Source of the DNA: Candidatus Omnitrophota bacterium
GTDB lineage: Bacteria > Omnitrophota > Omnitrophia > Omnitrophales > Aquincolibacteriaceae
Assembly (NCBI GenBank): GCA_035368605.1
Contig: DAOSLF010000008.1
Location: 1,964-65,963 of the forward strand
DNA length: 64,000 bases
Reading direction: 5' to 3'
A program made the translations under genes and the position numbers. The notes under the pieces were generated by a model that saw nothing but the letters and a program-made list of their open reading frames with translations, had not been told where the DNA came from and ran no database searches. Each line of letters begins with the position of its first letter. The first letter of the stretch is position 1. This document shows positions 1 to 64,000 of this stretch, one piece after another.

Positions 1-2
1 TG

Positions 3-158
3 ATCTGCGCGGGTCTCATTTTCGCGTACCACGTGTTCGGGGCGGTCAGCATCGCCTTGGGAAAATCGGGGAAACTCCTTCCGTTCCTGAGCGCCTGGGG
101 CGGCAACATCGTCTTTGCGACCTTCGCCTTTACCCGGTTCGATCGGGCGAATTACTAA
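3..158 (+). CDS. 3' end of LptF/LptG (YjgP/YjgQ) family LPS-export permease (partial; start lies outside the window)
   Basis: Frame-3 translation ...ICAGLIFAYHVFGAVSIALGKSGKLLPFLSAWGGNIVFATFAFTRFDRANY* resembles the conserved C-terminal helix of LptF/LptG permeases. Stop TAA at 156-158. Confidence 0.45.
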   Translation: MCAGLIFAYHVFGAVSIALGKSGKLLPFLSAWGGNIVFATFAFTRFDRANY

Positions 159-174
159 TCCCCAAAAACAAAAA

Positions 175-211
175 CTGAAAACAAAGCCCCGAACAAGGGA
201 CTTGTTTTCAG
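175..211. terminator. bidirectional rho-independent terminator between convergent genes
   Basis: Perfect 10-bp inverted repeat CTGAAAACAA...TTGTTTTCAG with a 17-nt loop. T-rich on the + side (ttttcaacc) and A-rich upstream, giving a T-run on the minus strand. Confidence 0.5.
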
Positions 212-214
212 TTT

Positions 215-496
215 TCAACCTTCAGTCTTGTTTTTCACATCGCCCGGTGGTAACGAGATAACGCCGCCGGCCAATTGCGCGGGGACCGCGATCACAGCAT
301 TCTTTCCGAAAAGCGATCCGAGCGTCGCCTGCGCCCTCGCGATCGCATCCTGCTGATCCGCTTCCTGAAGAGCATTTTCATAGGCAGCCTCTTTGCGCGG
401 GTCCGGAGAGAGGGACGCGAACACAACCGATGAGCCCAAAAAACAGGATACGGCAGACAAAACGGCGAGCTTTTTTGCAAAATCCATAACGCTCAT
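215..496 (-). CDS. small secreted/periplasmic hypothetical protein (93 aa, N-terminal signal peptide)
   Basis: ORF has a hydrophobic N-terminus AVLSAVSCFLGSSVVFA and lies immediately downstream of glgC in the same orientation. Confidence 0.45.
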   Translation of the reverse strand: MSVMDFAKKLAVLSAVSCFLGSSVVFASLSPDPRKEAAYENALQEADQQDAIARAQATLGSLFGKNAVIAVPAQLAGGVISLPPGDVKNKTEG

Positions 497-502
497 CCCG
501 CC

Positions 503-1765
503 TCATATCCTGGTTCCGGAAGGGATATGGGCCCCCTTGGGAATGATGACGATCCCGTCGCGGATGTAATAGTTGTCCCCGTCCTTTTTATCCAGACCAC
601 GGCTGTTCGTGATCTGAACGTTATCCCCGATCCCGACGTTCTTGTCGAGGATGCAGTTCTCGATCAGGCAATTCCTGCCGATCCCGATTTGCCGGTCTTC
701 ACCCGGCTTCGGCCATTCGTGATAATCATTCCCCATCAGGATACTTCTCCGGATCACCGTCCCCTGCCCCACAACAGACCGTAATCCGATCGTGCAGTGC
801 TGGATCTTCGCGCTGGTCAGGATACAGCCCTCGGACATCAGCACATGGTCCAGTTCGGTCTTGATGATCCTGGACGGCGGAAGGAACCGCGGACGCGTAA
901 ACACACGACTATCCGGCATGAGAAAGCTGAACGGCGGATTATGCTGCGTCATTTCCATACTCGCCTCATAGAAACTGCCGATTGTCCCGATGTCGCGCCA
1001 GTATCCCGTATGGATGTAACCAAAGACCTTGAACTTCTCGATTGCCTTCGGAATGACCTCCTTGCCGAAATCCTTTTCGTTTCCCTTGAGAACATCCAAC
1101 AAAACGTCCCGGCGAAACACATAGATCCCCATCGACGCGAGATACATCGGATTCTTCGACTTGACCCGGTAGAGATCACAGAGGTTTTTGGGCATAACAT
1201 ACGGGGAGGTATCGTCATCCTTCCCGGGCTTCTCGATGAAGCTGGTGATCCGTCCCTCTTTTGTCAATTTCATAATCCCGAACCCTTTCACCACTCGCTC
1301 CGGCACCGGGATCGTCGCGACCGTCACGTCCGCCTTTTGCATTTCATGAAATCCGAGAATCTCGCGGAAGTTCATGCGGTAAAGATGGTCCCCCGAAAGG
1401 ATCAGGAACGTATCGACGGCCTCGGCACGATAGTGTGGCAGGCATTTACGAACGGCATCGGCCGTGCCCTGGAACCAGTCGGTGTGTTCCGTCGTCTGTT
1501 CGGCGGCCAGCAGCTCAACACTCGTCTTGGTGAACGCCTCATAGGGATAGGTGCGATGGATATGGCGGTGAAGCGAGGCCGAGTTGAACTGGGTTAACAC
1601 ATAGATGAGCCGGAGTCCGGAGTTGATCGCGTTCGAGATCGGAATATCGACAAGGCGGTACTTGCCTCCGATCGGAACGGCCGGTTTGGAACGGTAACTC
1701 GTAAGCGGGAAAAGCCGCTTCCCCTGTCCTCCGCCAAGAATCAATGTCGTCACTTTCCCGACCAT
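503..1765 (-). CDS. glgC: glucose-1-phosphate adenylyltransferase (ADP-glucose pyrophosphorylase)
   Basis: 420 aa. N-terminal LILGGGQGKRLFPLT...KPAVPIGGKYRLVDIPISN nucleotidyltransferase motif typical of GlgC. C-terminal left-handed beta-helix region. Confidence 0.9.
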   Translation of the reverse strand: MVGKVTTLILGGGQGKRLFPLTSYRSKPAVPIGGKYRLVDIPISNAINSGLRLIYVLTQFNSASLHRHIHRTYPYEAFTKTSVELLAAEQTTEHTDWFQGTADAVRKCLPHYRAEAVDTFLILSGDHLYRMNFREILGFHEMQKADVTVATIPVPERVVKGFGIMKLTKEGRITSFIEKPGKDDDTSPYVMPKNLCDLYRVKSKNPMYLASMGIYVFRRDVLLDVLKGNEKDFGKEVIPKAIEKFKVFGYIHTGYWRDIGTIGSFYEASMEMTQHNPPFSFLMPDSRVFTRPRFLPPSRIIKTELDHVLMSEGCILTSAKIQHCTIGLRSVVGQGTVIRRSILMGNDYHEWPKPGEDRQIGIGRNCLIENCILDKNVGIGDNVQITNSRGLDKKDGDNYYIRDGIVIIPKGAHIPSGTRI

Positions 1766-2067
1766 GATAGCGTCTCCCCCATATTTTCCTGCTGAAAATG
1801 CTTCCAGAGAACTTTTCGGAACGTATCGTTCTCCTCCATGAGAAGGAATAGCCGCGAGCGGAGTTTTTCGACAAACGCCTCACGGTGCGGATATTGTTCC
1901 TGATTGACAAAAAGATCGATCCGTCTGATGTGGACGTCAATCTGCGCCATGTTCCTCCGAATCTGTTGCTTGACGATACGCACTTCCTCAGGCGTGTACT
2001 TTTCCGCTTCCGGCACAAGCGTCTTGGGCTGCGCCGCCGGAAGATCATACCCCACATGCAGGATCAT
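1750..2067 (-). CDS. hypothetical protein (105 aa) in glgC operon
   Basis: ORF overlaps glgC by 16 bp and overlaps the upstream receiver-like gene by 4 bp (translational coupling). No recognisable motif. Confidence 0.45.
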   Translation of the reverse strand: MILHVGYDLPAAQPKTLVPEAEKYTPEEVRIVKQQIRRNMAQIDVHIRRIDLFVNQEQYPHREAFVEKLRSRLFLLMEENDTFRKVLWKHFQQENMGETLSWSGK

Positions 2068-2465
2068 TTCGCATACCTCGTGATGATGTCCGAGAGTCCG
2101 TGGAGAAACTCGGTTTTCAAATAAATCCGGTCACAACCGGCCTGTTCAGCCTCATTTTTCACCGCAATCCGGGATCGACTCACAAATCCGACGAGCGGCA
2201 CACTTCTAAAATCGGCATTTCCGCGCATCTCGTTGAGCGTTTTATAGGCTTCGACCTCGAGGTTATCAAAATCGAGCACGGCCAGAAATGGCCTCAGCTC
2301 ACGGACGGACGCCATAAACGCTCCCGCATGGTCGAAATTCCGCGCCTTGAGCCCGAAGCGCGCGGCGCATTTCACAAGATGTCCGGCGATCGTGAGGTCA
2401 CGGACCAGTCCATACATCAGACTCCCCGCCCGGACCAGTCCGGAATCAAGAGGATCGTAGCTCAT
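2064..2465 (-). CDS. atypical CheY-like receiver-domain protein (133 aa)
   Basis: Alternating beta/alpha pattern with candidate beta3 Asp (FLAVLDFDN), beta4 Ser (PLVGFVSRS) and beta5 Lys (IYLK). Divergent N-terminal acidic pocket. 4-bp overlaps on both sides. Confidence 0.4.
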   Translation of the reverse strand: MSYDPLDSGLVRAGSLMYGLVRDLTIAGHLVKCAARFGLKARNFDHAGAFMASVRELRPFLAVLDFDNLEVEAYKTLNEMRGNADFRSVPLVGFVSRSRIAVKNEAEQAGCDRIYLKTEFLHGLSDIITRYAK

Positions 2466-3775
2466 GGGACCGGATCTTTCGACGTGACCTTCCGGAGCAC
2501 CGCAAGCTTGGCCTGGGCGTCGTTCCGCAACGATTCCGGCCCCCGGACCGTCGCCAGGTCCCGAGCCGCGTCCTCATAATCCCCTTTTTTTATCCTGGCG
2601 AGCGCGTCCTGATAGGTCGCAACGGTTTTCCGGTATTGACCGATCTCAAGATCGACCAGGATATCCCGTTTCTGAGCAAGATCCTCACGGACACGCAAGA
2701 GATCGGCCGCCGTTGCCGGGGCTGTCGCGGTAAGATCCGCCATCGCGCGCTGGATATCCTGGTCCACGAGATTGATCGCTGCGGGGTAGGCGGGCGGGTT
2801 GACCTGCTGCCGCGCGGCATCTTGGGCCTGAGCGACAACCGGCGCGACCTGATCGACCGAACGAAGGGCCTCATCCCAGTTCCCTGCCTGGAGGGAATTC
2901 ATCAACGCGGCGTAGGAGACCGCGACCTCGGACTCCTTCGCGCGCTGTCCCTGTTCCACAAGACTCTGGTTCAGGGCGCCGATCTTGGAAAGCGTATCGT
3001 TGATGAACGGCTTCAGCATGGTAAGCGCAACACCGCGATGTTTCTGGACATTGGTGGAATAAAGCGGGAACCCGAGCGACTCGACCAGAAGGTTACGAGT
3101 CGAGAGGAGATCGCCTTTGGCAAAGACATCCCCCGCGGCAAGGTATTTGTCCCTGAAGAGGTCTTTCAGCTTGTTTTTGTAGCTTCGGGGCAACGTGATT
3201 TTATAAAAACGTTCCTGCTCCGAGAGCATTTGTTCATATTGCGGAAGGGTCCACGAAGGCGCCGGAAGCTGCCCGGACCACCCCGTTTTGAATTTGACCG
3301 CCCGCAGAAGCACTATCTTTTCGGCTTCACTCGGCTGCGGTTTGTCAGGGGTCGGGACGACACGCTCGAGCAACGTTTTCTCCTCCGGGGTCAGGACAGG
3401 ACCCGGGACCGTCGATGATCCGGCGTTTTTTGTTTCGGTCCGCTCGACCCCGCTGATCGAAACGGTCCGGCCCTTTTCCGCGGTATGCCTGGACAGCTTC
3501 CCGTAAAGACCATAGGCGAGATAACCGGCACCCAAAAGCACGGCAAGAAAGAAGAGGACTTTCAGGAATATCCGGAGGAATTTCAACCCATTCCCGAGCG
3601 ACGGATGTCCCGAAGATGCCGCGGAACCGATATGCCCGATCTGTTCCGAAACCTCCGTTTCGTCCTTTCTTCGGACAGATGAGGACCAGAAACAAACGGG
3701 ACATTCTTTTGCCTCAGGAGTCTCGAGGGTAAAAGACTTGCCGCAATGATCACAAGTGAACTGATAATTCGCCAT
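2462..3775 (-). CDS. membrane protein with N-terminal zinc-ribbon (CxxC...CxxC), one TM helix and a large extracytoplasmic Ala/Gln-rich domain
   Basis: MANYQFTCDHCGK...ECPVCF zinc ribbon. Hydrophobic stretch FLKVLFFLAVLLGAGYLAYGLY. 437 aa. First gene of the glgC-containing operon. Confidence 0.55.
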   Translation of the reverse strand: MANYQFTCDHCGKSFTLETPEAKECPVCFWSSSVRRKDETEVSEQIGHIGSAASSGHPSLGNGLKFLRIFLKVLFFLAVLLGAGYLAYGLYGKLSRHTAEKGRTVSISGVERTETKNAGSSTVPGPVLTPEEKTLLERVVPTPDKPQPSEAEKIVLLRAVKFKTGWSGQLPAPSWTLPQYEQMLSEQERFYKITLPRSYKNKLKDLFRDKYLAAGDVFAKGDLLSTRNLLVESLGFPLYSTNVQKHRGVALTMLKPFINDTLSKIGALNQSLVEQGQRAKESEVAVSYAALMNSLQAGNWDEALRSVDQVAPVVAQAQDAARQQVNPPAYPAAINLVDQDIQRAMADLTATAPATAADLLRVREDLAQKRDILVDLEIGQYRKTVATYQDALARIKKGDYEDAARDLATVRGPESLRNDAQAKLAVLRKVTSKDPVP

Positions 3776-4285
3776 GCGTGGGATTATACACGAAGCTTTT
3801 TTCCCTGTCAGCGTCTCGTCTCCTCTCTGTCATGGAAGAATCTGAACGGGCGTGAACCGGATTATGCCGAGACAGAGACGGCTCGGGAGGAAAGGAACAA
3901 AAGCTCCGCTTGTTCCGGGAGTGGCGACGTCTCCGGGACAAGCCCTTCGTAGCCCGGGATCGGCCATCGGTCAAACCCCGCTAGGGGCCCGAATGAGGGA
4001 AGAAGGGTCTGAGGTGTCGATGCCCCGATGAAAAGGAAAGCGGCCCGAAGAGTCAGGGCGACTCACAGACATGGAAAAGAAGTCATGCATGCGAGTCGTC
4101 ATGGCGCTCACTCCGGCAGCGGCCGGAACCCTCGAGAGGTTGGAAGCGACGCTAACTCCCGGGCTCAGTTCAATCCTGATGAGGGCGAGAAACCATGGGG
4201 ACTTGGGACGCTCCTCCCCCGCTCTTCGCAAGATAAACCGAAAGAAGAAGTTAGAGAGATGATTCAAAGGAGGCAAACCCCGGTT

Positions 4286-6448
4286 TTATTGACCGGACGG
4301 GATTCGCACTGCGGTCTGCTCAAGGATATTGATGACCTCATTGGCAGGCAGCGGTTTGCTAAACAAATATCCCTGCAGGATATCACAACCCTGGGACTTC
4401 AGGATCTCAAGCTGTGCCTTCTCCTCCACCCCTTCGGCCACGACCTCGAGTTTCAAGCTATGAGCCATCGAAATGATCGCCTGGGTGATGGCGCGATCAT
4501 CGGCATCTGTCACAATATCACGCACGAACGACCTGTCGATCTTCAGCATGTCGATCGGGAAGGTCTTCAGATACGTGAGCGAGGAATACCCCGTTCCGAA
4601 ATCATCGATGGTGATGTGGCAGCCCATCTCCTTGAGCCTGCGGAGAGTTTCCGTCGTATCCTCGAGATGTTCCATGATGGTGCTTTCCGTAATCTCCAGA
4701 TCCAGCGAAGTCGGATCGATGCCCGTTTGCCGGAGAATGCTCATCACCATATCGACCATGTTCACATAGTGGAACTGGCGGGCCGAAAGATTGACCGAAA
4801 CCCGAAGGGAACGGAACCCGTCATTTTGCCATATCCGCTTCTGTTCGCAGGCCGTCCGGAGAACCCACTCCCCGATCGGATGAATCAGGCCGATATCTTC
4901 CGCGATCGGAATGAATTCCAGTGGAGGGATCGAACCCAGGTCGGGATGCTGCCAGCGGATCAGAGCTTCCACACCGCTCACCTTGCCGGTTCTCAAGTCG
5001 AGCTGCGGCTGGTAATGAAGCAGGAATTCGTTTTTCTCCAACGCGCGTCGGAGGCTGTTTTCGAGCACGAGGCGCTCGAAGCTATTGTTGGCAATGGCCG
5101 ACGAATAAAGCTGATAGCGGTCCTTGCCTCGGTCCTTGGCCAGATGCATCGCCGCATCCGCGTTTTTGATCAGCGAAGAGGGATCCTCCCCATCCTGGGG
5201 GAAAATCGCAATTCCGATGCTGCATGTCGTGAAGAGCTCGTGCTCCTGGATATGGAAGGGCGACTTGAAAACCATAAGGAGCTTATTGGCGACAGTTTCA
5301 GCGTGTTCCGGCTTCACAATCCTCGGCAAAAGGAGCATGAAATTACCGCCGCCGATGCGCGTGATCGTGTCCGACTCATACATGGTCTTCTGGAGACGCA
5401 CCGAGACCGCCTTGATCAGTTGATCGCCGATCGCATGGCCCAACGTATCGTTGATCCTCTTGAAATGGTCCAAGTCCATAATCAGCACGGCCCCCATCTC
5501 CTTTTTGCGGCGGGATTCCTTTATGGCCTGGTCCAGACGGTCCGTAAAAAGCTCACGATTCGGAAGATTGGTCAACGAATCATAATAGACCAGCTGATGA
5601 AACCTTTCCTTTTCCTTGGCACGTTCGGTGATGTCGAACATTACACCGTCGACATGGGTCACCTTCCCTCCCAGGCCCAGAATGCCGCGCCCCTGCTCAT
5701 GAACCCAACGAAAATCCCCGCTCGGATGACGAATCCTGTAATCGATATTGAAGGCGGTCGCCGACTGCACGGCCTTATTGAAAGCCTCACGGACAATTTC
5801 GCAGTCCTGCGGAAACACCAAATCGAAATATTTCTGGATACTCTGCTGGTTCAAGTCCCGATCCTGCACCCCTGCGATACCCTCGATCCCGGAACTGATG
5901 AACTCGATCTCCCAGACACCCGAGGCATTCAGGCTGTAACGGTAAACCGCCCCCGGGATATTGGACACGAGGCTTTTAAAACGCTCTTCCTTGTCGATCA
6001 AGGACCTCTGGGATTTTTGGTGTTCCTGATAATACTTTTGAAGCTCCGCCTGCGCCTGATGGCGGTTGAACGCATAAAGAATGCTCTTATTGAGCAATTC
6101 CCGGTCAAAACTTCCCTTTACGAGATAATCCTGAGCGCCTTGAGAAATAGCATTTGACGCCAGATCACGATCATCCACCCCCGTTAATATGACCACCGGA
6201 GTCTGGGGAGAAGCGTGGCGAACAGCCGTAAGTGAGTTCAAACCCGAACTGTCGGGAAGCGTGAGGTCTAGAAGAATGATGTCTATGTCGCCGAGCTTCA
6301 AACGGTCAATGCCAGACTGGAGCATTTTGGAACGGACGACCTCGAACGCGGGCGCGTTGCACTGAAGCAGCCGTTCATTGAGAAGGACAAAATAATTCGG
6401 ATCGTCCTCAATGAGCAATATTCTTAATTTTTTGCTTTGTGTCGTCAT
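4286..6448 (-). CDS. response regulator: receiver + PAS + degenerate GGDEF (GGGNF) + EAL phosphodiesterase
   Basis: N-terminal LRILLIEDDP...DIILLDLTLPD receiver. DLDHFKRINDTLGH...RIGGGNFMLLL, with GGDEF replaced by GGGNF. EAL domain with EALIRW, DDFGTGYSSL and KIDRSFV motifs. Confidence 0.85.
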   Translation of the reverse strand: MTTQSKKLRILLIEDDPNYFVLLNERLLQCNAPAFEVVRSKMLQSGIDRLKLGDIDIILLDLTLPDSSGLNSLTAVRHASPQTPVVILTGVDDRDLASNAISQGAQDYLVKGSFDRELLNKSILYAFNRHQAQAELQKYYQEHQKSQRSLIDKEERFKSLVSNIPGAVYRYSLNASGVWEIEFISSGIEGIAGVQDRDLNQQSIQKYFDLVFPQDCEIVREAFNKAVQSATAFNIDYRIRHPSGDFRWVHEQGRGILGLGGKVTHVDGVMFDITERAKEKERFHQLVYYDSLTNLPNRELFTDRLDQAIKESRRKKEMGAVLIMDLDHFKRINDTLGHAIGDQLIKAVSVRLQKTMYESDTITRIGGGNFMLLLPRIVKPEHAETVANKLLMVFKSPFHIQEHELFTTCSIGIAIFPQDGEDPSSLIKNADAAMHLAKDRGKDRYQLYSSAIANNSFERLVLENSLRRALEKNEFLLHYQPQLDLRTGKVSGVEALIRWQHPDLGSIPPLEFIPIAEDIGLIHPIGEWVLRTACEQKRIWQNDGFRSLRVSVNLSARQFHYVNMVDMVMSILRQTGIDPTSLDLEITESTIMEHLEDTTETLRRLKEMGCHITIDDFGTGYSSLTYLKTFPIDMLKIDRSFVRDIVTDADDRAITQAIISMAHSLKLEVVAEGVEEKAQLEILKSQGCDILQGYLFSKPLPANEVINILEQTAVRIPSGQ

Positions 6449-6650
6449 TACATTGACCTATTTATAGCAAGAACATCCTTTGTTCTCTATTGGCACCTTT
6501 CTAATAAAATAATATCATCTTTATCTGTATCTGCAAGCATCAAACTATAAATATTTAATATGTGTAGTATAACATTTCTACAAACCATTTCTATAAACTG
6601 AGAGCTGCTGCTATTTGATAAAAATGCCTCGCAGGAGTTGGAACCCTGGA
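6449..6650. other. AT-rich intergenic segment (likely promoter/UP region of the minus-strand regulator gene)
   Basis: About 200 bp that is far more AT-rich than the surrounding GC-rich sequence (e.g. ctatttatagcaag...aataaaataatatcatctttatctgtatctg), directly upstream of the minus-strand gene start at 6448. Confidence 0.4.
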
Positions 6651-6955
6651 TTCAGAGCATCACCCCCCTGCGGGCTTGTTTACCGCAATTCCCAGGATCC
6701 GCAAGCATGACATTAAAACCGGAAGTCCGGAAGGCCCGCCGTTTCATGTATGGCACCTTTCGTCCCATCATGGGTTCAGAAAAGAATCCCCCTCCTGCGG
6801 CACGCATCACAAGTTCCGGCATTGCGGGAAAAACACCCCCGCCAGGATATTTATTCCTTTCAGGATGGAGAACATCGACAGCATGATACCAGGATAGTAA
6901 CGCGATCGCGCACGCGGGAATCTGTTCCGATCGGAAGGAAAAAGGGACAAAACAG

Positions 6956-7038
6956 TGGGGAGTAGTGGATTCGAACCACTGAAGGCATAAGCCAACAGAT
7001 TTACAGTCTGTCCCCTTTGGCCGCTCGGGCAACTCCCC
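6956..7038 (-). tRNA. tRNA-Tyr (anticodon GTA), type II with long variable arm
   Basis: Reverse complement GGGGAGTTGCCCGAGCGGCCAAAGGGGACAGACTGTAAATCTGTTGGCTTATGCCTTCAGTGGTTCGAATCCACTACTCCCCA. 7-bp acceptor stem. Anticodon stem ACAGA/TCTGT with loop CTGTAAA gives GUA. T-loop GGTTCGAATCC. CCA not encoded. Confidence 0.85.
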
Positions 7039-7060
7039 ATGGAGATCTGGCGAATGAATC

Positions 7061-7133
7061 AGCTGGCGGAGGGATTTGAACCCCCGACCCGCTGTTTACA
7101 AAACAGCTGCTCTACCGACTGAGCTACGCCAGC
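7061..7133 (-). tRNA. tRNA-Thr (anticodon TGT)
   Basis: Reverse complement GCTGGCGTAGCTCAGTCGGTAGAGCAGCTGTTTTGTAAACAGCGGGTCGGGGGTTCAAATCCCTCCGCCAGCT. Acceptor GCTGGCG/CGCCAGC. D-arm GCTCAGTCGGTAGAGC. Anticodon stem GCTGT/ACAGC with loop TTTGTAA gives UGU. Confidence 0.85.
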
Positions 7134-7338
7134 ACGCAGGGTTTCGACTAAGAGGGCGCATTTTACAGGAAATGCAGATAAAAATAAAGGAAACCTTGCA
7201 TCCAGTCTTTCGGGGAGTTGAGGCGCCGGTCTTCGTCCCAATCGCCGGGAAATGTCCGTATTTTCCCTTCCTGCCCCGCCGGAGCAGCCGCCGGGGCCCC
7301 TTGACAGCCACTTTCACCTGTTGATCCACCCAAACAAA

Positions 7339-7377
7339 AATCCCCGTCCGCTCTCGGAAGAATGGACGGGGATCTTC
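7339..7377 (-). terminator. rho-independent terminator downstream of the small PLDc_N gene
   Basis: Hairpin ATCCCCGTCC-gctctcggaagaat-GGACGGGGAT with a T-rich run on the minus strand (tttttgtttg). Confidence 0.5.
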
Positions 7378-7394
7378 GTTTGGTGAAGGTGTTT

Positions 7395-7571
7395 TTAGGC
7401 GGCCTTCTTCTCCTTACCAAGCACAAAATACAGGATCATGCCGATAAGCGGCAGGATCAGTACAAGGATGATCCAGAGAATCTTTTTCGCCATGGTTTTG
7501 GAGCTTTTGGCGCAATCAACGATCGCGATGATATCAAGCGCGAGAATAATCAAACCCAACAATGTCTTCAT
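7395..7571 (-). CDS. small membrane protein with PLDc_N-type (phospholipase D-nuclease N-terminal) domain, 58 aa
   Basis: Not in the ORF track because it is under 60 aa. Translation MKTLLGLIILALDIIAIVDCAKSSKTMAKKILWIILVLILPLIGMILYFVLGKEKKAA matches the conserved two-helix pattern. Good SD GGAGG 7 nt upstream of the ATG. Terminator follows. Confidence 0.6.
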   Translation of the reverse strand: MKTLLGLIILALDIIAIVDCAKSSKTMAKKILWIILVLILPLIGMILYFVLGKEKKAA

Positions 7572-7596
7572 TTCAGCCTCCCGTTCGATCTAGGTT

Positions 7597-7636
7597 ATAA
7601 ACAAAAAGCGCCCCGTCCGAAGACGGGGCGCTTTTG
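7597..7636 (-). terminator. rho-independent terminator downstream of the DUF11 lipoprotein gene
   Basis: Perfect hairpin AAGCGCCCCGTC-cgaa-GACGGGGCGCTT flanked by T-runs on the minus strand. Confidence 0.6.
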
Positions 7637-7656
7637 CATAGCATCACAACCCGCGA

Positions 7657-9129
7657 TTAATAAACGTGGGTTGACTCTGTTTCGTCCACAGACCGCGTAA
7701 GGAAGTCGCTGGTGAGCTTGACAGAGGTGCGATGGTCACCCTCTTTCTTGGCAACACCAATAACCTCCCACGTGGCCTTCTGGCCGGCGCCAAGGGAAGC
7801 GAGAGGAGCAAATTCAACACTCTTCGCATCTTCCTTCACAGCCGCAGTCGGACCCTTCGAGGACTGGTAATCGAAATTCTCCTCAAAGCTGACCTTCACG
7901 ACGATGTTCGTGTCGGGAGCCGAACCCTGGTTGGTCACGGTGATGTAGAATTTCTCCGTGCCTCCGACCTGGATCGGATCATCGACGTCAATGGCTTCGA
8001 GCAGGAGAGCCGGGATACCCGCAATGTCCGTCTGGGTATTCGCCTCGTCCTGGCAGCAATAGCCCTTAGCCGTCGCCACGCTCATGCCGGAACCACCCTG
8101 CACGGCATTAAAGACCGCGTCCATCGACACGCTCTTGCCGGCACCCAAGGTTCCAACGTTCCACACCACGGAATTGCCGGAAGCGGATCCGCCTTCCGAC
8201 GCCGAAACAAATCTCATCCCGGCGGGAATGCTGGCCGTCACGACCGTGTCGACCGAATCAGTATCGCCGCTATTCTGCGCCGACACCTTATAGGTCGCGT
8301 TCTTCGTGACGAAGATCTTGCTCGGGCCGTCGATGCTGACCTTCAGCACAGGCTGAGTGACAGCGATCGAGACCGCGTTGGAAGCAGCCGTGAGACCGGT
8401 GGCCTCCGCATTGGCCTTGATCGAATACGTCTTGGCCTCGGCAGCTTTCAGGTTAATGTTGTAGGCTTTCGAATCGCCACCATTCAGGTCACCCACATTG
8501 ATTGCAACGGAGGACTGCCCGTCCGTCGTGGTGAGGCCTCCCGGCAGGTCAAGCCTGATCACAGCATTCCGCGCGAGCCCCGTCCCGGAATTCGAAACGG
8601 TGACCTTCGCCGGGATCACGTCGCAAAGAACACCCTGGGCCTGGGCTTCAAGGGCAAGCTCAAGGCTGGGCGAGATCGCTTCGGTCCCGCAGCAAAGCAC
8701 GGGTTTGTAATCGGACTTCGTGCAGGTCGCAGGACTGCCACCCGCATTCGCGACGGCGGTCAGGACGATCTCCCGCACTTCGTTCGGCTGCATCGTGCCG
8801 ATCTGAAGCTCAGACTCGCCGGACTGGATCGTGAGCCCTTCCGAAGCTCTTTCTGTAATCACAACATCTTCCAAAGGACAGGACCGAAGATTGGTCGCCT
8901 TGATCGTGTACTGGAAGGGTTGACCGACAACAACCTGTTCCGGCATCGATTTCTCGATCCAGAGAGCGCTGTTATCTTTATTGCAGCCCTGGACCCCATA
9001 GGCGCACTTGGTCGCCCTGGGAGCAGGGGCTGGCTCGCCACAACAGGTCGCGCAGCCGGAGAGGATAAATCCTGTACCGACAACAAGAACGAGGGCGAGG
9101 ACAATCATGAGACTCTTAGAGAGTTTCAT
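7657..9129 (-). CDS. lipoprotein with DUF11-type conserved repeat domains (cell-surface repeat protein)
   Basis: Signal peptide plus lipobox (VGTGFILSGC). Cys-rich CATCCGEPAP segment. Repeated roughly 100-aa Ig-like blocks (VKVSIDGPS..., TVTNQGSAPDTN..., LTAVANAGGSPATCT) typical of DUF11 repeat proteins. 490 aa. Confidence 0.65.
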   Translation of the reverse strand: MKLSKSLMIVLALVLVVGTGFILSGCATCCGEPAPAPRATKCAYGVQGCNKDNSALWIEKSMPEQVVVGQPFQYTIKATNLRSCPLEDVVITERASEGLTIQSGESELQIGTMQPNEVREIVLTAVANAGGSPATCTKSDYKPVLCCGTEAISPSLELALEAQAQGVLCDVIPAKVTVSNSGTGLARNAVIRLDLPGGLTTTDGQSSVAINVGDLNGGDSKAYNINLKAAEAKTYSIKANAEATGLTAASNAVSIAVTQPVLKVSIDGPSKIFVTKNATYKVSAQNSGDTDSVDTVVTASIPAGMRFVSASEGGSASGNSVVWNVGTLGAGKSVSMDAVFNAVQGGSGMSVATAKGYCCQDEANTQTDIAGIPALLLEAIDVDDPIQVGGTEKFYITVTNQGSAPDTNIVVKVSFEENFDYQSSKGPTAAVKEDAKSVEFAPLASLGAGQKATWEVIGVAKKEGDHRTSVKLTSDFLTRSVDETESTHVY

Positions 9130-9274
9130 TTTAGCCTCCTTGGTTGGTGAAGTGACCTAATAGCAGCAATTTCTTTGATAGAAGGAATTGCGGTCAGATT
9201 ATATCGTCTTGTGAAGATATTGCACGCTTTTTTTTACGGTTACGCATAGGTGAGCCGAGGCATCTCCCGAGGGG

Positions 9275-11626
9275 TCAAATGTCGTCATGATGCGACAGGA
9301 CCTTGTGCTCATGGAAGGAGTCCCCTCCCCGGAGCTTCCTTTTAAAAAGCCGCTGCGGCCCAAAAGGCTTCAGCATCACGAGAAAGATCGGGAGCACGAG
9401 AAGCGAGCAAAGCAGCGCGAGGAAGATCGTGAGGCTCGTCAACACGCCGAAGTGGACGGTGATGCGGAAACTCGCGCACACGCTCGCCGCGAACCCGAGA
9501 CACAGGATCAGGGTCGAGAGCACCATCGACTGCCCCACGTTACGGTAGGTGTGATGCAGAGACTGAAGGTAATGGAACCGGTGGTGGAACTCCTTTTCGA
9601 AGCGATAGATGAACTGGATCGACGCATCGACCACAAGACCGAGGACGATACTCGCGATCATCGCGGTCGCGGTCGAAAGCTCGATCCCCGTGTAGCCCAT
9701 GAACCCGTAGACCGCGAGAATCGGGAAGAGGTTCGGGATTGCGGCCAGGAGTCCGAGCTTCACGGAGCGGAAGATCAGGGTGATCACGATCAGGATGGAA
9801 AGGAACGCGAAGATGAAACTCCTCGCCTGCTCATGGAGCAGGCTTTTCGAGATCTTCCCGAGAAGCACGACGTTCCCGGTGAGCTTGTATTCAAAAAAAT
9901 CGCTCAGACGCTCGTCCAGATAGGCCCGGATCCTGTCTTCGAGCGCCGCGCCCTTCGTCGTGCCGATCGCGCGCATGCGCGCCTCGATGCGGACCTCCCT
10001 GAAATCCGGCGAGATCATCTTCCAAAGCTCGGGGTCCCCTGATTTCGCCATCCCTTTGAAATAGAGTTTCAACAGCCCGGGGTTATCCGGGATCTCGTAC
10101 TTGTCATCATCGTCCGCCCGGGCCTCGTTGATCTTCTTGACGAGGGTCGTGATGGAGTTCACCTTGGCGATCCCATCTTCGCTCTCCATATAGGTTTTGA
10201 ACTCATCGAGCTTCCTCAGGGTCTTCGGATCGACCATGAGCTCGCCGTCCTTCCGCCGGAGAACGAACCCGAGAGAATAAACACCGGTCAGGTTATCATC
10301 GATGAATTTCGTCGCAATCGCGAGCGGAAGCTCCGGCTTCATCTGTTTGACGATATTCGTGTCAACCTCGATCCTCTTCACACCCTGGACGGAGAAGAAA
10401 ATGATGACCGCGGTCACGAGCAGGATCAGCCATTGCCAGCGGCTCTCGAGGTTCTCGATGAATTTGATCAGGACCCGGTTAAAGAAATGGCTTTCGTCGA
10501 AGGCGTCGACCTTCTTGGGGCGGTACGGGAGGATCGGCAACAAAAGGATCGTCAGGATGATCTCCACAAAATACGCGTAGAAGGTGCCGAGCGCGGCATA
10601 GAGTCCGAAGCTCTGGATCGCGGGGATACGGTTCAGGGCCAGCGACGCGAACCCGAGGATCGCCGTGAAATGCGTCAGAAGACATGGAAGCCCCAGCTGC
10701 TGGATCGTGAGCAGCACGGTTTCCCTGAGGCTCGCGTGATGCGGCCGGATTTCAAAAAACAGATTGATGAGGTAGGTCGCGTTCAGCACGGCGACAATCA
10801 TGATCACGGGAGCAAGGAGGGAGGTCATAAGATTCAGCTCCTGCCCGAGCAACGCGATCGTTCCGAGCGTCCAGATCAGCGTCGTGAAAACAATCGACAT
10901 GGAAAGGAACATGCAGGCGAAACTTCGGTAAATAAAAAAGGTCACCAGCACGAGAATGACGGTGATGATCGGAATGAAGACCATCTGGTCCCGGTGGATC
11001 AGATGGATAAACTCATATTGCTCGACCGGCGCGCCCGCCATATAGAACTTGAGGCCGGGCCGCTCAAAGTCATCCAGATACTCTCTCAATTGCTTAATGA
11101 ACACACCGTTCGCCGCGGAATCCTCGTCAGTCTTGAGATAGACGACAATATTCGCGATCTTGCCGTCACGGGAAACGATGTTGCTCAGGTAAAGCTCGTT
11201 CGAGAGGATGCTCTTCCGCATCTCGGCGACGCTCTTGTCGCCTTCCTCGACCTCTTTGAACGCCAGTTCCGTCTTGACGCCGAGGAATTTATGACGGATG
11301 TCCTGGGCATTCGCGAGACTGATCACGCGCTCCACGCGGTCGAAGCTCTGGATGCCTTCCGTGACCCGTTTCAGGATGCCGAAATTGACATCCGTGAAAA
11401 GGTCGTCGGTCGACATCGCGACCGCGATCATCTGATCGGAGCCGTACTTTTCGCGGTATTCCTGGTAGTACTTGTAATCGGCGGACTTCTTGATGAAAAG
11501 AGGCTCGATGGAGGGATCGACCTTGAGACGCAGGACCGCATTCCCCATGATGAAAAGGCTTGCGACCATGGCAAGCAGCATGGGCCAGCGGTAGCGGTCA
11601 ATGAATTCAGCTAATTTGCGGAACAT
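9275..11626 (-). CDS. RND-superfamily exporter (COG1033/MMPL-like, two 6-TM bundles with two large periplasmic loops)
   Basis: 783 aa. N-terminal LAEFIDRYRWPMLLAMVASLFIMGNAVLRLKVDPSIEPLF followed by a periplasmic loop. Two TM clusters of about 5 helices each. Architecture matches MMPL/HpnN-type transporters. Confidence 0.8.
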   Translation of the reverse strand: MFRKLAEFIDRYRWPMLLAMVASLFIMGNAVLRLKVDPSIEPLFIKKSADYKYYQEYREKYGSDQMIAVAMSTDDLFTDVNFGILKRVTEGIQSFDRVERVISLANAQDIRHKFLGVKTELAFKEVEEGDKSVAEMRKSILSNELYLSNIVSRDGKIANIVVYLKTDEDSAANGVFIKQLREYLDDFERPGLKFYMAGAPVEQYEFIHLIHRDQMVFIPIITVILVLVTFFIYRSFACMFLSMSIVFTTLIWTLGTIALLGQELNLMTSLLAPVIMIVAVLNATYLINLFFEIRPHHASLRETVLLTIQQLGLPCLLTHFTAILGFASLALNRIPAIQSFGLYAALGTFYAYFVEIILTILLLPILPYRPKKVDAFDESHFFNRVLIKFIENLESRWQWLILLVTAVIIFFSVQGVKRIEVDTNIVKQMKPELPLAIATKFIDDNLTGVYSLGFVLRRKDGELMVDPKTLRKLDEFKTYMESEDGIAKVNSITTLVKKINEARADDDDKYEIPDNPGLLKLYFKGMAKSGDPELWKMISPDFREVRIEARMRAIGTTKGAALEDRIRAYLDERLSDFFEYKLTGNVVLLGKISKSLLHEQARSFIFAFLSILIVITLIFRSVKLGLLAAIPNLFPILAVYGFMGYTGIELSTATAMIASIVLGLVVDASIQFIYRFEKEFHHRFHYLQSLHHTYRNVGQSMVLSTLILCLGFAASVCASFRITVHFGVLTSLTIFLALLCSLLVLPIFLVMLKPFGPQRLFKRKLRGGDSFHEHKVLSHHDDI

Positions 11627-11666
11627 GGCAGTTATTTTATCATAGAAGGCGAGGCTCCGGCCCTTC

Positions 11667-11966
11667 TCAACCCGCTCCGATCTTCACAAGTTTCCGTTTC
11701 GATGACACGCCGCCGATGATCGCGACATGACTTTTGGGAACATGGAAATGTTCCGCGAGGAGACGGACCACGGCTTCATTGGCGCGGCCTTCGATCGGGG
11801 GCACTTTGACCTGGATCCGGAACCCGCCGCCCGCAATGGCTTCGACCCGATCCTGTTTCGCGTTCGCCTTGACCGTCACCGAAACTTTCACACCCTCTGT
11901 CTCCGTCGTTTTTAAACAGCGCGCCTTCAAAAACCCGTTGTTGGGCGACGGGAATCTTGCCGCCAA
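11667..11966 (-). CDS. DUF167 (YggU/UPF0235) family protein
   Basis: 99 aa. VKVSVTVKANAKQDRVEAIAGGGFRIQVKVPPIEGRANEAVVRLLAEHFHVPKSHVAIIGGVSSKRKLVKI matches the conserved DUF167 core. Confidence 0.75.
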   Translation of the reverse strand: MAARFPSPNNGFLKARCLKTTETEGVKVSVTVKANAKQDRVEAIAGGGFRIQVKVPPIEGRANEAVVRLLAEHFHVPKSHVAIIGGVSSKRKLVKIGAG

Positions 11967-12012
11967 AATTATCCGTTGGGAACCTGGCCGTTTCTACGTT
12001 AGAATTCCCGGA

Positions 12013-12483
12013 ATGAAACGAAGTTCCCCAATGAAGTTCAAAATCCTTTTCGGACTGGTCGTTTTGGGAGCGGTCGTAATCCCGGTTGTTTTCTTCGCCG
12101 CGAAAAAGCGTCCGGCGGAGCCCAAAGGAACGCCATCCGTCATCGAATTCCGTTTCAGCCTCCCCCAAGGCTATCAATTCACTCCCGAGGCCCCTTACAA
12201 GCTGACCTGCGGAACGGACAACCCCGGCGTGGCCGCATTCGGCAAAGCCTGCGGCAGCGATTTTTCCCCTTTCAACCCGCCTTATAAAATTCCGTTCATG
12301 GCTAATCCCGGGAAGGCCACGGTCTCATTCAAAGGGGTCTTTTATTACTGCGAAAAAGCGACCGGTATGTGTTTTTATGAAACCTTCGAGACCTCACTCC
12401 CTCTGACCGTGGAGGGAAACGCCCCGCTCACCATCTCCCGCATCTGGAATCTCTGGCCCAGCAAAAAACCAACCGAGGGCTAG
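12013..12483 (+). CDS. secreted hypothetical protein (about 156 aa, signal peptide, several Cys)
   Basis: Start ATG at 12013 (or 12031). N-terminal KFKILFGLVVLGAVVIPVVFFAA. The longer track ORF from 11734 is antisense to the DUF167 gene and was rejected. Convergent with rmlC. Confidence 0.45.
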   Translation: MKRSSPMKFKILFGLVVLGAVVIPVVFFAAKKRPAEPKGTPSVIEFRFSLPQGYQFTPEAPYKLTCGTDNPGVAAFGKACGSDFSPFNPPYKIPFMANPGKATVSFKGVFYYCEKATGMCFYETFETSLPLTVEGNAPLTISRIWNLWPSKKPTEG

Positions 12484-12499
12484 GGACCTGCGGCAAGAT

Positions 12500-13090
12500 T
12501 CAGGGAACCTTCTGCCGAAGATTCGCACCCTGGGCTCCGGGCCCCGGGCTCCAGGCTACATCCCCAAGTTTGGGATACTTGCCATCTTTGTCGGACAGGA
12601 TGAACTCCCGGTCCAGCACCGGCCACGGAATCGCAAGCTGCGGGTCATTCCAGATTATCCCGCGCTCATGGGCCGGTGAGTAATAATCGGAACATTTATA
12701 GAAAAACTCCGTCCCCTCCTCCAGCACGCAGAAACCGTGCGCGAAACCTTTCGGGATGTAGAACATCTTCTTGTTCTCCGCGGAGAGGATGAGCCCGAAA
12801 TGCTTGCCGAAGGTTCCGGAGCCCTCGCGGAGGTCCACCGCAACATCGAAAACCGAACCCCGCGTCACCCGAAGCAGTTTGGCCTGCGCCTTCGGGGCGA
12901 TCTGGAAATGAAGTCCGCGCAGGACCCCCTTCCGGGATGAGCTGTAATTATCCTGCACGAACTCGTCCGTGATCCCGTTCTGCGCGAACAGGTCCCGCCG
13001 GTAGCTTTCGAAGAAATAACCGCGCGCGTCATCGAACACCTTCGGTTCGATAATAATCAAGCCGTCAATCTCTGTGCGAATAAAGTTCAT
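12500..13090 (-). CDS. rfbC: dTDP-4-dehydrorhamnose 3,5-epimerase
   Basis: MNFIRTEIDGLIIIEPKVFDDARGYFFESY...GLHFQ...KGFAHGFCVLEE is the RmlC cupin signature. Start moved to the internal Met at 13090, which has an AAGGAG RBS. Confidence 0.85.
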   Translation of the reverse strand: MNFIRTEIDGLIIIEPKVFDDARGYFFESYRRDLFAQNGITDEFVQDNYSSSRKGVLRGLHFQIAPKAQAKLLRVTRGSVFDVAVDLREGSGTFGKHFGLILSAENKKMFYIPKGFAHGFCVLEEGTEFFYKCSDYYSPAHERGIIWNDPQLAIPWPVLDREFILSDKDGKYPKLGDVAWSPGPGAQGANLRQKVP

Positions 13091-13179
13091 TGGCTCCTTA
13101 ACGGGACTCGTTCCCCGGGACGAAACGTTCATTTACATCTTTGAAATCCACGGACCCCAAGGCACCCCCGCTTTTGTTT

Positions 13180-13536
13180 TTATATGGTCAGGCGTTCGAT
13201 CTCTTCCGCGACACGGATGAGATCGAATGGTTTCTGAAGGAAGGAGTCGCGCCCCAGCGATTCGGCTTCATCCATCAGGTTCTGGTCCACGTAGCCCGTC
13301 ACCATGACCGTTTTGGTTTTGGGGCATTTCTCTTTCGACGCCTTCAGGACTTCGATCCCTGAGGCGTCCGGAAGTTTCACATCGATGAAAACGATTTCAG
13401 GCTGCATCTCTTCGAGGATCCGGATTCCCTGCTTCGCCGTATCGGCAGTCCGGACCACATACCCCTCTTCCTCGAGAAACCCTTTCACTTCCTCGACGAT
13501 CCCCGCTTCATCATCCACGATCAGAATCTTCTTCAT
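13180..13536 (-). CDS. single-domain response regulator (CheY-like receiver)
   Basis: MKKILIVDDE...FIDVKLPDASG...VMVTGY...KPF canonical receiver residues. 118 aa. Confidence 0.85.
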   Translation of the reverse strand: MKKILIVDDEAGIVEEVKGFLEEEGYVVRTADTAKQGIRILEEMQPEIVFIDVKLPDASGIEVLKASKEKCPKTKTVMVTGYVDQNLMDEAESLGRDSFLQKPFDLIRVAEEIERLTI

Positions 13537-13581
13537 GGCCTGTATGATACTCCATCCCCGCGCTCCGGTCCAAGGGCCGCC

Positions 13582-15933
13582 TCACGGCCGGTTCGGCCGA
13601 TTCCGCGCTCCGGGATCTTGCCGCGGGAACCGGCTTGACTTCGGAGCCTCTTCGTAAACGGGGAGCGTCAGCGTGAACGTCGTCCCTTCACCAACCTTTG
13701 ATTTCACGGCGATGGTTCCCCCGTGCAGTTCAATGATGTATTTGCACATGTAAAGGCCGAGGCCGGAACCCTTGCCGGACGGTTTTGTCGTGAACCCGTA
13801 ATTGAAGATCTTTTTCCGGACTTCCTCCGTCATGCCGCCACCGTTGTCCGTGAAATAGATCGCGACCATCTTGGGGTTCTGCGCGTCGGGTTCCGCACGC
13901 ACCGCGATCTTCCGGTGACGTTTGCCCGCCATGGCGTGGTAGGCGTTGATGAACATATTAAGAAAAACCTCCTGAAGCCGTTCGAGGTCCCCCCGGATGA
14001 GCGGGATACTGCCCGGCACGTTGAAATCCACCTCCGTCCCGGACAGGTTATCCAGATAGGTCTGGAACTGGACAAGCGGCAGGGTCTCTTCGAGTATCAG
14101 CTTGAGCGAGAGCGGCTCGAACTTGCCCTTTTCCGATTTCTTGAGAAGTCCCGTCAGCGTATTCACCACCGCCTTGATACGCTCGACGTTCTTTTCCATC
14201 TTGTCGAAAACATCAGCGATCTCGGCCACCTTCACATCGGGATCCTTCCTGTATTTCAGGATCGCCCGCGACACATTCATCGAAAGGATCGTAAGAGGGT
14301 TGTTGACCTCGTGCCCGACGGACGCCGCGAGGCGCCCCAGGGTCGCCATCTTCTGTTCGTGGATCAGCTGCGCCTGCGCGTCCTGGAGCTGTTTGTTCGC
14401 GCCTTCCGCTTCATCCAACGCCCGCTCAAGCAGCCCGCGCGAACGTTCGAGCTGCTCGTTGATCTGTTCGAGATCGAGCGAGCGGCGTTTGGTCTCGTCA
14501 TAGAGTCTCGCGTTCTCGATCGCGATGGCGGATTCCTGGGCAAGCGTGCAAAGGAGGTTCAGGTCTTCGGTCGAATAGTATTCCCCCGATTTCTTTTCGC
14601 CGAGCAAGAGAATGTTTTTCAGCTCCCGCCCCAGGAAGCTCGGTACGCAGCAGGTCGTCTGAAGGTACATCATGCGATCGCGGATCGCCTCGTAATCCCA
14701 AACGGATCCCTCCGTTTTCTTCCGCCGGTACTTTACGTCTTCGATCTTTTCCCGGATGCGTTCAATATCGACCGATTCTTTGTGGTGCGCAATGTAGTCG
14801 ATGAGGGGGTCGTCCTCATTCAGAACCAGCGAGTAGAACTTCTTGTCGTAACCGCGCTGGTAGGCAAGGTTGAAATCATTGCTTTTCGGATCGCGGATCA
14901 GCACCGCGGCATTGCGAACACGCATCTTCATCGTCACGAAGTGGATGACGAGACCCAGCAAGCGTTCAAGCGACTCGATATTTGACATCCCGCGCGATGC
15001 GTCTTTCAGGAGCTTGTGATAATCATGTTTTTTCCGGAACAGGAACCTGTCCGTAAGGTTAGCCAGCAGCTTCCGCGCCGGATCGAATCCGAGCACCACA
15101 AGGAACATGACCGCGAACCGGGCCCAATAGATCTGGATTCCGGAATACGGATCGAGAAGCTTCTGAATGCCGAAGGTACCGAGAAGCAGGACCAGGGACA
15201 TGAAGCCCCAAAGCCCCGCGAAGATCACCGTATTCCTCAGAAGTTTTTCGATATCCAGGAAACGATACCGGGAAATCGAGCACATCGCAACGAAGCTGAA
15301 GAGCGCCACGCCGTAGGGGCCGTAAGGAAAAGGGAAAAACCCGAGGCCGTAGACAGGCAGGAAACAACCGATCCCGCCCAGATATCCGAGCAGGTTCGCG
15401 CCCGTGAAGAACAGGGCCTGTTTTTTCCGGGCTCCTTCAAAGCTCAGCGCGGCCCTGATCAAAATGGTATGGGTGTAGAAGACCGTCACGCAAGAGAAAC
15501 CGAACCAGGCCGTGTATAACTTCCCGGCATCCGGAAAAAAAGGGAACCCGAACTTGGACGAGACCCCCGAAAAAAAGAGTTGGGGAAAGAAAAGAATGAC
15601 CGCCAGAAAAAAAAGGGTGCTGATGTCAAAGGCGCGAACCACCGGCGTCGTCTCTTTCCGACCGACATAAACGCACGTGAAATGCAGGAAAAAGACGGGG
15701 ATCAGGGCGGCGCCGGCATGGAAAAGCTGGCTAAAAAAAAGCGAGGCCGCCGGATCCCGGACGGTCGTCGCCAGCAGAACGAAGATCGCCCAGAAAACGA
15801 TGGCGCTCCCGTAGTGGACGAACTTGCGAATGATGACCTGATTGCTGCCGCGGTAAAAAACGATCCCCACGAGGGTCAGATTGACTAGGGCGGTAAAGAA
15901 AGTGGCAAACTGGTAATGATTAGCGGGGCTCAT
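13582..15933 (-). CDS. sensor histidine kinase: N-terminal polytopic membrane domain + GAF + HisKA + HATPase_c
   Basis: About 8-10 N-terminal TM helices. GAF-like middle region. H-box HEVNNPLTIL. N/G1/G2 boxes (NAYHAM, DNGGGM, GSGLGL). 783 aa. Confidence 0.85.
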   Translation of the reverse strand: MSPANHYQFATFFTALVNLTLVGIVFYRGSNQVIIRKFVHYGSAIVFWAIFVLLATTVRDPAASLFFSQLFHAGAALIPVFFLHFTCVYVGRKETTPVVRAFDISTLFFLAVILFFPQLFFSGVSSKFGFPFFPDAGKLYTAWFGFSCVTVFYTHTILIRAALSFEGARKKQALFFTGANLLGYLGGIGCFLPVYGLGFFPFPYGPYGVALFSFVAMCSISRYRFLDIEKLLRNTVIFAGLWGFMSLVLLLGTFGIQKLLDPYSGIQIYWARFAVMFLVVLGFDPARKLLANLTDRFLFRKKHDYHKLLKDASRGMSNIESLERLLGLVIHFVTMKMRVRNAAVLIRDPKSNDFNLAYQRGYDKKFYSLVLNEDDPLIDYIAHHKESVDIERIREKIEDVKYRRKKTEGSVWDYEAIRDRMMYLQTTCCVPSFLGRELKNILLLGEKKSGEYYSTEDLNLLCTLAQESAIAIENARLYDETKRRSLDLEQINEQLERSRGLLERALDEAEGANKQLQDAQAQLIHEQKMATLGRLAASVGHEVNNPLTILSMNVSRAILKYRKDPDVKVAEIADVFDKMEKNVERIKAVVNTLTGLLKKSEKGKFEPLSLKLILEETLPLVQFQTYLDNLSGTEVDFNVPGSIPLIRGDLERLQEVFLNMFINAYHAMAGKRHRKIAVRAEPDAQNPKMVAIYFTDNGGGMTEEVRKKIFNYGFTTKPSGKGSGLGLYMCKYIIELHGGTIAVKSKVGEGTTFTLTLPVYEEAPKSSRFPRQDPGARNRPNRP

Positions 15934-16615
15934 GAGAAAAAAGACGCCTTAAAGCTTTCCAGGGAAACAAGGCTCTGGTCTCGTTCATGCACACAACATA
16001 AGATTCCCCTACCTTGCGGACATGGTTCCTTTCTTCTCCCGGGAGCCACGTGTACTGAAGCGGGATGTACAGGCAAAGAGCGAAAAGGAATCCCAGGATC
16101 GAGTTAAGAATAAGCGGAATGCTCAGGACCTCCAGGAAAATAGCCGCGCAAATCGGATGATGGATGTACCTGCAGGGCCCAAGGCGGATCACGCCCTCTT
16201 TGCTCGCTTTCCCGGCGCCGATCGCATGGACGGCCCACTGGCTTCCGAGCGCCTTCATCCCCCACCACCGCAAGCGGAAGGAAACGGCATAAAGGATCAC
16301 TCCGATCACCGTAATAGCCAGGGAAAGCGCGGGTCGGAAGATGAACCCCTCCGCACAGCTCAGAAAACAAAGAACAATGTAGGCCGGCGTTGTCGCGATA
16401 AGGGTCCAGTCGCCGTGCAACTCGCACGGACGCCGTTCCTTGGGCGTGTAAAACGTTTCCCACACCCTCTCAAATGAATGGAGGACAATGAAGACGAGAA
16501 AAAAAAGACGGAAAGTTCCTTTTTCGGAGAGGGCAAAGAAAATGCCGGCAAAAAACGGGACCCCCACCGCGCCCAAAAATGCCGGGGCCTGGATCCAGGA
16601 TGTTTTTTTTGACAT
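15920..16615 (-). CDS. ICMT/PEMT-family integral membrane methyltransferase (isoprenylcysteine carboxyl methyltransferase-like)
   Basis: Polytopic protein with C-terminal GVIRLGPCRYIHHPICAAIFLEVL matching the RHPxY...EE SAM-binding motif of ICMT/phospholipid methyltransferases. 231 aa. Overlaps the histidine kinase start by 14 bp. Confidence 0.6.
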   Translation of the reverse strand: MSKKTSWIQAPAFLGAVGVPFFAGIFFALSEKGTFRLFFLVFIVLHSFERVWETFYTPKERRPCELHGDWTLIATTPAYIVLCFLSCAEGFIFRPALSLAITVIGVILYAVSFRLRWWGMKALGSQWAVHAIGAGKASKEGVIRLGPCRYIHHPICAAIFLEVLSIPLILNSILGFLFALCLYIPLQYTWLPGEERNHVRKVGESYVVCMNETRALFPWKALRRLFSHEPR

Positions 16616-16619
16616 GATT

Positions 16620-17066
16620 TCAATCCCTCCGATGGTAGTCGGGGATCACGGCTAATATTTCCCCAGGGACCGGGGCGAACCCATTACGCAGGGAATCCAC
16701 GAATACGACCGCATACCCGGTCCTGCAAAAGAGATCGCCGCTGTTTTTCCGGTAGAACGAAACGATCATATCGAAACTGACGCGACCGATCTTGCCGACC
16801 GTCAACCGGGCCTCGATCGAATCGCCAAAACTCGCCCCCGGGAACATCTCGAGATTAATCTTGCTTGCCATCATCTTGATCGGGCGGGACGACACCTCCG
16901 GAAAACTATCGATCGTTGACTGGAAAAAAGCCTCCCGGACATAATTGGTCCACTCGTCAACGACGATCAGATCCACGGTTTTTTGGGCAAGGGAGATCGC
17001 TTCTTCCCCGCTTCGCGCGACCGGCACACGGCGCCTTGTTTTTTCAGCAACTGCCCGACCGAACAT
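16620..17066 (-). CDS. hotdog-fold (4HBT/YbgC-like) thioesterase; 5' region appears frameshifted relative to an upstream receiver-like start (see findings)
   Basis: C-terminal SFGDSIEARLTVGKIGRVSFDMIVSFYRKNSGDLFCRTGYAVVFVD matches 4HBT thioesterases. N-terminal VARSGEEAISLAQKTVDLIVVD looks like a receiver domain. A strong RBS+ATG at 17109 opens a receiver-like start (MPKTILLVDD) in another frame. Confidence 0.5.
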   Translation of the reverse strand: MFGRAVAEKTRRRVPVARSGEEAISLAQKTVDLIVVDEWTNYVREAFFQSTIDSFPEVSSRPIKMMASKINLEMFPGASFGDSIEARLTVGKIGRVSFDMIVSFYRKNSGDLFCRTGYAVVFVDSLRNGFAPVPGEILAVIPDYHRRD

Positions 17067-17216
17067 GTCACAAGGTCTTTGTCATCGACAAGGAGGATCG
17101 TTTTGGGCATCGGGGTACCCTCCTCTTCACTTTTGTATCGGTCTTTTGCGATTTAACTGTAGTAGGAGGGCCCGGTTAGGCGGGGCAAAGACGCTATCGT
17201 GACGGGAGCAAAAAGG

Positions 17217-19403
17217 TCACGATCGCGGGAATCGGATCACAAACACAGAACCCTTCCCGGGTTCAGACTGGGCCGTAATCGAAGCCCCGTGACGTTTGAG
17301 GATTCCGAAGCTCACGGAAAGACCGAGACCGGTCCCTCCCCCCACATCTTTAGTCGTAAAGAAGGGGTCAAAGATCTTCTTAAGGTTCTCCTTTGAGATA
17401 CCGATGCCGTTATCGGTCACGCGAAGCTCAACCGCCTCCCCCGCCTCTTGTATGCCAACCACGATCTTTCCCGTACGCTTCGCGGCCAGGATAGCATCCT
17501 TCGCATTCACGAGGAGATTCGTAAAAACCTGTTCCAGCTCGCCGGAGATCCCTTTTACGGGAGGCGTGTCCACAAGCTCGGTCTCGATCGTGATATTCTC
17601 CTGCTGGAACTGGAACTTGAGGAGGGCAACCGTGCTTTTCACAACCTCCCGAAGGTCCGTGTCCTTCAGCGGGGATTCTTCCGCGGTCTTCCGGGCGTAT
17701 TTCATGAGCTTCTGCACGATCCCCTGACAGCGCTTCGCCCCCTCCTCGATCAGCGAGATCGATTCCATATCGTCTTCCCCCGCACTCATGCGGAGGATCT
17801 GGGCATTGGTGAGCACCGCCGTAAGCGGATTATTGATCTCATGCGCCACGCCGCCCGCGAGTGTGCCGAGCGTGGCAAGCTTCTCGGCCTGCACAAGCTG
17901 TTCCTGCATCTTCGCGAGTTCACGCGTCCGCTGATCCACCCTCTCTTCCAGGACCTGGTTCCAAAGCTGAAGTTCATCGCTCAGTTTCCGGATATCCTCA
18001 AACCGCACCGAATTCGAAAGGGCAATCGTGACGGGCACCTTGAGACGGTTCAGGAAGTGAATCTCGTTAAATCCGTAGCGGCGCAGGTTGCTTTTTCGGC
18101 CGAGATTCGCAAAGCCGATAAGCCGCCCTCCCAGAACAAACGGTAAAATGACCTGAGACTGTGTTTCCGCAAAAAACGACTCCAGCTCGGATTTAAATCC
18201 TCCCACCGCCGGATCGCTCACAACAAGCGTTCCGACCACGGCCCCGTCCGTCGCGGTCAGCCACTCCAGGAGCGGGCTATGCCCCACGACCGGGCGAAGG
18301 TTCCGTATTCCCTTTGCGATCGCGGGAAGGAATCTCTTGGTCGAATCGTCATAAAGATAAACGGAAAGGCGGCGGACAAAAAGCTCGTGGCGCAGCAGGC
18401 GCGCGAAGCTTTGGAGGAGGTCCCGGAGATTCTTCAGATGCACGAGCTCGGCCGAAAAGCGCTCGAGGACGGCCATCAGGTTCGTATGCTGCCGTTGAAA
18501 AAGTTTCCCCAAACGCGGCTGGACCGCCCGATAGTAGAAATAGAACACAAAGAGCATCGCGAGAAAATAAAGGCTCGCGGCCAACGGACTGAGGTCCGCC
18601 ATCATCGGCTGTATCGTATAAATGATACCGGCGAACGGAAGCACCGCGACTGCGCTCGTCGTAACCCACATCACCGTCATGTGAATCGCGGTCTCGATAT
18701 CCATGAGACGGTAGCGGATCACGCAGTACCCGATGATCGTCGTAAAAAGGAACATGGGAAGGAACGCAACGGGGAACGCACGGATGCCGTAATTGGGAAG
18801 ATATTCGATGGAACCAAGAAAGGCGATCGCATAGGCAATGAACATCAGCTTTGTGTTCTTCTTGAGAAGAGGTGCTTCGGCCTCGCGATGGATGCGCAAA
18901 AAATTCTTGAAGGAAAGGATCATGAGGGCGTAGAACCACACGATGAAAACGGCCTCAAGCGGTCCCGCCTTCGGGAAAAAGCCGGTCGGATACGGATACA
19001 TCCCTTCCACGATCCCGGGCGTCAGGCCGCAGATAAGGTAGAATCCGAGCGCGCAGAGGTAGTGGAAGACGATCCATTTCACCTTGCGCCTGAAAAGGCT
19101 GGCGTTCCAGGTCACGATGAAAAAGTACACGGCAGGCGTGATGAAGATGATGCCGAACCAGGTATACCATCGCGAGAAAACGGTCGCGACCGCCTCATCC
19201 GTCATCGAACACGCGATCCCGACGCCCGTGAGCCAGATGCCGGCCGTGACATTCGTCACCGTGTAGGCGATGTGCGTCACGGTCTTTTTCCCCTGAAAAA
19301 GCACAAAGAGCCCTTCGAGCGTGATCAGGACGCCAACGATGAAGTGAGGGAGGGCGTAGTTATTCCAGTAGAAAAGCTGCGGATCAAAAATAGAGTTCAT
19401 CAT
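17217..19403 (-). CDS. sensor histidine kinase: polytopic membrane domain + GAF + HisKA + HATPase_c (paralog of 13582..15933)
   Basis: About 10 TM helices at the N-terminus. GAF region. H-box [11 protein letters not shown]. HATPase G-boxes ([14 protein letters not shown]). 728 aa. Confidence 0.85.
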
Positions 19404-22046
19404 GATGGATGGCCCGGTTCATGACATCATGAAGGACGTTCATGTACTTTTCAACCTTTTCCCGAGGTCCCTTCATGCTCACCACGCCGACCCGACCTCC
19501 GTTCGCGGCGGGAAGGGAAAAATTGCTGAACGCGATAAATCCGTCCGTATGGACATCGCTCGCGGGAGCGACAAAAAAATCCGCTTTTTTTATGATCGTG
19601 ATCCCGAGCGAGCCGACGAATTCCTGAAGAGGCCGCATCAGGAATTTCGACGTGGCTTCGTAGAGAACCGCCGGCGCCGGCGTATAGGCTTCAAGGAGAG
19701 CGTAGCTTTCGCTCCTTCGCTTCCGCGTGGCGAAAAGCTGGCGGTTGAATTCCTGCTGAAACGCGAAGAAGCCGCGGTCGGGACGGTGTTTATCGAAATA
19801 AATACCGGGCCGTATGAAGATGAACCCGAGCGTCCGGCCGCGATCTCCTGCGGCTCGCAGATCGACGGGGATCGCGAACTTGATATCCTCGAACTCGCGG
19901 TATTGCGCCAACTTCCAGATCAATAGCGCCGCGGATGAAATCACCTGCTTGGCACGGCGGCCAAAGCGCTTGTTAAGCTCATTCCTCACCCGGAGAAACG
20001 GCCGGAAATCAAGGAACTGGTACGCGTGGAAGACGCCGCCGTCGCCCGAGGCCGTCGAACAGCGGTCCGGCACCATTCCCTCGCGATATCCTGAATCCGG
20101 AAACACAAACCCGCTGCGGACACCCCATTGTTTCTTAAGTTCGTTCAGGACCTCCTGGGAAGGGACGCCGTCCACCGGGACGTGACTGAACTGGAACCAA
20201 AGATCAGCCGAGCAAAGATCCGGTGTCATCCGGCATACGATGTTCAGGATTCCCGGTCCGGGATGCTTGGCGTCAAGGAACTGCGGCACCTGAAAACGGC
20301 TGGACGCTCCGATGGCAAGGGCCTGGGGAAGGATCTCAAAACGGACAAAAGCGGCGCTCAATATCCGGCCGCTGAAATCCCTGGCCCGCTCCTTCCATTG
20401 CACCGGAATGGCAGCGGACTTCCGGGAAAACCATTTCTTCCATTCCCGCGCGAGGAGGATCGGCCTTTGCTTGTCCGGCTTATCACCGGTCGCATTGTAG
20501 GCCTGGATGATCCCGTCAAGGAGGAGCGTTTTGAGATCGGCCGGCATCTCTTCAAACCCCTCACCCCCCGTTCCCGGATCGATCAGGGGTTCCAGACGAA
20601 CCAGTTTTCCGGATCCGTCAAAGTCGGCTTTTACGATATCCAGCAGGCCCTTTGGTTCCGCCTTCGCGCAAAACCGCCTCCACGCGAGCCGGTAGTGAAA
20701 CATCGGCTGTGACCGGAGGAACTTCGCGAGTCTTTGGATACAGTGCCGCTTGGCCGCCGCGGGGGACCGATCCCGATGATCCGGTGCGTCCGACCAGAAG
20801 TCGAGATCAAAAACGGCCAACGCGAACTTGGCCTGTTCGGTCCTCAGGTAGGATTCCGTCACCCTGCGCCAGCCGTCCAGTCCTTTTCCCGCCCCGGCTT
20901 TACGAAGCAAACCAAGAATCCTGACGATGGCAAAAAAGAACAGGGTTCCGAAATTCAGCCGGTCCGTGTAGCGATCCATCCGAAATTTACGCATGATGTA
21001 CGGGATGATCCGGGGACCGTGCGCCCGGATGCGAAAGATTCCCCGGGGTTCCACATACCCGTTCTTCCGGTACCAAGCGACCGCTTTCGCGAGCGTTTTG
21101 CGCAGCGGGGTCGCGGGATAACCGAGCTCCCGGACCGCTTTGGAACCGTCATAGGCGCCGGTCTTCAGGCAGAACCTGATGCCCTCGGTCGGCATGAGCG
21201 GTTTTTTCCGGAACGCATAATGCGAAAGGAACTCATCGATATACGTGAAGCAAAAAAGAGCCCAGTAAGGAATCCGGATTCTCGGTGCCCGGACCCCGGA
21301 AACTTGCTCCAGCGCGCGAAAGATCTCTTTAAGGGTCGGATGATCCGGGTTCGCGAGAATGTAACGCTCGCCGATCCTCCCCTGCTTTGCGGCGGCGATA
21401 TGGGCCTGGGCAACGTCATCGGCATCCGCCACGCTCCACCGGGTGTCAAAATACCCCGGATAGCTTTGATTCAGGAATTTGACGATCACATCGCCCGTCG
21501 GGGTGGGCTTGTGATCGCGCTCACCGATCACGATCGCGGGATTCAGGATCACCGCGGGAAGCCCTTTCGCGCAATACTTCAAAACTTCCTGTTCGGCCAA
21601 AAACTTGGAGCGGGCATAATGGCTTGCGCCGCGCTCCCTGAAACCGGCGCTTTCATCCGCGGGTTGCCCGTCGCTTCGCGCGTTGATCGTCGCGATCGTA
21701 CTGGTATGAACAAACTTCCGGACCCCGTACTTCAGAGAGGCCGACAGCATATGGACCGTGCCATCCACGTTGATCCGGTACATGGCTTTGGGGTTTTTGA
21801 TCCAGAAAGGATAAAAGGAGTAAAGGGAGGCGAGATTAAAAACGATCGAACATCCCTGAACGGCCGTTTCAACGGCCTGAAGGCTCGTAACATTGCCATT
21901 CACCACTTCAACATCAAGATGTTCGAGCAGGAGACTGTCCCGACGCTGGCGCACCAGGACCCGGACTTGATATCCGGCGGCGAGCAGATGACGGACAAGG
22001 GTCGAACCGATAAAACCCGTGCCGCCCGTCACCAGAACTTTCATGA
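19384..22046 (-). CDS. bifunctional fusion: N-terminal NAD(P)-dependent epimerase/dehydratase-type (CCR/3beta-HSD-like) reductase + C-terminal HxxxDG acyltransferase (WS/DGAT- or condensation-like)
   Basis: MKVLVTGGTGFIGSTLVRHLLAAGYQVRVLVR Rossmann motif with a YxxxK-type SDR core (YARSK). C-terminal about 430 aa carries FQFSHVPVDGVPS, compared with the HHxxxDG catalytic motif of wax-ester synthase/condensation domains. Start set at the internal Met at 22046; the 37-codon N-terminal extension was judged spurious. Confidence 0.55.
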
Positions 22047-22162
22047 TCTCAAACACCCCCGGAACAGACCGGGGGGCAACTCCGGGATGCCCCCGATCCG
22101 GATTCGCGTGACCGCTATCGTTTCCACGGGACCAAACCCCGGTTGGGAAACGCATCCCGCCA

Positions 22163-23740
22163 CTACGACTTCTCCGCCATTTTACCGATCGCGATGATCT
22201 CCTGATCGATCAGCTGCCGATGCCCCCAGAAAAAGGGCGCCAGGCGGAACCCGTGCTTGTTCGCAAGGCGGAGAATCTCATCCATCTTCTCTTTCGTGAT
22301 ATGTCCCTTCCCCCACGAATAATTCTCATACCGGCCTTCGAGCGCCAGGACCATGGCTTCGGAAAAACAACCGTAGAGCACCCTGCGAGACGGCAGTCCG
22401 ATATCGAATCCCGTATTGAACTCCACGGGAAGTTCGCAAATGCCGCCCGCGAAGATCAGGATGTCGTGACGGTCCGTTTCCGCATAAGCGATGTTCTTGG
22501 GATACCCGACGTCGCACACGATCGCGCCCGGTTTGAAGCTCGAGATCTCCACGATGGATTGCGGCGCGCTTGCGGCGGCGATCACGATATCCGCGTCCTT
22601 CACCGCATCGTTGTTGTCGTGGCTGCCGCGAAACTTCGCACGGCGAACGGCCTTGATGGCCCTCGCCATCTTCTTCAGATTATGCGGACTACGGCTCGTG
22701 ACGGTCACTTCCCTGGTCATCGAGGCAAGCACCCGCGCGCACGCACTGCCAATATCGCCCGCTCCGCCAATGACCGTGACCTTCGCCCTGGCAAGGTCCA
22801 CTCCCATGAGCCCCGCGGCCTTCACCACCCCTTCGACCGCCAGGGCGGCCGTAAGCGTATTGCCGGTCGTCACCGGAATCCGGACCTGTTTGAGGAATGA
22901 CTTCCCGAAGCGTTCTCCGGCGATCGAGGTAAAACCTCCCAGGGCCACGATCCCCAGACCATGACGTTCCGCCACCTTGCAGGAATCGACCACCTTCCGG
23001 ATCACGTTCTCCATATCGAGGGCCAGCATTTCGGGGATGATATTACAGACGATGAAAGCCCCGCGAGTCACCGCACCGCTTTCCGCCCGGAACTCCTTCA
23101 CATCGTACGAAACGTAGGAGGGCATGAGATCGAAGATCTTCGCGAGAAAGCCCTGGGACGGTAATTTAAAATCCGGATTGAAGGACCTGAGATAACTCAC
23201 GAGATGCTGGAAATTGTAGGGATGACCGATCACGCCGAATCCCGATACCGCGCGAAGCGGCCGGGTGCCCGCCTGACCGTAACGGCATTCAATGAGCGCA
23301 TTCTCGAAGGACCGGAGCAGGGTTTCGAAGAACCCGCGGATTTTCTCGGTGACCATTCCCCCGACGATCTGGTCCATAACCGGGATTCCGAGACGGATCG
23401 CCGCTTCCACCGTGATCTCCGTGCTGTCCGATGGCCCTTCCGCCAGGATCCAGCGTCCCTCGAAGCTCTCCAGATCACCTTCCAGTGCCCTGAACCGCAC
23501 GGTAAAACTCCGGTACTCGAAAAAAGCCTCTTCCCGCCATTGGATCGGCAATCCGTCTATCTGGACCTTCCAGGAGGTAACCGAGCGTTTCCGGTCACGG
23601 TCGACGATATGACACTCCTTGATGGCAGGTAACAGGGACGGGAAGTCCTCCACCCGCGTCAGCAGACGAAGAACCTGCCAGCGCTTCGCGGGCAGAACCC
23701 GGCTGATCTTGATAAAAGAACTGCTTTCTGAACCTGACAT
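22163..23740 (-). CDS. fusion of SRPBCC (polyketide-cyclase/START-like lipid-binding) domain with long-chain acyl-ACP reductase (AAR)-like domain
   Basis: N-terminal 150 aa has the SRPBCC pattern. The rest aligns motif-for-motif with cyanobacterial acyl-ACP reductase as recalled from memory: FGVIGH, ALGGFTSI, TTGNT, GGAGDIGSACARVL, DVGYPKNI, CFSEAMVLALEGRYENYSWGKGHITKEKMDEILRLANKHGF. Confidence 0.65.
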   Translation of the reverse strand: MSGSESSSFIKISRVLPAKRWQVLRLLTRVEDFPSLLPAIKECHIVDRDRKRSVTSWKVQIDGLPIQWREEAFFEYRSFTVRFRALEGDLESFEGRWILAEGPSDSTEITVEAAIRLGIPVMDQIVGGMVTEKIRGFFETLLRSFENALIECRYGQAGTRPLRAVSGFGVIGHPYNFQHLVSYLRSFNPDFKLPSQGFLAKIFDLMPSYVSYDVKEFRAESGAVTRGAFIVCNIIPEMLALDMENVIRKVVDSCKVAERHGLGIVALGGFTSIAGERFGKSFLKQVRIPVTTGNTLTAALAVEGVVKAAGLMGVDLARAKVTVIGGAGDIGSACARVLASMTREVTVTSRSPHNLKKMARAIKAVRRAKFRGSHDNNDAVKDADIVIAAASAPQSIVEISSFKPGAIVCDVGYPKNIAYAETDRHDILIFAGGICELPVEFNTGFDIGLPSRRVLYGCFSEAMVLALEGRYENYSWGKGHITKEKMDEILRLANKHGFRLAPFFWGHRQLIDQEIIAIGKMAEKS

Positions 23741-23856
23741 GCTGGCCTCCGGCTTAACCAGTTTTATCGGCCAGAAAACGCGTTTATTAACTTGCGTGCG
23801 GGAAGGAGGGCAGGATGCCGAACACGGTCAGCAATGAAGGCGGATTTTTCCAATAA

Positions 23857-23893
23857 AAAAGCAGCCCCGCCGGCGAAGGCGGGGCTGCTTGTC
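23857..23893 (-). terminator. rho-independent terminator downstream of the CBM-like gene
   Basis: Hairpin GCAGCCCCGCC-ggcgaa-GGCGGGGCTGC with a T-run on the minus strand (ttttttattgg). Confidence 0.55.
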
Positions 23894-23915
23894 AAACGTT
23901 ACTTCGAAACCGCGA

Positions 23916-24521
23916 TTACTGTCTTTCGAGAGAGACCTGATCGATGAAGATGGTCCCTGTCTTGGGGTTCGAGTTGATGTCATCGAACACCACGACGAAC
24001 TCGTTCAGCGAATTCCAGTTCTCGATGCGGCGGAACTTCTCGAAGGGAATGCAGACCTTCTGCCACTGATCGGTGATATCGCTCACGATGTACGGAGATG
24101 CTTTTCCGGACATATCCTTGAGCTCAAGCTTCACGCGCTTCGTGTAGCCGGTCTTCGCATCACCCTTGATAAAGAAACAAAGGGTGTTGTACGGGGTCGC
24201 ATCCTCGCCATTCATTTTCATCCAGAACCCGTTATACGCGGGATTCGGAGAATCAACGTCATAATCCAGACGGATCGAATAGCCCGCCGGATCACCCTTC
24301 GCATCATCCGTCGCGAAGGACATCACCGTGCCCTGGGTATCATCGTTCGGATCCTTGTCCCACCCGCCGAAATCACCGCCGATATTGTTCGGCTTGTCAC
24401 CGGTATCAAAATCAGCGATCACAAGCTCTTCAGCCGCGAACGCCGTCGGGAGAGAAAATCCAAATCCCAGCACCATCAAACAAACTAGGGGCAAAGCAAC
24501 AGCAAGTTTAAACATCTTCAT
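23916..24521 (-). CDS. secreted protein with carbohydrate-binding-module-like beta-sandwich domain (CBM4/9/11-like)
   Basis: Signal peptide MKMFKLAVALPLVCLMVLGFGFSLPTAFA. Trp/Asp-rich beta-sandwich pattern (IADFDTGD...GGWDKD...FFIKGDAK...TIFIDQVSL). AT-rich promoter region upstream. 201 aa. Confidence 0.45.
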   Translation of the reverse strand: MKMFKLAVALPLVCLMVLGFGFSLPTAFAAEELVIADFDTGDKPNNIGGDFGGWDKDPNDDTQGTVMSFATDDAKGDPAGYSIRLDYDVDSPNPAYNGFWMKMNGEDATPYNTLCFFIKGDAKTGYTKRVKLELKDMSGKASPYIVSDITDQWQKVCIPFEKFRRIENWNSLNEFVVVFDDINSNPKTGTIFIDQVSLERQ

Positions 24522-24737
24522 TTTTTGTTGACTCCTTTTCTTGGAAATGTACTTCTGTGGCGAGGGTCGAAAGGAGTATACACGCTTATAAAAGTTTTTA
24601 CAAGAAAAGTCAGTGTTTTTGCAAAAAAAATCAGGCTAGCACTTTCTATCAATCTTATCATTAAATCATTTTAATTTTTTTGCTTTTTGTCTTTTCCCGG
24701 TCAACGCGGAGATATCCGAAGCGTTCACAGAAAAACC

Positions 24738-25034
24738 TCAAATAAATTCAAGGAGGGATTCGGTCAGCTGGGCTACGGGATCGGTGCGGATCAGTTCAAG
24801 CGCGGATTGCAGGCAACTGTCAATCCGGACACGCTCACTACCCACCATGCAAACCGCGAGATCGGCCCGCTGCCATTTATCATGATGACCGGTTTCGGCG
24901 ACTGAAACATTCCATCGCTCTCGAAGCCGGTCTTTCAGGCTCCTCAGAACCATCCTTTTCTCCTTGAGAGAGCCCGAAGAAGGGAGAATGATATGAACCC
25001 TTAGCAGTCCGATGACCGGATCGTGACTGATCAT
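24738..25034 (-). CDS. DUF503 (YlxP-like) family protein
   Basis: 98 aa. LLRVHIILPSSGSLKEKRMVLRSLKDRLRERWNVSVAETGHHDKWQRADLAV matches the DUF503 conserved core. Confidence 0.7.
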   Translation of the reverse strand: MISHDPVIGLLRVHIILPSSGSLKEKRMVLRSLKDRLRERWNVSVAETGHHDKWQRADLAVCMVGSERVRIDSCLQSALELIRTDPVAQLTESLLEFI

Positions 25035-25053
25035 GCGGCATCGCCGGAATGGA

Positions 25054-25653
25054 TTACACCTGAGAAATCGAGTCCGCGACCTCTCTCAGACGCCTGAGCT
25101 TCGAACGATCGTCATCGGACACAACCGAGCGCGAAATCTCGTTCAGGCCATTCTTGATCTCCTCGACCTTGGCCCGGCCGGCCTGGGAATGCTTGATCAG
25201 GGTATTGACATCGTGCGCAAGCTCGTGGAAAAAATCCCCTTCGCGCAACTTGACCTCAGTCACCGTCTCTCCCCGGTTCATTTTCAGAAGCGTCTGCCGG
25301 AGGCGGTGGATGGGACCCGCTACGCGGTGAAGAAAAACGATACCGTAACCACCGATAATGAGAAGCGTCACAATCAAGACAAGGGTGACCCGTATTATGA
25401 CGGCGTAGCTCACATCGGAGAGAATCTGGAGCGGGTTGATCTTGCCGAACTGCAGGCTATGACTCCCGAACGCCGCATCATAGATCGTCTGGTGGATAAA
25501 ATACGCGCAGGTGGCCGAGGCGACCATGAACAGCAGGATCAGCATGAAAGAGAATTCCCGCTGCATCGGCCGGTGGATGATGAAGTTCTTCACCTTCCGC
25601 TTGTACGGACGGTGTCCCTGCGCAGCAGTCTGAACGTTGGCGTTCGTATTCAT
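25054..25653 (-). CDS. small membrane protein with two TM helices and a HAMP domain (no output domain)
   Basis: Two hydrophobic helices (FMLILLFMVASATCAYFI and VTLVLIVTLLIIGGYGIVFL) followed by HRVAGPIHRLRQTLLKMNRGETV...DFFHELAHDVNTLI, a HAMP signature. Immediately downstream of the RND operon. Confidence 0.55.
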   Translation of the reverse strand: MNTNANVQTAAQGHRPYKRKVKNFIIHRPMQREFSFMLILLFMVASATCAYFIHQTIYDAAFGSHSLQFGKINPLQILSDVSYAVIIRVTLVLIVTLLIIGGYGIVFLHRVAGPIHRLRQTLLKMNRGETVTEVKLREGDFFHELAHDVNTLIKHSQAGRAKVEEIKNGLNEISRSVVSDDDRSKLRRLREVADSISQV

Positions 25654-25705
25654 CGTTATGTCTCCTTCCCTGCCCCGGAGGGGCGGTTAGAAATACCGCT
25701 GGATT

Positions 25706-28700
25706 TTATGTGTTTGTGCGGCGTTTATTGAACAAAAAAAAGCTTCCATCCCGGATGGCCGACACCCCCGCCTGGAGCAGATGCGTTATATCATCCACGC
25801 AAAGGACAAAGGCCGGAAGAACGAAAAGGGTCAAAATGGTTGAACTGATCAACCCACCAATAACCGTAATGGCAAGCGGGGCCCAAAGATCGCTCGCCTG
25901 GCCAAAACTCATTGCCATCGGGAGAAATCCGAGAACGGTCGAGGAAGTGGTCATAAAGATCGGCCGCAAACGGTCCATGCCCGCCATCGTCCACTTTTCC
26001 TCTTCGGGCATTGAGGTATCCAGATGCTGGTAGCGATCGACCAAAAGGATCGCCGCGTTCACGACATAACCCGCGAGCAGGATGATCCCGATAAAAACCT
26101 GCGTGCTCAAGGGGCGCGGCTGAGGCAGCCAGGTGATCCACGAGTCAGGTATCCCAAGCAGCTTAAGCGGCCACGTGATCAGCAGCGACCACCGCAGGGC
26201 AAGCCAGACCCCAATCGTTGCCATGGGAACCGTCGCCATGATCAGGGCCGGGAAGCGATAACTCTGGAAAAGGCACGCCATGACCATGAAGATCAGAAAA
26301 ACGGTCACCACGACGGCCAATCCGAGCTCGGATTTGCTCTGCATGAGCTCTTCAAATCCGCCTCCGAATCTCCAGTAGTAGTCGTCCGGAAGTTTTACAT
26401 CCTGGATGGCCTTTTTGACGTCCTTGGCGATGAGCTCGATCGGACGTTTTACGTCCCCCTTCACGAAGACATACCGGTGCTTGTCCTTCCGGTCAATGGT
26501 CTGAGGCCCGGTCGAAGGATAGAAATTCGCGATCTCGCTGATCGGGATCTGCGTGTTCTCCCTCGTTTCGACATAAATCTGTCCCAGATCCTCGAGCTTC
26601 TGCCGGTAGATCGCCTGGAGACGCGTGATCGTTTCGATCTCCTCCCCTTTCGAAAGCTCATGGAACTTCGTCGGCCGCATCCCGCGCACGAGCGCGTGCA
26701 TGCTGTCCGCGACGGATTTCACGGAAAGCCCGTACATCGCGGCCTTCCCCTTGTCCACGACAAGCGAATATTCGGGGCGTTTACGGAGGTCGGTCATCAC
26801 GAGGTTTGACAATCCGTCGACCTTGGACATGCGGTTGGCAAACTCCTTGGCGAGCCTTTCGAGTTCATCGCCGTCCTGCCCGTAGATATTGATGACCAGC
26901 TTCTTCGATTCGGAAGAACCCGCGCCCTCGTCCACGATCAGGCTGTAATCCGGATGGATCTCCTTGATCGCGGCATTCCCCTGTTCGTCGATCAGCTTCA
27001 TGATCTCATCCTTTGAGAATAGCCTCTTCCGCTGGGGTTTGAGACGGACAAAGAGCCGCAGGTCATCTTTCGAAACGGTCGTGGAGAAAAGCGTCACGTC
27101 GGGTATCTTGGAGAGCAGTTCCTCGATTTTCTGCATGGCTTCGTCGTTCGATTCAAGCCGCGCTCCCGCGAGCGGGAATGTGATAACCGCGAACTCGTTT
27201 TCCTCGAAGGAAGACGGCCAGTCGATCGGCGTCTTGGCAATCCCGAAAATCCCGAGGCAACAGGCGACCACCATAATCCCCACCACAAGCCAGCGGGCGC
27301 GGAAGACCCCGTGGAGCGCTCCTTGATAAAGATCTTTCATCTTATGGATGAAGCGATCCGAAAGAGTCTGGGTACGGGCATCGAGCTCGGCCACAGCGAA
27401 CTGCTTTATCAGCATCGGGATCAGCATCAAGGCCGAGAAAAAAGAGGCGATCAGCGCCACGCAGATTGTGAACGCAAAACCTCCGTAGGTCAGCTGAATG
27501 GTCTTGTCGATAAAAACGATCGGCAGAAACACGACCAGCGTTGTCGTCATGGACGCCAAAAGCGGGAGCCAGACCTCTTCGCTTCCGTCACGGATCGCAT
27601 GCGCCGCGGAGGCCCCGCCTTCCCTTTTGGAAAATATGTTCTCCATAATGACCACCGCGGTATCCACCAGGAGACCGACCGCCAGTGAAAGACCGGAAAG
27701 CGTCATCACGTTGATACTGATGCCCGCCGCCGCCATACAGATGAATGTGGCCATGAGAGAGGTAGGGATCACAACAAGGATGATCGCGGAAAGACGCCAG
27801 CGCATGATGTAAAAATAGATCACCCCCATGGTCAGGACCAACCCAATGAGCAGTGCCAGTTTGACATCATCGATCGCCCGTTTGATCGCATCCGCCCGGT
27901 CGTTGACGAAGACGATTTTGATCGAATCCTTGTGATCGGCCTCGAAAGCGTCCAGAACCCGCGTCAGGTCGTCGGCCACATCCAGCGTGTTCGCGAGACT
28001 CGCCTTTTTGACGTAGACCGTAACGTTCTGTTCCAGGTTGAGGCGGGCCTGGTCCGTCGCCTCGAGGTAGGAATCCTTGACCGTCGCGATCTCTTTCAGG
28101 GAAATGATCGATCCCTGTCGCGTCGCTTTCACGCCGAGCTCCCCGATCTCGTCCACGGTCAGGAACGACCCCATGCTCCGGATCGCGTACTCGTATTTTC
28201 CCGTCTCGACGTTCCCGGCGAGGAGATTGATGTTGCTCTGACCGAGTACGTCCATGACGCGCTCCACCGAAATGTTATAGGCCACCAGTTTGTCCCGGTC
28301 GAGTTCGACAAGGATCTTCCGTTCGCGTCCTCCGTAGACCTCGACGCTCGCGACGCCGTCCACGCGGCTCAGGATCGGCTTCAGCTTGATATCCACCATC
28401 TCACGGATCTGTTCGGGCGTCATGGAATCCGAGGTGACTGCGAACACGAGAATGGCCGCCTGCGCGTCGTCATAGTTGGCAATGACCGGCTTTTCGATCT
28501 CCTTCGGGAGAAGTGGCCGCACCCGCGCGAACTTCTCGCGGATTTCGAGCGCCGCGAAGTTCATGTTGGTTCCCGGTTCAAACTCCATCGTCACGCGGGA
28601 TTCGGCCTCGCGGGAACTCGAATAGAGGTTCTTCATTTTACTGACGGTCCCGACGGCTTCCTCGATGGGCTTCGTGATCATTTTCTCAACGTCCTGGGAA

Positions 28701-28867
28701 GGCAGACCGCCGCGGGCGCGGACCACGATGCTGACGATCCCCTGGCTCTGGCCCTGATAAAGCTCCACCTTGAGACGCATCAGGGAGATCATCCCGAGGA
28801 CAAGGACAGCGGCAAAGATGATGGCCGTAAAAACCGGCCGCTTGAGGGAGACGCTCGGGAGGCCCAT
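25706..28867 (-). CDS. RND efflux transporter permease subunit (AcrB/MdtC-like), second of tandem pair
   Basis: 1053 aa, 12-TM HAE-RND architecture with two large periplasmic loops. Conserved TM4 region (AAAGISINVMTLSGLSLAVGLLVD). Confidence 0.9.
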   Translation of the reverse strand: MGLPSVSLKRPVFTAIIFAAVLVLGMISLMRLKVELYQGQSQGIVSIVVRARGGLPSQDVEKMITKPIEEAVGTVSKMKNLYSSSREAESRVTMEFEPGTNMNFAALEIREKFARVRPLLPKEIEKPVIANYDDAQAAILVFAVTSDSMTPEQIREMVDIKLKPILSRVDGVASVEVYGGRERKILVELDRDKLVAYNISVERVMDVLGQSNINLLAGNVETGKYEYAIRSMGSFLTVDEIGELGVKATRQGSIISLKEIATVKDSYLEATDQARLNLEQNVTVYVKKASLANTLDVADDLTRVLDAFEADHKDSIKIVFVNDRADAIKRAIDDVKLALLIGLVLTMGVIYFYIMRWRLSAIILVVIPTSLMATFICMAAAGISINVMTLSGLSLAVGLLVDTAVVIMENIFSKREGGASAAHAIRDGSEEVWLPLLASMTTTLVVFLPIVFIDKTIQLTYGGFAFTICVALIASFFSALMLIPMLIKQFAVAELDARTQTLSDRFIHKMKDLYQGALHGVFRARWLVVGIMVVACCLGIFGIAKTPIDWPSSFEENEFAVITFPLAGARLESNDEAMQKIEELLSKIPDVTLFSTTVSKDDLRLFVRLKPQRKRLFSKDEIMKLIDEQGNAAIKEIHPDYSLIVDEGAGSSESKKLVINIYGQDGDELERLAKEFANRMSKVDGLSNLVMTDLRKRPEYSLVVDKGKAAMYGLSVKSVADSMHALVRGMRPTKFHELSKGEEIETITRLQAIYRQKLEDLGQIYVETRENTQIPISEIANFYPSTGPQTIDRKDKHRYVFVKGDVKRPIELIAKDVKKAIQDVKLPDDYYWRFGGGFEELMQSKSELGLAVVVTVFLIFMVMACLFQSYRFPALIMATVPMATIGVWLALRWSLLITWPLKLLGIPDSWITWLPQPRPLSTQVFIGIILLAGYVVNAAILLVDRYQHLDTSMPEEEKWTMAGMDRLRPIFMTTSSTVLGFLPMAMSFGQASDLWAPLAITVIGGLISSTILTLFVLPAFVLCVDDITHLLQAGVSAIRDGSFFLFNKRRTNT

Positions 28868-28870
28868 GCG

Positions 28871-31800
28871 CTAGTCCCCGGGAAGGGACTCTTCTTCGGC
28901 TCCGGCCGCAGGGGACAGCTCCTCCTCATAGCCGAGGAACCTTTCAAAGCCCCTGTTTACGAGGATATAAAGGCACGGCAGGACGACCAGAGTGAGGAGC
29001 GTGGAAGAAAAAAGGCCGCCCATGGCGGTCACAGCCAGCGGCGACAGAAGGTCGGCACCTTCACCCGACAGAGCGAGCGCGACCGGCAACATGGCAAGGA
29101 TGGTCGTCGTTGCCGACATCAGAATGGGACGCGTACGGGTCTTCACGGCCTCCCACACGGCATCGACCATTTCCTTCCCTTCGGCACGTAGCTGATTGAT
29201 GTATTCCATGAGCACGATACCGTTGGCCACGACGACCCCGCCAAGCAACACGAGCCCGAGAAGAGAAATGACGTTCAGCGTGTTCCCCGTCAGCTTGAGA
29301 GCCAGAATCGCGCCGCCGAAAGAAAGAGGCACGGTGACCATGATGATGAGCGGTTGGAGGAACGATTCGAACTGGGCCGCCATGATCATGTAGACGAGCA
29401 TGACCGCGAGCATGAACGCGAACGTCACTCCGCCGAAGTTCTCCTTGATCTCCTTCGCCTTGCCGGACAGCTTGACCTGGAAATCCTCGGGGATATCGTC
29501 CGGCACCTTGAGACCGGCGAGGAACCGCTGGAGATCCGCCAGGACGTCCTTGTCCTGGCGCGATTTGTCGATATCGGCTGAAATGGTCACGGTGCGCTCC
29601 TGGTCGGCACGCTTGATCTCACTCGGCCCCTGGCCACGCTCGATCACGACGAGCTCTTTCATCGGGACATGGACATCGAGAATCTTGGAATAAAGAAGCA
29701 GGTCCCCGAGACCTTCGATATCGGAGCGGTCCTTCTCACTCAACCGGACGCGGACATCGAACTCCCGCCCTCCCTCGCGAAACTGGGTGGCCACCACGCC
29801 CTCGATCGCGGCCTTCGCCGTCAGGGAGATATCAAGGGCAGAGATACCGTAAAGCGCCGCGCGTTTTTTATTGATATCCAGCTTGGTCTCGGGGGATTTT
29901 TCGCCGATGTCATCCTCGATATGGATGATCCCCGGAATACCCGACAGCTTTGATTTCAGCCGCGAAACAAATTCATCCATGATCCTGAAATCATACCCCT
30001 TGACCTCGATCAGGATGGGCTTGACCGCCTGCGTGCCAACCGCGAACTCGCTTTCCTGGAGGACATATTCGACCTTGGCGCTCTCTCTTTCGAGACCAAG
30101 GGCATCCGTTTTTTTCTTCAGGGATGCGACCACGGCGGATGATGTCCTTTTCCGGTTCTGATTGAGGGTCACAAGAATCTGCCCCTGGGACGGGCGAAGC
30201 GTTTCGATCTTGATCTCGCCTCGGCTCGTTTTTTCGCTACCGATCGCAACCGAAATGTCCTTCACGTCCTCTTCTTCACGGAGGACTTCCTCGACCCGCA
30301 TGCAAACCCTGTCGGTGACTCCGAGACGTGTCCCCAGCGGCATGCTCACCTTAACATAGAATTGTCCCTGGTCGGTTTTCGGGAGTACTTCGCGGTCCAT
30401 CGTGGGAACAACAAAGAATGTCGACGCAAGGATCACAAAAACGATTATCAGGACGCTACCCATGATCCCGTTCTGGGCCCCGTGAGTCGGCTGGCTTCGA
30501 ACGCTCCGTTCAAGCGGGGCCAGAAGATCGATCGGCTGATAGTCCTGCTGTTTGATCATAACGTAAGTGGAAAGCAGCGCCACAAGGGTAAGCGGGATGA
30601 ACGTTGAGATGATCTGCGAAAAAATGATGCTCCAGGCAAGGTCCTTGAAGATCTGACCTGCTACGCCGGGAACGAAAACGATCAGGGGGAAAAAGACAGC
30701 GATCGTCGTGAGGTTCGAGGAGATCACGGGCCAGACGACCTCCGCGGCGCCTTCAATCGCGCCCTGTTCCGCGTTCATGCCGGCCTGACGTTTTCGGAAA
30801 ATGTTCTCCAGGACAACGATACTCGTGTCCGTGATCATGCCGATCGCGATCGCGAGCCCGCCAAGGGACATGATGTTGACCGTCACATTCGACAGCGCCA
30901 TCAGCAAAAAGACCCCGAGAATGGTCAGCGGCAGGGATACAACGACCAGCACCGACATCAGGAAGCTTTTGAGATACGCCCACAGGGTGATCAACGCGAG
31001 AATACCGCCCTGGGTGGCCTCGTGGGCGAGGTTCTTGATCGTATTGCGGATAAAGACCGAATGGTCGTAGATAATGTCCACCTTGACGCCGCGGCTCACA
31101 AGATCCTCTTCGAGGAAATCGAGCTCCTTGCGAAGGCGATCCACGGTCTGGATTGTGTTCGCGTTTGACTGTTTCTGGATGGAGAGCGTGATGTTATCCG
31201 CCCCGTTGAACCGGGAAATACTCGTCTTGTCCGCGAGCCCGTCAGTCACCGATCCGATATCCTTGACAAGGACCAGCCGCTTCTCAAGCATCTTTTTCTC
31301 GATCTCTTCGCGGGAGCGGTCGATCGTGAGGCGCGGACCTTCCGTGTCATCGCGTTCGATAAAACTGATCTCCTCACGGCGGACCTTCGCGACATCATCG
31401 ACGCCGACCACGGCAAAACTGATCTCGGAAACCGTCCGGAAATCCCCGACGGTCCTGATCAGGTATTCGTAAAGACCTTTTTTAATACTGCCCGCCGGAT
31501 AGGAGACGTTCGCCTCGTCCAGGGAATCAACGACTTCAAGAAGCGACCGGTGGTTGGCCTGCAGGCGCGGCATGTCGATATCGACGAGAATCTCCCGGTT
31601 CACGCCGCCCGAAATCGCTACGGACGCGACCCCTTCCACTTTTTCGAGACGGTCCTTGAGCATTTTTTCCGTGAGCATCTTGAGACGGACCGGAGGAAGC
31701 TCGGCGCCGGTCACGGAAAGCATGAGGATGGGGCGTGAGAGCGGATCGAATTTCAGAACAACCGGGTCATCGGCCTCTTTGGGAAGACGCTCCTTGATAA

Positions 31801-32140
31801 GATCGACCTTCTCGCGAACCGCAAGGGCGGCAAAGTCGATGTTCTGTCCCCAATTGAAAGACGCGATAATCGTGCTGCGTCCCTCGCGCGACACCGACTC
31901 GATCCGCTTCAGACCGGCCACCGAACCGATAGCTTCCTCAATCACACGCGTGATGAGAGTCTCAATCTCCTCAGGGGCGGCATTGGAATAATCCGTCACG
32001 ATGGTGATCTGGGGAAATGTGATGGGAGGGAAAAGCTCCTGCGGAAGTTTCTGAAAGGAAAGAAAGCCCAGGAGAACCAGGAGGGCGGACAACATGTAAA
32101 CCGTGACTTTTTTCTTAATCGAGAATTCGGGTAAACTCAT
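28871..32140 (-). CDS. RND efflux transporter permease subunit (AcrB/MdtB-like), first of tandem pair
   Basis: 1089 aa, HAE-RND architecture. SNVTVNIMSLGGLAIAIGMITD TM4 motif. Followed 3 bp later by the second RND gene. Confidence 0.9.
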   Translation of the reverse strand: MSLPEFSIKKKVTVYMLSALLVLLGFLSFQKLPQELFPPITFPQITIVTDYSNAAPEEIETLITRVIEEAIGSVAGLKRIESVSREGRSTIIASFNWGQNIDFAALAVREKVDLIKERLPKEADDPVVLKFDPLSRPILMLSVTGAELPPVRLKMLTEKMLKDRLEKVEGVASVAISGGVNREILVDIDMPRLQANHRSLLEVVDSLDEANVSYPAGSIKKGLYEYLIRTVGDFRTVSEISFAVVGVDDVAKVRREEISFIERDDTEGPRLTIDRSREEIEKKMLEKRLVLVKDIGSVTDGLADKTSISRFNGADNITLSIQKQSNANTIQTVDRLRKELDFLEEDLVSRGVKVDIIYDHSVFIRNTIKNLAHEATQGGILALITLWAYLKSFLMSVLVVVSLPLTILGVFLLMALSNVTVNIMSLGGLAIAIGMITDTSIVVLENIFRKRQAGMNAEQGAIEGAAEVVWPVISSNLTTIAVFFPLIVFVPGVAGQIFKDLAWSIIFSQIISTFIPLTLVALLSTYVMIKQQDYQPIDLLAPLERSVRSQPTHGAQNGIMGSVLIIVFVILASTFFVVPTMDREVLPKTDQGQFYVKVSMPLGTRLGVTDRVCMRVEEVLREEEDVKDISVAIGSEKTSRGEIKIETLRPSQGQILVTLNQNRKRTSSAVVASLKKKTDALGLERESAKVEYVLQESEFAVGTQAVKPILIEVKGYDFRIMDEFVSRLKSKLSGIPGIIHIEDDIGEKSPETKLDINKKRAALYGISALDISLTAKAAIEGVVATQFREGGREFDVRVRLSEKDRSDIEGLGDLLLYSKILDVHVPMKELVVIERGQGPSEIKRADQERTVTISADIDKSRQDKDVLADLQRFLAGLKVPDDIPEDFQVKLSGKAKEIKENFGGVTFAFMLAVMLVYMIMAAQFESFLQPLIIMVTVPLSFGGAILALKLTGNTLNVISLLGLVLLGGVVVANGIVLMEYINQLRAEGKEMVDAVWEAVKTRTRPILMSATTTILAMLPVALALSGEGADLLSPLAVTAMGGLFSSTLLTLVVLPCLYILVNRGFERFLGYEEELSPAAGAEEESLPGD

Positions 32141-32229
32141 CGCAAGCAGGATCCTGCCATTGGATTTGTCAGTCGCCCGTCAAAGCAACCTACGGTACCG
32201 TTAGCCCAAACAATGAAATTGAAACGGTG

Positions 32230-33807
32230 TCAGAGTTCGGCTTCCTGGGTCTCGACAAGACGGATCTTCTTTCCATCCTCCAGTCTTTCGAACCCGGTGA
32301 GAACCACGAGTTCCCCTTCCGTGACACCGGCATCCAGCTGAACATAATCCGTCCGGGTATAGCCGACCGTGACAGGGCGTTTTTCGACAACCCCAACCTC
32401 TTTCGTTTTCGCGGTGGCTTCTTCCAGAGTTGTCGCGGCCGCGGGTTTCTTTTTGAGCGCCATCGCCGCAAGCCCGGTCAGCCCGCCCTGGGGAAGGACT
32501 TCTTCGGGCTTCACGGCCGGTCGCTCAGACTCGTTCAGCTTGATCACATAAAGCCATTTCTCCCCCTCCCCGCCCTGGACAGCATCGGTCGGGACAACCA
32601 GTGCGTCCTTCTTGCTGTATAGCAGGATACGAACCCGGGCGAACATACCGGGCATGAGCAACCCTTCGGGGTTCTCGATCCGGACACGCGCCGTCGACGT
32701 CCGGCTCGTTCCCGAAATCTGCGGGGCGACATTTTCAATCACACCATCAAAGGATTTGTCGGGATACGCGTCCACGAAGACCTTCGCCTTCTGTCCGACC
32801 GAAATCTTCTGCACATCGCGTTCCACAATCCCGAACTCCGCGTAGACATATTCGGTGTTGATGTGCGTACCGACCAGGGTGCTTTGGGAGATGTTTTCGC
32901 CTTCCTGGATGTTCAACCCTCCCAGCATTCCCGAGGAAGGGGCGTAAAGGTTCGATTTCTCGAGCATTGATTCGTTCGCCTTCATCTCGAGACGCTGGGT
33001 CTCCGCTTCGTACTTCGCGGCGTCCAGTTCCAGCTTCTTCTTCTCAAGCGTCGACGCGGGAATGGCGCCCATCTTCAGAAGCTTCTCGTTCTCTGTCACC
33101 TCATTCTCGGCAACCTTGGCCTGTGACTCGGCCTTGTTAAAGGCCGCTTGCGCGCGTTTTAGACGAAGCAGGATATCATCCTGTTTCAGCGAGATCAGGA
33201 GCGCGCCTTCCTCGTAGCGTTCGCCTTCCCTGTAGTTGATCGAGCTGACGACTCCGGGTATCTCGAAGCTCAGCTTCACTTCCATCGCTCCCTTGATCGT
33301 CCCGAGAACGTTGAGGGAGTCTTCATAATTGAACCGCCCCACCTTGAATCCTTTCACCGCGACCGGCGCGTCCTTCGCGGCTTCCGCCTGCTGTCTCATC
33401 GTGTCTTTGAGGGAAACCTTGGCGGTCTTGTGGAAGAGACCGAAGATCGCCTTACCGCCGATAAAAAGCGCCAGAAGGACCACGAGCGCGATCACAGCCT
33501 TCGGCGCGTTCCGCAATATCCACGGGCCGTGAGGCTCTTTCACGGTCTTCGGCGCCACAAAGCTTTTCGGGGCAAGCGGCGGCTGAATCCGGGAGGACGG
33601 AGACGGCGCCGCCGGTTTCGCAACCGGTTTGGGCGCGGGTTCCGGTGCCGGGGGAACGGGCGAAGGCTCGGGAGCCTTCGGCTCTTCGTGATCCGGGTGC
33701 GAGAACTTCTCGATCAAACGTTTCAGTTTTTCAGGATCCGACCTCAGTCGCTCCTTGTCGTGAGGGTCCTGACCGGGACGATAATCGGGCGTTTTATCTG
33801 GGTCCAT
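32230..33807 (-). CDS. RND efflux periplasmic adaptor (membrane fusion protein) with Pro/Ala-rich N-terminal extension
   Basis: TM anchor, then coiled-coil hairpin (LEMKANESMLEKSNLYAPSSG), lipoyl/beta-barrel motifs and MP domain. N-terminal 120 aa is low-complexity Pro-rich. 525 aa. Confidence 0.85.
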   Translation of the reverse strand: MDPDKTPDYRPGQDPHDKERLRSDPEKLKRLIEKFSHPDHEEPKAPEPSPVPPAPEPAPKPVAKPAAPSPSSRIQPPLAPKSFVAPKTVKEPHGPWILRNAPKAVIALVVLLALFIGGKAIFGLFHKTAKVSLKDTMRQQAEAAKDAPVAVKGFKVGRFNYEDSLNVLGTIKGAMEVKLSFEIPGVVSSINYREGERYEEGALLISLKQDDILLRLKRAQAAFNKAESQAKVAENEVTENEKLLKMGAIPASTLEKKKLELDAAKYEAETQRLEMKANESMLEKSNLYAPSSGMLGGLNIQEGENISQSTLVGTHINTEYVYAEFGIVERDVQKISVGQKAKVFVDAYPDKSFDGVIENVAPQISGTSRTSTARVRIENPEGLLMPGMFARVRILLYSKKDALVVPTDAVQGGEGEKWLYVIKLNESERPAVKPEEVLPQGGLTGLAAMALKKKPAAATTLEEATAKTKEVGVVEKRPVTVGYTRTDYVQLDAGVTEGELVVLTGFERLEDGKKIRLVETQEAEL

Positions 33808-35719
33808 GGTTTCCTTCGAGCGTCAGGTATTCCTGAATACCGACGGCATGGTTGAGAGCCGCTTTCGCGGAGTAATAATCCTTAAGGGCCTTATGCAGAT
33901 CCCCCCGCTCCCGGACAAGATCGGATTCGGCCTGCATGTACTCGGAAATTTCGACCTCTTTGCGCTCAAGCCGGTGCCTCGCAAGATCACGGAGGCGTTC
34001 CCTCCACTTCGCGCGTTTGGTATTCGACCGCACCTGGATCAGGGCCTTCTGATAATCATAAAACGCCTGCTTCACGTCCTGCAGGACCTGCTTTTCGGCC
34101 TTTTCAAGTTCCACGACCTGGTTCAGCTTGTCGACCTCTGCCTGTTTGACGTTCACATAAGCGTCGAGGCCGTCCAGGATGCCGATCGTAAGATTGTTCT
34201 TCCGGAGGCTCGTTCCCTGCCCCGCGGCGTACTGGGTGATCGACGGCGCCTTCTTGTCCTTATCGTAAGTATAACTGACCTTGTTACCCCCAACGTTCCA
34301 GTTCAGCTCCAGCATCAGACGCCATTCACGTTTGAGAACCGGATCATCCTTGTAGCCTGCGCCGTAAACTTCCCCGATATCATCCGTCCACGCTTCACCA
34401 AGCGCTCCGGCTTCCCAGGTCAAAAAAGCCTTCGGAAGGAACTCCCCCCAGCGGACCCGTTCGCCAAGCCGGGTCGCCTGGAGTTTTGCGGCTTCAACCT
34501 GGAGTTCCGGGCGGTTCGCATAGGAAAGATCCACGACCTTCGGAAGCTCCGGCGTGATCTCATCTCCCAGGGATCTCGCCACGCTGACCCAGTCCGAAGC
34601 CTTGTCGCCGGGCTCTCCCTCGACCGATGTCGCTTTTTCAAGAATGGCGCTGAGGTCATAGGTCTTGACCAGCTGGACGGTATCCTCGACCGAAAGGTCC
34701 AGATAGCGCTGCATGTCGAGCTTCGCGATCTCGAATTCCTGCCTGGCGGTCTCAAGATCGAACTGCATTTGCGAGTAAAGCGACTGCACATTCAGCCGCT
34801 CGATCTCCGAGATCAGGTTCTCCCTGAATTTCTCCTCGGACATGTCGGCATAACGTTTCATCTGCGCCACGGCCGCCTCATGTTCGCTGATGGTCTGAAG
34901 GGTCCTCTGGTACTCGAAATAGGCGCGCGAAAGATCGAAGATGAGGTCGGAAATGATCTTGTCGTACTGCTTTTGGGAAGCTTCCAGGCTGGATTTCTCC
35001 TGGAGGAACGTGTTCCAGAGGATACCGCCGTTGAAAAGCGGCTGCCGGAGCGAAAAACGCCAATCCCTGCCCGTAAAGGCATCACCGCTGAGCGTTCCGA
35101 CCCGCGCATTGGTCGAAACGGACATTTCCGGGAAAAGTTTCCGGAAAGCGTAAAGCACGCGCCGGTTGTAAAGATTGATACTCTCATGTGTGGCGCGGGC
35201 CTGGGAATGGACCGATTTCGCGCGAAGAATGAGGCTGCTCAGGTCCTTGGGACCGCTCCGGAGGAAAGCGTCTTTTTGCTGGACCTTGATCGGCGTGATC
35301 GCGGCACGGATGTACATGCGATCAAGATAAGGCATCTGTTTTTGACGTTCGTCGCGCATGGCACGCACCTGCTGTTTCAAGGCATCGTTCATGGCCGCGT
35401 CAATAGATTCAGCCCTGACCTTTTCACTCTGGACGGAAGAAGGTTCCCGTCCCCGGAATTTCCGGGATTTTTTCTTCTGCGGCTCTTGCTCCGCTCGCAC
35501 GTCTTTCTTTCTGACGGCCTTGATCTCGTTGACCGCCGGCGGCGTCACGATCCCCGGCGCAAGGACCAACGCGGAAGTATCCTTGGAGAGTCCGGCGTCC
35601 TGGACCTGTGAAATACCGGGCTGCGGGGTGCCGCCGGCATCGTTCTGGGCATAGGCAATGGGGCAAAGGTTCGCCAGAAAGACAACGATGCCCGCAGATA
35701 TAAAAAGTCTGTTTTTCAT
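33794..35719 (-). CDS. outer-membrane efflux protein (TolC-like OMF) with N-terminal extension
   Basis: Signal peptide. Two OEP repeats with coiled-coil segments. 641 aa, with an additional approximately 150-aa N-terminal region. First gene of the operon, overlapping the MFP gene by 14 bp. Confidence 0.8.
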   Translation of the reverse strand: MKNRLFISAGIVVFLANLCPIAYAQNDAGGTPQPGISQVQDAGLSKDTSALVLAPGIVTPPAVNEIKAVRKKDVRAEQEPQKKKSRKFRGREPSSVQSEKVRAESIDAAMNDALKQQVRAMRDERQKQMPYLDRMYIRAAITPIKVQQKDAFLRSGPKDLSSLILRAKSVHSQARATHESINLYNRRVLYAFRKLFPEMSVSTNARVGTLSGDAFTGRDWRFSLRQPLFNGGILWNTFLQEKSSLEASQKQYDKIISDLIFDLSRAYFEYQRTLQTISEHEAAVAQMKRYADMSEEKFRENLISEIERLNVQSLYSQMQFDLETARQEFEIAKLDMQRYLDLSVEDTVQLVKTYDLSAILEKATSVEGEPGDKASDWVSVARSLGDEITPELPKVVDLSYANRPELQVEAAKLQATRLGERVRWGEFLPKAFLTWEAGALGEAWTDDIGEVYGAGYKDDPVLKREWRLMLELNWNVGGNKVSYTYDKDKKAPSITQYAAGQGTSLRKNNLTIGILDGLDAYVNVKQAEVDKLNQVVELEKAEKQVLQDVKQAFYDYQKALIQVRSNTKRAKWRERLRDLARHRLERKEVEISEYMQAESDLVRERGDLHKALKDYYSAKAALNHAVGIQEYLTLEGNHGPR

Positions 35720-35829
35720 AAGTTTATGACGGGGCGCATTTTATCATTTAAAAATACACTTTGCACGGACGTTATTCTATCGACCGCCGGGGAACGTGAC
35801 TTGATGGAAAATTCCGCGCTTTGTCCCGT

Positions 35830-36327
35830 TTATTCCGGCATCTTGCGATACCACCCGTCCAAGGGCTCCGAGTCGCAGGCCCCGGAAGGGAGATCATAGA
35901 CATTGCCGCGGCGGTCGGGGGTTCCCGCCGGCACCAGACACACTGTCCGGACACTCCGCTTGTCCGAAGCCGCGATCACCGTTGCGGGCACGTCCTTGTT
36001 ATATGAAATATCCGCGTTCCTCGCGGGGAAGGTATAGGTCTTTTCGAACTGGTCGCGGTCGTAACAACCGTTCCCGATGATTGCCTCCCCGATCACCCCT
36101 TCCGAGTCGAGATGGCCCCACTTCGTTCCGGCGGGAAGGACACCTCCGTGCTCCTGGACGTAGATACGCAGGCAGTAGGACATGGCGCGCAACCCGGCGA
36201 TCGCGCTATCCGCCCGCTTCTGATCGGCGCCTTTCCGGAAATTCGGGAGCGCGAGCGAAGCCCCGATGGCAATGATGATGACCACCACGATCAGCTCCAG
36301 AAGTGTCAAACCGTTCTTACGCGTCAT
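35830..36327 (-). CDS. prepilin-type N-terminal cleavage/methylation domain protein (GspH/PilE-like pseudopilin)
   Basis: MTRKNG|LTLLELIVVVIIIAIGASLALPNF class III signal with Glu5. 165 aa. Last gene of minor pseudopilin module 1. Confidence 0.7.
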   Translation of the reverse strand: MTRKNGLTLLELIVVVIIIAIGASLALPNFRKGADQKRADSAIAGLRAMSYCLRIYVQEHGGVLPAGTKWGHLDSEGVIGEAIIGNGCYDRDQFEKTYTFPARNADISYNKDVPATVIAASDKRSVRTVCLVPAGTPDRRGNVYDLPSGACDSEPLDGWYRKMPE

Positions 36328-39300
36328 ATCCTGTTCCTTTCACCGGTTCCTCCCGGAAATCCCTTCGGACAATCGAAAAAAGCAACATGCCCGACTTATA
36401 CGGCAAAGGCGGCGGGTTAGTCCTTAGTTTATCATTGAAAGAGTAGTCCCGGACCGGTGCGGTGTAGTACGGAGCCTCTGGCGCCGCGGCTCTGCTCCAG
36501 TAATAATATGTGGTCCCAAAAAAAGCCGGCGTTCCGTCGGAGCGCTTCATCTCTTCAGAATCCCATCCTGAGACAAGGCTTCCCCGAAAATGGAGCGTCG
36601 CCCTAGTGTCATCCGCGGGAGAATTGGGTGTTCCCTTCGTGTCATACCATAACTCCTGGAAATTGATCAGATTTTCCAGCCCGCCGCTGTACTTGGCTTC
36701 CCAAAGAGGCCCCTGAGCTTTCCATGTGTAACGGAGCTTCGGGAAATACGGAAAATAGTTCTGATCACGATCGGGGCAAAGTCCACTTCCAAGCCAGGAA
36801 GGGGACTCCTCGTTATCCGTCGTGGCAGGATCATCCACTGTCCAGTCGGGAAACTTCGTTAATAAATCCCGGTTGTTGTTTTTATCCGGATTAACATTGT
36901 CATATTTTGCACCGCAAATGCAATGGGAGGTCCGCGCGGACGTTTCCGTCTTCCACTCAGAAACCGAAATCCATCTGCAGGCGGGGACAGTTTTTTCTTC
37001 CGTAGGCGGATCACAGACGTACACGGAAGACGGGGTTTGCGCCGTTTGTTTGTACGACTCGATCCAGTTTTTTACGCAAGCATACTGAAGCGGAGCATCA
37101 ACCTCTCCATACCCCTTCCGGATTCTCCGGAACGTGACCCCGGGATATCCCATACTCGGGAACGGGAGTTCACCGCCGTCGCGTTTGTAGATAATGTATC
37201 CATCATCCACTCCCGCCGCAGTGCTGTTGTCCCGCACAGCTTCCGTAATCGGAATCTTTAGAGGATCCGTGGCTTTAAAATAATCCTGGGGCAGCCGGTA
37301 GGTGTTGACATTTTGAGTACCGGGGATCGGCGGATCAGTGCGACTGGGCGTTGCAGGATAAGGCACAGACGCCGAACTTCTCCGATAATATTCTCTGACA
37401 AGATTATAAGGAACCGTGGTCTTGTCGAGATAGTATTGAAACGTGCTTCCCGCAGCCTCCATGATGGTATTATTACTCTTAAGCCTTTGAACGAGCTCTG
37501 AATCCGGATTAAGGTAGCCGATACCATTCTCGTCATAAACGGAAGCAGGAACCCCCGGTGATTCATAGAAATTAAACTGATCGTCCCCAAAATAAAGGCA
37601 TGGAGTACGGTCAGGCTGTGATTCAACGGGTTCCGTCTTAAGGTCACAGGAGGGCATACTCCAGATCGCGGGTTTCAGCGGTTTCACCAGCTGGCTCGGG
37701 AGATGCCCGGTCACGACCGCCGCGTTCAGGATCGTGTCGGACGCGACACGCGACTCCAGCGTTTGGGCAGCTGTTTCATTATCGGAATTCCAGCTGTTGG
37801 ACAAGACACCAAAACTGTCACTGTAAAGATCGGCCGGCGGCACGTTGCGTTCGTTAGTGGCGCAGGCGCCTGATTTGAGTTCCTCCGCCGAGCAAGCATC
37901 CGTTAAGAGAACACCGTCGGCGTCATAAGGGTAAATGTTGTAATCCCCCTGAACCCAAAGGCGCCCATTCGTTACCACAGAAAGCCCGGATAGCGGAAGT
38001 TCCGCTCCGCCACTGACCTTGACAAGAAGAGGTCCCGCGCTTTCAGCGATCACAGGATAAGCCGGGACTGTCTGAACGTAGATCACAGGTTTGTCGGTTG
38101 AAAAATCCAGCCCGTAACGCTGCCGCATCCTGTTCAGAAAAGTTTTTACGTTGATCTCGATCAACCTGGCGGAACGGCGCAATCGATAGTCGTAAAAATT
38201 TTCTTTCAGATAAACGCCGTTCGCTTCGCTCCCGTCCAACAGCCCACTTGAAAATCCGAGCGAAGAGACCGTGGTCGCACCCGCCTTGTGGATGAACAGC
38301 TTGTAGGTCCTGCAGTCCGCATCGACACACCTGAAGACCAGGCTGGCACAGGTTTGGTATTTATACCGCCGAATCCGCTGGTCCTGCGGGTCATCGCTGT
38401 CGCCATCCCGGTCTTCATCGCCGTTAAGAGCAAGCGGCTCGATCAGCTTGTGAGGAGCCAGGTCTTTCCCCCCCACAGGGAGCGCGTGGCGCGTGACACC
38501 ATGAGAGGGATGGTCCGCGATCATCGCGCTGCGGAGATCCGACTTCTTCGGGAACCCCGTCCAGAAAGGGTTGACCATGGGCGCGGTAGAAACGGGGTTC
38601 GACGCTTCCCATCCCGGCAACAGTTTTCGGGCCTCTGCCCTGGAAGGCCCAATAGCAGCAGAAACGCTCAAGTCATTTCCAACCCCTGACTTGTAAGATT
38701 CGGCGTAGGGAACTTTGGAAGGGAAATCGCAGCTCGCTTCAGTCTTTCGGATCGGCGTGGAGGGAACGGCCGACGAAAGCAACACGTACGGCTTCGTTTC
38801 ACCTGGCTTCACAACCAAGATCGTATGGGCGGTGGCCCCGCCATACTGGACTGAGTTCCGGAACGTGTAAACGAACGGGGGAGCTTCGTCAGCATCATAT
38901 CCGAGAAATCTTTTCGCCGCGGGCTCCCCGTAAACCTCGACCCCTTTCGTCCCCTCAACATAAAAAGGGTGGGACGATTCATCGGTCTTGTAAAAATCCG
39001 GAACCGCCGCGCGGTATTTGTTGTTTTTGAGGAAATAATTCTCCGCAAGCGCAGTCTTGAAATAGAAGTAAATGTTGCCTGCGCTCCGGAGCGCGTAATA
39101 TTCGGTATTGGTGGAATCGTCCGGAGGCATCCTGAGCGTCAGCCTACTTCCGCTGCCGGTCATCAAGTAAACGTTCCCGTTCGAAAAAATCGGCCCCTGG
39201 AGTTCCCAATCCGGGCCCGCCGCGATCTCAAGGTCCGTGTTGTAAAAGACCGCATAATCAAAAAGCCGGCCGGTCCGCACTTGAATCTTCTGGGAATATT

Positions 39301-39808
39301 CCACGGACGTCCGGGTCAACGGATGGTGAAGCCGGATTCGAACCTCATAAAGGCGCTGATTTTCCGAGACCTGGGTCGCCGGATCCACCAGGACCTTGAG
39401 ACTTTGAACCTGAATATGCTGAAGCCCATCGAACCGGTAGTTGCCTCCCTTTTGGGGCTTCAGGAACGGCGAGTCGAACCACGTTTCAAGATTCTTCTGG
39501 AAAAGGACCTTCGACCCTTCCGATTCCTCGTAGACGACCAAGTCTCCCGAAGCGTCCGCCTCTGCGGAAGGGAAGCCGTTGGCCCGGACATAGTCGTTGA
39601 ATACTTTAAAGGTTCGATCGATCACAGCTTCGGCCGCCCACGCAAGCCTGATGCGGTCAGCCGTCCGCTGAATAGTCCGCTGCTGCATCCCCAGGCTTAT
39701 AAAATTCCCCGCGAGTACCAGCGAAATGGCAATCACCAGAAAAAACATCAAGATGATCGCGAACCCCTTCTGATTGTTCCTCATAATCCTTTCATTCCAG
39801 TTCGGCAT
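36317..39808 (-). CDS. giant GspK/PilX-like minor (tip) pseudopilin, paralog 1 (1163 aa)
   Basis: N-terminus QKGFAIILMFFLVIAISLVLAG...RTADRIRLAWAAEAVID is PilX_N/GspK-like (prepilin-like helix lacking Glu5). Shares conserved blocks with the two other giants (FDYAVFYNTDLEIAAGPDWELQGPIFSNGNVYLM, YYALRSAGNIYFYFK, FGVLSNSWN, YSGGLENLINFQE, C-terminal LRTNPPPLP...FRE). Contains DEDRDGDSD. Confidence 0.6.
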   Translation of the reverse strand: MPNWNERIMRNNQKGFAIILMFFLVIAISLVLAGNFISLGMQQRTIQRTADRIRLAWAAEAVIDRTFKVFNDYVRANGFPSAEADASGDLVVYEESEGSKVLFQKNLETWFDSPFLKPQKGGNYRFDGLQHIQVQSLKVLVDPATQVSENQRLYEVRIRLHHPLTRTSVEYSQKIQVRTGRLFDYAVFYNTDLEIAAGPDWELQGPIFSNGNVYLMTGSGSRLTLRMPPDDSTNTEYYALRSAGNIYFYFKTALAENYFLKNNKYRAAVPDFYKTDESSHPFYVEGTKGVEVYGEPAAKRFLGYDADEAPPFVYTFRNSVQYGGATAHTILVVKPGETKPYVLLSSAVPSTPIRKTEASCDFPSKVPYAESYKSGVGNDLSVSAAIGPSRAEARKLLPGWEASNPVSTAPMVNPFWTGFPKKSDLRSAMIADHPSHGVTRHALPVGGKDLAPHKLIEPLALNGDEDRDGDSDDPQDQRIRRYKYQTCASLVFRCVDADCRTYKLFIHKAGATTVSSLGFSSGLLDGSEANGVYLKENFYDYRLRRSARLIEINVKTFLNRMRQRYGLDFSTDKPVIYVQTVPAYPVIAESAGPLLVKVSGGAELPLSGLSVVTNGRLWVQGDYNIYPYDADGVLLTDACSAEELKSGACATNERNVPPADLYSDSFGVLSNSWNSDNETAAQTLESRVASDTILNAAVVTGHLPSQLVKPLKPAIWSMPSCDLKTEPVESQPDRTPCLYFGDDQFNFYESPGVPASVYDENGIGYLNPDSELVQRLKSNNTIMEAAGSTFQYYLDKTTVPYNLVREYYRRSSASVPYPATPSRTDPPIPGTQNVNTYRLPQDYFKATDPLKIPITEAVRDNSTAAGVDDGYIIYKRDGGELPFPSMGYPGVTFRRIRKGYGEVDAPLQYACVKNWIESYKQTAQTPSSVYVCDPPTEEKTVPACRWISVSEWKTETSARTSHCICGAKYDNVNPDKNNNRDLLTKFPDWTVDDPATTDNEESPSWLGSGLCPDRDQNYFPYFPKLRYTWKAQGPLWEAKYSGGLENLINFQELWYDTKGTPNSPADDTRATLHFRGSLVSGWDSEEMKRSDGTPAFFGTTYYYWSRAAAPEAPYYTAPVRDYSFNDKLRTNPPPLPYKSGMLLFSIVRRDFREEPVKGTGYDA

Positions 39809-40553
39809 GCAAAAAAACCGTTTTGGTGATCCCCGCTGTTTTCAGATCTTTTTTTGCGCCAAGCGCCGTCCCGACCGAGCCCCGGGCGCTGAGGCTGACG
39901 GAAACTGTTTTCTTCCCTGGGTCTGTCTTGAAGACGGGATAGACACCTTTGTCTTCGCAAAGATTTTTGGGCAACTCCGCAGCGGTGACACAGGCGTCTC
40001 TAAGACTTTCTTCGTTGTCCATTCCGGCAACCGTCACAGTCCCGTCATTATCCAGATCCGCATCAGCATACGGCGCGAACATCCCGGGGGTTGAAAGCTC
40101 GGTCTCGGTCCATAGACGACCAGCGGCCTCAGCAGCTCCAACCGTGTACACTCTGCGGACCAGCTTCGCCTCGGGAGGCACTCCCGACGCAAGCAGATAT
40201 CCGTACCAGACTTCCTTCGCGCCGGTTCCCGAACCAACCAGCGTACCCATCCAGATCTCTCCCTGTTTATCTTCGGAACGATAGTAGAAAGGACCCTGCA
40301 CCGGACTGTCCGCCGGAATCTCCGTGCCATCGGGATAATGGCTCAAAAACCCTTTCCGGACCCCACCCTGCAACTGCAGCTCAAAATCTCGGAAGATTGC
40401 CAGCAGCTCATTCTGCATCCTGGCACCCTGATCCTGGGCGACCTTGGACCCCGTGACCGAAAGATGCAAGGTGCTCATCGCGAACAACACGCTGCCCAGA
40501 ATGCAAACTGCGATGATAAGCTCCATCAAAGAGAGGCCGTGCGGTTCTTTCAT
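39792..40553 (-). CDS. GspJ/PilW-like minor pseudopilin
   Basis: MKEPHG|LSLMELIIAVCILGSVLFA prepilin signal. 253 aa. Paralog of 50742..51458 (shared VWYGYLLASG / VWYGYKFASG, KGVYPVFK). Confidence 0.65.
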   Translation of the reverse strand: MKEPHGLSLMELIIAVCILGSVLFAMSTLHLSVTGSKVAQDQGARMQNELLAIFRDFELQLQGGVRKGFLSHYPDGTEIPADSPVQGPFYYRSEDKQGEIWMGTLVGSGTGAKEVWYGYLLASGVPPEAKLVRRVYTVGAAEAAGRLWTETELSTPGMFAPYADADLDNDGTVTVAGMDNEESLRDACVTAAELPKNLCEDKGVYPVFKTDPGKKTVSVSLSARGSVGTALGAKKDLKTAGITKTVFLHAELE

Positions 40554-40556
40554 AGA

Positions 40557-40988
40557 TCACCCTGCATAAAAGACCGTGGTAACAGTCTCCTGTTTGTCAC
40601 ATTGAACACAAGGCTTGTTCTCGCCTTCTTTCCACGGATAATCCCACCCGATGCGGATAGTCACTTGCTTGAGGTCGGGATCGGATTCAAGAATCTCCAC
40701 CGTCCGGGTCATCGCGCCATGTTTGAGCTCACGAACCTCCGCGACCGCGCTGGTCCCGGGCTGAAGGCTCCGACCGTTGTCTTTCTTGGCCTCCGCGAGC
40801 ATCTTGTCGATCAAATGGACCGCGACCATTTTTTGCTGCATCGCGGCCGCGGCCCGGCTGACATGGCCCGTCACTCCGAGAACACCGGTGGCAACCACAG
40901 TGATCGCTGTAATGGCTACGAGAATCTCAAGCAGGGAGAACCCGCCCATCCCTTTCGAGTCACTTTGGGCCATTTCATCAGCCTTCAT
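40557..40988 (-). CDS. GspI/PilV-like minor pseudopilin
   Basis: ...SKGMG|GFSLLEILVAITAITVVATGVLG prepilin signal. 143 aa. Paralog of 51462..51917 (shared IGWDYPW motif). Confidence 0.65.
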   Translation of the reverse strand: MKADEMAQSDSKGMGGFSLLEILVAITAITVVATGVLGVTGHVSRAAAAMQQKMVAVHLIDKMLAEAKKDNGRSLQPGTSAVAEVRELKHGAMTRTVEILESDPDLKQVTIRIGWDYPWKEGENKPCVQCDKQETVTTVFYAG

Positions 40989-41044
40989 TTTCTGTTTCCT
41001 TTCGTTCCCGTCATTCTAGAACTCTGCGTCCCGAATTCAAGAGT

Positions 41045-41704
41045 TTATAGATCACACGGATTCCGGGCCGCCGTAAAACGGCGCCCTGAAAAACAGGACG
41101 GCGCCGAAACCAGCAAAAGGGCGCCCTGGCGCTGCAAGGGATTTCCGAACGATACATCCATGCCCCCGGAAAAGAAGAGGTTATCCCCTTCCTTCAGCGT
41201 CACGCCCCTGCCATCCACTTTTCCTTCGAAGCGCCCGCTCAGCGTCTGGAGGAAAACCGCGCCCGTACCGTTCAGGATACTGCCGTCAAACGACTTCCCC
41301 GGATCGACAAGCACCTTCCCGCAAAACAGCTCATCGATGGACGGCGAGAAGGCGATGAACTCGACCCCTTTCGAGGGGAAAGCAATGCGATAAAGCCCTT
41401 TCGGCGTCCCTTGGGAAAAACATTCCGGCAACGAGACTTCCGCCCTCCGGAAGATCCCGCTCACGGCCACCCCGAGCCCTTTCGCGATCATCTCGAGCGT
41501 GGCAATCGAAGGATTCCTGATCCTCCCTTTTTCAACCGCGGTCAGGGTCCTGGGATCGAGCCCGTTCGAACGACGACAGAGTTCCACGCCGCTGAGACCG
41601 CGCTCCTTCCGGAGCTCCAGCACCGACCGGCCCAGGTTGATCCCCGTTCGCCGGGGCTCACCCGACCGACCACCGGTTTTTGTCTGAGGGTTTTTCCGTT
41701 TCAT
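41045..41704 (-). CDS. XRE-family HTH transcriptional regulator with C-terminal cupin domain
   Basis: Start at internal Met 41704 with GGAGG RBS; the upstream 86 codons of the track ORF overlap the neighbouring gene's 3' end and look spurious. HTH_3 segment LGRSVLELRKERGLSGVELCRRSNGLDPRTLTAVEKGR. C-terminal cupin beta-strands. Confidence 0.7.
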   Translation of the reverse strand: MKRKNPQTKTGGRSGEPRRTGINLGRSVLELRKERGLSGVELCRRSNGLDPRTLTAVEKGRIRNPSIATLEMIAKGLGVAVSGIFRRAEVSLPECFSQGTPKGLYRIAFPSKGVEFIAFSPSIDELFCGKVLVDPGKSFDGSILNGTGAVFLQTLSGRFEGKVDGRGVTLKEGDNLFFSGGMDVSFGNPLQRQGALLLVSAPSCFSGRRFTAARNPCDL

Positions 41705-41747
41705 CGTCTTCCCTCCTCTTGCCGTACCCGCCCGCAGGCCGATACGG

Positions 41748-43691
41748 TTATGACGGGTTCTTTTCCAGCAAGATCTTTCCGAGCGTGTAACGCCGGGGCT
41801 TCCCTTCGTTCCGGAAGAACCACACCAGTTTCCCATCCCCTTCCTTCCGCTCGATATCATGGACCGCCGGCGAAAGGCGGACCGTAGATCCGGCGCTGGG
41901 GCGTATTCCGAGCGCGTCCCAACGCAGGGCGCCTTCGATGATATACCCCTGCCCGTCGGCATAGGACGCGGCGGACGCCTTGCCGGTCTTCAGGAACGAT
42001 TCGCCGCCCTGGAACCAGGACCAGGATTCGACTTCCGAACCGTCCGGGGAAGGACGGAATCCGATCTGGTAATCCGCCGCATCTTCCCAGAAGAGCCCAT
42101 CGCCTTCGGGATCCACGTAGAGCTCGAGAAGGTCGTCCCGCCAGAGTTGTTTCCCTGAATGTTTCGCGACGATCTCATCGTCCATCACCTGCGCGACGAA
42201 ATAAAGCGCCTGCTCGTCCCACGCGAACCGGATTTTCGCCGAAAGGTCCCTGGGGCCTCCGAAGGTCCCGTACTCCGTATTCGCTTCGGGCGTGAGCCGG
42301 ATCACGTCACCCGCCGGCCAGTCTTTCAGCATCGCGTCGGGTTTGATCCCCCCCGCGAGATACGGCGCGCGGTAGACCGGAGGGTCCGGCCACGGGAGCT
42401 CCATCGTTCCTTCTCTAAAACCGATTTTTTCGAACGCGCTCCGGACATACGGACTTTTCATCATCCGGTCCCATACGAGACCGCTGCGGTAATTCTCGAT
42501 CATCAGGAGAAGCGGCCCCTGGTCGATCGCGAGCACGCGGTCACTCGCCCAGTTCTTGTCCACGTTCATTGCGTCGGCAAAACCGTAGCGGCCCCACATC
42601 TTTTCGCCGTATTTTTCCCTGATCAGACGGAGACAGGCGATGGATTCCTTCGGCGTGAACACGATTGACGACCCGCAGGCCGTCGGTGCGATCGTCCCGT
42701 CATGCGCGACACCCCACCCGGGCGGCGCGCCGTACGCCTTGTAGCCGCCCGGACCGTCGGACGCGCTCAACCCCCAGAACCCCTGCGCGTAGGTCCGGTA
42801 GGTCCCGGCATTGTCCTCGCAAAAAGCCTTGTTGGCGAGCGTCGCATTGACGGAATTCCTGAAATAATCGGCATATCCGTCATGTTTGTTCCGGAGGTCG
42901 AGCCAGACATGCGGGAACTGATGCGTGAAAAGCGGCGGCATCTGGATCACGCGGTAATCCCGGTAACTCCCTGCCGGACGGAGAATTTCTTTCCAGACCG
43001 AAGGATCGAGCGGATGACCGCTCGCGGGCGCGCCGATCGCGAGCACGTAAAGCAGGAGCGACTCGTCAAAATGGTCCCACCGATTCCGGCTGAAACCCGT
43101 CTCCGGCGTCCAGGCCAGCGCGAACGTCCTGCCGCCGTTCAGCATCCACGGAAAATCGATCCGCTCGTAGATCGCCTTCACGAGCCCCCGGATCCCGGGA
43201 TCGTCGTAATACTCCGCCGCAAAAAGGGCACCCGCGAGAAGAAGCGCCGTGTCGATCGGGGAAAGTTCGGAATTGTTCACGCGCCGGCCGGTCCCGGGAT
43301 CGAGAAAATGGTAGAAAAACCCTTTATGCTGAGGCGCATCGTTCAGAAGGAACTCAAGGGTCCGCCGGGTGAGTTCACGCGCCTTGCCGCGGTCCATCCA
43401 TCCGCGCTCGACACCAACGGGATAGGCGGTCAGCGCAAACCCGACACCGGCAATACTTGCCGGCGCCTGCGAAAGGCCCTTGTCCCGGTGCGCCGCGGCA
43501 TCCGGTACGAGGCCGTTATAGGGATTCACCTGTTCCCGGAAGAACCGGAAAGACCTCTCCTGGACTTCGTTCAGGAATTCCTCATCGGCCGGAGCGATCT
43601 CCGCCGCCCGGGCCAACGGGCAAAGACATGACATCATAGCGACCCAGACTGCCGTCATGAGGATCCTGCATTCAGAACACTGAAAACGCAT
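41748..43691 (-). CDS. secreted (alpha/alpha)6-type glycoside hydrolase resembling the beta-1,2-glucanase/DUF3131 (GH144-like) family, with C-terminal CBM9-like domain
   Basis: Signal peptide MRFQCSECRILMTAVWVAMMSCLCPLARA (start 43691, AAGGA RBS). Six-hairpin glycosidase-like core. C-terminal 180 aa matches the CBM9 pattern (FAWDEQALYFVAQVMDDEIV...WRDDLLELYVDPEG...GYIIEGALRWDALG). Confidence 0.55.
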   Translation of the reverse strand: MRFQCSECRILMTAVWVAMMSCLCPLARAAEIAPADEEFLNEVQERSFRFFREQVNPYNGLVPDAAAHRDKGLSQAPASIAGVGFALTAYPVGVERGWMDRGKARELTRRTLEFLLNDAPQHKGFFYHFLDPGTGRRVNNSELSPIDTALLLAGALFAAEYYDDPGIRGLVKAIYERIDFPWMLNGGRTFALAWTPETGFSRNRWDHFDESLLLYVLAIGAPASGHPLDPSVWKEILRPAGSYRDYRVIQMPPLFTHQFPHVWLDLRNKHDGYADYFRNSVNATLANKAFCEDNAGTYRTYAQGFWGLSASDGPGGYKAYGAPPGWGVAHDGTIAPTACGSSIVFTPKESIACLRLIREKYGEKMWGRYGFADAMNVDKNWASDRVLAIDQGPLLLMIENYRSGLVWDRMMKSPYVRSAFEKIGFREGTMELPWPDPPVYRAPYLAGGIKPDAMLKDWPAGDVIRLTPEANTEYGTFGGPRDLSAKIRFAWDEQALYFVAQVMDDEIVAKHSGKQLWRDDLLELYVDPEGDGLFWEDAADYQIGFRPSPDGSEVESWSWFQGGESFLKTGKASAASYADGQGYIIEGALRWDALGIRPSAGSTVRLSPAVHDIERKEGDGKLVWFFRNEGKPRRYTLGKILLEKNPS

Positions 43692-43725
43692 TGTTCCTTT
43701 CATAAAGAAAACAAGGTTGTGAACG

Positions 43726-46700
43726 TTATACCGCGCTCTCGTCTCTGATACCAAGGGGCTCGCCGCTACGCGGGTCCAGTTCCCTGAAGGTTTTCCGCGT
43801 CAGCGCGTAAACGGACGGCGTTCCCGGCGGCGGACTGGTCCTGAGAGTTTCATTATAAAAAGCCTTCCGGGCCGGCGCGCAATAATAGGCGGGTTTCCAA
43901 AAAGCGGGCCGCACTGTTTCCGAAGTGTCCTCCGGGAAAACGGTCGTTGAGATCCGGAGTTCTCTGGCATGCCAAGGAGCCGTCTGGACCCCGTAAAACC
44001 GGATCGTCTGCTGCCAGTCGACAACCTCCTTCTCGTTCACCAGTGAAATCTTTCCCCATTGTTCCTGGTAATTGATCAGGTTTTCAAGCCCTCCGCTGTA
44101 CCGGGCGACATAAAGCGGAACGTAGCGCCCGTGATAATATCTGATCCCTGAAGGCTCATAGCGTAACGATGGACCTGCTCCGCCCGTACAGGTGTAGGTA
44201 CATACCGGAGCCTCCGTTTCGCTGCCTCCCGTGCAAATGTTTTTACACACATAATCAGGCGTTGTCGAGATATAGTTAAGAGAAGGACCCGTGAGCCAAT
44301 CCGGCATAATCACATTGAAGTAAACACCACCCGTCAGCGGCACTCCCCTGACTTCGCACTCCGGCGGAACGGGCTGATAGGTCCGCCATTCCCAATCCCT
44401 TCCCGGACATCGCATCATGCTGTCGGTATTGACAGGGATATCCCGGTCAGGAAGCACATTCCCCGAAAAAACCACGTTCCGGTAACTTACGGCAGCGGAA
44501 CTGAACCCCGTATCGGCCGGATGGCATATCCTGTTCGTGGAAAAATCGCAGCGCCCGTCCGTGTTTTTTTTATCGCAACAGACAAGACTCCACTCGTTGG
44601 CGTCATTCTTTCTCGCAACCGGAATGGTATAAGCCACGCGAAATCCCCTGAGAATCTCCTTCTCGTCCGGGGTCAGCTGATCCCAGCGGGTAACGGTCCT
44701 CGTGACAATGATATTGTGCAAAAGTTTCTGGAGGGCCGTGCCATCAGGATCGGGCAGCGGCGGCGCCGAATCATCGGGGGAACTCCAGGCGAGTCCCCAG
44801 GGGCTTCCGGCGCCCCACCGGTCCTTTTGCGCGGTGTAGGACTGCTCCTTTTCCGGGGCCGAGAGACCCCTGACGCCGTTCGTGTTGTAATAGGTCCCGT
44901 CGTATTCCTTCCAGGCCGTGTTGTAGATCCGCTTGAAAAGCATCAGCGTCGGAACATAAAAAATACCCGTCGCCGTATCCTTCCGCAATTCACAATCAGA
45001 CCAATCAACCGGGTTCCCGGACGCGTCCAGCCCCGCCGGGCAGCGGGCACCGGAAACGGCAGGAACATGGCTCGCCCCTGTTTGGGAATACCAGCCGCTG
45101 GCATCAGGCGGCAGATCTTTCACGAAGGACCGCCGCGCCCACTGGAAACATTCTTCCGGATGATCCGCATCGCACCTCGGGAACGTTTCTTCAAGCTGGG
45201 AAGGCACAAACCCCGTCACGACGGCGGTATTGACCATCGAGGATCCGGCAACGGGCCGTTTGTCTAAAGATGTCGCCCCGCCGTAAGAATCCTTCCAGCT
45301 GTTCGAAAGTATCCCGAAACTGTCGCTGAAAACCGCAGCCGGCGGAAAAACACAGGCGCGTTGGTCCCAATCCCCGGCGGAGCAGGTCCCTCCGGAGCGG
45401 GTTCCGTTCGGGTATTCGTAGGTGTTATAGTCCCCCTGGATCCAGAGACGCCCGTTCGTCACGACCGTGAGTCCCTTCGACAAAAGCTTTCCGCCGTTCG
45501 TCAGCCTGACAAGCGCCACCTTGTTTTCTCCGCTGGCCTCATAGGGACCTTCCGGAACACCGACGTACACAAGACACCCTGTGCCGCTGGTATCGCATTC
45601 AAACCCCGACAACACGGTATTCAGATTCGCAACATCGATCGTCACTGTGGGGAATTCCCCGCCCATCCGGTAATCGTAGAGCATGCCGATCGACGCAAAG
45701 GCACCGGCCGCAATCGCGCTACCCGCCCGGTCCGTGGCGGCAATGGGTTCGGTGTCTGTCGTGCAACTCAGCCGGAGATCCGCCATGGAGGCCAGCTTCT
45801 GTTTTCTGACCTCAACCTTTTCACCCTCGACCAACGGATCGATCAGGGTGTGAATTCCGTTCGGGGCGTTCGGATCCCCGACGGGGATGGCTCTTGACGT
45901 CACGCCCTCAACCGTATCCGCGACATACATTCCCGTCGGATCGGAAGCCGGAGCCCCCCAACGGTTGTTCAACACCTCTTTCTGGCTACCTTCCCCCGGA
46001 TTTTCAGACTTGGGATCGGCAGCCGTCCAGCCCGCAAGCCGCTTCGGCGGTTGCAGTCCCACCGGATCATAAACCGGCGTCGCATTCATAAAATCTCCGG
46101 CTTTTCCGTAATTCCCTGCGTCCAAATAGTAGGACGCGGCGGCGTCAGGCGGCCACAAAGGATATTGATTCAGAAAGTAATGGTGACTCAGGAACTTGAG
46201 GGGGATGTCATCTTTACCCGGGATCTGAAGAACGATATGCGGCTCATCATACAAAAAACTGGAGAACCGGATCTCGTTCCGCGGATAGTAGAACATTGGC
46301 ATGGCCTTTTCGCGGGTTCTGAACGCGTACGGTTCGAGTTCCATGCTGTCGAGTCCGTCAATGCCTCCGTAGCGGGACATCCTCTCGGCATCATCGGTCC
46401 GCAGGTAATCCGGCGCTCCGTTCACATAGGCTTCGTTCCGGTACCGACCATCTTTCTTGTCCAGAAAATAGTTCCGGGCCAGAAACCGCTTGAAGTAGAA
46501 ATAAATATGGCCCGCGCTCCGGAGCGCATAATAATTCTCCGGATCTTCGCCGATATTCGAGGGAAGGGAAAGCCGCAGTTGACTGCTCGGCCCGGTCATG
46601 AGGTAGATGTTCGCGTTGGAGAAAACAGGCCCCTGGAGATCATAATCGGTGCCCGAAGCGATCTCGAGGTCCGTGTTGTAAAAGGTGCTGTAATCAAAAA

Positions 46701-47235
46701 GTTTCCCGGCGGAAACCCGGACAACCTGGCTAAAGAAACTCGCGGAACCCGTATTGGGATTCGTCAACATGACGCGAATTTCATACTCGCGATAAGCGTC
46801 CGTCGGATTCGACATGGATGAGGAACTTTTGATCTGTCTCACGGACAGCGCAGACTGATCAAGCTGGACTATGACCGAGGGAAAGGGCCATTTGAAATCA
46901 TCGGCAAGACCGCTGAACCATGCCGCGATCTCCGAGGTGAACAAGGGCCCCTCCGTCTGCCCGGGCATGCTGTTCCGGACTTCAAGCGTATCGGCGTCAT
47001 AGTCCGGATACTGGGCGTTCGTTTCGACAAAATCCGAGAACTTTGCGAAAGTGTAATCAATCACGGCCTCCGCGGCCCAGTAAAGACGGATGCGGTCGAT
47101 CGTCCGCTGCGTCGTCAGCTGTTGCTGGCCAAGGCTCAGAAAACTCCCCGTCATGACCGCCACCATCGCGATCACGAGCGCGAGCGTCATGATCATGACA
47201 AAACCTTTTTGTTGTCTTCCACGCCAGTCCATCAT
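43726..47235 (-). CDS. giant GspK/PilX-like minor (tip) pseudopilin, paralog 2 (1169 aa)
   Basis: N-terminus QKGFVMIMTLALVIAMVAVMTGSFLSLGQQQLTTQRTIDRIRLYWAAEAVID. Conserved blocks shared with paralogs 1 and 3 (FDYSTFYNTDLEIASGTDYDLQGPVFSNANIYLM, YYALRSAGHIYFYFK, FGILSNSWK, YSGGLENLINYQE, C-terminal LRTSPPP...FRELDP). Confidence 0.6.
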   Translation of the reverse strand: MMDWRGRQQKGFVMIMTLALVIAMVAVMTGSFLSLGQQQLTTQRTIDRIRLYWAAEAVIDYTFAKFSDFVETNAQYPDYDADTLEVRNSMPGQTEGPLFTSEIAAWFSGLADDFKWPFPSVIVQLDQSALSVRQIKSSSSMSNPTDAYREYEIRVMLTNPNTGSASFFSQVVRVSAGKLFDYSTFYNTDLEIASGTDYDLQGPVFSNANIYLMTGPSSQLRLSLPSNIGEDPENYYALRSAGHIYFYFKRFLARNYFLDKKDGRYRNEAYVNGAPDYLRTDDAERMSRYGGIDGLDSMELEPYAFRTREKAMPMFYYPRNEIRFSSFLYDEPHIVLQIPGKDDIPLKFLSHHYFLNQYPLWPPDAAASYYLDAGNYGKAGDFMNATPVYDPVGLQPPKRLAGWTAADPKSENPGEGSQKEVLNNRWGAPASDPTGMYVADTVEGVTSRAIPVGDPNAPNGIHTLIDPLVEGEKVEVRKQKLASMADLRLSCTTDTEPIAATDRAGSAIAAGAFASIGMLYDYRMGGEFPTVTIDVANLNTVLSGFECDTSGTGCLVYVGVPEGPYEASGENKVALVRLTNGGKLLSKGLTVVTNGRLWIQGDYNTYEYPNGTRSGGTCSAGDWDQRACVFPPAAVFSDSFGILSNSWKDSYGGATSLDKRPVAGSSMVNTAVVTGFVPSQLEETFPRCDADHPEECFQWARRSFVKDLPPDASGWYSQTGASHVPAVSGARCPAGLDASGNPVDWSDCELRKDTATGIFYVPTLMLFKRIYNTAWKEYDGTYYNTNGVRGLSAPEKEQSYTAQKDRWGAGSPWGLAWSSPDDSAPPLPDPDGTALQKLLHNIIVTRTVTRWDQLTPDEKEILRGFRVAYTIPVARKNDANEWSLVCCDKKNTDGRCDFSTNRICHPADTGFSSAAVSYRNVVFSGNVLPDRDIPVNTDSMMRCPGRDWEWRTYQPVPPECEVRGVPLTGGVYFNVIMPDWLTGPSLNYISTTPDYVCKNICTGGSETEAPVCTYTCTGGAGPSLRYEPSGIRYYHGRYVPLYVARYSGGLENLINYQEQWGKISLVNEKEVVDWQQTIRFYGVQTAPWHARELRISTTVFPEDTSETVRPAFWKPAYYCAPARKAFYNETLRTSPPPGTPSVYALTRKTFRELDPRSGEPLGIRDESAV
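47056..47211. repeat. 156-bp direct repeat copy A (5' end of giant paralog 2)
   Basis: Positions 47056..47211 are identical to 50539..50694 except for one mismatch (gcgagcg versus gcaagcg). Encodes the PilX_N-like helix. Confidence 0.85.
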
Positions 47236-50200
47236 TTACGAAACGGTCTCCTCCTGAACCCCGTACGGCTTCCCCGTTTTCGGGTCCAGTTCCCTGAAGC
47301 GCTTGCGGCTGACCGAAAACAGGCTCATCCCGGAACTATCCGGAAGGGGGGGCGGATTAGCGCGAAGGTTTTCGTTAAAATCATAATCCCGGATGGGCGC
47401 AAGATAGTAAGTAGTCCCATAAAAAGCGGGCTCCCCGGTTGTTTTGACCAGCTGCTTCGAATCCCAAATCGCCACAATATTCCCTGAAAAATGAAGTGCA
47501 AACTTGAGATCATCCCTCACATCTTGTGTGCCTCTGTCGTCGTACCATGCTTCCTGAAGATTGATCGTGTTCTCAAGACCGCCGCTGTAGCGCGGTTCCC
47601 AAAGGGCCCCATAAGCTCTCCACGCGTAGTATATTTTGGGATAAGACGAGAAATAGTTATCGGCTTCCTCAGGGCATATTCCCGACCCCAGAAAACCGGC
47701 TGGATTCGTCCAATCTTCAGGATGCCGGTCAAAATCCTGGGGCTCGCCCCCGGGGATGCCTGTCACATGCGGATTGCTTAGCGTCGCTTGGGGATTAGTG
47801 TATACATTCACGGCATCATCACATCGGCATTTCGCCTTCGTCTCCGTAAGACCGGTCCAGTGGGTCTGAGTGGTACAGGTATCCGGAACAACATCCCCCC
47901 CCGGTGTTGTCAGGCATGACTTGGACTGAACATAATAATTCTTAACTTCGCTGTTTTTGATGCACGTGTAATGAACCGGATAATCCGGGCCCGCAGATTT
48001 CCAAAGTTTTCTCCAGTAAACTCCGGGATAATTCGAACCTGCGAATGGCCGGTCGGGGCTTTCCTCCCAATAGAACCGTTGATCCCAAACAGGACCGTCA
48101 GAAACGGTGTCGGTTCCTCTTGTTTCCACAATAGGGAGGGGTTTTGGATCGACCGGATCAAAATATTCTTGCGGCATTCGATGAACGCTGACATCCAGAA
48201 CAGCACCTGGGTTTTCGACACGGGAAGTCTCCACATAATCGGCCGCCCCAAGCAATTTCGTCATGGCGATCGTGGTCGTAGAAACACTTTGAGGGGCAGG
48301 ATGATTGGTCGCCAGGAGAGCGTTAAACTGCGGGCTATTCACCATCATGTTATTTTTGGCTTTGAGCTCCTGGTAGTAATTTCCCGTCCGTTTGAGATTC
48401 CAGATCCCTCGAGAATCGCGCTCAATGTCCTCCCAATGAAAACCATCCGGCGAATAACAAATAGTGGGAGCCCCGTAAAGACACGGGATCGTGTCCGGAT
48501 CAGACGCGCATTGAGCGAGGTTTATAGGCTTCAGCGCAACTGCACCGGGCCTGGTCGCGCAGAGCTCGATCGTTTCGGGATTCGTGTCCCCGCCAGGCCA
48601 AGGCGTGGGCACCGCCTTCACAAGCTGGCTCCGCAGAAAACCCGTAATGACAGCGGCATTCAGGATCACATCTTCCTTCAGGACCCGTGTTCTGTCGGCA
48701 ATCAGCTTCGTTGTCGTATTAATCAGATTTCTTCCGGCGTCTTCAATGCCCATGTTCCAGTTATTGGATAACACTCCAAAACTATCGCTGTAAAGATCGG
48801 CGGAGGGTGGCCTGCATGACGAGTCGGGATTCGCAATATCGGCGAAGGCGCAGCGTTGCCCTGTTTCGGGGTCAGTCACATTATAATCCCCCAGGACCCA
48901 TAATCTCCCGTTCGTCACGACCGACAGCCCTGCCGCAGGCAGTTCCGCCCCGTTGCGGATCCGCACCGCCACCGGCGCCGGTTTCCCGTCTCTCCAGGTG
49001 TCGGGCGATTCCGTGCGGATGTATATTGAAGGGCGGTGCTCCGATGAAAAAGCGATCCCTTCCTCCGACGTAATAGCCCCGAGAAACCGGTGTACGTCTA
49101 TATCCAAAAGGCGCACAGCAGCCCCCAGACGATAATCGTAAAAAGTCCGGAACTCGAGTCCGGAGTTCGGCCAGTCAGCAATAACTCCCGTGGACAGATC
49201 TTTGGTCTTCCAAGAACCGCCGGCCGGATCTTTGATCTTTAGCTGATAACTTCCATCCTTGCAGGAACCGTCGGAATCATCCACCGAGCAGACAAAACGT
49301 ATATTGGCGTACGTTTCGAATTTGTACTTGGCTACCAGGGGAGATTCTCTCCCGTCAAGAGGTTCAATGAGGACATGTGTGTCTAACCGGCCGTCTCCCA
49401 AAGGAAGCGCTTTCCGGGTCACCCCCTGTTTGCGGTCAGCTATCCATAACCCGTGGCCCTCCCCCGGAAATCCGTTCCAGTAAGGATTCACGAAGGGCGG
49501 ATCAGAAACGGGATTTTCAGGCGTCCATTCCTTATGGAGTTTCCGGACACCTGAGCGATCTGACCGGTCAAAGGCCGTGGAAATACTGACCTTTTTATCG
49601 GGGGTGTAGTCCTTGGCATATCCCAGATAAGGAGCATTTCTCAATCTGTGATCGGTGAAGGTCATCGGCGTGGACGGTTTCGAGGCAGACAAAAAATCGA
49701 AGTATTCCGCGACCGCTCCGGTGATCTTCTTGACTTTAATGGTGTGGGACGAAATGCCGCCGTATTCCAATCCATTCGAAAAAGTGTACAGCAGCGGCGG
49801 AGCAGACGTATAGTTAAGGGTCGTCAAAAGGTGGGGCGAGGGATACACCTCGACTCCCCGGAAGGGAGCTCCGGAGCTATAATCGGCACTGTTAAGGGGG
49901 TGGGTCGCCAGGTCTGTCCTGTAGATGCTCTCCTGGACGGCATCCCTGTAGTAGCTGTTTTCCAGAAGATAATTAGGCGCGAGAGTGGTTTTGAAGTAGA
50001 AATAAATATTCCCCGCGCTTCGCAGCGCGTAATACTCGGGGTAACTCACATCATTCGGCATTTTAAACGTCAACGTGGTCCCCTTGCCGTTCATCAGGTA
50101 AACATTCCCGTTTGAAAAAACAGGACCCTGCAGTTCCCAATTGAGCCCGGGCGCGATCTCGAGGTCATCATTGTAAAAAACACCGAAATCAAAGAGCGTT

Positions 50201-50745
50201 CCGGTCCCGACGGAAATTGTCTGTAAATACTCCGACACCGACCCCGACAGCGGATTCGAAACCCGGACGCGGATCTCATAGATCCGTTTGTAAACATCGG
50301 TAAGCGTCGAAGAATCCGCTGTGACGGTCACATCATCCAGCGAGAGATGCTTCATAAAAACTTCATTTCCCCAGAGCGCCTTGAACGGACCGGAAAACCA
50401 TTCGGCAAGCCGTGTCTGGAACCGATCATTGACCCTGGAAACAACCGTCCCGGTATCATCATAAACAAGGCGCCCTGATTCTATAATCGGGGGAAATCCA
50501 TTGGCGCGGGTATAGAAGTAAAACATCCACTGACTCTTATCAATCACGGCCTCCGCGGCCCAGTAAAGACGGATGCGGTCGATCGTCCGCTGCGTCGTCA
50601 GCTGTTGCTGGCCAAGGCTCAGAAAACTCCCCGTCATGACCGCCACCATCGCGATCACGAGCGCAAGCGTCATGATCATGACAAAACCTTTTTGCCGTTT
50701 CATGATGTTCTCTCGCTGAATGTTTCCGCTCAGGGTCTCCCTCAA
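47236..50745 (-). CDS. giant GspK/PilX-like minor (tip) pseudopilin, paralog 3 (1169 aa)
   Basis: N-terminus identical to paralog 2 over about 52 aa. Conserved blocks FDFGVFYNDDLEIAPGLNWELQGPVFSNGNVYLM, YYALRSAGNIYFYFK, FGVLSNNWN, YSGGLENTINLQE, C-terminal LRANPPPLP...FRELDP. Abuts paralog 2 with no intergenic gap. Confidence 0.6.
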   Translation of the reverse strand: MRETLSGNIQRENIMKRQKGFVMIMTLALVIAMVAVMTGSFLSLGQQQLTTQRTIDRIRLYWAAEAVIDKSQWMFYFYTRANGFPPIIESGRLVYDDTGTVVSRVNDRFQTRLAEWFSGPFKALWGNEVFMKHLSLDDVTVTADSSTLTDVYKRIYEIRVRVSNPLSGSVSEYLQTISVGTGTLFDFGVFYNDDLEIAPGLNWELQGPVFSNGNVYLMNGKGTTLTFKMPNDVSYPEYYALRSAGNIYFYFKTTLAPNYLLENSYYRDAVQESIYRTDLATHPLNSADYSSGAPFRGVEVYPSPHLLTTLNYTSAPPLLYTFSNGLEYGGISSHTIKVKKITGAVAEYFDFLSASKPSTPMTFTDHRLRNAPYLGYAKDYTPDKKVSISTAFDRSDRSGVRKLHKEWTPENPVSDPPFVNPYWNGFPGEGHGLWIADRKQGVTRKALPLGDGRLDTHVLIEPLDGRESPLVAKYKFETYANIRFVCSVDDSDGSCKDGSYQLKIKDPAGGSWKTKDLSTGVIADWPNSGLEFRTFYDYRLGAAVRLLDIDVHRFLGAITSEEGIAFSSEHRPSIYIRTESPDTWRDGKPAPVAVRIRNGAELPAAGLSVVTNGRLWVLGDYNVTDPETGQRCAFADIANPDSSCRPPSADLYSDSFGVLSNNWNMGIEDAGRNLINTTTKLIADRTRVLKEDVILNAAVITGFLRSQLVKAVPTPWPGGDTNPETIELCATRPGAVALKPINLAQCASDPDTIPCLYGAPTICYSPDGFHWEDIERDSRGIWNLKRTGNYYQELKAKNNMMVNSPQFNALLATNHPAPQSVSTTTIAMTKLLGAADYVETSRVENPGAVLDVSVHRMPQEYFDPVDPKPLPIVETRGTDTVSDGPVWDQRFYWEESPDRPFAGSNYPGVYWRKLWKSAGPDYPVHYTCIKNSEVKNYYVQSKSCLTTPGGDVVPDTCTTQTHWTGLTETKAKCRCDDAVNVYTNPQATLSNPHVTGIPGGEPQDFDRHPEDWTNPAGFLGSGICPEEADNYFSSYPKIYYAWRAYGALWEPRYSGGLENTINLQEAWYDDRGTQDVRDDLKFALHFSGNIVAIWDSKQLVKTTGEPAFYGTTYYLAPIRDYDFNENLRANPPPLPDSSGMSLFSVSRKRFRELDPKTGKPYGVQEETVS
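50539..50694. repeat. 156-bp direct repeat copy B (5' end of giant paralog 3)
   Basis: See copy A. Flanking sequence on both sides is diverged. Confidence 0.85.
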
Positions 50746-51458
50746 CCGGCACTTGAATGAAGACTGATCGCCCGTGTCGATCCGGGAGTTGAAGCGGGCT
50801 TCTTCCCGCCCAGCACCATCGAACTGGCTTTCAGGCTGATATAGACCAGTTTTTTATCACCCGAGATCTTGAAAACGGGATAGATTCCCTTATCTTCGCA
50901 ATTCGTTTTGGACTTGGCATCCTGAAGGCACAGGTCCCGTGTTTTCTTTTCGGCGTCATCGATGACCCCGTTCCCATCCGCATCCACTGAATCCGCATAA
51001 GGCATCAGCATCCCGGATGAGGAAAGCACCGTTTCGGTCCAGACCGGTTTGTCGGCACCCACGGTATAAACGCACCGCACAACCTTCGCCGGAGTGTTTC
51101 CGGAGGCGAATTTGTACCCGTACCAGACCTCAACAGCATCCGCGCCTTCGCCCACCACGATGCCAAGCCATAATCCCCCCGCCCCGCGGTAAAAGTAAGG
51201 GCTCGAGAGCGAATGACCCTTGGTGAAACCCGTGTCGACCGGCTGCGTGGTTAGCGTCCCGCCCACGATTCCGCCGCGAAGATAGACCTCCGCGTCACGA
51301 AAAATGAAGTCTATCTCGTTCTGCATCCTGGTGTCCGTCTGCGCGATCAGAGAAGTCCCCACCGTCGAAAGGTACAGCGAACTGCCGCCCAGGATCACCA
51401 CCCCCGTGATCACCAGCGCGAGTACCAGTTCCAGAAGCGTCAATCCCCGGTTTTTCAT
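50742..51458 (-). CDS. GspJ/PilW-like minor pseudopilin (module 2)
   Basis: MKNRG|LTLLELVLALVITGVVILGGSSLYL prepilin signal. 238 aa. Overlaps the giant paralog 3 start by 4 bp. Confidence 0.65.
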   Translation of the reverse strand: MKNRGLTLLELVLALVITGVVILGGSSLYLSTVGTSLIAQTDTRMQNEIDFIFRDAEVYLRGGIVGGTLTTQPVDTGFTKGHSLSSPYFYRGAGGLWLGIVVGEGADAVEVWYGYKFASGNTPAKVVRCVYTVGADKPVWTETVLSSSGMLMPYADSVDADGNGVIDDAEKKTRDLCLQDAKSKTNCEDKGIYPVFKISGDKKLVYISLKASSMVLGGKKPASTPGSTRAISLHSSAG

Positions 51459-51461
51459 GGC

Positions 51462-51917
51462 TCACTCCTTGAAAAGAACGGTAACCATGGATTCCTGCTT
51501 GTCGCAGGCACGGCCATCTCCCGAAAGGGCGCAGGAGGTCGTCTGAATCGTCCACGGATAGTCCCAGCCGACCGTCACGCGCACTTCCTTGAGCTCCGTG
51601 GACGACGGTTCCGGATAGACCCCCGTCACGGACATCACGGCGTTCTTCAGCGTCTTGAGGACCTCAGCGTCCTTGATCTCGACCATTGTCACGGTCCCCG
51701 GCGCCACGGTCGCCGTGACCGTCTGGCCGTCCGAGGCCTTGATCTCCGCCAGCTTCCTGTCGATCAGCTGGGCCGCCGCGATCCGCTGTTGCATAAGCAT
51801 GGATGACCGCTTGGTATGGATCGTCGTCCCCAGGAAACCCGCCGCCATCACGCTGATGACCACGACCGCGATCACGACCTCGAGCATCGAAAAACCGCAC
51901 GCTTGCGCTTTTCTCAT
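51462..51917 (-). CDS. GspI/PilV-like minor pseudopilin (module 2)
   Basis: MRKAQACG|FSMLEVVIAVVVISVMAAGFLG prepilin signal. 151 aa. Confidence 0.65.
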   Translation of the reverse strand: MRKAQACGFSMLEVVIAVVVISVMAAGFLGTTIHTKRSSMLMQQRIAAAQLIDRKLAEIKASDGQTVTATVAPGTVTMVEIKDAEVLKTLKNAVMSVTGVYPEPSSTELKEVRVTVGWDYPWTIQTTSCALSGDGRACDKQESMVTVLFKE

Positions 51918-52005
51918 TTCCAGTTCCTCCTGAATTTAAAAACAAACAGCGGTCCCGGACAGAAAGGACCCCGCATGATAACTGTCTTCTTCGTCTGTCT
52001 CATTT

Positions 52006-52398
52006 TCACACTCCGAAATAAACCGTCTTTTTGATGAGGGCCGTGAGCGCCGGCATCGAACCGCTATGTCCTCCTTTTTCCACAACGGGAGGGTTCCCGT
52101 GGCGACGGATATCGGCCAGTTCCTCGCCCGAAACCGAATCGAAAAAAACGATCACGGGGAGGTCCGGCCACCGGCGCCGGATTTCGGCGTAGCATTCCCG
52201 CCCATCCATGACCGGCATCTTGATATCGAGCAGCACGGCATCGGGCCGGGTCCGCGCCATCCTGTCCAGGGCCTCGCTCCCGTTCGCCGCGGACATGACC
52301 TCGAAAGCCGGCCGGGTCTTCCCGTCAAGGTAGTCCCGGACCGTAGCCGCGATCTCCCCTTCATCGTCGACGACCAGGAGCTTGATGATATCAGGCAA
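52006..52398 (-). CDS. response regulator receiver domain protein (TTG start as drawn; may be the C-terminal domain of a frameshifted two-domain protein)
   Basis: LPDIIKLLVVDDEGE...AVLLDIKMPVMDG...VIVF receiver signature. 130 aa. No RBS or ATG at its start. The upstream ORF 52400..52742 reads into it in another frame. Confidence 0.7.
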   Translation of the reverse strand: MPDIIKLLVVDDEGEIAATVRDYLDGKTRPAFEVMSAANGSEALDRMARTRPDAVLLDIKMPVMDGRECYAEIRRRWPDLPVIVFFDSVSGEELADIRRHGNPPVVEKGGHSGSMPALTALIKKTVYFGV

Positions 52399-52836
52399 CG
52401 GAAGCGTTTCGATCCATTTTTTTCAAATCCCGCGGAATCCGGCAGACTGAAACCGGCCCGGAAGACCGGATCCGGTTTCGCGGCGGGGCCTTCCGCCAGA
52501 AAATAGCAGCGAAAGTTCCTGTCGGTCTGCGTCTGGACCCTTATTTTCTGGAGAAGCGGCAGGCTGAGGTATCCCGGCGCGGTAAAAACCATCGAGGGAA
52601 GTTCTTTTGAAAAAAGCGTGAACGCGGAATTCCGGTCACGGGAGAAAAGAACCCGCGCGGGAACATCGGAGAAATATTTTTCGAGGAAGGACGTCCAGGC
52701 GCTTGCCGCTGCCGCGAAGACCGCGATCTTTTTCCGCGCCATCAGAGACCCGGAAAGAAGTTAAGGTTCACACAGGATCTCCCGTTTGTTGTGGTTCACC
52801 GGCGCCCGGGACAAGGCCGCCCCTCACCGGATCGGT

Positions 52837-53262
52837 CTATTTCAGGTTGGGCCAGTATTGCCCATTCTCGGGGTCATAATCGCCGTCGCCGGTCCAGACG
52901 CCCGTTGCCTGAAGTGTCAGGTTACCATTGGTCCGCGAAGCCGTGACATGCCCGGACGCATCGGTGCTGAAGTTCCATCCGTGCCGCGAATCCTCGAAAT
53001 TGATACTGAGAGTATCTTTGATCCCGTCTGCCTCAAGGGCATCGGGATAACGACCGTGCTCATCGTGATACTGGAGGAGCGCGCGATGGATGGGCCCCAT
53101 GATGGCGATGGCTTCCGCGGTAGCGGCTTTTTCCGCATGGCCGAAAAACCGCGGGATCGTGAGCGAAGCAAGGATACCGATGATAACGACCACGATCAGA
53201 AGCTCCGTCAACGTGAACCCTTCATGATTCGCTCCTGGATTCATGGCCATATCTTTTGTCAT
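52837..53262 (-). CDS. type IV pilin / GspG-like major (pseudo)pilin, tandem paralog 4
   Basis: ...NHEG|FTLTELLIVVVIIGILASLTIPRFF prepilin signal with Glu5. Start uncertain (ATG at 53262, 53250 or 53244). Confidence 0.65.
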   Translation of the reverse strand: MTKDMAMNPGANHEGFTLTELLIVVVIIGILASLTIPRFFGHAEKAATAEAIAIMGPIHRALLQYHDEHGRYPDALEADGIKDTLSINFEDSRHGWNFSTDASGHVTASRTNGNLTLQATGVWTGDGDYDPENGQYWPNLK

Positions 53263-53273
53263 GTTAGCCCGGG

Positions 53274-53708
53274 TTACGACGGCCTGTTGGGGTGCGTCCC
53301 GCCCCATGTTCCGTCCTCAATGTCGAGAGTTATGGTTTCGCCAACCTTGCTGTTGTCACCTTTATCGCAGGTGTGGCGAGTCGCCGTAATCGTTCCCAAC
53401 GTTCCGTTCGCAGTAACCGTATAGTTAAAGCATCTTTTGTTGTTGCTGTTCGGGCTTTCGAGTCCGACCTTGAGCCAATTTGTAGTGTCGCCAGTCGTCA
53501 GAGATTGAAACTCGTCATTTTCCAGCTGGTAGGCGAGCTCACCCTGCCGGATCGCACCCATCATATTGATCGCTTCGGCGACGAGGGCTTTTTCCTTCTG
53601 GGGGAAAAACCGCGGCATCGCGATCGCGCCGAGAATACCGAGAATCACGATCACCATGAGAAGCTCCGCCAGCGTGAAACCGCTCTTTCCGGTCCATGAT
53701 TTTTTCAT
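53274..53708 (-). CDS. type IV pilin / GspG-like major (pseudo)pilin, tandem paralog 3
   Basis: MKKSWTGKSG|FTLAELLMVIVILGILGAIAMPRFFPQKEKALVAEAI. 144 aa. Confidence 0.75.
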   Translation of the reverse strand: MKKSWTGKSGFTLAELLMVIVILGILGAIAMPRFFPQKEKALVAEAINMMGAIRQGELAYQLENDEFQSLTTGDTTNWLKVGLESPNSNNKRCFNYTVTANGTLGTITATRHTCDKGDNSKVGETITLDIEDGTWGGTHPNRPS

Positions 53709-53730
53709 AGCGGGCTCCCTTTCGTCCGAA

Positions 53731-54147
53731 TCAGTTTTCGGGCGCGAGCGGATGAATGCCGGTGCCCGTACTGTCCCACGCGCCGTCTTTTAGTTTTAAT
53801 TTGATGACCTTGCCCCCATAGTTTGCATCCGTTCCTCCGCGCGTCGCGACCACCGTACTGTTATCCACGGAATAAGTAAAGCGGGAGGAATCGGGGTCAT
53901 CAAGGCCGATCTTGTTCCAGTCCGCGTCGCCGGAGTTTTGGGTGAGCTCCAGATAATCGCCGTTCTCGAGCCTGTAGGAGAGCTCGGCCTGGCGGATGGC
54001 ATGGAGCATCGCGACGGCCTCGGCCACGATCGCTTTTTCCTTCTGCGGGAAGAATTTCGGCATCGCGATCGCCCCGAGCAGGCCGAGGATCACGACCACC
54101 ATCAGCAGTTCCGCCAGCGTAAAACCTTTTTTGCTGTTTTTCACCAT
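53731..54147 (-). CDS. type IV pilin / GspG-like major (pseudo)pilin, tandem paralog 2
   Basis: MVKNSKKG|FTLAELLMVVVILGLLGAIAMPKFFPQKEKAIVAEAV. 138 aa. Confidence 0.75.
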   Translation of the reverse strand: MVKNSKKGFTLAELLMVVVILGLLGAIAMPKFFPQKEKAIVAEAVAMLHAIRQAELSYRLENGDYLELTQNSGDADWNKIGLDDPDSSRFTYSVDNSTVVATRGGTDANYGGKVIKLKLKDGAWDSTGTGIHPLAPEN

Positions 54148-54211
54148 ATCGCCTGTTTTTTTGAAACCAACAACCTAAAGTTAAAGCCAAAGGGAACAAC
54201 TGCGACCAAAA

Positions 54212-54243
54212 CAAAGGGGCAGTCTGCACGACTGCCCCTTTGA
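54212..54243 (-). terminator. rho-independent terminator after the first pilin gene
   Basis: Hairpin AGGGGCAGTC-tgcacg-ACTGCCCCT followed on the minus strand by ttgttttgg. Confidence 0.5.
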
Positions 54244-54252
54244 AAAGACCTG

Positions 54253-54684
54253 TTACTTTGGCATACACCCTTTTGACGAATCCGTAACAGAAACAGCAGT
54301 AAAATTGCCTGAACAATCAAACCCGGTAGCATCAATAGCAAGCGTAATCGTACTATTCGCGGTGTTCGTCATCTTTGAAGTGGCTTTGCAGTCGCCACCA
54401 TTTGTGCATGTATAGGTAAACGACCCTGACTTTATTTCCCGCAGCCCGAGTTTTGCTAGATTGGTGGTATCATTGTTTGAGCTAATCGCAACACCACCGC
54501 CGCCGGTTGAATCCATGTAAGTTGCCTGGGCACGGCGCAAAGTCCCGAGCATCTGCTGGGCTTCGGCGATGGCGGCGCGTTCCGTCTGCGCGGTCATGCG
54601 GGGAAGGATCAGGGCCGCGAGAATGGCGATGATCACGACCACGATCAGCACTTCAATGAGCGTGAAACCTTTTTTATTCATCAT
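54253..54684 (-). CDS. type IV pilin / GspG-like major (pseudo)pilin, tandem paralog 1 (probably the main expressed pilin)
   Basis: MMNKKG|FTLIEVLIVVVIIAILAALILPRM. 143 aa. GGAG-type RBS. Own terminator downstream. Confidence 0.75.
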   Translation of the reverse strand: MMNKKGFTLIEVLIVVVIIAILAALILPRMTAQTERAAIAEAQQMLGTLRRAQATYMDSTGGGGVAISSNNDTTNLAKLGLREIKSGSFTYTCTNGGDCKATSKMTNTANSTITLAIDATGFDCSGNFTAVSVTDSSKGCMPK

Positions 54685-54747
54685 GGAATTTCTCCTTTGT
54701 TTTTAACAGTGCACCCGTAAAACCTTGCGCCGCGTTTTCCCTATTAC

Positions 54748-56094
54748 TTAACCGCCCATCCCGCCGCGTGTCGAGAGTTCGATGATCGGGAGGAACATGG
54801 AAACGACGATTGTCCCGATCACGACGCCCATGACCACCAGCATCATGGGCTCCAGCATCGTCGTCAACCGGGTCAAAAAAGCGTCAACCCGCTCTTCATA
54901 ATAGGTCCCGATGAGGTCGAGGAACTTCTCGAGCTGTCCCGTCTCCTCCCCGACCGATAAAAGCTGCGTCATGAAGACCGGGAAGACCCGCCGCGCCTCG
55001 AGCTGGGCGCCGAGCCCCTGGCCGCCGCGCACGCCCTGCGCGACCTGTTTGATACCGGCCTCAAGATACGCATTTTCGACGAGCCGGGCGCCGATGTCAA
55101 GTGCCTGGAGGATCTGGACGCCCGATTTGAGGAGCGTGCTCATGCCGCGCGCAAAACGGACCACCGCGATCTGGATCGACATCTCCCCGAAGAACGGAAC
55201 GCGAAGGAACATCATGTGCATGAAAAACCGGATCTCGGGCGAGCGTTTTATGAGGAACCCGAGTATGATGAACGGAACCGGGATGAGGAGCAGGAGAAAG
55301 GCATGATGCCGAACGAGATCGCTCGCGGCGACCACGGCCTGCGTCAGCGCGGGAAGCTCCATTTTCTGCTGTTCGAAAATGGCGCTGAACTTCGGCACGA
55401 TGTAGATCAGCAGGAACGTCAGGGCGCCGATCACCGCGACGGTCAGGATCGACGGATAGAAAAACGCCGTGACGACCTTCGACTGGATGCGGGCCGAGGC
55501 CTCCTGGTATTGGGCGATCTCCTCGAGGCATTCGGGAAGTTTCCCGGTCGATTCGCCGACCTCCACGAGGTTCACCCACACCCACGGAAAAACCCCCTTG
55601 CGCTCGCGGATGGCGTGGCCGAACGAGCTTCCGCCCGAAACCGACTTCGTGATCTTTTCGATGATATTCTGGAAATGAGGGTTCGGAGTTCCGCGCCGGA
55701 CGATCTCGAGGGAACGGATGAGCGGAATGCCGGCCTTGAGGAGCGTCGAGAGCTGAACGGCGAAGAAGATCAGCTCGCGGGTGCTGACGCCTTTCCCGAG
55801 GACAATCGAGGACGTCTTGCGCGCGCGCTTTTTCGGCGCGGGCGCGGGACGCGCGGCGCCGGCCGTCACGAGCTTGGCGGCGCTTTCGAATTCCGCATGG
55901 CCGGGCTGTTTCACCGCGACCACGAGATAGCCCTGGCCGAGCAGACGGTACACGCATTCGTCGATCGACGAGGCCTCGATCGTGACATGTTTCAGTTCGT
56001 TCGGATTATCCCTCAGACGCACCCGGCATTCGTACCGCTCCGGGTGATCTCCGCCGCGAGGGGGCATGCCGGCTTGCGGGTTATTCATAGGCAA
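54748..56094 (-). CDS. type II secretion / type IV pilus inner-membrane platform protein (GspF/PilC family) with N-terminal extension
   Basis: Two T2SSF repeats (LLKAGIPLIRSLEIV...; LLKSGVQILQALDIG...). 3 TM segments. 448 aa. About 90-aa N-terminal extra region. Confidence 0.85.
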   Translation of the reverse strand: MPMNNPQAGMPPRGGDHPERYECRVRLRDNPNELKHVTIEASSIDECVYRLLGQGYLVVAVKQPGHAEFESAAKLVTAGAARPAPAPKKRARKTSSIVLGKGVSTRELIFFAVQLSTLLKAGIPLIRSLEIVRRGTPNPHFQNIIEKITKSVSGGSSFGHAIRERKGVFPWVWVNLVEVGESTGKLPECLEEIAQYQEASARIQSKVVTAFFYPSILTVAVIGALTFLLIYIVPKFSAIFEQQKMELPALTQAVVAASDLVRHHAFLLLLIPVPFIILGFLIKRSPEIRFFMHMMFLRVPFFGEMSIQIAVVRFARGMSTLLKSGVQILQALDIGARLVENAYLEAGIKQVAQGVRGGQGLGAQLEARRVFPVFMTQLLSVGEETGQLEKFLDLIGTYYEERVDAFLTRLTTMLEPMMLVVMGVVIGTIVVSMFLPIIELSTRGGMGG

Positions 56095-57775
56095 CGCTCA
56101 GAATCTCCTCGATCGTAGTGACGCCCCGTTCCACCTTCTTGAGGCCGTTCTGGAAAAGGGTCTCGTATTTTTTTTCCTTTTGCAGCCTGCGCATGGCGTC
56201 GAGGTTCGCGTCCTTGACAATGAGACGCCGGATGTCCTCATCAACAGGGATAACCTCGTAGATCGCGGCGCGACCCCAGTAGCCGATATTGCGGCATTTC
56301 GAACAGCCTTTGGCCCGGTAAATGGTTTCGGCCCGGATCCCGTAATCGGAACGCTCCTTGTCGGTGGGCCGGTAGGCTTCCTTGCAATCCTCGCAGAGGA
56401 GACGGATCAGCCGCTGGGCCGCAACAAGCGCGATACTGCCCGACACAAGATACGGCTGCACCCCGATATCGATCAACCGGGTGACCGCGGTCACGGCATC
56501 GTTCGTGTGAAGGGTCGAGAGGACGAGGTGACCGGTCAGCGACGCGCGGATACAAATCTCAGCCGTCTCAAGGTCGCGCACCTCGCCGACCAGAATGACG
56601 TCCGGGTCCTGGCGAAGAAACGCCCGCAGTCCCGAGGCAAAGGTCAGCCCGATATCCGGCTTCACCTGGACCTGGTTCACGCCCGTAATCTGGTATTCAA
56701 CAGGGTCCTCAATCGTGGTGATGTTGATGTCGGGCGAATGAATCTTGTTGAGGGCAGCGTACAGCGTGGTGCTTTTGCCGCTCCCCGTCGGGCCGGTCAC
56801 AAAGATCAGTCCGTACGGCCGCGTGAGCGCGAGCTCGAAATGCCGGAGCTGTTCCTCCTCGAAACCGAGCGCCCTCAGGTCCAGAAGGTCGGTGCGTTTG
56901 TCCAGGATACGCATGACCACCTTTTCACCGAACACGGTCGGGACCGTCGAAACGCGGACATCGATACGGCGCGCCTTGTAGGAAAGGGAAAACGAACCGT
57001 CCTGCGGGACCCGCTTTTCGGCGATGTCCAGCTTGGAGATGATCTTGATACGGGACACGACCGCGTTGTGAAGCTCGCGGGGCGGCGGCGGCAGTTCATA
57101 AAGGGTACCGTCGATGCGGTAACGGACCGTCAGCTTGTCGTAGAACGGCTCGATGTGGATATCGCTCGCGCGGTCGTCGAGGGATTTTTTGATCATCATG
57201 TCCACGAGCCGCACGACGGGGGCCTGTCCCGCTTCGGCCATCGCGGATTCGAGATCGACCCGCGATTCGTCCTTGGTCTCGATATACTGCTGGCTCGCGG
57301 CATCCACCTCGGACGAGGAGACTACTTCCTGGAGATCGGTCACGCTGTAATACAGGTCAATCGCACGCTTGATATCGGCTTCCGTCGAGAGCACAGTGAG
57401 GATGTCAAGCCCCGTCATTTTCCGGAGGTTATCGAGGAAGATCAGGTCCGGCATCTTCCCGACCGCGATCTTCAGCGACCGCTCGTCGCGGGAAAGCGGA
57501 AGGACCAGGTGTTTGCGGGCAAAATCCGGCGGGATGACCTCCTTCAGGCGCTGGTCGATACGCGGCACCAGCTCATCGGGAGAAACAAAGGAGATGCCGA
57601 GCTGTTCGGAAAGCGCCACGCGAAGATTCGCCTCGGTGATGAAACCAAACCGGATCAGGACCTGGCCGAGAGGTTCACGCGTTTCTTTCTGCTCGACGAG
57701 GGCCTGCGAAAGCTGCTGCACGGTGATCATTTTTTTACCGATCAGGATCTCGCCCAGCAAACTGTTGAGTCTCAT
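56081..57775 (-). CDS. type II secretion / type IV pilus assembly ATPase (GspE/PilB family)
   Basis: N-terminal T2SE_Nter domain (LGEILIGKKMITVQQLSQALVEQ). Walker A GPTGSGKSTT. Asp/His boxes. Tetracysteine CEDC...CSKC. 564 aa. Confidence 0.9.
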   Translation of the reverse strand: MRLNSLLGEILIGKKMITVQQLSQALVEQKETREPLGQVLIRFGFITEANLRVALSEQLGISFVSPDELVPRIDQRLKEVIPPDFARKHLVLPLSRDERSLKIAVGKMPDLIFLDNLRKMTGLDILTVLSTEADIKRAIDLYYSVTDLQEVVSSSEVDAASQQYIETKDESRVDLESAMAEAGQAPVVRLVDMMIKKSLDDRASDIHIEPFYDKLTVRYRIDGTLYELPPPPRELHNAVVSRIKIISKLDIAEKRVPQDGSFSLSYKARRIDVRVSTVPTVFGEKVVMRILDKRTDLLDLRALGFEEEQLRHFELALTRPYGLIFVTGPTGSGKSTTLYAALNKIHSPDINITTIEDPVEYQITGVNQVQVKPDIGLTFASGLRAFLRQDPDVILVGEVRDLETAEICIRASLTGHLVLSTLHTNDAVTAVTRLIDIGVQPYLVSGSIALVAAQRLIRLLCEDCKEAYRPTDKERSDYGIRAETIYRAKGCSKCRNIGYWGRAAIYEVIPVDEDIRRLIVKDANLDAMRRLQKEKKYETLFQNGLKKVERGVTTIEEILSVAYE

Positions 57776-57826
57776 ATTCCTCCGTTCCGGCTTCCGGGAA
57801 CGCCGGTCACTTGCCTTGGCCTGTCT

Positions 57827-59728
57827 CTAATTCGGAATCTCCTGAACCGCCGGGATCCCCGAAATATCTTCCTCATAGGAAGGTACGGCGGGTATCGCGG
57901 CCTGGGACGCCGGCGTTGACACTTTGCCGTCCAGCGTATCAAGCGTCGCCTGCATCAACCGTTTCCGGACGTCGAAATAGCTTTCATAATCAATGGGTTT
58001 TTCCTTCCCGTCCTTGAGTTCCCGGTACCATTCCTTCTTTTTCACATCATAGAAGGGCGCCTTTTCATCCTCAAATTTCAGGCGTTTGTCCGGGACATCG
58101 GGAGTTCTGAGCTCCGACGGATCGCGGATGATGTAGGGCGTCAGGAAAAGGATCAGTTCGCGGTCTTCGATCGATTTGCCGCTATTCGTGAAAAAGGCCT
58201 TCCCGACGACGGGGATGTTCCCGAAGAACGGCACTTTCCGGTCGTTCTTGGTCTGATTGCTGAAGAGCATCCCGCCAAGCGCGATGGTCTGGCCGTCATT
58301 CACCATCAGGGTCGTCCGCGCCGTGCGGACCGTCGTGTCACCCGTCTCGGAGGCGCTCACCGCGATAGTTGACTCGGCCACCGTCGCGAACGTCGGCTCC
58401 ACGGTCAGGGTGATCTGGTTACGCTGGTTGACGAGCGGCGTCACGCGGAGGATCGTGCCGACCTCGGCGCGCTCGATACTTTCCTGCGTCGTGCCGGCCG
58501 CGGCGCCGGAGGTCGTGAAGGTCGTCACGCCGATCGCGGCGTTGGTGGAGATCTTGATTAGCGCGGCGTGGTTGTCGAGGACCAGAATCTTCGGTTTCGC
58601 GATAACCTTGATCTTGTTCGCGTTTTCCAGAGCCTGGATCGTCAGCGTAAAATTCCGGAAATCGCGGGTACCGCTGGTCGTGATGGTCCCCGATTCAATG
58701 CGGGGGTCATACTGGTTCGCGGCGTCCTTGAGGGTGTTCCCGACATTGCTGAAGAAATCCCCCAGACTTTGCGTTTCCTGGGTACTGCCGTTAAAGCGGA
58801 AAGGCCAGTCGGTCGATGACACGCCGCCCGTGATCGTGCCGAGGTTGCCGCTCTGATCGCCCCACCGGATACCGACCGCGCGGCTGAGGTCCTCGAACGT
58901 TTCGACGAGCAGGACATTGATGAGAACCTGATCGACGGGACGGTCCAGCTGCTGGAGCGCGGCGGAGATCATCTTGAGCCGGTCCTCCGAATCCGTCACA
59001 ATGAGGCTGTTCGTCCGGTCATCCACGGAGACTTTTCCGCGGTCCGAGAGTATCTTTTCGACGGCCGCATACACCGCCGCCCCTTCCAGGTCGGTGTCAT
59101 CTTCATTATCGTTATTCTGGGTCAGGGTCGTCAGCCCGCCGCCGATGCTGCCGGAACTGCCCGAACTTCCGGAACTGCCGCTGCTCGATACTTCGATCTC
59201 TTTCGGCTTGCTGACGCGGATGTAATAGAGCTTGAACACGCGCGTCAGAAGCGGTGGCTGTTCGGGGGCGTCCGCCGAAGCGCGAAAAAGATAGATGTTC
59301 CGGCCGGGGATGAAATCATAGCTGACATTGCTGCCGTGGGCGATGGCCTGAAGCGCATCCTCGAGGGTCACATCGGCAAGCGTCATGTTGACCTGGCGTT
59401 CGGCGACCTCTTTGCCGGCCACGAAGTTGATTCCGCTCAATGAGGCGATCACATTCAGGACGTTGATCAGGGACGCGGATTTGAAGTCGAGAAAGAACTT
59501 TCCGGCATCTGTCCGCTCGACCTGCATTTTCGGGGTTTCCTTCGCCGCGGGCGCGCTTGCCGGCACTCCGGCGTACGGTTCGGGCGGACTGCCGTACGGT
59601 GACCCCGGGTCGGCATAAGCCGGATAGTTCCTGTTCGGGTCCTCGGCATGGACCGGCCCGGGCACCCCGGCGACCGCCAGAGTCCCCGCCAAAATCATTG
59701 CCATGATCCTGAGATTTTTTTTATGCAT
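57827..59728 (-). CDS. secretin (GspD/PilQ family) outer-membrane channel
   Basis: Signal peptide. N0/N1 domains (VSVDDRTNSLIV). Secretin domain (KIKVIAKPKILVLDNHAALIKIS...GTILRVTPLV). Ser/Gly low-complexity insert. 633 aa. Confidence 0.85.
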   Translation of the reverse strand: MHKKNLRIMAMILAGTLAVAGVPGPVHAEDPNRNYPAYADPGSPYGSPPEPYAGVPASAPAAKETPKMQVERTDAGKFFLDFKSASLINVLNVIASLSGINFVAGKEVAERQVNMTLADVTLEDALQAIAHGSNVSYDFIPGRNIYLFRASADAPEQPPLLTRVFKLYYIRVSKPKEIEVSSSGSSGSSGSSGSIGGGLTTLTQNNDNEDDTDLEGAAVYAAVEKILSDRGKVSVDDRTNSLIVTDSEDRLKMISAALQQLDRPVDQVLINVLLVETFEDLSRAVGIRWGDQSGNLGTITGGVSSTDWPFRFNGSTQETQSLGDFFSNVGNTLKDAANQYDPRIESGTITTSGTRDFRNFTLTIQALENANKIKVIAKPKILVLDNHAALIKISTNAAIGVTTFTTSGAAAGTTQESIERAEVGTILRVTPLVNQRNQITLTVEPTFATVAESTIAVSASETGDTTVRTARTTLMVNDGQTIALGGMLFSNQTKNDRKVPFFGNIPVVGKAFFTNSGKSIEDRELILFLTPYIIRDPSELRTPDVPDKRLKFEDEKAPFYDVKKKEWYRELKDGKEKPIDYESYFDVRKRLMQATLDTLDGKVSTPASQAAIPAVPSYEEDISGIPAVQEIPN

Positions 59729-59778
59729 GATCCGTTCTCCCCTTTCTTGGGAAACAAGCTGTCAATATCCCGCGAGCG

Positions 59779-60255
59779 TCAAAATGAAGCCGTATCCTGC
59801 TCCCGCTGTTCCGAAACCGGTTTCCGGGTCCTCCGTTGCTGAAGTTTTTTCAGCTCGCTTTCGGAAAGCATGGACAATGTCTGCGGGAGACCTCCGGTCT
59901 CGATATCCACTTCCCGTTTCCGGACCGAGACAAGCTTGATACCGTTCTTTTCCTCGCCCTCGAAGAAGACATCGCCGTTCATCACCGCGTAGGCGTCCTC
60001 GGAACCGACGCCAATCCCCTGCAGTTTGATGTTCGAGACGACAGGCGCCGCAACGACCGGTGCCGCGGGTTTTTCAGCCGGGATCGAGGAAGCGAACGGG
60101 TCCCGCACCTCCTGCTGGGCGTTCTCGACCGCGGAGGAAATGGAAGTCCCTTCCGACAGTCTGTCTTTTAAGGGCTCCTCGCCGCGCGCGACGACAGGCA
60201 TCGCGCCTGAGACGAATGCCAGGAGCATCAGGACCATTACGATTCGCTTTGTCAT
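59779..60255 (-). CDS. PilP/GspC-HR-like periplasmic protein (putative)
   Basis: Start at internal Met 60255 with an N-terminal hydrophobic anchor MTKRIVMVLMLLAFVSGA. C-terminal beta-sandwich pattern IKLQGIGVGSEDAYAVMNGDVFFEGEEKNGIKLVSVRKREVDIE, as in PilP. Confidence 0.45.
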   Translation of the reverse strand: MTKRIVMVLMLLAFVSGAMPVVARGEEPLKDRLSEGTSISSAVENAQQEVRDPFASSIPAEKPAAPVVAAPVVSNIKLQGIGVGSEDAYAVMNGDVFFEGEEKNGIKLVSVRKREVDIETGGLPQTLSMLSESELKKLQQRRTRKPVSEQREQDTASF

Positions 60256-60794
60256 TTTCCCGCCTTTTGTCTCAGATAAGTGTCCATTATCATCCGGACC
60301 TGCAGCAGAGGGACTTCCTTTTCGGATCCCCGACCGCCGCTTCGCGTCTGTGTCATGCTGATATCCTGAATGAATACGGGAGGCCGCATCTGTTCCAGGA
60401 CCTTCAGATAATTCAGCAGCGCAAAATAAGTGCATCGCATGTCCGCCTCGGCCCGAAGCCGGACATAGTTGTCGGCGTTTTCCGTCCGGGGTATCAGCCC
60501 CTGGAGCTCAACTTTTTGCTGACTTGCCAGATCGGAAAGCTTGGCGATAAGGATCGGGCGGTCATCCATGTTCGCCAGCAACGCCTCGCGGCGGGCAACC
60601 TCTTCCTTGAGAGCGGTGATTTCCCGGTAAAGCTCCAGTTTCTTTTGGGAGGTCTTTATTTCACCGTGCAGCGTCGCGATCTCCCCGATCGCGGGACGGA
60701 CCAGGGTCAGGAACCCGAAGAAAACGCACAGGAGAGCGACCGCGATCCCGATCCCCCATTCCATGTGCCGCGCTTTCAGTTTCAAACCCGCCAT
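60252..60794 (-). CDS. PilO/GspM-like inner-membrane pilus/T2SS assembly protein
   Basis: Single N-terminal TM helix (WGIGIAVALLCVFFGFLTLV), then coiled-coil and ferredoxin-like domain. 180 aa. Position between the PilM-N fusion and PilP. Confidence 0.55.
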   Translation of the reverse strand: MAGLKLKARHMEWGIGIAVALLCVFFGFLTLVRPAIGEIATLHGEIKTSQKKLELYREITALKEEVARREALLANMDDRPILIAKLSDLASQQKVELQGLIPRTENADNYVRLRAEADMRCTYFALLNYLKVLEQMRPPVFIQDISMTQTRSGGRGSEKEVPLLQVRMIMDTYLRQKAGK

Positions 60795-60810
60795 CGTCCC
60801 GTCCCCGCCT

Positions 60811-62334
60811 TTATTCGGCCGTGATCCTGAAACGTGTCACGTCCCGGTTCATGACCTTTTCCCTTTTGATCTCTTCAAGTTTCACATCAGAAAAAGCATC
60901 GGCAAAAACCTTCTTCCCCTCGAGCGATTTCAGCCAGACATTGACGGTCTGGGCCTCTTTCTCGGCATTCCCGAGAAAACACACGCCCCGGAGATTCATC
61001 CGTGCGGCCTGCGATGCGGCGCCCGTCTCTTTCCCCGGGGACTTTTCCACCGAGATATAATCGATCCAGACCGACTTCGGGATCCCCTGTCCGATTGCCG
61101 AGAGGAGCGTGGACATTCTTGCCTTGGCATCGGTGGCTCTCTGAAGAAAGGAGGTCTTCCGCGCAAGCGCAGACCATTGTTCTTCCAGCGCCGCCACGGG
61201 CTGGGACACCACGGACTGGTCAACGCCCGACCCGGCCGAGAAGATCCCTTCATACTGCTGATTCAGCTGGAGAATGAGCGGCTGGAACACGACGAGCCGG
61301 ATCAACGCGAACACGAGAAAAATCGCCGCCGCCCCTCCCGCGAGGATGGCCACGAACGAAGCCGGCTTCAGTTGCCGGTCTTCGGGCGGAAGGAGTTTTA
61401 CTTCTCCGACCGGTGATTTGTATCCAAGCGAACGGAGCGCGAGGCCGTACGCGATGACGATCGAGTGCATGACATCCTGGGGGATATCCTTTTCGTCCGG
61501 AAAAACAGCCAGATCGAAACGGACCGTGTAGTTAAAGGCGTGCTCGAGATATTCGACCCAGAGTTTGAGATCACCAAAGCCGGACAGGAACACCTGCTGG
61601 ACGGCCTCGCCGCCGGTAAGCTTGTAGAAATAATCGAGAGAAGCCTTGATCTCGTCAAAAAAGCGGGGCTTGTCCTCCTCCGGTTTTCCCGCCAGAAGAA
61701 AGTCCCGGGACAGATAAACGGCACCCTTCATGCTGAACGTAAGATTGACGTTCCCGTCTGACTGTAGCGTGACAAGGCAGCAGGTCTTGGACTTCTGGAG
61801 CATATTGAGGGAGGCAAAAACCCGGCCGACAGCAGCATAGGCGGGCTCAATCATGAGAACCCTGGCGGACGCGGCACGCAGATCGCTCAGACACTGACTG
61901 AGAATATCCTGCTTCATCGCGGTCACCGTGACGGAAAAGACGTTCTTGTGGGTCATCTGTTCGCTATGATCCATCACGGACTCGGAAAGCTTGAAGGGAA
62001 TGTAGCGGCTTGCTTCAAAACGGATCGTCTCGTTCATTTCCTTCTTCGGAACGGCCGGCATGATGAAATGCCGGGTCACGATGTGGAAGGGGCTGACCGC
62101 CGCGGTCACAAAGGCTCCCGGTTCCCGAATTTTATCAAGCGCCCTACGGATGGCCCTTGCCTCCGGGGACAATTTTTTGAGCCTGTGGGCTTCCTTGCCG
62201 AGAACGGGTTCTCCGCTCTCTTCGGCAATTGGTTCGACCGCATAGGCCTTGACCTGCGGCCCCTTGGCGGTCAAGAGAACGCTCACCGCGATGATTTCGT
62301 TCCGGCCGATGTATACCCCGACACCCTTTGACAT
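60811..62334 (-). CDS. PilM-PilN fusion (GspL-like): actin-like cytoplasmic domain + TM + periplasmic domain
   Basis: N-terminal VGVYIGRNEIIAVSVL... PilM-like ATPase-fold domain of about 320 aa. TM helix FVAILAGGAAAIFLVFALIRLVVF. Periplasmic C-terminal domain of about 150 aa. 507 aa. Confidence 0.6.
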   Translation of the reverse strand: MSKGVGVYIGRNEIIAVSVLLTAKGPQVKAYAVEPIAEESGEPVLGKEAHRLKKLSPEARAIRRALDKIREPGAFVTAAVSPFHIVTRHFIMPAVPKKEMNETIRFEASRYIPFKLSESVMDHSEQMTHKNVFSVTVTAMKQDILSQCLSDLRAASARVLMIEPAYAAVGRVFASLNMLQKSKTCCLVTLQSDGNVNLTFSMKGAVYLSRDFLLAGKPEEDKPRFFDEIKASLDYFYKLTGGEAVQQVFLSGFGDLKLWVEYLEHAFNYTVRFDLAVFPDEKDIPQDVMHSIVIAYGLALRSLGYKSPVGEVKLLPPEDRQLKPASFVAILAGGAAAIFLVFALIRLVVFQPLILQLNQQYEGIFSAGSGVDQSVVSQPVAALEEQWSALARKTSFLQRATDAKARMSTLLSAIGQGIPKSVWIDYISVEKSPGKETGAASQAARMNLRGVCFLGNAEKEAQTVNVWLKSLEGKKVFADAFSDVKLEEIKREKVMNRDVTRFRITAE

Positions 62335-62340
62335 ATCTGA

Positions 62341-63417
62341 TCAGTTTTCCCCGGCAGACAAAGCCGCCGCATTCCGCTCTACTGAAACCTGTTGATTCTC
62401 GGTGATCCGCTCCAGAGCCTGGGCATCCCAGACCGACACACCCGCGACACCCGGATAGACCTCCTCCACATTTCCAACGGCAACGACCTCCGTTCCGTTC
62501 AGGAAGTGAACTTTCTCTCCGGGGCGAACCCCCCGCCTGGCGCCAACATCAACGATCACAAACCGGTATCGGCTATTTATCATAACGACTTTACCCAAAA
62601 GAGGTTCAGACCCGGGCATCCCGGCTTTTTGCATGGAAAAACCCGGAGGCGACACGCCCTCGCTTCCCGAACCTTTTGAAACAGATTTAGCCTCATTCAG
62701 TTCCTTCCGCAGCCCGAGGACAACGGCATCCCGCTCACTGACGGCATTTCTGAGGGTATCCAGCTCCGCCTGGTAACGAAGCGCCAGCTGAAGAGCCTCT
62801 TTCCGGTACTCGGATTCCTCGTTGCGGCTGCTGCGGAGATCCTCCGAGGCCGCCTGAATTCTCTCCGACATGGCTTTGATCCTCGCTTCGAGATGACGGA
62901 TGGTCCGTTCCTTTTTCAGGAGGACGGATTCCCATTGCCGGAGATCTCCGCCGGACTGGATTGTCAGCCGGAGTTGGGGCGGGTTATCCGGACGTCCGGG
63001 GAAAAAGTAGAGATAAGCGAAAACCCCGGCGATCACCCAGGAGAGTCCAAGGAAGAGCACCCACCGGACCGGCAACGCGTTCTTTTTGACTTTCACGGTC
63101 CCGGGAACCGGTCGAGTGGTCGCGCTGGCATACCGGGAGACAAGTTTCAGGACCTTTTCTTCCTCCGCGATATGCTGTTTGATCTTTCCGGAAGGAAGAA
63201 CGCAGGTCAGGACGGAAGCGAATGAAGGAAAGAAACGGCGGCGGGAAGCGGGAGCCTGCCCACCGGGGAGAGCGGCCTTCCCCGAGATCGTTGGATTTGT
63301 TTGTCCGGCAGAATTTTTCCCCCGTACCACTTGCATTGTCGGCAACTCCGGTTCCTTAATTCGGATCGAGATATCAATCTGTGCGGATGACGTATGGTAC
63401 CCCAACAGCACGGCCAA
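62341..63417 (-). CDS. membrane coiled-coil protein with C-terminal PilP/GspC-HR-like beta-domain (putative GspC-like component)
   Basis: TM helix WVLFLGLSWVIAGVFAYLYFF. Long coiled coil (IRHLEARIKAMSERIQAASEDLRSS...). C-terminal VVMINSRYRFVIVDVGARRGVRPGEKVHFLNGTEVVAVGNVEEV. Start codon uncertain. Confidence 0.4.
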   Translation of the reverse strand: MAVLLGYHTSSAQIDISIRIKEPELPTMQVVRGKNSAGQTNPTISGKAALPGGQAPASRRRFFPSFASVLTCVLPSGKIKQHIAEEEKVLKLVSRYASATTRPVPGTVKVKKNALPVRWVLFLGLSWVIAGVFAYLYFFPGRPDNPPQLRLTIQSGGDLRQWESVLLKKERTIRHLEARIKAMSERIQAASEDLRSSRNEESEYRKEALQLALRYQAELDTLRNAVSERDAVVLGLRKELNEAKSVSKGSGSEGVSPPGFSMQKAGMPGSEPLLGKVVMINSRYRFVIVDVGARRGVRPGEKVHFLNGTEVVAVGNVEEVYPGVAGVSVWDAQALERITENQQVSVERNAAALSAGEN

Positions 63418-63481
63418 AGGAATGATTTTTTTGAAGACCGGAGAACCCTGAAAGGGACGTTGCGGCGGGTCGGCTGATTAT

Positions 63482-64000
63482 TTATCGGCTGATTTGCTTA
63501 AGGGAAAGCAGGGGATTGTGTTTTTTTTCGAAAGCGCTGATCGCCGATTCGTGCTGCAACGTGATCCCGATATCATCCAGTCCTCTCAGAAAGCGGTCCT
63601 TGACCGACGGGTCGATCTCAAAACGGAACACGTGGTCCCGATCGCCGGCATGCACGGTCACGGTTTGATCGACGAGATGAACGGTGGCTTCAAGCAAAGA
63701 CTCTTTTTCGGCGAAAGAGAAGATCATGTCAACGTCCGCCGGGGAAAGCTCGATCGTCAACAGACCGTTCTTGACGGAATTATTGCGGAAAATATCGGCA
63801 AACCCGGGAACGCGGCTCTTCCCTTCCCCGGCCCACGGCGCGATCACCGCGCGGAAACCGTACTGCACGATCGCCCAGACGGCGTGTTCGCGGCTCGACC
63901 CGCATCCGAAATTGTTCCGGGCAAGCAGGATCGTGGCGTTCCGGTACTCTTCCTTGTTGAGCACGAACGAGGGATCGGGTTTCCCGTCCGGGAGATACCG
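63482..64000 (-). CDS. leuD: 3-isopropylmalate dehydratase small subunit (partial, N-terminus beyond window end)
   Basis: [36 protein letters not shown]... aligns with the LeuD core ([21 protein letters not shown]). The reading frame stays open to position 64000. Confidence 0.85.
   Translation of the reverse strand, partial: [172 protein letters not shown]

Follow-up and report, generated by a model that had tools for sequence, protein, structure and literature searches.

Pilins that combine a constant N-terminus with variable heads are familiar from the Q/I pilin inversion of Moraxella (Piv) and from pilE/pilS of Neisseria. These systems rely on a site-specific invertase or on silent partial cassettes, whereas the two genes that we describe here—A and B, from an uncultured Candidatus Omnitrophota bacterium—appear to use neither. 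Among the pilin paralogs PilA1-6 of Haloferax volcanii, the hydrophobic N-terminal domain is likewise constant and the heads vary (PMC4371748). In such sets it is the common helix that enables alternative subunits to work with a single assembly machine, and by analogy A and B would join a near-identical helix to differing exposed parts, with one machine acting on both. The H. volcanii, Moraxella and Neisseria cases all concern major pilins, in contrast to A and B, which are complete genes for proteins of ~1,160 aa in direct tandem and apparently encode minor pilins of the cap type.

Large capping minor pilins are represented by Thermus ComZ (PDB 6qvi) and by cyanobacterial PilX_EPS/HpsA (bioRxiv 10.64898/2026.02.12.705559). 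In common with the PilX, ComZ and HpsA caps, A and B have a pilin-type N-terminus that lacks Glu5 and are predicted to continue, after a helix, into a sheet that may carry a very large beta-rich insertion; their genes lie beside those of core minor pilins, and their proteins show weak similarity to an HpsA motif. They differ from these caps in belonging to a separate Omnitrophota family, which stays below all model cutoffs and gives low TM-scores to ComZ. The gene order also recalls GspI-J-K and FimU-PilV-W-X, with a small pilin, a ~240-aa pilin and a large Glu5-less pilin that is predicted to form the distal cap, but A and B are four to five times larger than GspK or PilX, and two alternative caps stand behind one I/J-like pair.

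For the evolutionary process, the nearest parallel is methanogen mtrA-1/mtrA-2, where long-lasting, domain-restricted conversion has been described between paralogs in one operon (PMC4632066). As in that case, A and B are old duplicates in the same operon in which one domain is homogenised and the remainder has diverged, and the pattern recurs in separate lineages. Here, however, the homogenised part is a 52-residue membrane/filament-core pilin helix rather than a catalytic domain, the pattern spans two species, the tract extends over just 156-181 nt, and its homogenisation creates a substrate for deletion and duplication. The locus is probably a clean new example of an already known process, domain-restricted gene conversion.

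Extent of the repeat and divergence around it

The window—the whole 64,000-nt stretch of Candidatus Omnitrophota contig DAOSLF010000008.1 that was analysed, whose positions serve as coordinates throughout—carries A and B on its minus strand, so that the 5' ends of both genes are their high-coordinate ends (Table 1). At these ends, alignment and a repeat finder both detect a direct repeat of 156 nt that contains a single mismatch (155/156 bases identical, period 3,483 bp), in agreement with a sequence-only reading of the window, which had reported a near-identical 156-bp repeat at the 5' ends of two otherwise diverged tandem giants. The lone mismatch, at repeat position 30 in the gene sense, is synonymous (Leu, CTC in the A copy and CTT in the B copy) and is used below as a marker; downstream of it, 126 nt of the repeat are fully identical. 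Both edges of the repeat are sharp, with aligned identity dropping to ~35-45% directly beyond them. The encoded residues, QKGF...AEAVID, belong to the N-terminal alpha-1 helix of A and B, the A copy comprising the final 3 residues of the leader and the initial 49 residues of the predicted mature helix.

Table 1. Features of the giant-gene locus and its surroundings, in window coordinates
Feature	Position	Strand	Details
Repeat copy, gene A	47056..47211	-	residues 9-60 (QKGFVMIMTLALVIAMVAVMTGSFLSLGQQQLTTQRTIDRIRLYWAAEAVID); marker 47182 = C, gene sense
Repeat copy, gene B	50539..50694	-	marker 50665 = T, gene sense
N-module of paralog C	39617..39772	-	diverged third copy, absent from the sequence-only reading
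Recombination unit	47212..50694	-	3,483 bp: one repeat copy, B body and A leader
Gene A, giant tip-pilin-like	43726..47235	-	1169 aa
Gene B, giant tip-pilin-like	47236..50703	-	1155 aa from ATG 50703
Giant paralog C	36317..39808	-	1163 aa; in second, duplicated minor-pilin module
Partner minor pilins upstream of B/A	50742..51917	-	both N_methyl
151-aa partner pilin of B/A	51462-51917	-	N_methyl
238-aa partner pilin of B/A	50742-51458	-	N_methyl
Partner minor pilins of C	39792..40988	-	143 aa (40557-40988) and 253 aa (39792-40553)
165-aa N_methyl pilin	35830..36327	-	closes C module
Cluster machinery	52837..62334	-	pilins, GspF, GspE, secretin, PilM/N
Four small pilins	52837-54684	-	cluster machinery
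GspF	54748-56094	-	cluster machinery
GspE	56081-57775	-	cluster machinery
Secretin	57827-59728	-	cluster machinery
PilM/N	60811-62334	-	cluster machinery

Outside this tract, A and B match at 44% of nucleotides, 35% of third codon positions and ~34% of residues, and their synonymous sites are saturated. Inside it, 51/52 third positions match, and codons that encode the same residue differ in 1/52 cases, compared with 181/300 outside. The longest identical run elsewhere in the two genes is 19 nt, and 67% nucleotide identity is the highest value in any other stretch of 52 codons; measured against that value, the probability of a 155/156 match is ~3e-26 to ~1e-25, which excludes a chance match.

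Selection alone—extreme purifying selection on the helix protein or on an overlapping nucleic-acid signal—might be held responsible for the tract, given that conservation within the family is highest in the helix. Paralog C provides a built-in control, showing how much purifying selection by itself preserves, and its N-module matches those of A and B at 67% of nucleotides, 65% of residues and 46% of third positions; of the 34 tract residues that are identical between A and C, 18 use different codons. The N-termini of the four small pilin genes that stand in tandem in the same cluster are likewise only 65-77% identical at the nucleotide level, and neither RNA folding (z-score -0.37) nor an Rfam search (no match) gave an RNA-level reason for conservation of the tract. 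The identity of A and B, in contrast, extends to the synonymous sites, and on these data selection alone is effectively refuted and scarcely credible as an explanation.

Protein family and genomic setting of the giants

The leaders in the window (MKRQKG followed by FVMIMTLALVIAMVAVMTG...) are basic, end in Gly and precede ~20 hydrophobic residues without Glu5, and this pattern—K/R...G followed by F-A-L, again without Glu5—is common to 37 family members. Pfam searches with full-length A, B and C (E<=0.01) and with their N-terminal 110-116 residues (E<=10) returned no pilin family, and the N-termini of A, B and C gave no match to PF07963 (N_methyl), PF14341 (PilX_N) or NF037980 (GspK) at E<=10. 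The PilX_N and GspK models do pick up shorter relatives, all below threshold (18-24 bits with a cutoff of 25.5 and 21-23 bits with a cutoff of 130, respectively), and it is a further difference from GspK that its model matches only these distant sequences. Matches of shorter relatives to HpsA likewise stay below threshold. In NCBIfam, the window giants matched only an HpsA motif, also below threshold (NF038301, 17-28 bits with a cutoff of 400; a single motif at residues 170-221).

A sequence-profile search of the PDB with 37 sequences gave no match. An AF2 model of the gene A protein, built on the 37-sequence alignment (a 6-sequence version with pLDDT 32 was discarded), reached a pLDDT of 77 and a pTM of 0.79; it predicts a helix spanning residues 3-73, within which the tract lies, and then a sheet at 126-178. 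ComZ (6qvi) was the only PDB match below 1e-3 to this model, with low TM-scores of 0.12 and 0.22. Although no pilin model reached its cutoff, it is reasonable to regard A, B and C as pilin-like on the grounds of leader motif, cluster context and the ComZ fold match rather than of a family model, and the earlier designation as giant pseudopilin genes is reasonable to the same degree. The A and B proteins probably sit at the pilus tip.

The giant family is unannotated in Omnitrophota and occurs as 2-3 tandem copies. A word-indexed homolog search yielded six clusters, and a full HMM scan ~40 full-length clusters at 50% identity. Median identity within the family is 35% for the N-module and 29% for the body, and a WAAEAVID motif is conserved.

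N_methyl pilins lie directly upstream of the giants, and GspE, GspF, the secretin and PilM/N belong to the same strand run, the synteny of which is kept in a relative (L002); the cluster is of the T2SS/T4P type. The two giants A and B have a single partner pilin set upstream of them; its members share 38% and 44% aa identity with the partners in the C module, indicating paralogy, and the 165-aa pilin of that module has an ortholog after the giant array in a sister species (L012). The ATG of A abuts the stop codon of B, and its GAGGAG ribosome-binding site lies within the B 3' end; for B itself, the mechanical ORF reaches a TTG at 50745, and gene callers choose the ATG listed in Table 1. A promoter and terminator scan between B and A found nothing distinctive. 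The adjacent response-regulator gene carries an A7/A8 frameshift that varies among strains.

Homogenisation of the N-terminal module

Over their bodies, B and C share 44% aa identity, compared with 34% for A-B and 33% for A-C, whereas in the tract A-B identity is 99% and B-C identity 68%. In the 67 residues that directly follow the tract, A clusters with L002, L007-g2 and L008-g2, and B clusters with C and L007-g3. By their N-modules, in contrast, the sequences cluster by genome, with identities of 0.99 for A-B, 0.94 for L7g2-L7g3 and ~0.70 (0.69-0.71) between species, a between-genome comparison made with one other species represented by one fragmented MAG (L007 + L012).

In this second Omnitrophota species (L007), the orthologs of A and B are also adjacent (identity is 65.6% for g3 with B and 40.9% for g2 with A), and at the nucleotide level g2 and g3 resemble each other only in a repeat of 181 nt, 92% identical, located at the same N-module. 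Such independent homogenisation in a sister species points to concerted evolution of the module, as do the excess of identity in the tract, the disagreement of the tract tree with that of the bodies, and the greater likeness within than between genomes. Homogenised adjacent giants were seen in two species only. Among metagenome contigs, an exact search with a 30-mer of the repeat gave 0 matches, and a protein-pattern scan gave five loci, each with a single giant or fragment and no further tandem pairs.

Two non-adjacent giants at another locus (L008), ~1.3 kb apart, have N-modules that are 54% identical and not homogenised, and in comparisons of all pairs among the 37 family members A/B is an extreme outlier, with an N-module identity of 1.00 and a body identity of 0.31. 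With C, the L008 pair and the small tandem pilins as controls, the locus offers a very clean prokaryotic case of conversion confined to one structural module.

We consider it probable that the near-identity results from conversion of the N-terminal helix module between adjacent, anciently diverged cap pilins of ~1,160 aa that resemble PilX, GspK and ComZ. The repeat would then be the DNA of the alpha-1 module (the end of a prepilin-type leader, the membrane/filament-core helix and its continuation), and homologous recombination between the neighbours A and B would have replaced one module with the other non-reciprocally, remaining confined to the N-module because this is the sole stretch where the two genes retain enough similarity. 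The homogenising event may have been conversion, from which a double crossover, or the re-creation of one module by a recent unequal or Campbell-type crossover, is indistinguishable in these data. Its donor direction may have been B to A, because the module is closest to that of C, a likeness confounded by species distance.

The marker difference is identical in five assemblies that diverge from one another at up to 0.3% of sites, which places the homogenising event before strain divergence. The synonymous identity, the tree conflict and the second species thus lend strong support to the recent conversion of the N-terminal helix that had been proposed from the window, with the qualification that "recent" here means before the strains diverged.

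Junction contigs, assembly behaviour and possible cassette exchange

The normal B-A order is spanned by five assemblies. The same structure is found in L001 (JGI, 84.6 kb), L016 (ENA, 7 kb), L024 (JGI, 61 kb) and a 33-kb JGI contig that encodes both P0007 and P0022, and the same two copies with their marker in L001, L016, L024 and L003. At least four contigs break inside the repeat, namely L003 (47101), L017 (47154), L018 (47164) and the contig encoding P0012, which breaks off at residue 43 of A. In L018 the A copy shows the B-type marker, at a contig end with 2.7x coverage.

Contig ends inside the repeat, together with chimeric-looking contigs, are what an assembly artefact might produce, in which the assembler gave one gene the N-terminus of its neighbour or misassembled the tandem itself. 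The same structure and marker, however, recur in four assemblies that were made independently, with different samples and different pipelines (JGI 3300010344, JGI 3300025682, ENA ERZ27249275 and ERZ27249273), the marker limits the longest shared run to 126 nt, less than the k=141 of the ENA contigs, and a diverged, 92% version of the repeat is present in another species. An artefact is on this evidence extremely unlikely. The assembly trouble that had been predicted for the repeat takes the form of fragmentation, as the contig ends demonstrate, but not of collapse, as four independent long contigs show B-A. Because the repeat breaks up short-read assemblies and gives rise to chimeric-looking contigs, long reads are required for counting genes and calling variants at loci of this kind.

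Recombinant junctions occur in short metagenome contigs of 4.6, 2.8 and 1.1 kb. The B-less contig L004 runs from the 238-aa pilin and the B leader through a repeat with the B-type marker into the A body and a glycoamylase; its 1164-aa ORF is intact, and private SNPs flank the junction on either side. Conversely, the B-to-B contigs L005 and L006 run from the B 3' end and the A leader through a repeat with the A-type marker into the B body, so that the 3,483-bp unit missing from L004 is circularly joined in these two. Every crossover falls in the 126-nt identical stretch, where a de Bruijn-graph chimera would place it as well. L005 and L006 stop at the same base (window position 50409, 130 nt past the repeat), and their ends therefore look read-length-limited; a k-mer bubble geometry (SNPs 50483 and 50310) was tried for this end and rejected, as no standard k value fits. 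The three contigs may be real variants or may be assembly chimeras. The notion that the repeat forms a substrate for deleting or swapping ~3.5 kb is accordingly supported rather than proven: both predicted junctions exist, and chimeras are a possible source of them.

The same junctions bear on a different history, in which the B cassette (3,483 bp) was recently inserted or duplicated by one homologous crossover at the N-module, through Campbell-type circle integration or unequal sister exchange, and the two copies are the halves of that one crossover. The B-less haplotype with its private SNPs would fit such a history, as would the L005/L006 junction, which is exactly that of an excised circle or a tandem duplicate, and the relative L002, in which the whole B/A block is absent. 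Array order also varies, being A-B in the sister species and B-A in the window, and an N-module remnant ('HQKGFALITALFL') follows g3 in the sister species, showing that giant arrays do rearrange. Against this, A and B have distinct leaders and start contexts, with the ribosome-binding site of A embedded in B; their orthologs are neighbours also in a second species, where the module shows a 30% nucleotide difference; and the marker is fixed over strains that differ at ~0.3% of sites. The sister modules, moreover, are 94% and not 100% identical, which fits repeated homogenisation rather than one insertion. We regard a recent crossover as improbable, noting that it would use the same machinery and site as conversion and differs from it in the proposed history alone.

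A repeat that serves as the exchange site of a dedicated system for tip-protein variation would also account for an invariant N-terminal module joined to bodies that vary and for the occurrence of both recombinant junctions in public assemblies, and the strain-variable frameshift in the adjacent response-regulator gene could be read in the same direction. Such programmed switching is very unlikely, however: A and B are both complete and translatable from starts of their own rather than silent partial cassettes, the repeats are direct, the window holds no inverted repeats of >=40 nt, the window ORFs scanned contain no recombinase or invertase domain, the RNA analyses found neither a structured RNA nor an element of known type, and the B-A order is the same in five assemblies.

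Under the preferred reading, conversion of the helix module between neighbours, A and B would dock via an identical helix into one tip-priming complex (the shared 151-aa and 238-aa pilins) and would, once docked, present different bodies of ~1,100 aa. The homogenised 156-nt repeat would in turn be a substrate for RecA-type unequal crossover, which would delete or duplicate the B cassette in frame, and the repeat may thereby allow strains to lose or duplicate one giant gene. Such an arrangement suggests a design principle for pilus tips, with a single constant docking helix and interchangeable giant heads.

Omnitrophota are thought to depend on host-cell attachment via type-4a pili (PMC10066038). 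It is conceivable, though we hold it to be doubtful, that the shared alpha-1 module is the exchange point of a natural pilus-tip cassette system in which ~3.5-kb adhesin bodies are added, removed, duplicated and reordered. If so, one fixed set of priming pilins would serve exchangeable bodies, strains of a host-dependent Omnitrophota that live together would differ in the giant tips they display and hence in their attachment targets, and the identity of the module would be maintained both for docking and for recombination competence. Should the B-less and B-B junctions prove real, the presence or absence of tip adhesins would be directly measurable in existing digester metagenomes. One chimeric-looking contig was binned into a Syntrophales MAG.

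The repeat shared by two adjacent giant genes

The adjacent giant genes A and B, which encode pilus-tip-like paralogs, share a 156-nt direct repeat at their 5' ends whose two copies align without gaps at 155/156 positions, with identity dropping sharply on both sides. A repeat finder run on the window recovered the same pair, along with a third copy at only 67% identity. The sole mismatch, at repeat position 30 (window 47182 vs. 50665), is synonymous (Leu, CTC vs. CTT), and in A and B alike the repeat translates to QKGFVMIMTLALVIAMVAVMTGSFLSLGQQQLTTQRTIDRIRLYWAAEAVID; the B stop codon directly abuts the A ATG. Comparing the window with itself thus confirmed the near-identical repeat, differing at one base, that the sequence-only reading had described, as well as the strong divergence it claimed for the rest of the two genes: outside the tract, codon-aligned A and B are 44% identical in nucleotides and 35% at third positions, with a longest identical run of 19 nt, vs. 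99.4% and 98% inside it.

Features of the pilus locus, in window coordinates
Feature	Position	Strand	Details
Repeat copy in A	47056-47211
Repeat copy in B	50539-50694
Third repeat copy	39617-39772
Giant A	43726-47235	minus	1169 aa
Giant B	47236-50703	minus	1155 aa from gene-caller ATG; mechanical ORF start is TTG at 50745
Giant C	36317-39808	minus	1163 aa
Four tandem small N_methyl pilin paralogs	52837-54684	minus	138-156 aa; N-terminal 175-nt repeat
Response-regulator gene	52006-52742	minus	A7 run at ~52416-52422
PF10091 "glycoamylase" with CBM9 domain; XRE-type regulator	41045-43754
Two tandem AcrB-family RND genes	25706-32140		1053 and 1089 aa

Chance or protein-level selection alone was ruled out as the cause of this identity by the codon data and by its probability. 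Codons for the same residue differ between A and B in 1/52 cases inside the tract and 181/300 outside, and a 155/156 match has P ~3e-26 when the best other 52-codon window (67%) is taken as background. Selection on the helix would be expected to give ~70% nucleotide identity, not 99%, since 18 of the 34 residues that A and C share in this module are encoded by different codons, and the N-termini of the four small tandem pilins in the cluster are only 65-77% identical in nucleotides. Within the repeat region, RNA folding was no better than in shuffles (z -0.37), and an Rfam search gave no match. The N-terminal repeats of the small pilins are, in contrast to A/B, not homogenised.

The same structure recurs in independent assemblies. 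Exact-protein matches of A, B, and C occur in Candidatus Omnitrophota/Omnitrophica MAGs (e.g., HOE68854.1, HOE68855.1, HOE68849.1, ADurb.Bin314), and full-length A and B (family cluster members P0007 and P0022) are also encoded together on one 33-kb JGI contig. Related contigs include L001 (JGI 3300010344, 84.6 kb, 99.987% identical to the window), L024 (JGI 3300025682, 61 kb, 100% identical over 23.5 kb), L016 (ENA ERZ27249275, 7 kb, 99.69% identical), and L003, in which the B copy is complete and the A copy extends for 111 nt. Because several independent contigs share both the order—151-aa and 238-aa partner pilins, then B, then A—and the C/T marker that distinguishes the two copies, the tandem repeat is not an artefact of this assembly. 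In L018 (ERZ2648042, 2.7x coverage), the A copy carries the B-type marker at window 47182; the copies may be 156/156 identical in that strain, or these may be B-copy reads at the contig end.

Probable concerted evolution of the module

Body identity among the giants is highest between B and C (44% aa), compared with 34% for A-B and 33% for A-C, and the 67 residues just past the tract fall into two types: an A type (A, the relative L002, and giants g2 of contigs L007 and L008) and a B/C type (B, C, and giant g3 of L007). The N-modules instead group by genome, with nucleotide identities of 0.99 for A-B, 0.94 (0.90 at third positions) for g2-g3 of a second species (CAYMER01, overlapping contigs L007 and L012), and only 0.69-0.71 between the two species. 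In CAYMER01, orthology pairs g3 with B (65.6% aa) and g2 with A (40.9% aa); at the nucleotide level g2 and g3 match only in a repeat of 181 nt (92%) located at the module. Modules alike within a genome, with bodies tracking orthology, form in these alignments the classical signature of concerted evolution, and A/B is the extreme outlier when 37 family members are all compared pairwise (N-module 1.00 vs. body 0.31). Homogenisation is absent from non-adjacent giants, namely C, accompanied by 143/253-aa partner pilins of its own, and the two giants of L008, ~1.3 kb apart (0.54 nucleotide identity between modules).

Synonymous sites, the tract/body conflict, and the second species all strongly support the proposed gene conversion or homogenisation of the N-terminal helix, and by these sequence comparisons we show DNA-level homogenisation between adjacent paralogs in two species. 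Its description as "recent" must be qualified: the marker is common to strains that diverge from each other at as much as 0.3% of sites, so the event predates their split.

We propose that the helix would be the only stretch conserved enough for homologous pairing, so that conversion tracts would begin and end at its edges, with every round restoring the homology required by the next. Because A and B follow a single partner-pilin pair, an identical helix could let either cap the same priming complex, by analogy with the GspI-J-K and PilV-W-X tip-complex model, while presenting different exposed bodies of ~1,100 aa. Exchange at the module might also alter cassette number and order among strains. 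Conversion limited to one domain within an operon is already known from mtrA-1/mtrA-2 (PMC4632066), and a constant N-terminal domain shared by pilin paralogs from H. volcanii PilA1-6 (PMC4371748), and A/B resembles each in that respect; the features of a programmed pilin variation system, tested on the A/B locus, were not found. The A/B module is a well-controlled case of a phenomenon already known, here in a protein family that lacks annotation and a phylum about which little is known, and the locus would gain interest if reads show gain or loss of the B cassette to be real.

Contig breaks and recombinant junctions

Several contigs break off within the repeat (L003 at 47101, L017 at 47154, L018 at 47164), and the HQB94915.1-encoding contig is truncated at A residue 43. 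The repeat does break assemblies where collapse had been predicted, but the locus in the window is not collapsed, and independent contigs agree with it.

Two cluster members, P0015 and P0020, are chimeras. P0015 lies on L004 (ENA ERZ27249270, 4,622 bp), which runs from the 151-aa pilin tail through the 238-aa pilin, B leader, repeat (B-type marker), and A body to the glycoamylase start; its gene is intact (1164 aa) and is the exact product of losing the 3,483-bp unit. Private SNPs flank the junction on both sides, and other SNPs are common to L016. P0020 lies on L005 (NCBI DAOPCN010000321.1, binned as Syntrophales) and L006 (JGI 3300009715), in the order B 3' end, A leader, repeat (A-type marker), and 130 nt of B body, which is the reciprocal junction expected of a tandem duplication or excised circle. 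Both junction types anticipated for a ~3.5-kb deletion or swap are therefore present in public contigs. They fit unequal crossover at the repeat, and are also routes that an assembly graph offers when the repeat collapses to one node; one and the same base ends both L005 and L006, which calls for caution, and we put the chances of real B-less and B-to-B variants against assembly-graph chimeras at about even.

In the sister species CAYMER01, the A-type giant precedes the B-type, the reverse of the window order, and a 42-nt N-module remnant, HQKGFALITALFL, lies after g3 and before the terminal pilin (L012 3155-3196, CAYMER010000135.1). It is 92.9% identical to the start of the g3 module and resembles the trace left behind by loss of a giant gene; order and remnant are independent signs that such arrays rearrange.

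L025 (JGI 3300009666) tracks the window through the partner pilins and B to 47400, followed by 144 nt absent from the window (L025 5426-5569); this breakpoint shortens B to 1110 aa, and reflects either a chimera or another rearrangement. L005 (GCA_035396105.1) is a 2.8-kb piece of the Omnitrophota locus in a MAG labelled Syntrophales, probably a binning error from a repeat-fragmented contig.

Identity and setting of the giants

On the minus strand, the cluster runs in the order PilM/N, secretin, GspE, GspF, the four small N_methyl pilins, a response regulator, the 151-aa and 238-aa pilins, B, A, a PF10091 glycoamylase with CBM9, an XRE regulator, the 143-aa and 253-aa pilins, C, a 165-aa pilin, and an RND efflux system. 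The two partner-pilin sets are paralogs (38% and 44% aa), and L002 has the second module only. Searches of A, B, and C against Pfam and NCBIfam gave no pilin model at its cutoff. A family profile over 1.84 billion representatives found ~40 full-length clusters and ~1000 shorter (550-700 aa) relatives, some with sub-threshold matches to PilX_N, GspK, and HpsA. Across the family the leader is basic and finishes in G|F-A-L, with no Glu5, a property of the capping subunit PilX (summarised in bioRxiv 10.64898/2026.02.12.705559). AlphaFold modelling with a 37-sequence alignment (pLDDT 77, pTM 0.79) predicted a helix (residues 3-73) holding the entire tract (residues 9-60), a sheet (126-178), and a large beta-rich body, for which the Thermus tip pilin ComZ was the only PDB match below 1e-3, with low TM-scores. 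With curated models below cutoff, architecture and gene context are what lead us to regard A, B, and C as giant capping minor pilins of a PilX/ComZ/HpsA-like type, outside any curated family; on that footing their original designation as pseudopilin genes is reasonable.

The A7 run in the response regulator, found in the window, L001, and L024, splits the gene into 196-aa and 130-aa ORFs; in L003, L016, and L025 the run is A8 or the gene is intact (245 aa), and in L002 the gene is intact (249 aa). The difference reflects phase variation at the homopolymer or else a pseudogene in the window strain. The glycoamylase, with its CBM9 domain, and the XRE-type regulator lie between the two minor-pilin modules, a synteny kept in the distant relative L002 (6055-8596), and may be cargo or a functional partner of the pilus/secretion system. 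Directly downstream of the pilus cluster, the AcrB-family pair is adjoined by HlyD-like and OEP genes, with the same neighbourhood in L002.
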